A stretch of 32,000 nt of DNA from Candidatus Iainarchaeum sp. GTDB taxonomy: Archaea > Iainarchaeota > Iainarchaeia > Iainarchaeales > DTGL01. The DNA is taken from assembly GCA_038736825.1 (NCBI GenBank), contig JAVYME010000006.1, forward strand, positions 4,382-36,381, in the 5' to 3' direction. Positions 1 to 32,000 of the stretch are shown here, one piece after another. Both the position numbers and the translations under genes were made by a program. The notes under the pieces are model-generated. The model ran no database searches and was not told the DNA's origin. It was given only the letters and a program-made list of their open reading frames with translations. Positions within the stretch are counted from its first letter, which is position 1, and the number at the start of each line of letters is the position of its first letter.

Positions 1-3000
1 ATTTCAATGCTGCTTGCCAATGGTTCAGCCCAAAGCCAGCCATTCATTGCAATCGAATTTTTTTTAACAAATTCTATTTCTTTTTCTTCAAGTTTTGTTT
101 CCGGTGAAAGCCCAAATTGAAGGAAGGAGTGTTTTTCAAAAAACGAGAAAAAGTTGCGCACTTCCTCTTCAGAAATCTTGAACCTTTGCATTGCAATTTC
201 AAAATAGCAGTTGCCTGAGGCAAGATTGCAGTTCCGGCTTTGCTCGGCAATCCATTCCTGGTTTTCAAGGAAAACTGGAAGCGATAAAAGCCTTGCTCCC
301 CCGTTTTTTGCAAAGTCTCCAGCATGCCAGCTGCCTCTTGAAACATAAAAGTCTTCTGTAAACCTTGCTTCCATTGCAGTCTGTTTCATTCCAGCCAAAA
401 TTTCCAGTTTTTTCAAGAGTGCGCTTTCCCCTTTTTTCCATTCAGTGTATTTTGCGCTTGCAGTATCACAAGGACTTGAATAGTCAACGTATATGTTTTC
501 AAGACCGTATTGTTCTCCAAAGCATTTTTTGACAGATGCTTCCAGCACAGAGAGTGCAGTGCTTTCTTGGACTCTTTCAGTGCTGCCAATTGGTTGTCCT
601 TGGAGGGCTTTTTGTCTTGCAGCTTGCAGGAATTCAATCCAGTCCCTGTCCAGAGTGCAATTCGGGTTTTCGAATTCTTTTCGGCTTCTTGCTGGCTTTT
701 CTCCCGAAAATTCTAGGCAGTTTTTCCAGTCTGCTTCCATCCATTTTGCTTGAATTTCTATTCCGGCTTTCACTGAAGGGGGATCGCTCTCTTTTGGTTT
801 TATCACTGGAATGCCTGTTTTGTCAGTCGGATAAGGGTATTTTTTTTGAAGCCAGTTTTTCCAGCCTGCCTTTTCAGTGGAATAAAACACCAGTTTGTTG
901 TTATCAGAGGCTGCTGGCAGGACTATGAATTCCTTTCTTGAAAGATCCAAAAAGGTTTGTTCATGGGTTCTTTTTTCATTGGCAATGGAGTCATAAAAAA
1001 ACTGTTTTTCTTTTTCGCTCATTTCAGCAAGGCTTTTTTCAGCAATTGCCTGCATTTCGGCAAAGAAAATGTAAAGTTGTGCTGCATCACAGTATTTTTC
1101 AGTGCAGTCCACTACCCTTTTGCTCTCGTTTTCAGCGCGAAGGTTCATTGCCCACAACCAATTCCTTTGTTCAACGAATTCCGGTGCACCTTCACCGGTT
1201 TTTTCGCATTGGCAGTTCAATCCAGTGCCCTTTTTTTCTACAAGCGATGGACGATAATTGAGTGGAAGGAAGTCAACACTTTTCCCGCCCTTTCTGTCGT
1301 ATACTGTCAGTTTGAGGAATTGCTCTCCCTCGTTGGGGCCAAGCCACTTGTAAGGCGTGAAATCCTCAACTAGAACCCCAATGGCTGGAGTGCGGCTTTC
1401 CTTTACAAGATTCCATTGGATTGTCCTATCGTTTTCAAGCGTGAAAGCTTGCACTGGAAAATAATAGTCTTGCGAAGCATTTGCAGTCTCATAGCTTAAG
1501 GCAAACCTGACCAGCAAGCTAATACTGGCTGTTGCAAGTTGTGAGCTGATTCCTAAAACGTCTCTGAACACATAGTTAAGTGCCTCTTTCCACGGGCTTT
1601 GAGCAGTATCCCAAGCAATCCTGACAGCTTTTGCTATTTGCCCGATGGGTAATTTGCCAGCAGGAGTGCCTACAAAGACATGCTCTCCAATAGTCCCGCT
1701 TAGGAAGGACAGCACCCAGCTAACACCGTTCTGCCAGGTGAAAAATTTGATATCAACTCCTCTTGAATCTGTCCCAAAAACCTTTAATTGTCCAACTTCC
1801 ACAGTATATTTTTCAAAATCCCTTCCATACGCAATGCCTTTTATTTGATAAAAAGAAGTGCTTAACTCGTTGCCTTTCGTTCCAATCGGTTCAAGCAAGG
1901 CAACCGGTGGAGCGTTTGCAAGAGACAATGCTTTCTTTGCATTAATGAGTCCAAAGCCTTGAGCGGAAAAAGGAAGCTTTTTGTCCATGGCTGTATTCCT
2001 TATAGCCATTTTTATTTCAAGAGCCGACCAGTCTGGATTTTTTTCCTTTAAAAGCGCGGCAAGCCCTGAAACATATGCTGCGGAAACCGAAGTGCCGCTA
2101 ACCGAATTATATCCTGGAATGCTGCAAGCGCTTTCACCTGAAAAGATTGCGCTTGCCTGCCCGCACTCCAAAACACTAGCAGTCAAAGGCTTTGCAGCGC
2201 ATTCACTGAATCCAGGCGCAATAACATCCGGTTTCATGATCACGCCTTCTTCCCATGAAACAATTCCAGTGCCTGAACCAGACATCAAAAAATCCGAACC
2301 GCCACAGTAAATCCCAGGGGTTTTTTTGGATCTATCGCTTCCACCGTAAGCTCCAACAGTTATTGCCTTTAATGAATTTCCGGGAGCACCAATTGAATTC
2401 GGAATTGTGTTTACCCTATAATCTGGGTTATAAGGCCACAATTCAAGTGGACTGCTTTCAGCCTTTAAACCGTTGTTTCCAGCTGAAACCACTACTACAG
2501 AGCCTGCTTCCACTGCGCTGTCCACTGCCTTTGAAAGAGCTCCATAATGCTCTCCGTTTTTCGTGCTGTTCATGCTAATGTTTATAACATCAGCTCTATT
2601 GCCAAACTTGCACTCCATTGCGCTGTCTTTGCACAAATCTTGTGGGTCTATTGCACGCTTTAGTGCCTGAATTAAGTCGCTTTCAAAAGAGCCAGCTAGA
2701 AAACTCTCTTCACTCTTGCAATTCCAAGCTCTCAACGGAATGATTTCAGCTTCAGGGGCAACACCCCAAACTTCACCTTCATCCAATTTGTTGTTAAGGT
2801 TTGGGTCTTGTTTGGCTGTTGCAATTCCAGCAATTGCTGTTCCATGCCCAACCAAGTCCAGTGGTTGTTCAGTGGATCTAGGAAAGCTCATTATTGCAGT
2901 TCCAAGGCCACAACCCGGCGTGGTTTCTTTTAGTGCTTCAGAGCGAGTGCATCCGTCAACACCAGTTGTTATTTTTTTGCAGTTTCCTTTTTCGAATTCT

Positions 3001-3611
3001 TCGCTTGAGCATGATCCAAAGGCTGGGTGCGAGAAGTCTATGCCTGTGTCTATGAATGCTATTTTGACTCCTTTTCCCGTGTAAAAGCTAAGGGGTATTT
3101 GTATTCCTATATCTTCTAGTTGCACACAGCTTGGGCATTGAGTTGCGCTTGCTTGGATTATTGTGTTTGGGTAAACTGCTTGCACTTCTGGGAGTTGAGA
3201 GATTTTTGTTGCCTCTTCTTCTGATATTTTTATCGCTATTCCGTTGAACAAGATAGAGAATTTTGCGAAAATTTTTGAATTGCATTCTGTTGCAGTCAAG
3301 CCCAGCGTTGAACAGATTTTTTGAATTCCTTTTGTTTGTGCGTCGGATTCAATTCCGGTTCTTGCTGCAAGGCTCATTCCCCTTAATTCTATTCCTGTTT
3401 GTGCTAGCGCGCTTGATAGTGCACTCAGCACTGTGCTTGTTCCACCATGCCTTGCTGTTTGGCTTTGAAATCCAGTGATTGTTGTGTCAAGTGTAAGGTT
3501 GTATGCGGTGATTGTGCCGCTTTCCTTGAATTCCACTATCCAGCCGTTTTGCTCGGCAAAAGCCTGCGACAAGACTAGCAAAAAAAGCATGGCAAAGCAA
3601 GTTTTTTTCAT
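1..3611 (-). CDS. Secreted subtilisin-like serine protease (peptidase S8) with signal peptide, I9-like propeptide and a roughly 690-aa uncharacterised C-terminal extension; 3' end runs off the left edge of the window
   Basis: Absent from the ORF track because no stop lies in the window. By hand translation the minus-strand frame stays open from the ATG at 3611-3609 to position 1. N-terminus is MKKTCFAMLFLLVLSQAFA. Asp motif IAFIDTGID (Asp codon 3050-3048), His motif GHGTAIAGIA (His codon 2846-2844), SAGNNG, and Ser motif SGTSVSAAYVSGLAALL (Ser codon 2090-2088). No competing long minus ORFs are listed across 640-3088. Confidence 0.85.
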   Translation of the reverse strand, partial: MKKTCFAMLFLLVLSQAFAEQNGWIVEFKESGTITAYNLTLDTTITGFQSQTARHGGTSTVLSALSSALAQTGIELRGMSLAARTGIESDAQTKGIQKICSTLGLTATECNSKIFAKFSILFNGIAIKISEEEATKISQLPEVQAVYPNTIIQASATQCPSCVQLEDIGIQIPLSFYTGKGVKIAFIDTGIDFSHPAFGSCSSEEFEKGNCKKITTGVDGCTRSEALKETTPGCGLGTAIMSFPRSTEQPLDLVGHGTAIAGIATAKQDPNLNNKLDEGEVWGVAPEAEIIPLRAWNCKSEESFLAGSFESDLIQALKRAIDPQDLCKDSAMECKFGNRADVINISMNSTKNGEHYGALSKAVDSAVEAGSVVVVSAGNNGLKAESSPLELWPYNPDYRVNTIPNSIGAPGNSLKAITVGAYGGSDRSKKTPGIYCGGSDFLMSGSGTGIVSWEEGVIMKPDVIAPGFSECAAKPLTASVLECGQASAIFSGESACSIPGYNSVSGTSVSAAYVSGLAALLKEKNPDWSALEIKMAIRNTAMDKKLPFSAQGFGLINAKKALSLANAPPVALLEPIGTKGNELSTSFYQIKGIAYGRDFEKYTVEVGQLKVFGTDSRGVDIKFFTWQNGVSWVLSFLSGTIGEHVFVGTPAGKLPIGQIAKAVRIAWDTAQSPWKEALNYVFRDVLGISSQLATASISLLVRFALSYETANASQDYYFPVQAFTLENDRTIQWNLVKESRTPAIGVLVEDFTPYKWLGPNEGEQFLKLTVYDRKGGKSVDFLPLNYRPSLVEKKGTGLNCQCEKTGEGAPEFVEQRNWLWAMNLRAENESKRVVDCTEKYCDAAQLYIFFAEMQAIAEKSLAEMSEKEKQFFYDSIANEKRTHEQTFLDLSRKEFIVLPAASDNNKLVFYSTEKAGWKNWLQKKYPYPTDKTGIPVIKPKESDPPSVKAGIEIQAKWMEADWKNCLEFSGEKPARSRKEFENPNCTLDRDWIEFLQAARQKALQGQPIGSTERVQESTALSVLEASVKKCFGEQYGLENIYVDYSSPCDTASAKYTEWKKGESALLKKLEILAGMKQTAMEARFTEDFYVSRGSWHAGDFAKNGGARLLSLPVFLENQEWIAEQSRNCNLASGNCYFEIAMQRFKISEEEVRNFFSFFEKHSFLQFGLSPETKLEEKEIEFVKKNSIAMNGWLWAEPLASSIE

Positions 3612-3613
3612 TT

Positions 3614-4300
3614 TCAGCACTTTTCCTTAAAGTATTTTATTGAGTTTTCCAAGAGCGCTATTTCTTCTTCTGCGTTTTTCCAGGGAAATTCCTCGCTTTT
3701 AAGGGAAATTGTTTCAGCTTCTGCTGGAAATTTTTCAATGAACTGTTTTGTTTTTTCATAAAACGCTTTAGCGGTTGCAGTCATTTTTTTTGCTGCCAAC
3801 AAGAGTTTTTCGTATTCCATGAATGTTTCACAGGTTGGTTTTTCATGCAATGTTTTTGCTTTTGCAAGCATTGTTTCATGCTCTTTTTTTGCAATTGCAA
3901 ATTCAACAATTTCCAAATAAGCGCTTGCAAGCAAGGCAATTTTTTCATCTTTAACGGTTTTTTGTTTTTCCAGTGATTCAATTATTTGCCGGAGTTCCAA
4001 AGCATTCTTTTTTTCAAGCTCTGAAAATGCCTCGTGAAGCCTTTCAGCGCTCACTCCGTTTGCTTTCCAGGCTTGAGCCAAATCCGAGTATTTTTCAAGA
4101 AAGGCTTTTTCTTTTGAGGTTGGCGTTGGAGTTTCAATTCGTGGAAGTGTTTCCGTCGGGCTTTTGAATAAGATTAGTGCAGTCAAAAAAATTGCAAGTG
4201 CAATGCAAACTGCTATAACAGCAATGCTCAAAGGTTTTAGTTTCCTTTTGCCCTTGGTGGTGAAAAGGAATGCCTTTGCTTCAGCAAAAGAGAAATTCAT
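3614..4300 (-). CDS. Hypothetical membrane-anchored coiled-coil protein (one N-terminal TM helix, PT-rich spacer, helical E/K-rich body)
   Basis: 228-aa ORF. TM segment is LSIAVIAVCIALAIFLTALILF. Its stop lies 2 nt upstream of the protease ATG, so the two are probably co-transcribed. A TATA-like box sits 24 nt upstream of the ATG. Confidence 0.7.
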   Translation of the reverse strand: MNFSFAEAKAFLFTTKGKRKLKPLSIAVIAVCIALAIFLTALILFKSPTETLPRIETPTPTSKEKAFLEKYSDLAQAWKANGVSAERLHEAFSELEKKNALELRQIIESLEKQKTVKDEKIALLASAYLEIVEFAIAKKEHETMLAKAKTLHEKPTCETFMEYEKLLLAAKKMTATAKAFYEKTKQFIEKFPAEAETISLKSEEFPWKNAEEEIALLENSIKYFKEKC

Positions 4301-4324
4301 GTAATTGTTAAGTGTTGAAAGAAG

Positions 4325-4332
4325 TATTTATA
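4325..4332 (-). promoter_or_regulatory. TATA box (TATAAATA on the minus strand) for a leaderless transcript of the 3614-4300 / protease unit
   Basis: The minus strand reads agTATAAATActtctttcaacacttaacaattacATG. The 24-nt spacing to the ATG fits an archaeal leaderless mRNA. Confidence 0.5.
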
Positions 4333-4549
4333 CTTGATGGTGGCTGTTGCCCTCTGGCTGAAAAAACTACCCTGGATAAAAGCTTTTAATCCATGGCGGT
4401 TTTTGCGGTTCTTCGCCTTTTGAAAGCATTTCCTTCCATTAACCAAGAAATGAAGTTATTGCTTGCATTTCTTGTAAATTTAAACCGGTCCGGCTGGCTT
4501 TCACTTAACCAGTAAGGAAATTTTTCCTTTTTTTTTAATTCTTTTTTTC

Positions 4550-4576
4550 AAAAAAACCGGGATTGTCCTGAAGGAC
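4550..4576 (-). terminator. Oligo-T terminator candidate downstream of the 4595-6274 gene
   Basis: The minus strand shows a short hairpin (gtcc..ggac) followed by cccggTTTTTTT, about 20-45 nt after the stop. Confidence 0.4.
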
Positions 4577-4594
4577 TGTTAATTGCCTGCGTGT

Positions 4595-6274
4595 TTATTG
4601 TTCTTTTTTTTCTTTTATCCTGATAATGGCAATTATGCAGGCTGCAATGATTGTTGCCAGCAATGGATTGGTTTCAGGGGTTTCAAGTTCTGGTGCTGGC
4701 ATGCCAACAACTATGTTTTTTGTTTTCGGGCAATTAGTGCATTCTTCGCCTAAAATTGTTGCTTTCAAAGTGTAAATGCCTGGTTCTGGAAAGCCTTGCC
4801 TTGAAAAAACCAGGCTTTTTTCTTTGCAGGGAATGTTTTCGTGTGGAATGCTTGTGATTGCACTTCCGTTCTCGTGAAAGTATTCTATTCTTGCTTGTGC
4901 ATCCTTGTTGCACGCAATTGTTATGGTTGTCGGCATTGTTGCATTTTCTGGGTTTGTGGCGTCAAATTTGGTTATTGTGGCTCTTTCAGTTACATTGATT
5001 GTTTTGTTTTTCGGGTTTGAAGAAGCGCCTGTATTGTCTGTTACTGTTAGCGATACAAGGAATTCTCCTTTTTTGGTGAAAACATGGGATGTTTTTGGAT
5101 CGGTTTTTGTTTCAGTTGAACCGTCTCCAAAATTCCAATTGTATTTTGCAATTGTTCCATCCGAATCACTGCTTCCAGAAGCATCAAATAAAACGGTTAG
5201 TGGAACAAGTCCTGAGTGCAAATTGGTTGTGAATTCCGCTTTAGGCTTGCAAGTGGCATTTCCGCCTATTGCTTGGCACCCATAAGGGCAAAGCACATCA
5301 TTATGAATTTGGCTTGAATTGGAATAACAAGAGCCTCCACTGCAACCCCTTTCAATGCAGTTTTTGCTTTGCCTTTTGCTGTTTCCATTGCAAGTGTAAA
5401 ATGGCCCAAAGTTTGGGTCACAAGTTGTGCCGGCATTGCAGTTGGCAGTCACACTCCAGCCATAGCAAGAGCCATTGTCACAGCAAGTGCCGGTTTCAAC
5501 ATTTTGTGCAGCATTGCACCTGGAAGAGCTCCAGCAAACAGGGGTTGGAATTGGTGTTGGAGTTGGAATTGGAGTTGGTGGCGGGGTTATTGTTGGGTGA
5601 GGTGTTAGAGTTGGTGTTGGAGATTGTGGGGGGCAAGGCAGGCATTTGCCATTACTGCAACCACAAGGACAGGTTGCCACAAAAACTATATCACAATAAG
5701 TGGTTTGGTTCCAGAGATCGTTTCCCTTGCAAAAGGTTGAAAAATTGCAAAGTGTTGGAGTTGGTTTTGGTGTTGGCGGAGGGGTTGGCGGTTGAGTTGG
5801 TGTGGGAATTGGCGTTTGTATTGGGGTTGGTGTGGGTGTGGGTGTTGGTGTTGGTGTTTGGCAGGCCAGGCATTGTCCGTTGCTGCAACCACAAGGACAG
5901 TTTTTCACAAAGTATTCGTCGCAGGACGAGTTTTTTTGCCATACATCTTTTCCCTTGCAAAAAGTTGAAGGAGTGCATTCCGGTTCCGGTTTTGTTTGGC
6001 ATCTCCAATTTTCGCACTTGTAGTCATGACAGTCTAAGCAGCTCCCACAGGTGCTTGGCCTGCAATTGGAGCAAGAACCAAGGCAGTCATCGCATCCAGT
6101 GCAACCACACCACCAAAGACAAATGCATGCTTCTTTGCATTGACAGCTTTCAGCTGTGCTTTGACAGTAGGGGCACCACCCAGTGCCTTTTATGCAGTTA
6201 GCTGCAAATCCTGGATTGAAAAGAAAAGCTAAAATTGTGAAAAGAGTCAAGATTGAAATTGATTTTTTTGCCAC
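4595..6274 (-). CDS. Hyper-cysteine-rich secreted surface protein with duplicated Cys modules, two Pro/Thr linkers, one PKD domain and a C-terminal TM anchor
   Basis: 559-aa ORF with a GTG start. Signal peptide is ILTLFTILAFLFNPGFAA. PKD signature is LFDASGSSDSDGTIAKYNWNFGDGS...VSLTVTDNTGA. The module STFCKG(K/N)D(V/L)W..C...FV..CPCGCSNG(Q/K)CL.C occurs twice. C-terminus is LLATIIAACIIAIIRIKEKKEQ. Confidence 0.85.
   Translation of the reverse strand: MAKKSISILTLFTILAFLFNPGFAANCIKGTGWCPYCQSTAESCQCKEACICLWWCGCTGCDDCLGSCSNCRPSTCGSCLDCHDYKCENWRCQTKPEPECTPSTFCKGKDVWQKNSSCDEYFVKNCPCGCSNGQCLACQTPTPTPTPTPTPIQTPIPTPTQPPTPPPTPKPTPTLCNFSTFCKGNDLWNQTTYCDIVFVATCPCGCSNGKCLPCPPQSPTPTLTPHPTITPPPTPIPTPTPIPTPVCWSSSRCNAAQNVETGTCCDNGSCYGWSVTANCNAGTTCDPNFGPFYTCNGNSKRQSKNCIERGCSGGSCYSNSSQIHNDVLCPYGCQAIGGNATCKPKAEFTTNLHSGLVPLTVLFDASGSSDSDGTIAKYNWNFGDGSTETKTDPKTSHVFTKKGEFLVSLTVTDNTGASSNPKNKTINVTERATITKFDATNPENATMPTTITIACNKDAQARIEYFHENGSAITSIPHENIPCKEKSLVFSRQGFPEPGIYTLKATILGEECTNCPKTKNIVVGMPAPELETPETNPLLATIIAACIIAIIRIKEKKEQ
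5540..5635 (-). repeat. Low-complexity Pro/Thr linker coding repeat (PTPTLTPHPTITPPPTPIPTPTPIPTP)
   Basis: Imperfect ggtgtt/ggagtt/ggaatt periodicity on the plus strand, inside the 4595-6274 CDS. Confidence 0.8.
5753..5861 (-). repeat. Low-complexity Pro/Thr linker coding repeat (TPTPTPTPTPTPIQTPIPTPTQPPTPPPTPKPTPT)
   Basis: ggtgtg/ggtgtt hexamer-like periodicity on the plus strand, inside the 4595-6274 CDS. Confidence 0.8.
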
Positions 6275-6316
6275 GTTAGAGTTAAGTTCATAACTTATTT
6301 ATTTCTTTTGGTGTGT

Positions 6317-6868
6317 ATGCTTACTATGCTTGTGTTGGGTAAATGGCAAAAGCTTGGCTTGCTTGGCTTGATTGTTTTTTTTGTGGTTTTGTTTTTGGTT
6401 TATGTTTTTTTTCCTGTTTTTTTTGGGAAAAAACAGGCAATGCCGGCATGTGACTTGAGGTCAAGCGAGTGTGCACCGGTTGAGGTTGGTGGTGCCAAGG
6501 TTGTAAAGCTTTCTGGTTTTGAGAATTTGGAAAAACTAGAATTGAATGTTGTTATTGAAAACAGCGGGTTTAATGTTTCAAATTTTTTAATTGAAAAACA
6601 AAGCTTTTCCCTCAAAGTGAAAATCTCAAACAAGGATTCCGAAAGCCATAGAATTGCCTTGCTGGGAAAAACAGAAAAAAATTCAGAAATCTTTGAAACA
6701 ATTGAACGCGAAAGAATCATCGCTCCAAACGAATCAACAGAAATACTCATAATCTCGCCAGGAAAACTGGACACCGAGGGAAAATTCTCCAAATACGAAA
6801 ACGACATGCTCTTATCATGCACAACCTGCAAATCAAATCCAAGACTCGATATTACTATAAAAAAATGA
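6317..6868 (+). CDS. Hypothetical membrane-anchored protein (N-terminal TM helix, beta-rich extracellular part)
   Basis: The ORF track starts at a TTG (6308); the first ATG is at 6317. TM segment is LGLLGLIVFFVVLFLVYVFFPVFF. I recognise no family. Confidence 0.6.
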   Translation: MLTMLVLGKWQKLGLLGLIVFFVVLFLVYVFFPVFFGKKQAMPACDLRSSECAPVEVGGAKVVKLSGFENLEKLELNVVIENSGFNVSNFLIEKQSFSLKVKISNKDSESHRIALLGKTEKNSEIFETIERERIIAPNESTEILIISPGKLDTEGKFSKYENDMLLSCTTCKSNPRLDITIKK

Positions 6869-6975
6869 TTTTGCAGTGTTTTGCTTAAAGATTGCATTAA
6901 GTCCTGCCTGTTTTTCTGCCACGAATTAAAACTTTTTTTAAGCGGATTAAAATCAGGAATAATGGAAAGGATAAT

Positions 6976-7002
6976 CCTGCACAGGCAAACGGCATTGAAT
7001 TC
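6976..7002 (-). other. 3' strand of the pre-23S processing stem
   Basis: The RNA-sense 3' flank GAAUUCAAUGCCGUUUGCCUGUGCAGG is complementary to the 5' flank at 10026-10060 (CCUGCACAGG 10/10, GGCAUUGA 8/8, GAAUUC 6/6). Confidence 0.65.
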
Positions 7003-7007
7003 AAGTT

Positions 7008-10004
7008 GCGTTAAAGCGTAACCTCGGGTTTTTAGTGTCAGTGGACTGAAAAGCTCGCCGAAGCTTGCTTCTTACATCTCTGACCTATCAAGCCGGTGTT
7101 ATACCGACACCCTTGTCCCTAGCGCTTTGCACCGAAGTGCAAAGTGTTCGGGATTGGCTGTCTATTTTCAGGGAACGCTTCAAGCTTAGATGCTTTCAGC
7201 TTTTATCGTTTACAGCGTGGCTACCCGGCTTTGCCTTGTCAGACAACCGGCAAACCAGTGGCTGCGACTCCAGGTTCCTCTCGTACTAATGGAATCTTTC
7301 CCTCAGACAACCAGCACTTCCAACAGATAGTATCCAAACTGGCTCGCACCGTTCTCAACCCAACTAACGTAGGGCTTTAATGAGTTAACACCTCCACCCT
7401 TGGCTGCTTATGCACAGCCAGGATGCCCTGAGACGACGGCGAAGTATCAAACCGCGGGGTCGATGTGGACTCTCACCCGCGACGGATCCATTACCCCCAA
7501 GGTAAGTTCACTATCAGACTAGGGCCCCTTCAATGGGCGCACTAGCGTTCACTAGACCGTGCTTTCGCAACAAGGTTTCTTGCTGTGTGAAACCCTGTAA
7601 AGCCTGCTTTTACTCTTATATTCAAAGGCGGATTTCTGACCCGCTTGAGCAGACCTTTGGATACCCCTGATATCTTTTCAGGGGTGTACCGCCCCAGTCC
7701 AACTGCCCGGCTAATGGTGTCCTTTTGCAAGTTAGCAAGACAGTTTTGTAGGGATGGTGTTACATTGTCGCATCCAGATTTCCTGACGAAAACCCTTCGA
7801 CTGCTCCCATCTACGCTATACTTACAAAACCGGCTCACAGCATCAGCTTGCAGTAAACCTCTGTGGGGTCTTCTCTTCCCGTTGGAAGTCCGCGGCATGT
7901 TCACCGCGTATCGCGTTCATCGGACTGAAGTCAGGGACAGTGGGGATCTCGTTGCTTCATTGGTGCAAGCCGGCATTAAACCGGCAAGGTATTACGCTAC
8001 CATGAGAGCCTCAGAGTTAGGCCCGCTCTTTACCAGCGCTTAGTCCCCTTGAACGGGGTTTTCACGTACTGGCAGTGAGCAGAGGTCAGCCCCTATTCAC
8101 ACCCTTGCGGGCTTGCAGGGACCTGTGTTTTTACTAAACAGTCGGACCCCCCTTGCTATTGAAACCAGGCATTCGCATGCCTGGCACCCCTTGTACCGAA
8201 GATACAGGGCTAATTTGCCGAATTCCCTTGACTTCATTACTCCGTTACGCCTAAGCTTTTTCAGCTAGGGGCACCCCTCTCGGTTCTCGGTACGGTTATT
8301 CGAAATCCTTGCCGCAAACCTTTTCACTGGCTCCAGGCCTCAGCCGAACCTTGCGGCTATTCCCATTTTTTGTCCTTTTCACACCATTACAGTTCTCCAA
8401 GGACTTATAATGGTTAAGGCCATCGACACTAGGCCTCAGCCTAGCCCGAAGCAACAGTTTGCAGCCATTCGTTGCCGAAAGCGTATTCGAATAGTACAGG
8501 AATATGAACCTGTTTCCCTTTCTCTTTCACCGTGTTACGGGAAAGATTAGGACCGACTGACCCTTAGCTAATGGTTAGCGCTAAGGAACCCTGGCCCTTT
8601 CGGCGGAAGGGATTCTCACCCTTCAATCGTTATTACTTGCCCAAGGATCCATACATCCAGCGGATTCACTGGACATTGCTGCCCAGCTTTCACTCCACCG
8701 GATTACCCCCTTACTGGTTGATAACTGTTACAGTTATCCCCAAAGGTTTCGGCAGCCGGTTTTAGCCCAGATTATCTTTCGGGGCCTTTGTCCTAGGTAG
8801 GTGAGCTATTACGCACTCTTTAGAGGGTGGCTGCTTCTAAGCCAACCTTCCTACTGTTTAAGGGCAGAGACACCCTTTGTGAGTGACACTTAACCGGCAT
8901 TTGTGGGCCTTAACCTTTGTCCGGGTTGTTCCCCTCCAAGACTAGCGGCTTACCCGCCAGCCCCCACTCCAGCCTTCTACGGCGATTGTTGCTTCGGAGT
9001 TTGAAAAGAAAGCCGGTCCTTTCGAACCAATACTTTCTACTCAGTATCTCTACACAACAATCAGCCTCTGGCCAGGCAATCCTTCGGGATTCTTCAGGGG
9101 GAGCCTGCAATCGCCAAGCGCGACTCGTATATCGCGCCTATTCCCAGGTCACCCGAGCAGATAGACTAGTACCGGTTGAAGTCCTCCACCTCTCGGAAGA
9201 GAGGCTTCGACTTGCCCAGGAATAGATCGCTTGGCTTCAGGTCTTGACCCAGTGACTGGGGCGCGAGAACACCCGCTCTCTCGCCGCATTTCGCGGTTGC
9301 AGAGCCTTCGGTTTCCCTTCGGCTGCTCCATTGACAGGATTAGCCTTGCCACTAGGACAAACTCCCTTGGTCGTGATTCTAGACGAACGGCGCAACCCTG
9401 GTCTGCAAGCTCGCTTGTTTTTTTGCAAAAACTTGCTTCGCTTGCTTCTACCCTTTTGAGCCGCGCCCGCCTGTCGCCATCTAGTTTCAAACGCTTTTCA
9501 GCCCCCGTTAGGGGTGCTTTTCAACCTTCCTTCACAGTACTAGTACGCTATCGGTCTCAACACGTATTTAGGGTTTGAAGTTAAAGACTCCATTCTTCGC
9601 GCGCAACATCCGGTGCACGCTACTCTTGAACTTGGCAATAATCCATTGCATTTCAGCTTACACGGCTTTCACGCTCTATGGCGCTCTGTTCCAAGAGACT
9701 TCTGCTTCAATGCTTTGGATTTAACCAAGCCAACACCACATCCACCATACATTGCTGTACGGTATTCGGTTTGCCCTCTGCCGTTTTTTCTCGCTGATAC
9801 TCACGGCATCTCAATTGATTTCTTTTCCTGCGGTTACTAAGATGCTTCAATTCACCGCGTATGCCCTCCCTTTCGGGATGATTCGGGAATCCAGGGTTCT
9901 AAGACTGCATGCGTCTCGCCCTGGCTTATCGCAGCTTGCCACGCCCTTCTTCGACAGTTGAGCCTAGTTATCCCCTAGATGGCTTTTTGTTCAACGCTTT
10001 ACGC
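7008..10004 (-). rRNA. rrl: 23S ribosomal RNA (ends approximate to +/-15 nt)
   Basis: The reverse complement carries the sarcin-ricin loop CCATTAGTACGAGAGGAACC (about 7278-7297), GCTGAAAGCATCTAAGC (about 7186-7202) and the 5' domain GAAGAAGGGCGTGGCAAGCTGCGATAAGCC (about 9922-9951). The terminal helix pairs 9994-10004 with 7008-7019. The length of about 3.0 kb argues against a large intron. Confidence 0.93.
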
Positions 10005-10025
10005 ATTCCAGTTCAAAAAAAACCG

Positions 10026-10060
10026 GAATTCGTGAAGTCAATGCCATTAACCTGTGCAGG
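10026..10060 (-). other. 5' strand of the pre-23S processing stem
   Basis: Complementary to 6976-7002 (see that entry). This geometry is typical of archaeal bulge-helix-bulge rRNA excision. Confidence 0.65.
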
Positions 10061-10232
10061 ATCATCTTCCGTTAACATGAAAACTACTGTTATGCTTGAG
10101 TTAACAGAATCACTATTCCATTCCAAAAAAGCTTGGAATGGTCATCATCAACAATGATGAATATAACAAAATCCCGCTTGGATTTTTTTTTTACAACTTT
10201 CTTTTCTTTTTTTGTGAATAGAAAGCTGTTAT

Positions 10233-10304
10233 TGGACCCAGCGGGAATCGAACCCGCGGCCTCAGCCTTGCAAAGGCTGCGTCATACCGCTAGACCATGG
10301 GCCC
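10233..10304 (-). tRNA. tRNA-Ala (anticodon UGC) in the 16S-23S spacer
   Basis: The minus strand reads GGGCCCATGGTCTAGCGGTATGACGCAGCCTTTGCAAGGCTGAGGCCGCGGGTTCGATTCCCGCTGGGTCCA. It has a 7-bp acceptor stem with a G3:U70 pair, anticodon stem CAGCC/GGCTG, loop TT-TGC-AA, and T arm GCGGG-TTCGATT-CCCGC. No CCA is encoded. Confidence 0.92.
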
Positions 10305-10370
10305 AGCATTGTAATATTCCGTTAGAGAATATTTTTATTTCCTTTCCACGGGTTCGCTTTTTTTTTGTTT

Positions 10371-10414
10371 GTTGTTCAAAGAGCCTTTCGGGCCAGTGCA
10401 CTGTTAGTGCTTTA
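10371..10414 (-). other. 3' strand of the pre-16S processing stem
   Basis: The RNA-sense 3' flank AAAGCACUAACAGUGCACUGGCCCGAAAGGCUCUUUGAACAAC pairs with the 5' flank at 12737-12783. GUUGUUUGAAGAGCC pairs with GGCUCUUUGAACAAC (15 bp including 2 G:U), CCAGUGCACUG with CAGUGCACUGG, and AGUGCUUU with AAAGCACU. Confidence 0.7.
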
Positions 10415-11076
10415 AATTAAAGGAGGTGATCCGTCCGCAGGTTCCCCTACGGACACCTTGTTACAACTTAGCCCGTCTCGCAGGACTCAGAATCGACTTT
10501 TTCTTTTGAAAAAGCCTCATCAAAACCCTACTCAACTGGCTTGATGGGCAGTGTGTGCAAGGCGCAGGGACGTATTCATCGCGCGATAGTGACACGCGAT
10601 TACTGGGGATTCCAAGCATTCACGAGGCAGGGTTTCAAGCCTCGATCTGGACCGAGACTGGCTTTAGGGGATTGCCTTGCCCTTTCGGGTTCGGAGCCCA
10701 TTGTTCCAGCCAATGTATGCCGCGTGTAGCCCAAGGCATTCGGGCCATACAGATCTACCGTCGACCACTCCTTCCTCCTTGTTTCCAAGGCGGTCCCATT
10801 AGAGTGCTCATCCAAAACTGGATAGTGGCAACTAATGGCGTGGGTCTCGCTCGTTGCCTGAGTTAACAGGACGCTTCATAGTACGAGCTGACGATGACCA
10901 TACAACACCTCTCAGCGTGTCAGGTAAGCCCTTCAGGTTGACCATCATTCTGCTGTCGGCCCTGGTGAGCTGTCTGGCGTTGAATCCAATTAAACCGCAG
11001 CATCCACCCCTTGTAGTGCGCCCCCGCCAATTCCATTAAGTTTCGGCCTTGCGACCATACTTCCCAGGCAGCGGAC

Positions 11077-11864
11077 TTAACGGTTTCCCTTCAGCACTCC
11101 GGTGTCAAATGAGACCGGAACACTTAGTCCGCATCGTTTACGGCTAGGACTAACCGGGTATTTAGTGGAAAGATGGAACTTTGCAAGCCTTGCCCTTTTT
11201 GCAGGATGCAAGGGCTGTGCAATGCCGAGAAATTTCTTCAAGTTTTGCTTGCCGTAAATGTAAAGCTCAAACTCTTCTCTTTTGCCTCTTTTTCTCTGCA
11301 ATTCGCTTGTTTTGATTCCTTTGCTTGAAAGGAATTTTTTCGCGAAATCCCAGAGCGGTTTTGAGGTGGTGGAGAAAGAGATTCTGGCTTGTTTTTTTCC
11401 AATGCTTGCCTCGGCGTCAAAGAGTCCCGCGAGATAAGCACCCTTATGTCCGTCAGACCATTTTGCAATGGAGGACGGGGGCGACAGGTGCTCCCTCACA
11501 GAGCCCTTTGGAACTTCAAGCACTTCTGTCAAATACTTGTATACAGCCTTGCTTTTTGTGTGACTGTAATAGGAATTCCTGTTCTTGTCATGGAATAGGT
11601 TTAATTTCACCCGAAAACCTTCAAAAACAATTTTTGCAATACCAAATGGTATTCCTTGTTTTTGTCGGTTATAAGGATTCTGCCGTAAGACGTGTTGCCG
11701 TCACCGTGCAATATGCCCAAAATCCTGCACAATTCTTTTGAAAACTGCGCTGGCAGTTTTACAATGAACTGCGAGTTTTTGTGCCTGAACCCTTTTCCAG
11801 TTTTCTGGATTTCAGGGTGTTTTTTCAGGAACGCATTCAATTTGCATTCCAAAACCTGTTCCAC
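11077..11864 (-). pseudogene. Double-motif LAGLIDADG homing endonuclease gene split by a 1-nt frameshift between the two motifs
   Basis: ORF 11607-11864 carries motif 1 (LGILHGDGN). ORF 11077-11610 carries motif 2 (YLAGLFDAEASI). The junction reads ttc ggg TGA aat TAA in frame 1 and G-TG-AAA-TTA in the -1 frame. The last 28 or so codons of the second ORF read into the 3' exon. Confidence 0.8.
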
Positions 11865-11910
11865 AAATTAATTTGTGCCTGAAGTTCTTAAAAGTTCCCC
11901 TTTTCCATAT
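11162..11910 (-). mobile_element. rRNA intron inserted within the conserved GGATTAGATA^CCCGGTTAGTCC site of 16S (junction ambiguous within the 3-nt ATA repeat)
   Basis: Exon sequence ...GACCCGGATTAGATA (ends about 11911) resumes as CCCGGTTAGTCCTAGCCGTAAACGATG at 11158 and downward. The intron ends are complementary (5' UGGAAA-AGG-GGAAC / 3' GUUCC-AUC-UUUCCA). It contains LAGLIDADG ORFs in the same orientation as the rRNA. Confidence 0.85.
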
Positions 11911-12736
11911 CTAATCCGGGTCGCTCCCCTAGCTTTCATGCCTCACTGTCAGGCCAGTCCTGGTCAGGCGCCTTCGCTACCGGTGGTCTTCTCGGGATCT
12001 TAGCATTTCACCGCTACTCCGAGAATTCCCCTGACCTCTTCCTGCCTCGAGCTTCCTAGTTTCCCTTGCGCGCCAACCCGTTAAGCGGGCTGATTTCACA
12101 GGGGACTTTTGAAGCTAGCTACGCATGTTTTAAGCCCAATATTAGTGGGCACCACTTGTGGAGTACGTGTTACCGCGGCGGCTGGCACGTATCTTGCCCC
12201 CCACTTATTCGCCAAGTTGTCTGGGCTTGGCAAAAGCCAGCAGTGCTGGCACTGGGAATCCCCCTATCGCGCTTTCGCGCATTGTAGAGGTTTCGCGACT
12301 GCTGCACCCCGTAGGGCTAGGGACCTTGTCTCAGTTCCCTACTCCGGGCTCCCTCTTCCAAGGCCCGTACAGATCTGAGGCTTGGTGGGCAGTTACCCCG
12401 CCAACAACCTATTCTGCCGCAGGCTCGTCCTTGAGCGCAACTTGCAGCATGAAGCAAGCGCTTTTTGGCAACAAGACATTCCAGTGCTTGTTGCCTATGG
12501 CACATTATCCCCAGTTTCCCGGGATTAATGCCTCTCAAGGGTAGATTGCCCACGTGTTACTGAGCCGTTCGCCAGAGGCCCTCGTGGCTGGCCTCTAAGA
12601 CTTGCATGTCTTAATCGGATTCCCATAGCAGTGCCCTCCAGCAGGATCAGCTGGAATCGGAAGAAACTCAATGGAATTTTTTTCCAGAAAACCTGAGCAC
12701 TTTTTTTAATGCTTTCAAGTTTTCTTTGTTATGTTG

Positions 12737-12783
12737 AAAGCACTTTTTCAGTGCACTGGTTTCCCGTGGCTCTTCAAACAACC
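12737..12783 (-). other. 5' strand of the pre-16S processing stem
   Basis: Complementary to 10371-10414 (see that entry). Confidence 0.7.
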
Positions 12784-13055
12784 TCACGCCAAAAAAAGCT
12801 TTGGCGCTCATTTCGTGAATCTTAGCACATTTTCTCGAAAGGCAAAAAATTGCCAGCCGAGTGTTATGTGTAAGCGTGAAATTTTTTTTCCGGCGCTTTC
12901 GCGCCATTGCTTGAACCGCCAAAACGGTTCAAAAATGGTTTCCAGTTTTTTGTGCTGGGTTTCGGTGCCGAAAACACCGAAACATATCATTATGTGGAAG
13001 TCAGTAATTATCCCAATAATTACCTCATTACCCGTATAATATACTCACACACAAA

Positions 13056-13070
13056 TATATAAAGTTTACG
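13056..13070 (-). promoter_or_regulatory. Candidate BRE/TATA promoter of the rRNA operon
   Basis: The minus strand reads CGTAAAC-TTTATATA-tttgtgtgtgagtat, about 400 nt upstream of the 16S 5' end. A palindrome, cagattGaatctg, lies immediately upstream. This is the only strong TATA element between the relE stop and 16S. Confidence 0.4.
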
Positions 13071-13259
13071 GTGACAGATTCAATCTGCAAAAAACTGCTT
13101 TTAATGGGTTTTAGTGCAATGGTTTTTAATGATGAAGCGTTAAAAAGCAGGCACTGATTATGTAGAAAAGTCTTTCTTTACTAAAAGAAGCGCTCTTTCC
13201 TTTTTCTTGCATGGTCTTTTGCGTCTGGTTCGGTAACCAAAAACTCTGGACGTGGCCAC

Positions 13260-13514
13260 CTAATGCGTTTGGTATGCAGGGGCGCGGTGTTTTACGCTTA
13301 AGAGTGTGATTTTCTTTTCGCGCATGTTAATTTGCGCTATCAGCCTGTATTTGCCCACCCTGAGCTTGAACAAGTCGTGGCCTGTTAAGCGTTCGTAGAA
13401 GAGAAAGGGGGTTTTCGTTGTTGCGTTTAACTTTTTCTTTATGCGCTCGCGTTCGGTTTTTTCCAGTTTCTTGAATTCGCGGGCAAAGGCCTCAGTCAAA
13501 AGCAATTCGAACAA
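13260..13514 (-). CDS. relE: RelE/ParE-family type II toxin (mRNA interferase)
   Basis: 84 aa with a TTG start abutting the antitoxin stop. It has the family-typical AFAREFKKLEK... N-terminus and KLRVGKYRLIAQINMREKKITLLSVKHRAPAY C-terminus. Confidence 0.8.
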   Translation of the reverse strand: MFELLLTEAFAREFKKLEKTERERIKKKLNATTKTPFLFYERLTGHDLFKLRVGKYRLIAQINMREKKITLLSVKHRAPAYQTH

Positions 13515-13742
13515 TCAAACGCCCCACTTTTTCTCGGCATCCTTCAAAGACAAAACTCTGCCCTTCTTGATTTCTTCAAGCGAAGCCTCGATCTGCATTA
13601 TTTCCTCTCTGGAAAGAGGCTCTTCGCGTGCGACATTCAAAAGGCGCTTTATCACGTCATCAAACGGCTCGCGCTCGAAATTCTTGAACTTTGCCAGTTC
13701 TCGCTTTACGGGAAGGCTAACCCTTAAAGTTGTAGTAGTCAT
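13515..13742 (-). CDS. Ribbon-helix-helix-type antitoxin partner of RelE
   Basis: The preferred start is the ATG at 13742 (MTTTTLRVSLPVKRELAKF...) rather than the track start at 13763, because a TATA box sits 24 nt upstream of 13742. The N-terminus has a beta-strand plus helix pattern. The stop abuts the toxin start. Confidence 0.65.
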   Translation of the reverse strand: MTTTTLRVSLPVKRELAKFKNFEREPFDDVIKRLLNVAREEPLSREEIMQIEASLEEIKKGRVLSLKDAEKKWGV

Positions 13743-13766
13743 AAAGTATATCAATGTATACAAAGG

Positions 13767-13776
13767 TATATAAAAA
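13767..13776 (-). promoter_or_regulatory. TATA box for a leaderless antitoxin-toxin transcript
   Basis: The minus strand reads ccaTTTTTATATAcctttgtatacattgatatactttATG. Confidence 0.5.
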
Positions 13777-13839
13777 TGGTGTTGCCTTGTATTTTTCTGT
13801 CAATTTGGCTGCTTTTTTTGTCCAACCCTCTTTTTTTCC

Positions 13840-14469
13840 TTAACTTGAGGAATTGCCTTTTTTGTCAAAATGGGTTATTTTTAGTGGCACTCCATGGCGG
13901 TTTTCGCCGTCAACTATTTCTGTTTCCAGCCTGCCCTCTGAATCAAAAACCCTGGAAATCTCTGTAATACTGAAAAAAGAGCTCTGTTTTTCCTTTTTAC
14001 TTTTTCCAGAAAAACGCGCCATTAAATCCAAAACCAGCCTGTAACCGCGCTTGGTTGTCCATTCACCGGGCTTTGAGCCTGGCGAGGGAAGGTTGAAGGC
14101 ATAACCTTTCCATTTTCCAAGTTGAACGAATGGCGGTTTTGACTGGTTTGAAGGTTTGCGTTCAAGCGCTTTATCCATTAAAGCCATTGCTTTTTTTGAG
14201 AGCTGGAATGCTTTTTTGTCCAAGACAGTAAGTTCAGGCCCGCCTGGATAAAAGGCAGGAATTTTGAGTTTTCTTGCTTTGGTTTTTTTTCTTGAAGTGG
14301 CAGCACTTTCAAGGGTATCACGGTTTCCTGCAAGGCGGAATTCTTTCACTGTTTTCATTGTTTTTCTTTTTCCAAGAATTGCCTTTACAATTTTTCTTGC
14401 CAAAAAAACACCGCTTTTTTTTGCTTGAAATATCTTTGCTTTCCCCTGTTTATAAAGAATTTTTTGCAT
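13840..14469 (-). CDS. Hypothetical basic protein, no family recognised
   Basis: 209-aa ORF with an ATG start, 20 nt downstream of the preceding ORF's stop. It is lysine-rich and has no TM helix. Confidence 0.55.
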   Translation of the reverse strand: MQKILYKQGKAKIFQAKKSGVFLARKIVKAILGKRKTMKTVKEFRLAGNRDTLESAATSRKKTKARKLKIPAFYPGGPELTVLDKKAFQLSKKAMALMDKALERKPSNQSKPPFVQLGKWKGYAFNLPSPGSKPGEWTTKRGYRLVLDLMARFSGKSKKEKQSSFFSITEISRVFDSEGRLETEIVDGENRHGVPLKITHFDKKGNSSS

Positions 14470-14489
14470 TCCGCTTTAGTTTTAAAGGG

Positions 14490-14840
14490 TTATTTTGTTC
14501 TTTTTTCAAGTTTTCTGCAATAGTCTACTGAATGCCTTAGCTCTTCTTCCAGCCGCCTTATCATGCGCTCATAAATTTCAACCAGTTTTTTGTTTGATTC
14601 AATTAAGGCTTTTTCCCTTTCGGTTATTTTTCTCTTGTTGAGGATTTGCGAGTTTTTATCCAAGCATTTTTTCCTGTTGTCTTTTTCAATTTTTATTTGT
14701 TCGTGCAATTGTTTTATTCTTTCATTCAACCTTGCAATTTTGTTTTTTCTTCTTGCCCTTGCTGCCAGCACTGGATGAAAGGCAGCGGTTTTAATTTTAT
14801 TGCAAACACGGTTTTTGCCCTTTAAACCCATGAAAAACAC
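14490..14840 (-). CDS. Hypothetical basic coiled-coil protein (start is either GTG 14840 or ATG 14831)
   Basis: 116-aa ORF with K/R/E-rich heptad-like sequence (IKQLHEQIKIEKDNRKK...LVEIYERMIRRLEEEL). Confidence 0.5.
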   Translation of the reverse strand: MFFMGLKGKNRVCNKIKTAAFHPVLAARARRKNKIARLNERIKQLHEQIKIEKDNRKKCLDKNSQILNKRKITEREKALIESNKKLVEIYERMIRRLEEELRHSVDYCRKLEKRTK

Positions 14841-14965
14841 TTCTAAATATAGTAATCCAAACGCCTAAAAAATGTTTTGAAGAGATTTTTTTGCATTGAT
14901 GGGGGAACGCCATTCAAACCCCTGCTTTTTGGGGAATTGGTTGACTGGTTTGAGGTGAAAAAAGA

Positions 14966-15199
14966 ATGGATTTGAAAAAACTGTTGTTAGAGGAAAACGT
15001 TGGCGGAATGGACCTTTTTTTGAGAGCAATAATTGGAACAATTTCAGTTTTTGCTTTGGCGCTGGGAATTGTTCCATCCGGAACAATGGCACTGGCAGTT
15101 GCACTTGTTGGCGCAATTGGATTGTTTTCTTCCCTGACAAGGCATTGCACTCCGTATGCCTTGATTGGTTTTAGCACTGCAAAAAAGCCTTTTCGCTGA
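14966..15199 (+). CDS. DUF2892 (YgaP-like) small membrane protein
   Basis: 77 aa. The pattern NVGGMDLFLRAIIG...GAIGLFSSLTRHCTPYALIGFST fits NvGxxDRxxRxxxG...CPxYxLxGxxT. The Shine-Dalgarno sequence GAGGTGA (14952-14958) lies 7 nt before the ATG. Confidence 0.8.
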   Translation: MDLKKLLLEENVGGMDLFLRAIIGTISVFALALGIVPSGTMALAVALVGAIGLFSSLTRHCTPYALIGFSTAKKPFR

Positions 15200-15268
15200 A
15201 AAAAGCAGTCAATTAAAAAAGACTTTTTTTTCTCGCAATTGTACTGGGCTTCTTTTTTGTTTATTCTT

Positions 15269-16745
15269 TTATGTTTTTTGTTGCTGGTTTTTTTTGAGTT
15301 CTTTTATTTCTGCTTGGATTGCAAGGGTTTGTTTTTTGAATTCTTCTTCTGTGATGCGTCTTTTATAATAGTCTATTTGGAGGTCTTTAAGCATGCGGTT
15401 TCTTTTAGCAATCTCAAAACGCTGTTGTTCGCTTAACAGGTTTTGTTGCTTGAAATGGTTAGCCAGCCGGTTTAACAAGAATAAGGCAATAATTATGAAT
15501 GCCAATAGCGCGCCTACTGCAATTATTGGCGCAGTAAAATCTGCTATTTGAGTTATTATTTTTTGTTGTCCAGGAATGCACTTGTTTTCTTCTATACTAC
15601 AATTGTATCCTTCAGGGCAACCGCATTCTTGGCAGTTTTCAACCCATTTTTGGTTCAAGCAATAATATGGCTTGTAGGGACCGCAACCGGTTTGAGTGCA
15701 TTGCGCTCCAACCAAAGGCTGTTGTGGAGCAATCGTTGTGGCTGGTTGCATTATTGTTTGGGTTGCAGTTGGCTGGATTGCAGTGGGAGTTGCTGTAATG
15801 GTTTGTGTTGAAGCAATGGTTTGAGTTGGAGTGGTTGGCTTTACGCATTTTCCGTTTGAGCACACTAGGTTTGCAGCGCAATTGCCACACAAAACCTGGT
15901 TTCCGCAACCATCATCCCAATAATCGCATTCTTTGCCCAATTGCAAGCAAGACTTGGGAGTGCACTGTGGTGTCCAAATTGCAGTCGGTGTTGGCGTTGG
16001 AGTTTGTGTTATTGTGGGTGTTGTTGTGGGATTTGTAGTGCTCGCTGTGCTGGTGAAATTATTGAAATCCAGGATTTTACCTGATGCTTTTTGTTCGCCT
16101 TTTTCAGCAAGGGCTTTAAAATAGTATTTCGAATTTGCTTCAATTGGAATTTCTTTAGAAAAAGAACTCCTCCCTGCACTAACTGTTTTCTTTTCCGTAT
16201 GCTTGAGCTCAGTTGTTCCCTCCTTCCAGTATTCAAACCAAACAGAACAACCATTTGGACAATCGAATTCACCCCGCAAGTTTGCTTTTGAAGAAGAAAT
16301 GTCAATGGCTTTCAATGTTTTGACAAAAATAGGGATAACCCACTTACAATAATAATATTTTGAGCACTCTTCTTGGTTACTCAAAGAAGAACAAGCCCTT
16401 GGAGTGCCTTGGCATTTGGATTCTAAATAACAGCCTTGTTGTTTGCTGCAATCGTTTGCTGAAAAAAAACCAGCAAGGCTCGAGTAGTCCAGTACAGCCA
16501 GTTCTGTTGTCCCACGAGCACCATTTCTGCTCAACACATTCGACTGTATTATTAAGGTCTTCGCATGGCGTTGGATTGCCAACACAGTCTAGACCCCACA
16601 TGCAATCAAATTTTAAACACTCGGATTGGTTTGTAATTGTATAACAATTTGGTGGCTCAGATTTTTGAATGCATTCTGCTTGCGCGCTTGCAGTGAAAAA
16701 AGCAATTACAACAAACACCAGTGAAAGCAAAAAGCCTTTTTTCAT
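15269..16745 (-). pseudogene. Cys-rich type I membrane surface protein interrupted by a frameshift at an A8/T8 homopolymer (pseudogene, assembly error or phase-variable gene)
   Basis: ORF 16377-16745 supplies the signal peptide MKKGFLLSLVFVVIAFFTASAQA and two Cys modules. ORF 15269-16585 has no signal peptide but continues the same Cys periodicity, then has TP/TQ linkers, a DDGCGNQVLCGNC module, a TM helix (APIIAVGALLAFIIIALFLL) and a charged tail. Removing one base of the run at 16462-16469 fuses the frames. Confidence 0.75.
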
Positions 16746-16894
16746 TTCAAAATAGAAACGCTTTTTTTGAATAAAAACCTTTCCTGGGAAAAATTTTGCA
16801 TTTTTTTAAAGGCAAGGCTGAAAAAAAACACAGTGAACTCAATAAAGTTCTCTGGATAATTTCAGCAAAACCGGTTTGTGCTAATTCCAAGCAA

Positions 16895-17326
16895 TTATTT
16901 TTTCTTTTGCTCTGGTTCAGCTTTTTTCCATGCAAGGAAAACAAAAAAGCAAAGCAAGAGCACTCCCAACACAATCCTGCCAAGGATTTCACTGACTGCA
17001 ACTGAAAAAGACAGTGCTCCAAAAACAAAAAGCAACAGTCCTCCAAGCAAAAAACCCATTTGGATTACGGGTTGCGCTTTCAAGAACTTGCTTGCAAGCA
17101 GGATAGTGGCAAGCCCTGCAATAAAAATTACAATTGCCTGGTATGCTCTAACCTCTTCCTGTCGGGCATAGCAGGCTTGCATTTGCACTGAATCCTGCAA
17201 TTCATAGCATTCTGGAAGTGAAATAATGGCTGACACTGTCATTGTAACAATCAAAATGAAAAGCACTGCAATTACTAGGGCAAAAACAACCCCTGTGAAC
17301 CACAAAGCGCTTTCCTTCAAATCCAT
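16895..17326 (-). CDS. Hypothetical 4-TM membrane protein
   Basis: 143-aa ORF with four hydrophobic segments. A TATA box sits 22 nt upstream of the ATG. Confidence 0.65.
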   Translation of the reverse strand: MDLKESALWFTGVVFALVIAVLFILIVTMTVSAIISLPECYELQDSVQMQACYARQEEVRAYQAIVIFIAGLATILLASKFLKAQPVIQMGFLLGGLLLFVFGALSFSVAVSEILGRIVLGVLLLCFFVFLAWKKAEPEQKKK

Positions 17327-17348
17327 GTTCTAAAATATGCTTTTGCCC

Positions 17349-17356
17349 TATTTAAA
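17349..17356 (-). promoter_or_regulatory. TATA box (TTTAAATA) for the leaderless 16895-17326 transcript
   Basis: The minus strand reads ggTTTAAATAgggcaaaagcatattttagaacATG. Confidence 0.5.
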
Positions 17357-17386
17357 CCTTTGCCTTCGTTTTTTTTTCGCAAAACC

Positions 17387-17395
17387 TTAAATATA
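17387..17395 (+). promoter_or_regulatory. TATA box for the leaderless 17419-21312 transcript
   Basis: The plus strand reads ccTTAAATATAacttattcaattgataaataagcATG, with 23 nt between the box and the ATG. Confidence 0.5.
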
Positions 17396-17418
17396 ACTTA
17401 TTCAATTGATAAATAAGC

Positions 17419-20400
17419 ATGCAATTGTTGTCTTTCCACAAAAAAAACCCTTTGCTTTTTTCACTGCTTTTATTTCTTTTTTTTGAAATTCCTGTTTTTG
17501 CAGCCAATCCTCCAGGCGATTGGAGCATGTACTGGTGGGAAAACGGTCAGCTCAAAAGATGGAATTTGGACACAGCGACAACCACTATTGTTGAAGGCGC
17601 TGTCAAGTCAGGCGAAACCACTCTTTTCATGAATCCTGACACAGGCGAACTCCAAATGATGACTCCGGAAACCCACGGAGCAGTGTTCGTAAAAGAAGAA
17701 GACAAAGACGCAATGACCGCAGAATACTATAAGGCACTAGAGGCGCACTATAAAGAGGAAGTAGACCAAGGACAAAAGGATTTTGCAGTTTGGACTGGTT
17801 CAGACGGAAAAACCTATGCTTACTCAAAGGGAGACTCATCGCCCAAAGAAGTGGAGTTAAAAGAAAGCGGGTATTTTGAGAAAGACGGGAAATACTATAA
17901 AGTGAATCCTGACACTAAAAAGGTTTATTCTGTTAGTGAAGAGGAATTCTTTGTTCATGGTACTAAAGAAGAATTTTGGGCTGTGAGTGAAGGCGATGAA
18001 GTTTTTTTGCTTAAGCGCGGTGATATGGAAGGAGAAGTTGAAAAGTATTCTGATGGGTGGCAAAGAACGGATGGAACTTATTTTTGGACTGGCAGTGAGA
18101 ATGATCCAATTTTTTATCGAGTAAGCCTAGATGGTAAAACAGTTGAAAAAATTGGAGTTGAAGAATACGTTGGTTTGTCGCCTGATTTAAGTCTAGAACA
18201 AAAGGCTTTTTTCAAAGACGCGCTTTTGTCTATGGCTTACGAATTAGTCGGTACCCCCAAGCAAGCTAAATTGGAGTATTTTTGCAAACTGTGTTTTGGA
18301 GAAGATACTGCTGAAGAGAGTTCTTATCTTTTGGATAGCATGACTAGTAATAACGTAGAGGGTTTGAATCTTACAGTTTTAGATAATTTAAGTTATGTTG
18401 ATAGTGGAAAGGGAATATTGTGTGGCCTTAACGGGATTTGCTATCCATACAATCCTGTTGGAGAGGCAAATTCACAACCAGTTGGTAGGATAGTGAAAGT
18501 TGGCAGTCAATATGTGTATGTTAGTGACAATGATAGCCAGCAGTATAAAGAGCAGCATGGAACGCAGTTAAGTGCCCTAGCAACACAAGCTGAATTAAGT
18601 GCAAGTGACAGAGTGGTTGTTGAAAAGCAAGCTTCAGGTGGCGCATCACCAAGTGATAGTAAAATAGGAGACCAAGATTTAACAGGCGTTGCATCTGGTT
18701 GCAGTGGTTTTGGTTGTAGTGGGGGGGATATAGGGGAAGAGCAGCAACCTGGTCTTGAAAGTTGCGCTACAGCGCTTTCTTGTTCTCATTATTATGCTCA
18801 AAATGTTTGCGGTTATAATTTGGATAATGGTTGTGGTGGCACTATTTCTTGTGTTTCCTGTCCGACTGGTTTTGTTTGTAGGAATGGTTCTTGTGCTTGC
18901 ACTCCTAAAACCGCTTGTTCTTTGCAAAGCAAGTGCGGTGAAGAGGATAATGGTTGTGGTGGTAAAATTTTTTGTGGTTCTTGTCCTGCTGGCTTGCAGT
19001 GTGACTTGCAATACAGGGAGTGCGTTCCAGAAAAGGAAAAAACTTATTTGGATTTGAGTGAAATAAGTGTTTTTGCTTATTCCAATTATGCAGTGCTTTC
19101 TTGGAATACTTCTGTTCCGTCTGATTCCATTGTTTTTCTTGGCAAAACGCCAGCACTTGGATTGCAGCAAAATGTTTCTTTTGCCACTAAAACCCATTCT
19201 CTTTTGTTGGAGGGTTTGCAGCCAGACTTAGTTTATTATTATAAAGTGCGGGTTGTTGCTGGCAGTGAATCTAGGGAAAGCTCTGGTTCCTTTAAAACGC
19301 TCAAGGTTGGCGCTGACACTGGACCATTGAAGGTGTTAATGGTTTCAGTTGACCCGCCTGGAAGGGCTGAATACGAGGGTTATGCTTTTTCTTTTACTGC
19401 TTTAACCAATTCTTTGAATCCTTCAGAGCTTGAATTTGAATGGGATTTTGGTGATGGTTTTGTTTCAAAGAAAGCAGGCTATGTTGTTTACCATTCATAT
19501 TATGGTTTGACTGAAAAGGAAAAAGATTTCAATGTAAGGGTGATTGCAAGGGATAAAAACGGTTTTAGTGCTGAAAGCAGTTTGACTGTCAAGGTTTTAA
19601 AAGCGGTTTTCAAGCCAGTTGTTTTGTCGCCAAGCCAGTTTGAATTGTTGTCAAAAAAAGGCAAGCTGGCTTTTTCAATTGTTTTTTTGGATGAACAGGA
19701 AAAAATGATTCCTTGCAAAAAAATAGTCTTAAAGGCTATTTTTGCAGGGCAAAGCATTGAAATGAAGTGCGATGACGGCAATCTTTTCAGTGGCTCTGTT
19801 TTGGGTTGGCATGGCTTGGATGAACTGGAATTGCTGGCAATTTATGCAAGCTATACTTTGGGTGAAAGGACTTATTTTGTTAAAACAAGGGCGCCAGTTT
19901 ATTTGGCTCCAGCCAGGATTTCTGTAAGTGACATTTTCAGGCAAAAAAAATATTTTTTGAATGATTCCCTTGGAAAAGCCAAAGCCAGGTTTTTGATTGA
20001 AAAAATAATGCTGGTTTTTCCCCAAAACCTAAAGGCACAGCTTGTTTCAAGCAATTGGTCAAAGGATGTAAACATTGAAAGACAGGAATACGATTACATT
20101 CTCTCTTTTGACCATGTTGTAAGTGAAACCGATTTATTGGAGGGCTTAAAGCTGAAATTGGAGGGCAGGGATTCGCATGGAAACATTGTTGCAGAACTAA
20201 TAGAATTGCCTCTTGAAAAAAGCAATCCAGAGCTAAGAATTGAATTGATTGAACCAATAGAGGGCAGTAGTGGTTTTGCTTTTGGGCAAAGGCTTAGGGT
20301 TAGAGCCAAAGCAATTCATAAAAGCCCTTCCCTTAAAAACAAAGCCTTGTTTTTGGAATGCGGGCGCCTTGATCTTTTTACTGGAATGGAGTTTGATTCA

Positions 20401-21312
20401 ACCAAAAAAGAATATTTTTCTGAAATATTGCTGCCATTGCCTGGTTTTGGTAATGCAACAATTTTGTGCAGTGTTCACGCTTACGGTTTTGAGGGCGAAA
20501 GGCAAGTGGAAAGCGTTGCCCACTTCACAGTAAATCTTTCAGGCAACCTTGGAATAGAATTTGTTTTGCCATCACAAGGCAATTTCAAGGTTTTTGGTGG
20601 GCGCGTGGGACAATTAAGGGTTAAATTGTTGCAAGAGAACGGCAAACCCTTTGAAGGACTGGATGTCAATGCAGTTTTAGTGGTTGACGGCAAAACAATG
20701 GAGAAAACCTTAAAGTTTGATTCTTGGAGTGGAGTGCACTATGCAGACCTTGATTCACCCCTTGAAGCAGGCCAGCATTCTCTGGCTGTTTCGTTATCCC
20801 AGCCATTCCAGGGAAACAATGAAATTTTGACAGTGATTGAAGAGGATGTTTTCGCTGGCTTTTTGCTTTCAAGCTTGGTTTTGCTAATTGTTGTTGGCTT
20901 GCTTGTTTGGTTTTTTTGGTTTTTTTCCAGAAATGCTTTGGCTGAAAGAAAGGCGTTGTTGGCTGAAAAGCAAAAGCTTTTGGGTTTAAGGAAAAAATAC
21001 AAGTTTGAGTTTTTCAAAAGGCATATAAGTGAAAAGGAATTCAGAGAGCGCTCGAAGGCAATCGACAAGTCCTTGGAATTGGTTTCTGGAATGCTAAGGC
21101 ATGGCGCATGGGTTCGCGTTGGATTAATGAAAACAATTTATCGAACAAATGATATCAAAAAACTGCCTTTGAAAGCGCAAGCGGAAGCGCTTTGCATAAG
21201 GCTTGCTGGCAAAAGCGGAGAGTTTTCCAGAATAGAGGTTGCCAAAACGCTTTTAAGCGAAGGCTATCAAGAAAAAACCATAAACGAGGTATTGGACAGG
21301 CTTTTTAAGTGA
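17419..21312 (+). CDS. Giant type I membrane surface protein: signal peptide, W/Y/G-rich repeat region, two Cys modules, FN3-like and PKD domains, Ig-like repeats, TM helix, SHOCT-like cytoplasmic tail
   Basis: 1297-aa ORF. Signal peptide is LLFSLLLFLFFEIPVFAA. Cys modules are CGYNLDNGCGGTISCVSCPTGFVCRNGSC and CGEEDNGCGGKIFCGSCPAGLQC. PKD signature is LEFEWDFGDGF...VRVIARDKNGFSAESS. TM segment is FLLSSLVLLIVVGLLVWFFWFF. The tail contains FEFFKRHISEKEFRERSKAI. Confidence 0.88.
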   Translation: MQLLSFHKKNPLLFSLLLFLFFEIPVFAANPPGDWSMYWWENGQLKRWNLDTATTTIVEGAVKSGETTLFMNPDTGELQMMTPETHGAVFVKEEDKDAMTAEYYKALEAHYKEEVDQGQKDFAVWTGSDGKTYAYSKGDSSPKEVELKESGYFEKDGKYYKVNPDTKKVYSVSEEEFFVHGTKEEFWAVSEGDEVFLLKRGDMEGEVEKYSDGWQRTDGTYFWTGSENDPIFYRVSLDGKTVEKIGVEEYVGLSPDLSLEQKAFFKDALLSMAYELVGTPKQAKLEYFCKLCFGEDTAEESSYLLDSMTSNNVEGLNLTVLDNLSYVDSGKGILCGLNGICYPYNPVGEANSQPVGRIVKVGSQYVYVSDNDSQQYKEQHGTQLSALATQAELSASDRVVVEKQASGGASPSDSKIGDQDLTGVASGCSGFGCSGGDIGEEQQPGLESCATALSCSHYYAQNVCGYNLDNGCGGTISCVSCPTGFVCRNGSCACTPKTACSLQSKCGEEDNGCGGKIFCGSCPAGLQCDLQYRECVPEKEKTYLDLSEISVFAYSNYAVLSWNTSVPSDSIVFLGKTPALGLQQNVSFATKTHSLLLEGLQPDLVYYYKVRVVAGSESRESSGSFKTLKVGADTGPLKVLMVSVDPPGRAEYEGYAFSFTALTNSLNPSELEFEWDFGDGFVSKKAGYVVYHSYYGLTEKEKDFNVRVIARDKNGFSAESSLTVKVLKAVFKPVVLSPSQFELLSKKGKLAFSIVFLDEQEKMIPCKKIVLKAIFAGQSIEMKCDDGNLFSGSVLGWHGLDELELLAIYASYTLGERTYFVKTRAPVYLAPARISVSDIFRQKKYFLNDSLGKAKARFLIEKIMLVFPQNLKAQLVSSNWSKDVNIERQEYDYILSFDHVVSETDLLEGLKLKLEGRDSHGNIVAELIELPLEKSNPELRIELIEPIEGSSGFAFGQRLRVRAKAIHKSPSLKNKALFLECGRLDLFTGMEFDSTKKEYFSEILLPLPGFGNATILCSVHAYGFEGERQVESVAHFTVNLSGNLGIEFVLPSQGNFKVFGGRVGQLRVKLLQENGKPFEGLDVNAVLVVDGKTMEKTLKFDSWSGVHYADLDSPLEAGQHSLAVSLSQPFQGNNEILTVIEEDVFAGFLLSSLVLLIVVGLLVWFFWFFSRNALAERKALLAEKQKLLGLRKKYKFEFFKRHISEKEFRERSKAIDKSLELVSGMLRHGAWVRVGLMKTIYRTNDIKKLPLKAQAEALCIRLAGKSGEFSRIEVAKTLLSEGYQEKTINEVLDRLFK

Positions 21313-21327
21313 AAAAAGCCAATCCCG

Positions 21328-21336
21328 TTTTTTTTT
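21328..21336 (+). terminator. Oligo-T (T9) archaeal terminator candidate after the 1297-aa gene
   Basis: The T9 run starts 16 nt after the stop codon. Confidence 0.5.
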
Positions 21337-21361
21337 AATCCTTTCACTCTTATATATTGGC

Positions 21362-22312
21362 ATGCAAAAATGCGCTTTTGTTGTTACAAGGCAACAAATA
21401 GATGGTTATTTGAAATTAATGCGTCCAATGGAGTGGAGCAAGAGCGCTGGCAACATGATTATTGCGGGCGTTATTGCGGCTTTCGCTTACCCTGGAATTG
21501 CTTCTTTTTTGTCGCTTGAATTTGCAATGGGCTTGATTTCAGTTATTCTCTTGTGGTCTGGCTTGTATGCTTTGAATGATGTAATGGACTGGCAAGAGGA
21601 TGCCCAGCACGCAGTTAAAAAGAAAAGACCAATTCCGGCTGGAATTGTTTCACCAAACGCTGCACTCACTTTTTCCTATTTATTGTTGTTTTTTTCTCTT
21701 GGCTTGGCGCTCTTATTGCATAACTCTTTGTTCTTTTTATGTCTTTTGGCAATGTTCATAAACCAGATAATGTACACTTCTGAGCCTTTTTCTTTCAAAA
21801 AGAGACCGTTTTTGGACATTATAAGCGGTTCTGTCATAAACCCTATTTTCAGGTTTTATTCTGGTTGGATTTTGCTGGTTGGCTCTTTCAATGCACCACT
21901 CTTGGCTTTAGTGTTTGTTGTTGGCTTGCAAGTTGGCGGTTATGGCTTGTATCGCTTGATGAGCATAGAGCATGAAAAAAAACTCGGGTATGCTGGAAGC
22001 ATGACGCGCTTTAATGAAAGAGTGCTTAAATGGTTTTTTTATTTTGCAATCCTTGCCGGCGGCTTAGCATATTTTGCCATGTGCTTGAGCCCAATTCTTT
22101 TTGAGGGAAAGATTCTGCCAAGCCTTCCAGGTTCTGGCAGCCTGCCACCCAAATACAGTGTGCTAGGCATAGCCTCAATTTTGTTGTTTCCATTCTATTT
22201 GCCTTTTTTGAGAAAACCGGAAAAGGCGGCAATGGAAAAAGCCTACAAACTCCTTTATTTCCATTATCTCTTCTTTATAGGCGGTTTTTTGCTCTTGTAC
22301 TTTTTGTTTTAA
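21362..22312 (+). CDS. UbiA-superfamily membrane prenyltransferase
   Basis: 316 aa and polytopic. The first Asp-rich motif is YALNDVMDWQEDAQHAVKKKRPIPAG (NDxxDxxxD followed by RPxPxG). The N-terminal YLKLMRP is typical of the family. The second motif position reads SIEHEKKLGY. Confidence 0.8.
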   Translation: MQKCAFVVTRQQIDGYLKLMRPMEWSKSAGNMIIAGVIAAFAYPGIASFLSLEFAMGLISVILLWSGLYALNDVMDWQEDAQHAVKKKRPIPAGIVSPNAALTFSYLLLFFSLGLALLLHNSLFFLCLLAMFINQIMYTSEPFSFKKRPFLDIISGSVINPIFRFYSGWILLVGSFNAPLLALVFVVGLQVGGYGLYRLMSIEHEKKLGYAGSMTRFNERVLKWFFYFAILAGGLAYFAMCLSPILFEGKILPSLPGSGSLPPKYSVLGIASILLFPFYLPFLRKPEKAAMEKAYKLLYFHYLFFIGGFLLLYFLF

Positions 22313-22438
22313 AAAAAAGCGTGGTTTTTCAATTCAAGAGCGAAAAAATTCACGACAAAGGCATTGTTGAAGAAAAACTTGACACAATCCAGCCCAATAT
22401 TAAAAACGATAAAAGCAAAAACAAAACAACAAACACTA

Positions 22439-22951
22439 TTAGTGGAAGATTATTGCTGCCAAAACCGCTTTAAAAGTGCTGATTTCCTGAACATGTTTTA
22501 CCAAAAGCACGCTCAATGCCATCCAGTAAAGGCCGGCTGCAACCAAAGCCAGAAAAGCTAGGGGTGTAATGCCGGCAAGCCCTGGAAAAAGCTTTACTAG
22601 AATTGAAAAAATTGAATGCAATAAAAGGATTGTGCCAGTAAAGGCTGCTTCCAAAGTGAAAATGGCTGCAAGGGTTGAATGAAACGCTTCCTTTCCCCCC
22701 AAAAACCTGCAAAAAACAAAAATAAGGGCATTGCCAAAAAAAACTGTTGCAAGAGACACAAAAAACCCAATAATTAAAAACAAAAAATCTATTTGCTTTG
22801 AAAGAAGAACCCCTTCAAGAAAGAAAGTTACAAGATGCCATGTCAAAAGAGCAAAAACAAAGCCAGCAATTGCTTTGCTTAGCTCGGTATTGTCAGTTGC
22901 AATTTGTTCTGGTTTTTTTTTTGTAAAAAACAATGTTAAGCCAGTCGCCAA
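22439..22951 (-). CDS. Polytopic membrane protein, possibly Yip1-domain family (TTG start; no in-frame ATG near the N-terminus)
   Basis: 170-aa ORF with 4-5 hydrophobic helices. The family call rests only on overall architecture and the N-terminal pattern. Confidence 0.5.
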   Translation of the reverse strand: MATGLTLFFTKKKPEQIATDNTELSKAIAGFVFALLTWHLVTFFLEGVLLSKQIDFLFLIIGFFVSLATVFFGNALIFVFCRFLGGKEAFHSTLAAIFTLEAAFTGTILLLHSIFSILVKLFPGLAGITPLAFLALVAAGLYWMALSVLLVKHVQEISTFKAVLAAIIFH

Positions 22952-23136
22952 AAACTGACACTCAAACTCCCCACAAAAATTCTCAAACTCTTGTTTTAGA
23001 GCTTTTTAAAGCCAATACTCTAAGGGCAATAGAGGTATTTAATTCTTTTTATTGCTTGAAATTTGCAGAAAAAAAGTTTTTTGCAATACTTTGCACTGAA
23101 TTGGGGTTAAAAGAATATAAGTGTGCAAAAGCTGGC

Positions 23137-23182
23137 AAAAAAAACAGGGTTTTTAGTTTTGAGCGGAATGTCAACCCTGTTT
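23137..23182 (-). terminator. Hairpin plus T8 terminator downstream of the eL41-like ORF
   Basis: The minus strand has a perfect 9-bp stem (AACAGGGTT ... AACCCTGTT) followed directly by TTTTTTTT. Confidence 0.55.
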
Positions 23183-23195
23183 AATTTTTGAGCCT

Positions 23196-23327
23196 TTAAG
23201 TCTTGGCTCTTTCCCTCAAATACTTGTGCTTGCGGTGTTTTCTGCGATACTTTTTTTTAGTCCACTTCCAGCGCTGTCTTGCCCTGGTTTTTTTAAAGCG
23301 CGATGAATCTTTTGCTCTTCTGCTCAC
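23196..23327 (-). CDS. rpl41e: Small basic protein resembling ribosomal protein eL41 (L41e), 43 aa, below the ORF-track size cut-off
   Basis: Hand translation from the GTG gives VSRRAKDSSRFKKTRARQRWKWTKKKYRRKHRKHKYLRERAKT. The R-x-R-W-K-W-x-K-K-x-x-R-R core resembles archaeal L41e as I recall it. The TATA palindrome TTTATAAA lies at 23375-23382, GGGGAT lies 4 nt before the GTG, and a terminator follows. Confidence 0.55.
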   Translation of the reverse strand: MSRRAKDSSRFKKTRARQRWKWTKKKYRRKHRKHKYLRERAKT

Positions 23328-23389
23328 AAAATCCCCAAAAACAATATTGCTTTCAATAAATTCGCTGAAACAAATTTATAAACATTGCG

Positions 23390-23743
23390 CTAAAAATCCT
23401 TTTTTTGCTTTTTTGCATAAAACGCTTTCAAAATGTCTTGTCCAAGCATTTGCTCGCACAAATCCATTTCCTCTCTTGAAGCCTCAAACTCCTCCAAAAA
23501 CAATACAAACTCTTTAAACCATTCCTTTTGAAAATGATAACAGCCATTCACTCCAACAATAAAGCCATTCAATTCCAGTTCTTCAAGCGCTGCAAGCAAG
23601 GAATTAAGGCTTGCGCTCGCACTCTTTTTTGAAACCAAATCCATTATCTGGCTTTTGTTCAAGCCTTCCTCTCTTGCAAGACAGGACAATGCCTCCCGAA
23701 AAGGGCTTTTTCCCAAATATGACAAGAATTGAAGTTCTTCCAT
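23390..23743 (-). CDS. Small putative winged-helix DNA-binding protein
   Basis: The preferred start is the ATG at 23743 (MEELQFLSYLGK...), because the TATA box at 23769-23776 nearly abuts the track start at 23767. The helix-turn-helix-like stretch is LNKSQIMDLVSKKSASASLNSLLAALEELELNGFIV. Confidence 0.45.
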   Translation of the reverse strand: MEELQFLSYLGKSPFREALSCLAREEGLNKSQIMDLVSKKSASASLNSLLAALEELELNGFIVGVNGCYHFQKEWFKEFVLFLEEFEASREEMDLCEQMLGQDILKAFYAKKQKKDF

Positions 23744-23768
23744 GACAATAACCAAAACACAATTCATA

Positions 23769-23776
23769 TATTTAAA
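23769..23776 (-). promoter_or_regulatory. TATA box (TTTAAATA) for the leaderless 23390-23743 transcript
   Basis: The minus strand reads tcTTTAAATAtatgaattgtgttttggttattgtcATG, with 25 nt between the box and the ATG. Confidence 0.5.
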
Positions 23777-23904
23777 GATTGCGGTTTCTCAAGCAAAGCA
23801 TTTTAAATCCCAGAACAGCAATGTTTGCCATGCATTGGCTCAAGCCAAACAAAATAAAGCCCTGCTTGAAGGTTTTTCCATTGCAGGGTTTTTCTGAAAC
23901 CGTT

Positions 23905-24786
23905 TTATTGCTTTTGGAATGCGTTTTGCACTAGGTTTGGCTCGAATGCCTCTGGCACTTTGCCGGTTTTCGCATAAATGTATAATGCTGCGTTGAAAAT
24001 GCCTTCAATGCTTGCTTTCAGTATGCTGAGAGCCAAAACATAAATTATGAAGACAACCAAGGCAATCATAATGAAAAGCGAGTTGCCTAAAACAATGGCT
24101 GGCACAATCAGCACAATGCCCCCAAAAAACATTAAAATGAAAAAAATAAAGCCAATTGAAGCACCGCCTACCACTTGTTCACCCCAGGTTTTCTTTAAGA
24201 GTTCGCCTGACCTCTTGATTGCCTCAAAAGGCCCAATTCCTTCAAAAACCATTATGGGTACCACGAAAAAGGTTAAAAGGCTCCAAGCCATTCCCATTGC
24301 TGAAACCAGTATTTGGGCCAAAAAATTGCCTCCTCTTCCGTTCCTGCCTGAGGCTGCGTTTTGGAGGGTTTTAAGCAATAAACCGATTGTGGCGGCAATC
24401 AAAGCCCAAACAAAGATTTTGCCAATGTTTTTGAAGGCATTGTTCAAGCCGTCACTGACAGTTGGATCGCCGCCGTTCAATCTTATGTGCGCGCAAGTGA
24501 TTAAACCGACATTGAAAAAAATAACTATAAAATAACTCAAAAAATAAAACGCAAAAAGTGATAAAATAAGGATTGGAGTGAGAGGGGAGTTTTCTTCAGT
24601 AACAGCAATGTTGCCGTATTCGTCAGATGGCGGGGATAAAAGAACTATTGGAACAATAAAGGAAACCAGCAATAAAATTGTTGTTATTCCAGTAAGGACT
24701 GGGAAAAGCATTATCTCCTTGTCTTTTTTCAAAACCTCAAGGCTTGCCTTAATCAAATCAATGCTTCTGGAAATGCTTCCAAACAT
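23905..24786 (-). CDS. Polytopic membrane protein, DUF6159-like
   Basis: The preferred start is the ATG at 24786 (MFGSISRSIDLIKASLEVLKKDKEIMLFPVL...), with Shine-Dalgarno GGTGAT 6 nt upstream. The track start at 24792 is a GTG directly abutting that SD. There are about 6 TM helices. The family call is from the remembered N-terminal pattern. Confidence 0.6.
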   Translation of the reverse strand: MFGSISRSIDLIKASLEVLKKDKEIMLFPVLTGITTILLLVSFIVPIVLLSPPSDEYGNIAVTEENSPLTPILILSLFAFYFLSYFIVIFFNVGLITCAHIRLNGGDPTVSDGLNNAFKNIGKIFVWALIAATIGLLLKTLQNAASGRNGRGGNFLAQILVSAMGMAWSLLTFFVVPIMVFEGIGPFEAIKRSGELLKKTWGEQVVGGASIGFIFFILMFFGGIVLIVPAIVLGNSLFIMIALVVFIIYVLALSILKASIEGIFNAALYIYAKTGKVPEAFEPNLVQNAFQKQ

Positions 24787-25146
24787 TTTCACATCACCGC
24801 CAAAAATATAATTAATAAGTAAAGGTTAGGGGTTTTTTATTGTTTCGCTTTTAGGAAAGCACTTCGTTTTTTTTTTAATCCTTTTCAGCATAGAATGTAA
24901 TTATATGCTGGCTTGAGCGCACGCAAGTTGAACCTTCAGTCAAGCGTTCCTTGAAAGAAGTAAAGCAAAATTTAAGGCAAATGAGTGGCATAATGGTTTC
25001 AGAAAAGTTTTACCTTTTTGCAAGAAACCCAGGGGGCAAGGGCATTGCTTGCAATGGGCTTGAATGCCCATTTTCTTCAAAAAAATTAGCCTTTTTTTGT
25101 GCACAGTCCTTCCTAAAGCAAAAAATTATATATAAGGTAGAATAAT

Positions 25147-26775
25147 ATGCCTATTGTGAAGAAATTAAAGTTTTTGTTTTTGACTGCAATTTTTTTGGCT
25201 TTTTTGCCAACAGTTTTTGGGGACTGCCTGGTTTTAGACCAGCAAGTGAAAAGCGGAGATAAAATCAAAACTGATTGCTTAAAGCTCACTGGTGCAAACA
25301 CAGAGCTTTTCAAAAATGACAGCGAGCTTTATTGCATTGGCTCGTCAGTTTATTTTGCCACAACCGTCCTCAACCCAGCAACCGGCAATATAGTTCAAGC
25401 ATACAATTGCCAGTGCGAAGACAAGCAAGTCCACCACCCTTGGTTTGTGAGGTCTGAAATATCAATGCCGGTTTTTTCAAAGAAAAAAGTTTGCCCTGGA
25501 GAAAAAATCACTGTTTCCGTAGCGCCTTTTACAATCCAGTGCATTGATGGCGCGCTATCCTCTTTTTCGCCGGCTTTCCTTGTAGGCTACGAATTTGAGG
25601 GAAAGCCCCAAATTATTGGACATAACTGCAATCATCTTTCCTCTAATGGTTGCAATTTAGTACCCCATTCACAGGGCGGGCAATCCATCACAATAACAAT
25701 TCCGCAAAACCTTTCAAGCGAGAAAAAAATCAGGCTCTTCACTGCAATGCAGGCAAAATACGATTACCAGATAACGGCAAACTCTATGTCTTTGCCGATA
25801 GTCCACTGGCAAACAATAGAACTGGAATCAGACAACTATTTTGATTTTGCAACAGACAAGTTAACATATTGCAGGGATGACGCTGTACTGGTTACAGGCG
25901 AATCTGTTTGCTGTGGCTCTGTTGGTTCCACTGTTGAGATTGTATTGAAAGACAGTTCTGGGAAAAAAGTGAAAACTGTTTCAGTCCAAATAAAGGCAGA
26001 CAACAGTTTTTCAGCCACAATTCCCTTGAACAATAACCCGGCAGGCCAATACATTGTGAGCGCAAAAAGCACTGAGGGGGGCTGTTCTGCTGAAAGGCCC
26101 ATAAATGTCATTGAATATTCCTCTTCCATTCTTTCCAATAACTTTTCCTTTGCCCCCAATTCGCCTGTAACAATTTCAGGTTCAACAGAGTGTTGTGCCA
26201 AACCATCGCAAAAAGCTAACATCAAACTTTTAGACACAACCAAAAATGTTATATCCAGTGAAAGCGCTGTCATAAAAAACAATGGTTCTTTTGAAGCCAC
26301 AATGCTTGTGCCGGGAAAAGCCGGTGAATACTTTGTTGTCGTCGATTTCCCTAATCCAGTGCCAGAATGCACTGGAAAAAGCTTAAAAGTGAGCGTCTAT
26401 GACCCCTACATTATAACCTCGGTTGAGGCGGAAAACAGAGAGGAAGGCCAAAAGGCAAGAGTGAGGGTTTCCTGCAACAAGGAAATGCCTGTTTTATTGA
26501 AATTGTTCTCTGAACCGGTTGGCAAAAGCGAAGAATTGCTGGCAGAACAAAACTATCAATGCAATACCGGCTTTGTAGAGATTGGGCCAGAGCTTTCATC
26601 CGGAATATACCGCGTTGTTGCAATTTCAAAGATTGCCACTTGTGAAAAGTGCGAGGGCATAAAGCGCTTTGTTGTTTCAAAAGGAGTTGTTTTAGATGTG
26701 CCTGATTTCAGTCTTTTCCTTTTAGGGTTAATTCCGCTGAGCATTCTTTTTTTGACAAAAAAAAGGGAAAAATAA
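25147..26775 (+). CDS. Secreted, C-terminally anchored protein with two tandem Ig-like repeats each opening with a CC pair
   Basis: 542 aa. Signal peptide is LKFLFLTAIFLAFLPTVFG. The repeats are VTGESVCCGSVGSTVEIVLKDSSGKKV...NNPAGQYIVSAKSTEGGCS and ISGSTECCAKPSQKANIKLLDTTKNV...GKAGEYFVVVDFPNPVPECT. The C-terminal TM plus basic tail is LFLLGLIPLSILFLTKKREK. Confidence 0.8.
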   Translation: MPIVKKLKFLFLTAIFLAFLPTVFGDCLVLDQQVKSGDKIKTDCLKLTGANTELFKNDSELYCIGSSVYFATTVLNPATGNIVQAYNCQCEDKQVHHPWFVRSEISMPVFSKKKVCPGEKITVSVAPFTIQCIDGALSSFSPAFLVGYEFEGKPQIIGHNCNHLSSNGCNLVPHSQGGQSITITIPQNLSSEKKIRLFTAMQAKYDYQITANSMSLPIVHWQTIELESDNYFDFATDKLTYCRDDAVLVTGESVCCGSVGSTVEIVLKDSSGKKVKTVSVQIKADNSFSATIPLNNNPAGQYIVSAKSTEGGCSAERPINVIEYSSSILSNNFSFAPNSPVTISGSTECCAKPSQKANIKLLDTTKNVISSESAVIKNNGSFEATMLVPGKAGEYFVVVDFPNPVPECTGKSLKVSVYDPYIITSVEAENREEGQKARVRVSCNKEMPVLLKLFSEPVGKSEELLAEQNYQCNTGFVEIGPELSSGIYRVVAISKIATCEKCEGIKRFVVSKGVVLDVPDFSLFLLGLIPLSILFLTKKREK

Positions 26776-28700
26776 TGCTGCCAAAAAGAGTTTTTTTAGC
26801 CTTAATAGTGCTATTTGCTTTTTTTCCCCTGCCTGCTTGTGCTTGGAAAGAAGAGTTTTTTGCAGAAGGCCAGCTTTCAGCATCGCTTGACCGAAATTTT
26901 GCTCTTGCCGGCGAAACATTGACAGCAAACCTTTTGATTGAAAACCTTTCAGGAGTGCCACTCTCTGAAGCATACCTGGTTGCCCAGCTTGTTCTTGAAA
27001 AAACCGCTTTAGGGCAGCCAAGGGAAAACATTGTATTGGAAACCATGAGCAAAAAATATTTTTTGAATGCAGGCGAGTCAAAGCCGGTTGAAATGAAGAT
27101 TGCAATCCCAAAAAAAGCCAGTTCTGGCAGTTACAGGATTGACTTTTACCTTAAGACTCCGCGCTCCTTTATTGTCGGCATTCCCTTTATTTTCTTGAAC
27201 CCTCACTCTGAAAGGCTTGAGGTCAAGAACAATGCGGTTTCCAGTGATGTCTTGATTGACAGAGAAAAAACCATTTTGTGCGGTGCACTGCCTGAAAAAA
27301 ACTACGAGTATGGCTGTTATCCCGGGCCTGTTGGCGTTGTCGGCAAGGCTGGGGAAAAAAACACGCTCAATCTTGCAATAAAAAACAATGGCTCCTTTTC
27401 TCAGCAGGTTTCACTCAAAATAAGCTTTTACAGGTATGATGACACTGTTGAAGAAATGCTTTTGGCTGAAAAAACAGTCCAGGCAAAAACAGTCATTGGA
27501 GCAGGAGAAACAATTGAACACCCTGTTGAATTTTTTTATCCAGAAAAAGCGGGCGCTTATGCTTTGAGGCTCGAGGTTTTTGACAGCGAGGGCGAACTCC
27601 TTTCACTTTACAGGAGCAGAATAAATGTTTACGGTGTAAGCGCCAGAGTTATCGCGGTTTTCCCGCAAAAAAAGTTTTTCAAGGCAGGGGAAAGAGTGCT
27701 TGTAGAGGTAAAAATAATTTCCCCCTCGGATTCCAAGACTTCGGACACAAATTGCACGGTAAGGCTTTCAGCAAAAAAAGGACAGAGAGAAATCCATTCC
27801 GAGTCAAAAAAAGTCTCCCTTTTGCAGGATTTGCCGCTTCAAAGCGTTTTTTTTGAGTTTACTGCCCCAGAAGACTTGTTTGAATTTGAAATTTCAGCTG
27901 AAATCCTTGATTCCTCTGGAAACGAAGTTGACAAAACAACGCAAAAAATTGATTACAAAGATTTTTCACAAAAAATCGGTTCTTTTGACTTGAACATTTT
28001 AGACTCTGCCGGAGAAACCCCTTCAATGATATTGGTTGGCGACACCATAAAACTCTCAGCAAATGCAGTTGACGAAGCAGGCTTTGATGCAAATGCAAAA
28101 ATTGAATGCTTTGTGTTTTTTGGCGCTCAAAAGGCCGGCCCAATAGTGTTTGAAAAGAAAACGGAGTTAACGGAAAGGCTTTCATCAGGAGACTATTTAT
28201 TGCAATGCCAGGCAGGCAAAAAAAAGATGGAAATCCCTTTTTTTGTCAGTTCTGTGCAAAAAATAGTGGCAAAATTTGCAGACAACTGTGAATTCAAAGA
28301 GGAAAAGCAAAAATTCACAGCAGGACAAGAAATCTGCGTAAAGGCAATCGTTTTGAATGAAAGCGGGGAAACACTTTCAACTCCAACAACAATGAGCATA
28401 AAGGGAAAAGATTCCACGGTTGGCCCAATTGAATTCAGTGCTGAAACAAAGGTTTCAAACCTGCCTGAAGGAAAATATATTTTCAAATTCGAATCAGGCG
28501 GGCTTGTTGAAACCTATGCAGTCAACTTTGAAGCAGTGACTGAACCAGAACGCTTGGTATTGCCTGAGAGGTCTATTCAAACCAAAGCAGCGCACACACC
28601 GCTTTCATTTTACCTTATGCTTGTTGTAACAAGCATTGCAGTCTTTCTTTTCTTAGTGGGCCTTTTAAGGATTTACAGGAAAAGGCGTGCTGGAAAATAG
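26775..28700 (+). CDS. Secreted, C-terminally anchored protein built of repeated CARDB-like / Ig-like beta-sandwich units
   Basis: 641 aa. The start overlaps the upstream stop (TAATG). Signal peptide is VFLALIVLFAFFPLPACA. Units include LTANLLIENLSGVPL and LNLAIKNNGSFSQQVSL. The C-terminal anchor is LMLVVTSIAVFLFLVGLLRIYRKRRAGK. Confidence 0.8.
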   Translation: MLPKRVFLALIVLFAFFPLPACAWKEEFFAEGQLSASLDRNFALAGETLTANLLIENLSGVPLSEAYLVAQLVLEKTALGQPRENIVLETMSKKYFLNAGESKPVEMKIAIPKKASSGSYRIDFYLKTPRSFIVGIPFIFLNPHSERLEVKNNAVSSDVLIDREKTILCGALPEKNYEYGCYPGPVGVVGKAGEKNTLNLAIKNNGSFSQQVSLKISFYRYDDTVEEMLLAEKTVQAKTVIGAGETIEHPVEFFYPEKAGAYALRLEVFDSEGELLSLYRSRINVYGVSARVIAVFPQKKFFKAGERVLVEVKIISPSDSKTSDTNCTVRLSAKKGQREIHSESKKVSLLQDLPLQSVFFEFTAPEDLFEFEISAEILDSSGNEVDKTTQKIDYKDFSQKIGSFDLNILDSAGETPSMILVGDTIKLSANAVDEAGFDANAKIECFVFFGAQKAGPIVFEKKTELTERLSSGDYLLQCQAGKKKMEIPFFVSSVQKIVAKFADNCEFKEEKQKFTAGQEICVKAIVLNESGETLSTPTTMSIKGKDSTVGPIEFSAETKVSNLPEGKYIFKFESGGLVETYAVNFEAVTEPERLVLPERSIQTKAAHTPLSFYLMLVVTSIAVFLFLVGLLRIYRKRRAGK

Positions 28701-28868
28701 CAATTGAAGCCTTTTTTAAAAAAACAGACCGCGGGTATTTTAAGGATTGAATGCGGGAAATCGCAATTCCGCCCACGCAAGAGAATGAAAACTGTTTTTT
28801 CCTAAAAAGCGTTTGAAAAAAGATTATGAATAAATGCTTTTGCACTCCAAAGGTTAAGGGCAAAAGCA

Positions 28869-31280
28869 ATGAGTTGGATGCAAAAAAGCATTTTTTTTTT
28901 ATTCCTTGTTTTTTTAGTTCCAGTTTTTGCTGAAACCCTGTGTTATTTTAAGGGTCCTGATGTTTCTGGTGATTTTGTTCGTTTGACTAATTTTTTGGTT
29001 GAGGGTTCTTCTGGTTTGAAGGAGGGTGATTTGATTACTGTGAAGTTTGATTTGCAGAATTATGGGCAAAACCAGCTGGTTTTTGGTTCTCGTGGGGTTT
29101 TTGCTTTTGCAATTAGTCCAGATAATTCTGATGCTTCTTTTGGTTTTTCTTTTGCGAATACTGTTTGGAAGCCTGGTGAAACGCGTTCTTTTTCTGCTTC
29201 CAAGGTTTTGGGCAAGGCTGGAGTGTGGAAGGTTTGGCCTTCTTATGAGGTTTTGGTTGGTAAAACCACAGTGTTGGGTCCAGAGCAATGGCATTATTGT
29301 AGTTTGAAGGTGGCGAGTGCTGCAAAGGCTGATTTGGACCAGGATGGGGTTCCAGATGAAAGCGATAATTGTCCTAAAACTTTTAATCCCAATCAAGAAA
29401 ACGGTGATGGTGATTCTTTTGGGGATGCTTGTGATGATTCTGATAATGATGGGGTAATGGATAACAAGGATAATTGCATTTTCATTTCAAACCAAGACCA
29501 AAAGGATTCAGACCAAGATGGCATTGGTGATGCTTGTGATTCTTGTGATGACAGGGATTTTGATGGAGATGGCATAAAAAACTGTTTAGACGAATGCCCA
29601 ACCGAAAAAGAAAACCTTAACAATTTCCAGGATTCAGATGGCTGTCCAGACAAACAACCGGAAACTCAAACAATCAACACTCCAACCCCAACACCATTCA
29701 TCACACAAAAGCCAACAACACCCACAATAAAACCTTCACCAACCCCAACAATTGCCAAAACACCCACTCCAAAACCTTTAATTGAACCGCAAAAAAGGCA
29801 AATTTCTCTTTCCACAACAGAAGGAAAAACCATAACAATAAGCGAGCCCAAGGCACCAAGCATTGCAGAAGGCCCAATAATGCAGGGAGCCTTTAATGAT
29901 GATGACGGTGATGGCGTAATAAACCTTTTGGATGATTGCCCAGGCACTCCGGCAGGAAGACGGGTTTTTGAAAACGGCTGCCAGTGCAAGGACACGGATG
30001 GCGGAATTAAACAATTTGAAAAAGGAACAGTTTCCATAAAAAACAGGAGAGATGAAGTAGACGGTTGCTTTCTCGGCGTGAATAAATTAATGGAAAACTA
30101 TTGCGATCCAGAAAGCGAAGCAGCAGGAACAATTCCTTTCAAAATAATTGACTGCAATTATGGATGTGAAGACGGCGCTTGCAAAAGGCCTTCAAGCCTT
30201 GCTTTTCCCTTAACCTGTTCCACTGGCACTGCAACCTGCTTTGACGGAATCCAAAACCAGGATGAAACAGGAATTGATTGCGGCGGCAAATGCCCTCCAT
30301 GCAATTCGCGGTGCTTGACGCCAACAAAATATGCTCCAAATGACACTCCTTGCACTAAACACTTTGTTGGAGGAGGCCGTGCAATAGTTGATGGAAGGAC
30401 TTATCCGCACATGCATTTCTATGATTATGATTTCATTTCAGATGAAAACCAGAGTGACCAGCACAGAATAGAGCTTGGATGGACTGAGGGCGGCGGTGAA
30501 TGCAATTGCCAGTTTTACGAGGTTTGCGATGAAAACCTTGACAGCATAATAAGGGAGGCAGTGGAATGCTGTAGTGCCACAAGCTGGGATCAAGTGGACA
30601 CACTAATAGAGCCAAACCTTTGCAGGGAAGCCTTGCAACAAGGCGGTTCAAATTGCAAAAAATGCATTGGATTGTATTTAATCAAAGGGCTTGGACCGTA
30701 TGCGAGATGGATGCGAGGCTATTTCCGCAATCGTTCAATGGAATACTTTGTGTGCGGCGCTTGGGCTTCAGCTTCACCTTCTGAGCGGCTGATCAACTTT
30801 CACAAAACCGGTATTTGCAGGGATTATTCTGCAGCAGTCACAACCCTTTTAAGAAAGGCTGGTTACACTCAAAGGGAGATCGCAAACTATTGCGATGGAG
30901 CGCACTGCTATAATTTGGTGAAATTTCCTGGAGACTCAAAATGGCATGTTGTTGACACAACAAACAACAATATTGGAGTGGTTTTAGGCGGTCTTCCAGG
31001 CGGTTACCCTTACTGTTTTGCATTGAATGAGGCAAATTATTGCTTTAACAACATTAAAACCTATAATGTGGATGATTATTGGAGTGCAAGGGATCGTGGC
31101 GCGCCTTTTGCTTTTGCAACTTGCATTATTCCCGGCTTTGCTGGAAGATATTCTGGCTATGATTTCAATTTCAATCGCTCTTATTTCCCTGAATGCGGTT
31201 TAGGGGTTGCTTGTGCGCGTGACAATTTCAGGTTGCCGGATTTTGCGCCAAGCATTTCCCAGATTGTGGGGTGCAGTTAA
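28869..31280 (+). CDS. Secreted protein with thrombospondin type-3 (Ca-binding) repeats, PT linker, Cys-rich region and a C-terminal transglutaminase-like core
   Basis: 803 aa. Signal peptide is IFFLFLVFLVPVFA. TSP3-type repeats are DQDGVPDESDNCPKTFNPNQENGDGDSFGDACD and DSDQDGIGDACDSCDDRDFDGDGIKNCLDECP (about 29331-29660). The transglutaminase-fold motifs are GICRDYS (Cys codon 30816-30818), GAHCYNLV (His 30903-30905) and HVVDTT (Asp 30954-30956). Confidence 0.85.
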   Translation: MSWMQKSIFFLFLVFLVPVFAETLCYFKGPDVSGDFVRLTNFLVEGSSGLKEGDLITVKFDLQNYGQNQLVFGSRGVFAFAISPDNSDASFGFSFANTVWKPGETRSFSASKVLGKAGVWKVWPSYEVLVGKTTVLGPEQWHYCSLKVASAAKADLDQDGVPDESDNCPKTFNPNQENGDGDSFGDACDDSDNDGVMDNKDNCIFISNQDQKDSDQDGIGDACDSCDDRDFDGDGIKNCLDECPTEKENLNNFQDSDGCPDKQPETQTINTPTPTPFITQKPTTPTIKPSPTPTIAKTPTPKPLIEPQKRQISLSTTEGKTITISEPKAPSIAEGPIMQGAFNDDDGDGVINLLDDCPGTPAGRRVFENGCQCKDTDGGIKQFEKGTVSIKNRRDEVDGCFLGVNKLMENYCDPESEAAGTIPFKIIDCNYGCEDGACKRPSSLAFPLTCSTGTATCFDGIQNQDETGIDCGGKCPPCNSRCLTPTKYAPNDTPCTKHFVGGGRAIVDGRTYPHMHFYDYDFISDENQSDQHRIELGWTEGGGECNCQFYEVCDENLDSIIREAVECCSATSWDQVDTLIEPNLCREALQQGGSNCKKCIGLYLIKGLGPYARWMRGYFRNRSMEYFVCGAWASASPSERLINFHKTGICRDYSAAVTTLLRKAGYTQREIANYCDGAHCYNLVKFPGDSKWHVVDTTNNNIGVVLGGLPGGYPYCFALNEANYCFNNIKTYNVDDYWSARDRGAPFAFATCIIPGFAGRYSGYDFNFNRSYFPECGLGVACARDNFRLPDFAPSISQIVGCS

Positions 31281-32000
31281 ATGAAAAAAACACTTTTGGT
31301 GTTAGCAGCACTATTGTTTTTTCCTTGTTGTTTTGCAATTGTTTTGCCTTCTCAACCCTTTGAAGGCATTTCCATTAACCGGATTGCGCCAGAACAAGCA
31401 ATTGTGGGGCAAAAGGCTTGGATTGGTTTTTCAATTGAAAACCTTTCAAGCCAGGAAAAAACAATTGAATTGACAGAAAAACTGGGAAACGCGAATTTTG
31501 ACGAAAGCCAAGCCAAATTCATTGAAACAGAGTATGGGGAAAAATTTTGGCATTATTATTGGAAGATAAGGCTTTCCCCGAAAGAAACCACTTCTGTTTT
31601 TTACTGGATTGAACCAAAAAACCCGGGCACTTATGTTTTAACCCCTGCAGAAGTCAAAGTCGGCGGAGAACTGTTTTTTTTGAAAAGCCATTCAATTGCA
31701 GTGAAATGCCTTTCTGACGGAAAATGCTCTCCAGAGCAGGGCGAAAACCAGTTCAATTGCTTTGAAGACTGCAATTCTGGCATCCAAAACCAGTATTGTG
31801 ATTTTGAAACCGATGGCATCTGCGATCCTGACTGCATTGAGGGCGCAGACCCGGATTGCATGCAAACCGAAACAAAAACAGTCAAAACATCAGAACAGCA
31901 AACTCAAAGCCCAGTTCCTTCACCAATGCAATCCCAACAGGAAAACAGCCTTGTTTACTGGATTTCATTGATTGCATTGCTTGCACTGGCAGGCATCATT
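31281..32000 (+). CDS. Secreted beta-sandwich protein with a Cys-rich module and the beginning of a C-terminal TM anchor; 3' end runs off the right edge of the window
   Basis: Absent from the ORF track (no stop in the window). The ATG immediately follows the upstream TAA. Hand translation gives 240 open codons: MKKTLLVLAALLFFPCCFA...FSIENLSSQEKTIEL...CNSGIQNQYCDFETDGICDPDC...LVYWISLIALLALAGII. Confidence 0.75.
   Translation, partial: MKKTLLVLAALLFFPCCFAIVLPSQPFEGISINRIAPEQAIVGQKAWIGFSIENLSSQEKTIELTEKLGNANFDESQAKFIETEYGEKFWHYYWKIRLSPKETTSVFYWIEPKNPGTYVLTPAEVKVGGELFFLKSHSIAVKCLSDGKCSPEQGENQFNCFEDCNSGIQNQYCDFETDGICDPDCIEGADPDCMQTETKTVKTSEQQTQSPVPSPMQSQQENSLVYWISLIALLALAGII

Follow-up and report, generated by a model that had tools for sequence, protein, structure and literature searches.

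A predicted transmembrane-plus-hairpin tail shared by probable type I adhesin-like surface proteins of Iainarchaeota

Two genes in the window, the 32,000-nucleotide stretch of Candidatus Iainarchaeum DNA analyzed here, encode surface proteins with the same kind of cytoplasmic tail (Table 1). Together with the transmembrane (TM) helix that precedes it, this tail is an undescribed anchor, and its family is defined here. With moderate confidence, the small protein A and the large protein B are interpreted as lineage-specific type I adhesin-like surface proteins whose portable TM-plus-hairpin anchor probably docks a cytoplasmic partner. Their ectodomains combine disulfide modules specific to the lineage with Pro/Thr linkers and FN3-, PKD-, or Ig-like beta-sandwiches. 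The hairpin would form a rigid stalk inside the cell and dock the partner through its conserved tip of basic and aromatic residues, and the surface proteins would thereby be kept in place or positioned. B-type members would add a small helical domain with a terminal RecX-like three-helix unit.

Table 1. Features of genes A and B and of the gene between them (positions in the window).
Feature	Position	Strand	Basis
Gene A, small type I surface protein, ~491 aa after repair	15269..16745	-	two overlapping ORFs
Predicted signal peptide of A, MKKGFLLSLVFVVIAFFTASAQA/EC	16677..16745	-	N-terminal hydropathy 2.16 and AQA cleavage-type motif
Four tandem Cys4 repeats, mature N-terminus of A	16340..16673	-	regular expression C-x6-8-C-x7-9-C-x5-C-x-W/L
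T8 homopolymer at the frame shift of A	16462..16469	-	single ORF restored with seven T
FN3-like beta-sandwich domain of A, VWFEY... type	16061..16336	-	BLASTP to L003
DGCGG Cys module of A, CTPKSCLQLGKECDYWDDGCGNQVLCGNCAANLVCSNGKC, between Pro/Thr-rich linkers	15845..15964	-	BLASTP vs B, module HMM
Membrane-proximal CxxCGC Cys module of A, CTQTGCGPYKPYYCLNQKWVENCQECGCPEGYNCSIEENKC	15578..15700	-	BLASTP to relatives
Single TM helix of A	15473..15538	-	Kyte-Doolittle 2.97; within continuous helix 9-65 (AF2)
Cytoplasmic hairpin tail of A	15272..15472	-	tail profile 113 bits; AF2 model
Orphan membrane protein, 143 aa, ~4 TM, between A and B	16895..17326	-	hydropathy; singleton cluster
Gene B, large type I surface protein, 1297 aa	17419..21312	+	intact ORF
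Predicted signal peptide of B, MQLLSFHKKNPLLFSLLLFLFFEIPVFA/AN	17419..17502	+	hydropathy 2.19 and VFA/AN motif
Variable distal region of B, W/Y/G-rich beta-hairpin-like repeats	17503..18780	+	orthologue identity; without Pfam match
Two tandem DGCGG Cys modules of B	18781..18894, 18898..19023	+	module HMM 61 and 72 bits
FN3-like (residues ~540-630) and PKD (653-726) domains of B	19036..19596	+	weak Pfam; orthologues pass
Ig-like domain array of B, common to wider family	19609..20823	+	BLASTP
Single TM helix of B	20851..20925	+	Kyte-Doolittle 2.81; within helix 2-57 (AF2)
Cytoplasmic hairpin tail of B	20926..21096	+	tail profile 82 bits; AF2 model
C-terminal helical domain of B, ending in RecX-like three-helix unit (RGEFSR..E..GY...V...LF)	21097..21309	+	AF2, PF21982

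Each protein has one TM segment near its C-terminus (Kyte-Doolittle 2.8-3.0) followed by K/R-rich sequence, and all Cys residues and Pro/Thr linkers stand N-terminal to it. Both genes also appear to begin with a signal peptide, as the initial annotation had proposed, that of A being out of frame. These calls rest on hydropathy and cleavage-type motifs. Hydrophobic N-termini with AXA-type sites also occur in the complete relatives P0002, P0010, P0011, P0013, P0014, P0018, P0019, and P0020, and complete tail-family members carry predicted signal peptides. The earlier view that the tail is more than a stop-transfer sequence is strengthened, since the tail is conserved far past the needs of such a sequence and three further surface proteins of the window stop 7-10 basic residues after their TM.

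Gene A had been read as one gene, but the region 15269-16745 has 1477 nt, which is not divisible by 3. It holds two overlapping ORFs in different frames, one with the signal peptide (16377-16745) and one with the remainder (15269-16585). A 1-nt frameshift at T8 cuts the signal peptide off from the remaining protein. The third Cys4 repeat (CTGLLEPCWFF/SANDCSKQQGCYL) crosses the T8 junction with the Cys spacing of repeats 1, 2, and 4, and the four tandem repeats are continuous across it only with one T deleted. After repair, the modules follow in the order signal peptide, Cys repeats (regular-expression matches at residues 25-50, 54-78, 84-107, and 111-135), FN3-like domain, Pro/Thr linkers, DGCGG module, CxxCGC module, TM, and tail. 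The FN3-like domain has no match in Pfam; residues 105-229 align with the repeated VWFEYGT domains of L003 (BLASTP E 1.9e-7). The DGCGG module scores 75 bits on the module HMM. The CxxCGC module is typical of the A-like subfamily and is present also in P0002, P0006-P0015, and L003, to which residues 339-396 align at E 1e-7 to 1e-3 (BLASTP).

As sequenced, gene A is frameshifted and not intact, and it may be non-functional in this genome. That it is a decaying pseudogene, leaving a single functional member of the pair, is a real possibility that falls somewhat short of even; the frame shift could instead reflect an assembly error, or slippage or phase variation at T8. The separation of the signal peptide from the downstream part by a 1-nt frameshift fits this account, and the database gene call on this contig (P0001) starts further downstream, without a signal peptide. 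However, the lesion is the only one in the gene, the 438 codons past it are open, and all modules are intact. It also sits in a homopolymer, a kind of sequence prone to errors of sequencing, assembly, or transcriptional slippage, and homopolymer runs of at least 8 are frequent in the window.

Gene B has collinear orthologues (P0018, P0020, P0024, P0026/L012, P0016, and P0022). Its identity to them is 22-24% in the distal N-terminus and 35-58% over the remaining protein, and a Pfam search of the distal region (17503..18780) returned no match. P0018, P0020, and L012 each retain both DGCGG copies; in P0024, which is truncated at its N-terminus, a single copy was detected. The FN3-like and PKD domains of B match Pfam weakly and below the cut-offs (PKD_4, 19.8 bits; Pur_ac_phosph_N, 18.4 bits), whereas orthologues exceed them (PKD_4 in P0018, 37.4 bits against a cut-off of 27; Pur_ac_phosph_N in P0020, 31.7 against 30). 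The Ig-like array aligns with L010, P0019, P0012, P0014, P0017, P0010, P0011, and L008 over 330-715 residues (BLASTP E 1e-15 to 5e-45), and these alignments extend through the TM and tail. Beyond the hairpin, the AF2 model of the cytoplasmic part of B contains four more helices; the additional stretch measures ~70 residues, close to the roughly 80 first claimed. A Foldseek search of the whole cytoplasmic model against the PDB gave no significant match. The end of B matches PF21982 (RecX_HTH1) at 20.4 bits (E 5e-4), the gathering cut-off being 26 bits. The same family is matched at E<=1 in 7 of 11 aligned C-termini of B-type relatives, with a best E of 3.8e-7.

On sequence comparison, A and B are homologous in both the Cys module and the tail. 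The Cys modules align by BLASTP at E 2e-7, and their Smith-Waterman scores of 78-103 were reached by none of 20,000 composition-preserving shuffles. The shared D-(D/N)-G-C-G module is thus upheld, as is the single TM with an alignable tail in both proteins. The tails give a BLASTP E of 9e-5 and a Smith-Waterman score of 67 (shuffle mean 28.6, sd 5.3; 0/20,000 as high), and profile-profile comparison of the two tail subfamilies with hhalign yields a probability of 95.9% (E 5.4e-9). The tails abound in K, E, and R, and A and B share only 18-27% pairwise identity, so that a chance resemblance of K/E-rich low-complexity helices has to be weighed. Its probability is close to nil in view of the shuffles and the hhalign result, the gap-free 24-member alignment with an invariant Arg, the constant position relative to the TM in all members, and the confinement of all matches to one phylum; the candidate was rejected on these grounds. 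Further family members exist, and the B orthologues among them keep both the ectodomain module and the tail, so that the refuting condition set in the initial annotation does not apply. The DGCGG module is present also in an unrelated protein (P0003) that has no tail. The description of A and B as two paralogous proteins holds at the module level but not beyond. B belongs to the wider Ig-array family, with homology over 400-700 aa, which A joins only via the CxxCGC module, TM, and tail.

The extent of the tail family was assessed by searching a tail profile against 1.84e9 representative proteins at a threshold of E<1e-3. This returned 25 matches, 24 of them credible relatives, all of which (24/24) have a strong TM within ~20 residues upstream of the tail. 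The tail occurs on at least six ectodomain architectures. All 24 tails align without gaps, with R38 invariant and K29, K37, and E42 conserved in at least 90%. The family motif (F/Y)(F/Y)KR(H/R)I(S/T)ExE(F/Y) lies ~30 residues past the TM, at or near the C-terminus of secreted proteins. A and B fit it with the tips YYKRRITEEEF (15338-15370, minus strand) and FFKRHISEKEF (21010-21042, plus strand). Among B orthologues, hairpin identity is ~50%, equal to that of the conserved ectodomain core, compared with the 22-24% of the distal N-terminus. The loci from the genome scan (10/10) are all Candidatus Iainarchaeum MAGs, and by the profile matches shown here, the tail family is restricted to Iainarchaeota.

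The predicted fold of the tail is an antiparallel alpha-hairpin ~45 A long, with the same helix-turn-helix in both subfamilies. The AF2 models, computed for monomers on shallow alignments (7 and 15 sequences), have a pLDDT of 89.4 for A (helix 9-65, turn 66-70 with KRRIT, helix 71-95) and of 88.2, with a pTM of 0.73, for B (helix 2-57, turn 58-62 with KRHIS, helix 63-86). In these models, the TM helix runs unbroken ~30 residues into the cytoplasm and turns at K-R-(R/H)-I-(S/T), from where the second helix returns. The hydrophobic positions form one heptad stripe per helix, as expected of a two-helix antiparallel coiled coil, and heptad analysis of the tail found no additional stripe that would indicate a binding or oligomerization surface. 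None of the top Foldseek matches of the A tail model is significant, and all are antiparallel helical hairpins. At the tip, the conserved K/R and E could also form intra-hairpin salt bridges, in which case their conservation would be structural only.

The tail had been likened to the SHOCT short C-terminal domain through its I(T/S)ExEF core. SHOCT (PF09851) is mainly bacterial, usually C-terminal, and of unknown function (Eberhardt et al., 2013; PMC3581485). It is a unit of ~30 residues with two short amphipathic helices at fixed spacing, no indels, and a strongly conserved glycine in the loop between them. In a PF09851 search (gathering score 27 bits), neither the tails of A and B nor any of the 24 family tails or of three core segments matched at E<=10, while the positive control, the true SHOCT peptide F0QBY7.1 (PMC3581485, Table S1), scored 43.7 bits (E 2.1e-11). 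The tail profile gives this peptide 0.9 bits, and 262 of 1000 shuffles reach the Smith-Waterman score of tail and SHOCT peptide. In the tail loop, K-R-(H/R/Q)-I-(S/T), an R invariant in all tails (24/24) takes the place of the SHOCT glycine, and no column of the loop shows a conserved glycine. What survives of the comparison is the six-residue string at the start of helix 2, where columns 40-45 of the tail alignment read I/L/V, S/T, E (23/24), x, E (21/24), and Y/F/L; beyond it, the correspondence fails. This start, (I/L)(T/S)xEE(F/Y), is the single membership feature common to tail and SHOCT. A divergent SHOCT domain would also account for the short, all-helical, two-helix design and the C-terminal location, and the SHOCT peptide and tail A both match the same part of GvpG very weakly (E 0.012 and 0.049). 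However, helix 1 of the tail exceeds 30 residues and continues the TM helix in the AF2 models, and the tail family occurs only in Iainarchaeota, unlike the mainly bacterial SHOCT. SHOCT identity is therefore very improbable and, given the PF09851 negatives, the lost glycine, the shuffle-level score, and the long helix 1, largely refuted.

The membrane protein between the two genes does have approximately four hydrophobic segments, as first described. Its proposed role as a partner of A and B is not borne out, since it forms a singleton cluster and has no homologue in 11 related loci (L001-L011). It matches no Pfam or NCBIfam family. By these comparisons, it is an orphan and not a conserved part of the A/B system.

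Several functions can be envisaged for the hairpin. Adjacent hairpins could pack as four- or six-helix bundles and cluster the proteins into dimers, trimers, or a lattice. An amphipathic antiparallel hairpin immediately beneath the membrane suits such a role, and helical hairpins often dimerize, examples among the Foldseek neighbors being the ESCRT-I core and serine-integrase coiled coils. However, the sole hydrophobic stripe of each helix is consumed by the hairpin itself, and conservation peaks at the tip and not along the helices, which leaves homo-oligomerization unlikely. A transmembrane receptor, the view of the initial annotation, in which ligand or host contact is relayed via the TM and hairpin and, in B-type members, via the RecX-like three-helix domain, is a doubtful explanation. 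In its favor, both sides of the membrane are conserved, the continuous TM-to-cytoplasm helix of the models could pass on piston or rotation movements, and in B-type members a folded domain that includes an HTH-like unit lies in the cytoplasm. Yet searches of Pfam, NCBIfam, PDB sequences, and Foldseek revealed no known signaling domain, and A-type tails stop right after the hairpin. No conserved neighboring regulator was found either; A-like genes adjoin alaS, and the window's neighbors are not common to other loci. The preferred reading remains a docking anchor, in which the hairpin would be neither a stop-transfer sequence nor an enzyme-linked signaling domain.

An extension of this docking model concerns the tip motif itself. 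The sequence FFKRRITEEEY also occurs in a lysine-rich non-TM protein with a winged-helix C-terminus. In three Iainarchaeota genomes, the gene for this protein immediately precedes a type IV pilus ATPase gene. The occurrence of the motif there points to a cytoplasmic role for it. There is a slim chance that the hairpin tip constitutes a lineage-specific cytoplasmic docking code that couples the Iainarchaeota adhesin repertoire to one shared intracellular partner, for which the winged-helix protein is the obvious candidate. If so, the placement or regulation of adhesins would be tied to that of the pilus machinery, and host-contact proteins of a DPANN archaeon would have an inside-out link to a cytoplasmic scaffold.

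Among known systems, RecX resembles B-type members in that their last ~45 residues match its three-helix repeat (PF21982). However, RecX contains three tandem repeats, whereas B-type members carry one unit, which is membrane-tethered behind a surface protein and lacks a recA context. C-terminal sorting signals (PGF-CTERM/archaeosortase, LPXTG/sortase, and Por_Secre_tail) are likewise portable C-terminal cassettes found on many unrelated ectodomains within one lineage. In these signals, a short motif is followed by a TM with a few basic residues behind it, and the signal is removed, whereas the conserved part of A and B is a long folded cytoplasmic hairpin, and 55-150 residues follow the TM. 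Inspection by eye found no conserved motif just outside the TM in the family, and A and B match no sorting-domain model in NCBIfam or Pfam. In both the outer flank of the TM and the length past it, A and B do not conform to a sorting signal. In overall design, they resemble archaeal and bacterial PKD/FN3/Ig-array adhesins or S-layer-type proteins with a membrane anchor at the C-terminus, with which they share the signal peptide, Pro/Thr linkers, beta-sandwich arrays, single C-terminal TM, positive-inside charge, and variable distal tip. The anchors of such proteins normally end a few basic residues past the TM. In contrast, the A/B family continues with 55-150 conserved, folded cytoplasmic residues.

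A and B, the small and the large type I surface protein genes, belong to a family whose transmembrane (TM) helix is predicted to extend into a conserved cytoplasmic alpha-hairpin, referred to here as the tail. The hairpin is a portable cassette that occurs behind different ectodomains and is confined to a single DPANN phylum. The features that the initial annotation described as common to both proteins are real, lie where they had been placed, and exceed chance. Both N-termini qualify as signal peptides. The shared Cys-rich ectodomain unit, the DGCGG module, is recovered at BLASTP E 2e-7, with Smith-Waterman scores of 78-103 against a shuffle mean of ~29 (sd ~6), a level reached by 0/20,000 shuffles. 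The tails are alignable as well (BLASTP E 9e-5; Smith-Waterman 67 versus 28.6 +/- 5.3). Not one of 20,000 composition-preserving shuffles reached the tail score, and the similarity is thus significant against shuffled K/E-rich sequence, the test named in the annotation. Conservation on both sides of the membrane, as had been proposed, is a property of the family to which A and B belong.

The annotation had also treated A as an intact gene, and this part does not stand because a 1-nt frameshift went unnoticed. The B ORF (1297 aa) is intact. The A span covers 1477 nt, which is not divisible by 3, and contains two overlapping ORFs in different frames that meet at a run of eight T. When one T is removed, A encodes four tandem, equally spaced Cys4 repeats, the third of which (CTGLLEPCWFF/SANDCSKQQGCYL) bridges the frame junction. 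Since this single removal restores both the reading frame and the repeats, A was one gene with a 1-nt indel. Sequencing or assembly error, recent inactivation, or slippage may be the cause. Phase variation at the T8 tract was considered and rejected, as homopolymers of at least 8 are common all over the AT-rich window and the tract is not special.

Coordinates of the features discussed, in window positions unless a related genomic locus (L0xx) is named
Feature	Position	Strand	Remark
Cys-rich PKD secreted protein	4595-6274	minus
23S rRNA, tRNA-Ala and 16S rRNA genes	7012-12657	minus
16S rRNA match	10421-12657	minus	2237 nt
ORF in 16S insertion	11077-11610	minus	177 aa; LAGLIDADG_3 homing-endonuclease domain, 48.5 bits
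Two adjacent small genes	13260-13763	minus	ParE toxin match (32.8 bits); VapB-type antitoxin match (24.5 bits)
Small membrane protein	14966-15199	plus	77 aa; YgaP-like TM family, 47.5 bits
A	15269-16745	minus	small type I surface protein
ORF of A	15269-16585	minus	all remaining parts of A
CxxCGC Cys module of A	15578-15700
ORF of A	16377-16745	minus	signal peptide and ~3 Cys repeats
T8 run of A	16462-16469	minus	meeting point of the two frames
4-TM gene	16895-17326	minus	between A and B
Spacer, 4-TM gene/B	17327-17418		92 bp
B	17419-21312	plus	large type I surface protein
Three large surface proteins	25147-26775, 26775-28700, 28869-31280	plus
alaS, A-like gene, 200-aa gene	L001 59-4343; L002 376-5467; L003 5565-10794
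Lysine-rich motif protein	L005 9167-10858; L007 9131-10813; L011 9581-10714		FFKRRITEEEY-type motif
T2SSE ATPase gene	L005 10897-13983		insertion with LAGLIDADG domain

Word-index searches with full-length A and B were nearly empty. Repaired A retrieved only itself, the tail relative P0002 (a 528-aa type I protein from an uncultured-archaeon assembly, with a tail 52% identical to that of A) and P0003, a relative by its Cys module; the candidate list was probably taken up by low-complexity Pro/Thr words. Full-length B found only itself, despite true orthologues found by the tail profile. A word-index search with the 24-tail alignment gave no match, and exact look-ups of B and the 4-TM protein returned no contig on record. 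An exhaustive scan of 1.84 billion representative proteins with a three-sequence tail profile yielded 25 matches at E<1e-3, 10 of them at E<1e-10. One, a TPR protein, was discarded as spurious. In each of the remaining 24, a strong hydrophobic segment lies directly upstream of the tail, and signal peptides are present in those relatives whose N-terminus is complete. An alignment of the 24 tails needs no gaps and gives the consensus ..EKxxFEIAKRKRLLKDLKxEYYKRHISEEEYKxKxLxIQxELKEL.., with R38 invariant and K29, K37 and E42 at least 90% conserved. The family amounts to about two dozen 50%-identity clusters of an unannotated domain. A PGF-CTERM-like sorting signal was rejected as an explanation, since there is no motif outside the TM helix and the tail is too long.

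Two subfamilies of tails are related in profile-profile comparison (95.9% probability, E 5.4e-9). A-like tails (P0002, P0005-P0015) are in most cases preceded by a CxxCGC Cys module close to the membrane. B-like tails occur in collinear orthologues of B (P0016, P0018, P0020, P0022, P0024, and P0026/L012), which retain two DGCGG modules, FN3-like and PKD domains, an Ig array, the TM helix, the tail and a C-terminal domain; domains below Pfam cut-offs in B are above them in these orthologues. These orthologues are 35-58% identical to B between the Cys modules and the C-terminus and ~50% identical in the hairpin, but only 22-24% over the distal 400 residues. Homology between B and proteins with A-like or intermediate tails extends through the Ig array, TM helix and tail for ~330-715 residues (E 1e-15 to 5e-45), and thus one broad family exists. 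A is a small member of it, joined only via the CxxCGC module, TM helix and tail.

The TM and cytoplasmic part of B was modelled with AlphaFold2 from a 7-sequence alignment (pLDDT 88.2, pTM 0.73). In the model, a single helix runs from the TM segment to FEFF, followed by the turn KRHIS, a 24-residue return helix and four more helices. The model of the A TM helix and tail, from a 15-sequence alignment (pLDDT 89.4, and 96-98 within the hairpin), is similar, with a long helix, the turn KRRIT and a return helix to the C-terminus. A Foldseek search of the PDB with both cytoplasmic models found nothing below E 0.49, and the neighbours were generic antiparallel helical hairpins. Searching PDB sequences with the tail and C-terminal profiles returned only designed coiled coils or a de novo protein. 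A RecX three-helix unit is matched in the last ~45 residues of 7/11 B-type proteins at E<=1 (best 3.8e-7); B itself scores 20.4 bits on this unit, below the cut-off.

The tail is found behind at least six ectodomain designs: a discoidin-like domain with Pro/Thr linkers, TSP3-like repeats, three PKD domains, FN3 pairs, Ig arrays, and many Cys modules. The DGCGG module is independent of the tail, being also present in the unrelated, tail-less P0003, and A is the only A-like member in which the module HMM finds it. By eye, another small Cys module (approximately C-x-P-G-W-x-C ... C-x-W ... C-x-x-G-C-x-N-G-x-C) is seen in the PKD protein of the window, P0002, P0008, P0013, P0018 and L012, which include both A-like and B-like members. 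This lineage appears to draw on, and shuffle, a set of at least four disulfide modules. The A-like members P0010-P0014 carry a second conserved motif, (I/V)(E/D)xR(I/V)(E/K)EIK(K/R)(K/E)R(E/K)KG.(P)L, right at the C-terminal end and 30-60 residues past the hairpin; it resembles a MIT-interacting (MIM1) helix by eye and is absent from A and B.

Scanning one genome per species across 185,579 species with the tail pattern gave 10 confirmed loci, all 10 in Candidatus Iainarchaeum MAGs. Iainarchaeota is a phylum in the kingdom Nanobdellati, i.e., DPANN. At least one MAG has two tail genes on separate contigs (L003 and L008), and the alignment of B cytoplasmic parts, used to scan metagenomes, identified at least one locus (L012). 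The tail pattern found no relative in viral contigs, and tblastn with the DGCGG module found no match in plasmids and phages. The loci L001-L003, from three MAGs, are syntenic, with alaS (alanyl-tRNA synthetase), an A-like gene and a 200-aa gene in that order; A of the window lies outside this context. The 4-TM gene, which had been put forward as a partner of the two proteins, is not a conserved one: no homologue of it occurs in any of 11 related loci, and it stands as a singleton within a 15-billion-protein collection.

The window DNA is archaeal. Its 16S rRNA match exceeds the 1478-nt model, implying an insertion of ~750 nt, apparently an rRNA intron that carries a homing endonuclease gene. 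The ParE- and VapB-matching genes, located between the rRNA operon and the genes for surface proteins, are likely a toxin-antitoxin pair. A and B are embedded in a cluster of secreted and membrane protein genes. The three plus-strand surface proteins have CARDB/Ig-like, TSP3 and transglutaminase matches, and the cluster of four comprises one Cys-rich protein with PKD, two Ig/CARDB-like proteins, and one with TSP3 repeats and a transglutaminase core. The YgaP-like gene is convergent with A, just past its stop codon. In the spacer between the 4-TM gene and B, TATA-like A/T boxes (TTTAAATAG and TTAAATATA, by eye) lie on opposite strands, each ~25-35 nt away from a start codon, an arrangement that would fit divergent archaeal promoters with short leaders.

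Three other surface proteins of the window end in a TM helix and just 7-10 basic residues, without the hairpin. Because such an ending suffices for them, and because the hairpin is conserved to the same degree as the ectodomain core, it probably serves a separate function. Most likely, it is a stalk with a partner-docking tip. The hairpin would form a rigid stalk ~45 A long, its basic and aromatic tip would dock a cytoplasmic partner, and the partner would retain, position or cluster adhesins. Tail column statistics reveal one heptad stripe per helix and conservation that peaks at the tip. The two main rivals, homo-oligomerisation mediated by the hairpin and a receptor role, in which the hairpin would relay a signal, are both unlikely.

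For the docking of a partner at the tip, a lead comes from a lysine-rich protein without TM, encoded in three Iainarchaeota genomes, in which the tip motif (..LIKSLNMDFFKRRITEEEYRRKTLEY..) also occurs. Its N-terminal part contains an amphipathic stretch, and a MarR-like winged helix forms its C-terminus. Immediately downstream of its gene are a T2SSE type IV pilus ATPase gene and two T2SSF genes, and VWA and pilin-like genes are found upstream in these loci (three Iainarchaeota MAGs). These matches owe part of their score to the pattern with which the scan was run, and the tip pattern has 65 matches in 596 Gb versus ~90 expected by chance by our own estimate. Chance is an unlikely source of two independent orthologue groups with the tip motif in one small phylum. 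The lysine-rich protein may be a cytoplasmic counterpart of the tail. The T2SSE gene of L005 contains an insertion of several hundred residues, which is probably an intein.

To our knowledge, almost no DPANN surface proteins have been characterised, and they are obvious candidates for host recognition. The shared, confidently modelled hairpin marks a whole set of them. A TM helix followed by YYKRHISEEEY is a simple sequence handle for listing such proteins in genomes, and the conserved tip is a concrete target for a partner search. Literature searches on DPANN or Iainarchaeota surface proteins turned up no description of such a conserved folded cytoplasmic tail; the cassette appears undescribed, and the archaeal surface-protein theme itself is familiar. 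On the predicted models, the family may exemplify prokaryotic type I surface proteins whose cytoplasmic tail is folded and conserved.

The tail had been labelled SHOCT, a domain of ~30 residues with two helices, a strongly conserved Gly and Glu, and no indels (PMC3581485). As a control, the expressed SHOCT peptide VMATLEKLGDLKAKGILTQEEFDAKKAELLK from PMC3581485 matches PF09851 at 43.7 bits (E 2e-11), so the library and method can detect SHOCT in so short a sequence. With the 24 tails and 3 core segments, there was no match to PF09851 at E<=10. The tail profile scores 0.9 bits on the SHOCT peptide, and Smith-Waterman alignment of the peptide with the tails is at shuffle level (262/1000 shuffles reach the score). 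The tail is thus not a detectable SHOCT member, and the wrong label is removed before spreading into annotation. Where SHOCT has its conserved Gly, the Iainarchaeota tail has an invariant Arg, and the overlap is confined to a six-residue helix start, I(T/S)xEE(F/Y). The two are nevertheless alike in general design, each with two helices, the second N-capped.

Follow-up and report, generated by a model that had tools for sequence, protein, structure and literature searches.

A conserved gene pair for a predicted exported transglutaminase-like protein and a membrane-anchored partner in DPANN archaea and Anaerolineae

Do four closely packed genes at the end of a Candidatus Iainarchaeum sp. contig form a single functional unit? 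The genes, called here P1–P4, lay at positions 25147–32000 of the window (the whole stretch of 32,000 nucleotides that was analysed) and all ran in the same direction (+) in the ORF list. A previous, sequence-only reading had proposed that they make up one module. We find that the apparent four-gene "operon" is best explained as two independent and unrelated units, P1+P2 and P3+P4. The features discussed below are collected in Table 1.

Layout of the region and the P1–P2 pair

The gene junctions were found exactly as previously described. The stop codon of P1 and the start codon of P2 overlapped in a TAATG (26773–26777), P2 and P3 were separated by 168 nt, and the TAA of P3 was immediately followed by the ATG of P4 (31278–31283, a gap of 0 nt). 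The four ORFs are not chance occurrences, since all of them have homologues elsewhere. Within the spacer between P2 and P3, two runs of six T residues were read at 28712–28717 and 28795–28800, and an AT-rich, TATA-like stretch at 28824–28835. Oligo-T tracts terminate transcription in archaea. Judging from these elements, the spacer likely contains the end of the P1–P2 transcript and the promoter region of P3–P4.

A Kyte-Doolittle scan revealed an N-terminal hydrophobic segment in each of the four proteins. Together with A-x-A-like cleavage contexts and conservation among orthologues, this supports the prediction, already made in the sequence-only reading, that the four leaders are signal peptides. 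The distribution of C-terminal segments also agreed with that reading: they were present in P1 (residues 513–539) and P2 (606–635), each with a visible K/R tail, and begun in the truncated P4, and there was none in P3. No match to a sorting signal of the LPXTG or PGF-CTERM type was obtained from NCBIfam or Pfam at the C-termini of the window P1, P2 and P4, and no conserved motif preceded their transmembrane segment. A faint PGF-CTERM match was present in one P4 orthologue only (E = 0.016), and a weak Gram_pos_anchor match in one distant relative of P2. The PADLOC profiles for defence systems matched none of P1–P4.

Table 1. Positions of the genes and protein regions in the window
Feature	Nucleotides	Strand	Residues	Remarks
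P1	25147–26775	+	542 aa	ORF, hydropathy
P2	26775–28700	+	641 aa	Start overlaps P1 stop
Spacer between P1–P2 and P3–P4	28701–28868	+		168 nt, read from the sequence
P3	28869–31280	+	803 aa	ORF, orthologue-supported start
P3 leader			1–21	
P3 CARDB-like beta-sandwich			22–150	
P3 four TSP type-3 repeats (predicted Ca-binding)			about 150–260	
P3 Pro/Thr linker			262–312	
P3 second DDDGDG/Cys-rich region			330–440	
P3 C-x-DGIQNQDETGIDCGG-x-C knot			450–482	
P3 helical and transglutaminase-like domain (predicted catalytic)			483–803	Ends in invariant ...IVGC-S
P3 predicted catalytic triad codons	30816–30956	+		Cys650, His679, Asp696
P3 Cys650	30816–30818	+	650	In GICRDYS
P3 His679	30903–30905	+	679	In DGAHCYN
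P3 Asp696	30954–30956	+	696	In HVVDTT
P4	31281–32000	+	240 aa	Cut at contig end
P4 leader			1–19	
P4 DUF11/BatD-like beta-sandwich			about 30–140	
P4 Cys/Asp-rich knob			143–193	Six to eight conserved Cys; GEN..NCP.DC...DG.CDPDC signature
P4 Q/S/T/P linker, then start of C-terminal transmembrane helix			221–240 (helix)	

P2 appeared to consist of CARDB/NPCBM_assoc-like beta-sandwich repeats, with an NPCBM_assoc score of 27.5 bits over the whole protein (cutoff 24.4; no single stretch passes) and a weak CARDB score (19.7, cutoff 22.7), and its tail read RKRRAGK. P1, which contains 20 Cys residues and has a KKREK tail, gave Ig-like Pfam matches that were all sub-threshold (MG2 at 3e-5, below cutoff). 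Homologues of P2 were few (P0125, P0126, P0127 and P0128, with 57, 38, 30 and 27% identity), and a word-indexed protein search returned five proteins, P2 itself and four others. These homologues sat in DPANN surface-protein gene clusters containing neither P3 nor P4. Among 114 fetched loci, the sole homologue of P1 (45% identity) was located directly upstream of a P2 homologue in L089, a 3-kb contig of a close relative; this was the only recurrence of the P1–P2 pair. P1 and P2 are best explained as a separate, translationally coupled and lineage-specific pair of membrane-anchored Ig/CARDB-like surface proteins.

Linkage of P3 and P4

The situation was very different for P3 and P4. The synteny set comprised 33 other loci with a homologue of the P3 catalytic domain, and P4 orthologues were extracted from the nucleotide sequences of these fetched regions. 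A P4 homologue was present in 31 of the 33 loci, directly downstream of P3 in 30. Two loci (L009 and L106) had no P4, and in L010 the pair was split by two inserted genes. An ORF between P3 and P4 in L010 was considered as a possible paralogue of P3 and rejected, as it corresponded to an AAA_14 ATPase. The called P3 and P4 genes of other loci adjoined or overlapped by a few bases. The hosts were Iainarchaeum/Diapherotrites, Aenigmatarchaeota, Micrarchaeota, a "Methanocellales" bin and four Anaerolineae/Chloroflexi MAGs, in addition to metagenome contigs. All-against-all clustering of the flanking ORFs produced two conserved families only, P3 (27 loci) and P4 (25 loci), the rest being shadow ORFs; no third conserved gene (thioredoxin, MoxR, sortase) emerged from it. 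P3–P4 is a strongly linked, conserved two-gene module of many DPANN archaea and some Anaerolineae, and P1 and P2 are outside it. No description of the pair was found in the searched literature, in line with the earlier remark that the region is not a described operon.

The linkage extended beyond the close homologues. In remote relatives of P3 (about 45% identity over a core of about 90 residues), a P4-like gene was located directly downstream in the three cases examined, with a profile E of about 1e-40. Ten of the 146 relatives from a search of representative sequences were natural fusions, with the transglutaminase core and, behind it, a P4-like domain in one polypeptide (E from 4e-41 to 3e-7). 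This domain began after the leader, and one fusion, P0213, kept the C-terminal transmembrane segment. Most fusions lacked this segment and carried extra domains after the P4-like part, which suggests that the P4-like module is more than an anchor; it could be regulatory or substrate-binding. Bacterial and some other versions of P3 had different N-terminal modules (NPCBM-like, without TSP3) and P4 was still kept beside them. The association therefore follows the catalytic half of P3.

Architecture of P3 and P4

P3 possesses 43 Cys residues. All 27 aligned proteins of the P3 family stop at, or within two residues of, a conserved soluble ...VGC-x end, with no hydrophobic tail. The Pfam TSP_3 profile (PF02412) matched P3 in four stretches (E = 8e-21), and motifs of the DxDxDGxxDxxD type were found at residues 155, 190, 213, 228 and 344; these repeats are predicted to bind Ca2+. 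The P3 profile retrieved only TSP3 proteins from the PDB, including COMP (3fby, E = 2.5e-26) and thrombospondin-2, and NCBIfam gave only TSP3-driven sub-threshold matches (MtsC, Omp28-related). A Foldseek search with the full-length model matched the N-terminal beta-sandwich only (ApaG, TRAP-beta, CARDB, arrestin-like). These data correct the NCBI annotation, in which P4 is hypothetical and P3 is simply a "thrombospondin type 3 repeat-containing protein" of 746 aa starting at V58, the leader being lost; the ATG at 28869 is backed by the orthologues.

The C-terminal half of P3 matched Transglut_core over residues 639–696 with 23.9 bits, just above the cutoff of 23 (E = 5.4e-5), as did 21 of the 27 family members (best E = 2.4e-8). 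Within the family, His679 and Asp696 were invariant and Cys650 was present in 26 of 27 proteins, inside the strongly conserved motifs GxCRDY, TLLRKxG, CDGxHCY and VDTT. In the orthologue P0005 a Ser replaces the catalytic Cys and P4 is still present. A phmmer search against 1.84 billion representatives yielded 198 relatives at E<=1e-3, including 24 at E<=1e-30. The context of the triad was also kept in remote relatives sharing little else with P3, and this persistence points to purifying selection on an active site. From the profile match and the triad, P3 is predicted to be a divergent Cys-His-Asp member of the transglutaminase-like superfamily (PF01841). Its N-terminal extension, Cys-rich and helical, is unique, and its C-terminal extension closes with an invariant G-C. 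The combination of Ca-binding TSP3 repeats and a transglutaminase-fold core that had been read from the letters is thus retained as a prediction.

The AF2 model of the catalytic half was of moderate quality (mean pLDDT 67.7, 75–90 in the core). The top of its Foldseek list was mostly composed of papain/transglutaminase-fold proteins (LapG, arylamine N-acetyltransferase, Rad4, PNGase, CPR-C4), none of them significant (best E = 0.12), and the sequence profile of this domain detected no solved structure in the PDB, only noise (nanobodies). An intermolecular disulphide through the invariant Cys802 was considered and found unsupported: counted over the invariant columns, the catalytic half of P3 has an even number of conserved Cys (18 without the nucleophile), and so has P4.

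P4 is cut by the end of the source contig and is labelled "partial" in the NCBI record. All its complete orthologues showed a leader, a transmembrane segment and a basic tail. The features conserved in the family were the sandwich and the Cys/Asp knob, and no cleavage or cross-link motif was conserved. The stalk of the window P4 was Gln-rich (TSEQQTQSPVPSPMQSQQENS), and the stalk composition varied among orthologues. A comparison of profiles showed the P4 sandwich to be similar to that at the N-terminus of P3 (hhalign probability 88.9%, E = 2.4e-6). Pfam BatD was detected in 16 of 20 P4 orthologues at E<=0.05 (best E = 5.7e-9), whereas the window P4, with 15 bits, stayed below the cutoff of 24.1. 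The P4 profile matched nothing in the PDB below E = 0.1, P4 had no match in NCBIfam, and the word-indexed search returned three proteins, P4 itself and two homologues.

Possible roles of the pair

We propose, with moderate confidence, that P3 and P4 form a two-part cell-surface enzyme in which P4 tethers the exported cysteine enzyme P3 or serves as its accessory subunit. In this model, P3 would be a soluble exported protein that is rich in disulphides and binds Ca2+, and its C-terminal domain would be a divergent transglutaminase-fold (papain-like) Cys-His-Asp enzyme. A thioester would form between the enzyme and a protein substrate and would be resolved either by water (protease or isopeptidase) or by an amine (cross-linking); P3 may be either a protease or a transamidase. 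P4 would be a type-I membrane protein whose sandwich and Cys/Asp knob associate with the catalytic half of P3, and its C-terminal helix would hold the unanchored P3 at the cell surface, where envelope or extracellular proteins would be remodelled. The anchoring role is suggested by the complementary anchoring of the two proteins, as every complete separate P4 is anchored and every aligned P3 is not. The domain content, the conserved triad, the linkage of the two genes, the fusions and the complementary anchoring are results of the comparisons made here; that P3 and P4 physically bind, that calcium is needed, and the reaction type and substrate are inferred.

Alternatively, P4 could have no tethering role. 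P3 might act on it as a dedicated substrate, which would be released by cleavage or become cross-linked via the Q/K/P-rich stalk, or P4 might be a cognate inhibitor or a maturation factor that silences the enzyme until it has reached its place. It would then be comparable to the beta-barrel or Ig-like inhibitors whose genes lie beside those of cysteine proteases, such as the staphostatins and chagasin. The tight coupling and the fusions would suit an inhibitor or a pro-domain-like module equally well, the Gln-rich stalk of the window P4 would suit a substrate, and the many fusions without transmembrane segment indicate that anchoring is not the sole role of the module. However, the stalk is almost absent in L002 and L092, conservation lies in the sandwich and knob rather than in a cleavage or cross-link motif, and the pattern of anchored P4 and unanchored P3 is predicted by the anchor reading and not by the inhibitor reading. 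We consider this alternative rather unlikely, and we give still less credit to the possibility that P3 is a non-catalytic adhesin, in which the transglutaminase-like domain has degenerated into a binding module and which, together with P4, makes up a Ca-stabilised surface fibril. The marginal Pfam score, the absence of a significant structural match, the Cys to Ser change in one orthologue and the presence of TSP3 repeats and sandwiches, typical of adhesins, would all be in keeping with such a fibril, but a triad that is almost fully conserved across the family, set in strongly conserved motifs and with a context that outlasts the remaining similarity, is difficult to reconcile with it.

The proposal that P1–P4 constitute a single apparatus with which a symbiotic archaeon adheres or cross-links its envelope appears highly improbable. 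For P1/P2 versus P3/P4, conserved synteny already refutes it under the condition named in the sequence-only reading, that the four families never co-occur in other genomes. In its favour are the co-directional, closely spaced genes, the export predicted for all products and the CARDB/DUF11-type sandwiches of P2, the P3 N-terminus and P4. Against it, the synteny expected of one module was observed for P3 and P4, which co-occur almost always, and not for P1 and P2: no homologue of either was found in any of the 33 P3-bearing loci, and the other P1–P2 locus continues with an unrelated gene. The 168-nt spacer and its two T6 runs separate the pairs. The motifs thought to be shared did not withstand comparison, all pairwise BLASTP values between the proteins being E>=0.037. 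For the similar openings of P2 and P4 (LLIENLSGVP and FSIENLSSQE), the profile of P4 orthologues aligned precisely IENLS with P2, but at a probability of 1.7%, and the GIQNQ common to P3 and P4 is at positions that are not conserved among P4 proteins. Elsewhere the P3–P4 pair is in unrelated gene neighbourhoods, and its presence in Anaerolineae/Chloroflexi bacteria weakens the idea of host attachment by a small symbiotic archaeon.

Returning to the two-part enzyme, several known systems offer comparisons. LapG/BTLCP, a Ca2+-dependent periplasmic protease releasing the adhesin LapA, is like P3 in being an exported, Ca-associated transglutaminase-fold cysteine enzyme of the cell surface (predicted for P3). 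The LapG structures 4u65_E and 4fgq_A were near the Foldseek top for P3, at values that are not significant (E 0.13–0.5, TM about 0.3). In contrast to LapG, the Ca sites of P3 would be TSP3 repeats outside the core; neither Pfam nor NCBIfam gave a BTLCP match for P3, and genes for LapD, LapA or type-I secretion were absent from the surroundings of P3–P4 in the examined loci. The pseudomurein endoisopeptidases PeiW and PeiP are related to the Group III ALPs of methanogens. The latter are transglutaminase-type adhesin-like proteins with their own N-terminal transmembrane anchor and pseudomurein-binding repeats (PMC11532034). Like P3, they are surface proteins of archaea that combine Ig-like domains at the N-terminus with a transglutaminase-like domain at the C-terminus. 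P3 differs in its leader, which looks cleavable, in its TSP3 repeats and in having a separate anchored partner in place of its own anchor, and the hosts of P3–P4 are DPANN archaea and Anaerolineae. P4 shares its layout of leader, DUF11-like sandwich and C-terminal transmembrane segment with BatD (PF13584, Bacteroides aerotolerance operon) and DUF11-CARDB proteins. The likeness is at the domain level only, the window P4 being below the cutoff and carrying the additional knob, and no BatA/B/C/E, MoxR, DUF58 or vWA gene adjoined P3–P4 in any locus. In the MoxR-DUF58-transglutaminase clusters of the TgpA type and the PFNA cluster of bifidobacteria (PMC8430577), a transglutaminase-like protein is likewise reported to be encoded with a beta-sandwich (FN3) protein; the AAA+ ATPase, the DUF58 protein and the polytopic membrane transglutaminase of those clusters have no counterpart at P3–P4. 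With thrombospondin and COMP, P3 has in common only the repeat module (four DxDxDGxxDxxDxC repeats), a promiscuous Ca-binding spacer of thousands of prokaryotic exported proteins.

The pair is new as a variant within the known transglutaminase-like superfamily, which is both archaeal and bacterial (Transglut_core, clan Peptidase_CA; Makarova, Aravind & Koonin 1999, cited after the summary in PMC10318531). P3 follows the superfamily in the order and context of its triad (G-x-C-R-D-Y ... H-x-Y-N ... V-D-T), in its Pfam score and in its predicted extracellular, multi-domain nature. It differs by its strong divergence, its own N- and C-terminal extensions and its near-obligatory partner gene, of which no account for this superfamily was met in the searched literature. 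In some lineages the pair is directly after a SecY / EMC3-like insertase / prefoldin cluster, a position which would be in keeping with a housekeeping function in the making of the cell surface. More speculatively, and with a small chance of being right, P3–P4 and the fused variants could represent an unrecognised envelope-building system of several DPANN phyla and Anaerolineae. This would be a membrane-tethered, Ca-dependent transpeptidase/transglutaminase covalently attaching or cross-linking surface proteins to the cell's own envelope or to that of a partner cell, in a role similar to that of sortases and archaeosortases.

DPANN archaea live by contact with other cells, and hardly any of the enzymes that assemble or remodel their surfaces have been characterised. 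P3–P4 is a sharply defined small pair, a predicted exported Cys-His-Asp enzyme and its dedicated anchored partner, sometimes joined in one fused protein, and it spans at least three named DPANN groups (Iainarchaeum/Diapherotrites, Aenigmatarchaeota and Micrarchaeota) and one bacterial class. It provides a concrete, expressible target for the processing or cross-linking of envelope proteins in DPANN cells.

Two units in the four-gene region

The sequence-only reading had proposed that the four co-directional ORFs P1–P4 form one adhesion or cross-linking module of a symbiotic archaeon. The ORFs were present as described, and their junctions were exact: TAATG at 26773–26777, a 168-nt gap, and TAA then ATG at 31278–31283. 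A Kyte-Doolittle scan confirmed one N-terminal hydrophobic segment per protein, a C-terminal segment in P1, P2 and P4 (with a K/R tail after it in P1 and P2) and no C-terminal anchor in P3. NCBI labels P4 'partial', so that the window end is the contig end. The motifs said to be shared between proteins did not hold. BLASTP gave E<0.037 for no pair among P1–P4, the P4-family profile aligned the 'IENLS' of P2 at a mere 1.7% probability, and the GIQNQ letters attributed to both P3 and P4 sit on non-conserved columns in P4. In P3, these letters lie within a strongly conserved knot, C-x-DG-[IV]-x-N-x-x-E-x-G-[IV]-DCGG-x-C.

Features of the window and their profile matches
Feature	Coordinates	Strand	Profile match or remark
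PKD-domain protein	4595–6274	-	E=1e-20; envelope-related
LSU rRNA	7012–10001	-	archaeal rRNA operon
tRNA-Ala	10232–10305	-	between LSU and SSU, same operon
SSU rRNA	10421–12657	-	same operon
ORF within 16S insertion	11077–11610	-	LAGLIDADG_3 homing-endonuclease domain, E=1e-12
1297-aa ORF	17419–21312	+	weak PKD match alone
UbiA-family prenyltransferase	21362–22312	+	envelope-related
DUF6159 membrane protein	23905–24792	-	E=1e-49; envelope-related
P1	25147–26775	+	sub-threshold Ig-like matches only
P2	26775–28700	+	NPCBM_assoc, weak CARDB
P3	28869–31280	+	TSP_3, E=8e-21; Transglut_core, 23.9 bits (cutoff 23)
P4 (cut)	31281–32000	+	weak BatD

The 16S match spans 2237 nt against a 1478-position model, which implies some 760 nt of inserted sequence; with its LAGLIDADG ORF, this insert resembles an rRNA intron that encodes a homing endonuclease. 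A comparable insertion was absent from the 23S gene of the window.

Loci with P3 homologues came from three sources: exact look-up, a scan covering each GTDB species with one genome, and a metagenome scan using a profile of the catalytic half of P3 only. To count co-occurrence, each of the four window proteins was compared with every fetched locus by tblastn. Among the 33 loci with a homologue of the P3 catalytic domain, 31 had a P4 homologue, which lay directly downstream in 30, and none had a P1 or P2 homologue. In a Micrarchaeota MAG (L010, 8906–13229), P3 and P4 homologues are 4.4 kb apart, with genes for a beta-helix protein (minus strand) and an AAA_14 ATPase in between; a second P3 copy in the same MAG (L009) had no P4 in the 1 kb available downstream. 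When all flanking ORFs were clustered, P3 and P4 were the only conserved families, in neighbourhoods otherwise unrelated among loci, and none of the other envelope-related genes of the window (PKD ORFs, UbiA, DUF6159) recurred beside P3–P4 elsewhere. P2 had only four homologues in an index of 5.8 billion proteins. P1 and P2 recurred as an overlapping pair only on the 3-kb contig L089 (45% and 57% identity, respectively), where the following gene differs from that of the window. The 168-nt spacer contains T6 runs (28712–28717 and 28795–28800) and an AT-rich element ahead of P3. From the synteny counts, the P1–P2 recurrence and the spacer features, the region is therefore two units, P1–P2 and P3–P4; the earlier observations were largely correct, the four-gene interpretation was not.

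Remoter P2 relatives are encoded in other DPANN gene clusters for surface proteins. At L085 (3269–9579), genes for distant ones recur in overlapping pairs, in which an anchored P2-like protein of 581 or 569 aa precedes an exported protein of 470 or 455 aa that lacks an anchor and has a conserved C-terminal tail, ...MYGWTVNC...W.FYV. This arrangement may represent another DPANN surface pair of one anchored and one soluble protein.

The P3 and P4 families

Twenty-seven full-length P3 relatives (39–68% identity) were aligned. His679 and Asp696 were invariant and Cys650 was kept in 26, the triad residues sitting in the motifs G-[IV]-C-R-D-Y, T-L-L-R-K-x-G, C-D-G-x-H-C-Y and V-D-T-T. The exception, P0005 (L002 10001–12343, on a 737-kb JGI contig), has Ser (TGMSIDYS), with the His, the Asp and the P4 gene downstream all retained, and may either be inactive or use Ser as its nucleophile. 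About 25 more Cys did not vary, as would suit a disulphide-rich protein outside the cell. All 27 members stop at a conserved ...VGC-x, without a hydrophobic tail. Transglut_core matched 21 of them, and the N-terminal modules were variable (TSP3 in 24, NPCBM-like in three). The orthologue alignment backed ATG 28869 as the start; the NCBI version (746 aa) begins at Val58 and so lacks the leader together with some of the first beta-sandwich (28869–29042).

AlphaFold2 predicted the N-terminal beta-sandwich (aa 20–150) confidently (pLDDT >90) and the catalytic domain with moderate confidence. Foldseek returned zero significant matches for the catalytic half; its non-significant top list comprised mostly papain/transglutaminase folds (LapG, arylamine N-acetyltransferases, Rad4, PNGase, CPR-C4), along with some deubiquitinases and menin. 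Using phmmer, aa 474–803 found 198, 155 and 24 relatives among 1.84 billion representatives at E<=1e-3, 1e-10 and 1e-30, respectively. Among the wider relatives, which are large and exported, the triad stands in the same context and is accompanied by PKD, Ig-like, FG-GAP or disintegrin-like modules. By sequence, the P3 family is a small, divergent branch of the transglutaminase-like superfamily.

The knot of P3 (aa 450–482; 30216–30314), for which no Pfam model was found at E<=0.1, is a free-standing module elsewhere (C-x-DG-x-x-N-x-x-E-x-G-x-DCGG-x-C). The scan of one genome per species confirmed 197 stretches (loci L017–L084). The exported proteins carrying them are many and unrelated, and come from Bacteroidota (notably Saprospiraceae), Woesearchaeota, Nanoarchaeota, CPR bacteria and Myxococcota.

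All 27 distinct P4 sequences, including that of the window, share a leader, a beta-sandwich, a knob (C...C..GEN..NCP.DC..G..D..CD...DG.CDPDC...D.D) and a variable stalk, and every complete one ends in a TM helix and basic tail. Of 20 orthologues, 16 matched Pfam BatD and 12 matched the Ig-like Top6b_C domain. The sandwich resembles the N-terminal one of P3 in profile comparison (88.9% probability).

Partnership and standing of P3–P4

A P4-like gene abuts or overlaps the stop codon of all three remote P3 relatives considered (P0151, P0167, P0170; profile E ~1e-40). In remote archaeal relatives (L112 1–8297, L113 1–5947, L114 1–5472), the transglutaminase (TG)-core and P4-like genes directly follow a conserved housekeeping run of SecY (L112 only), EMC3/TMCO1-like insertase, L34e and prefoldin. 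Ten relatives are fusions, one polypeptide in which a P4-like domain, beginning past the leader positions, follows the TG core. The P4 association holds across swapped P3 N-terminal modules and is therefore with the catalytic half.

P3 is a predicted cysteine enzyme, perhaps a protease or a transamidase. As anchors occur in every complete separate P4 and never in P3, P4 would, on the simplest mechanism, act as a membrane-tethering or accessory subunit of the exported enzyme. The C-terminal TM is kept in the fusion P0213; many fusions lack it and run on into other domains, so that the P4 module may also regulate or bind substrate. P4 may instead be an inhibitor or a substrate of P3.

The profile match and triad place P3 within the transglutaminase-like superfamily; BTLCP/LapG was ruled out by the lack of a profile match and of Lap partners. 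Methanogen TG-type adhesin-like proteins differ in being self-anchored, with pseudomurein-binding repeats, and other prokaryotic TGase or BatD proteins have MoxR, DUF58 or Bat genes alongside, whereas P3–P4 has none. The archaeal sources were Iainarchaeum/Diapherotrites, Aenigmatarchaeota, Micrarchaeota and a bin labelled Methanocellales. In a neighbour-joining tree, the sequences of four Anaerolineae/Chloroflexi MAGs grouped as a clade of their own, in line with a single inter-domain transfer; their presence argues against a function specific to archaeal episymbiosis and weakens the proposed host attachment. A full-text literature search found no description of the pair. The actual feature is a conserved, undescribed two-gene module, at times fused, inside a known enzyme superfamily.
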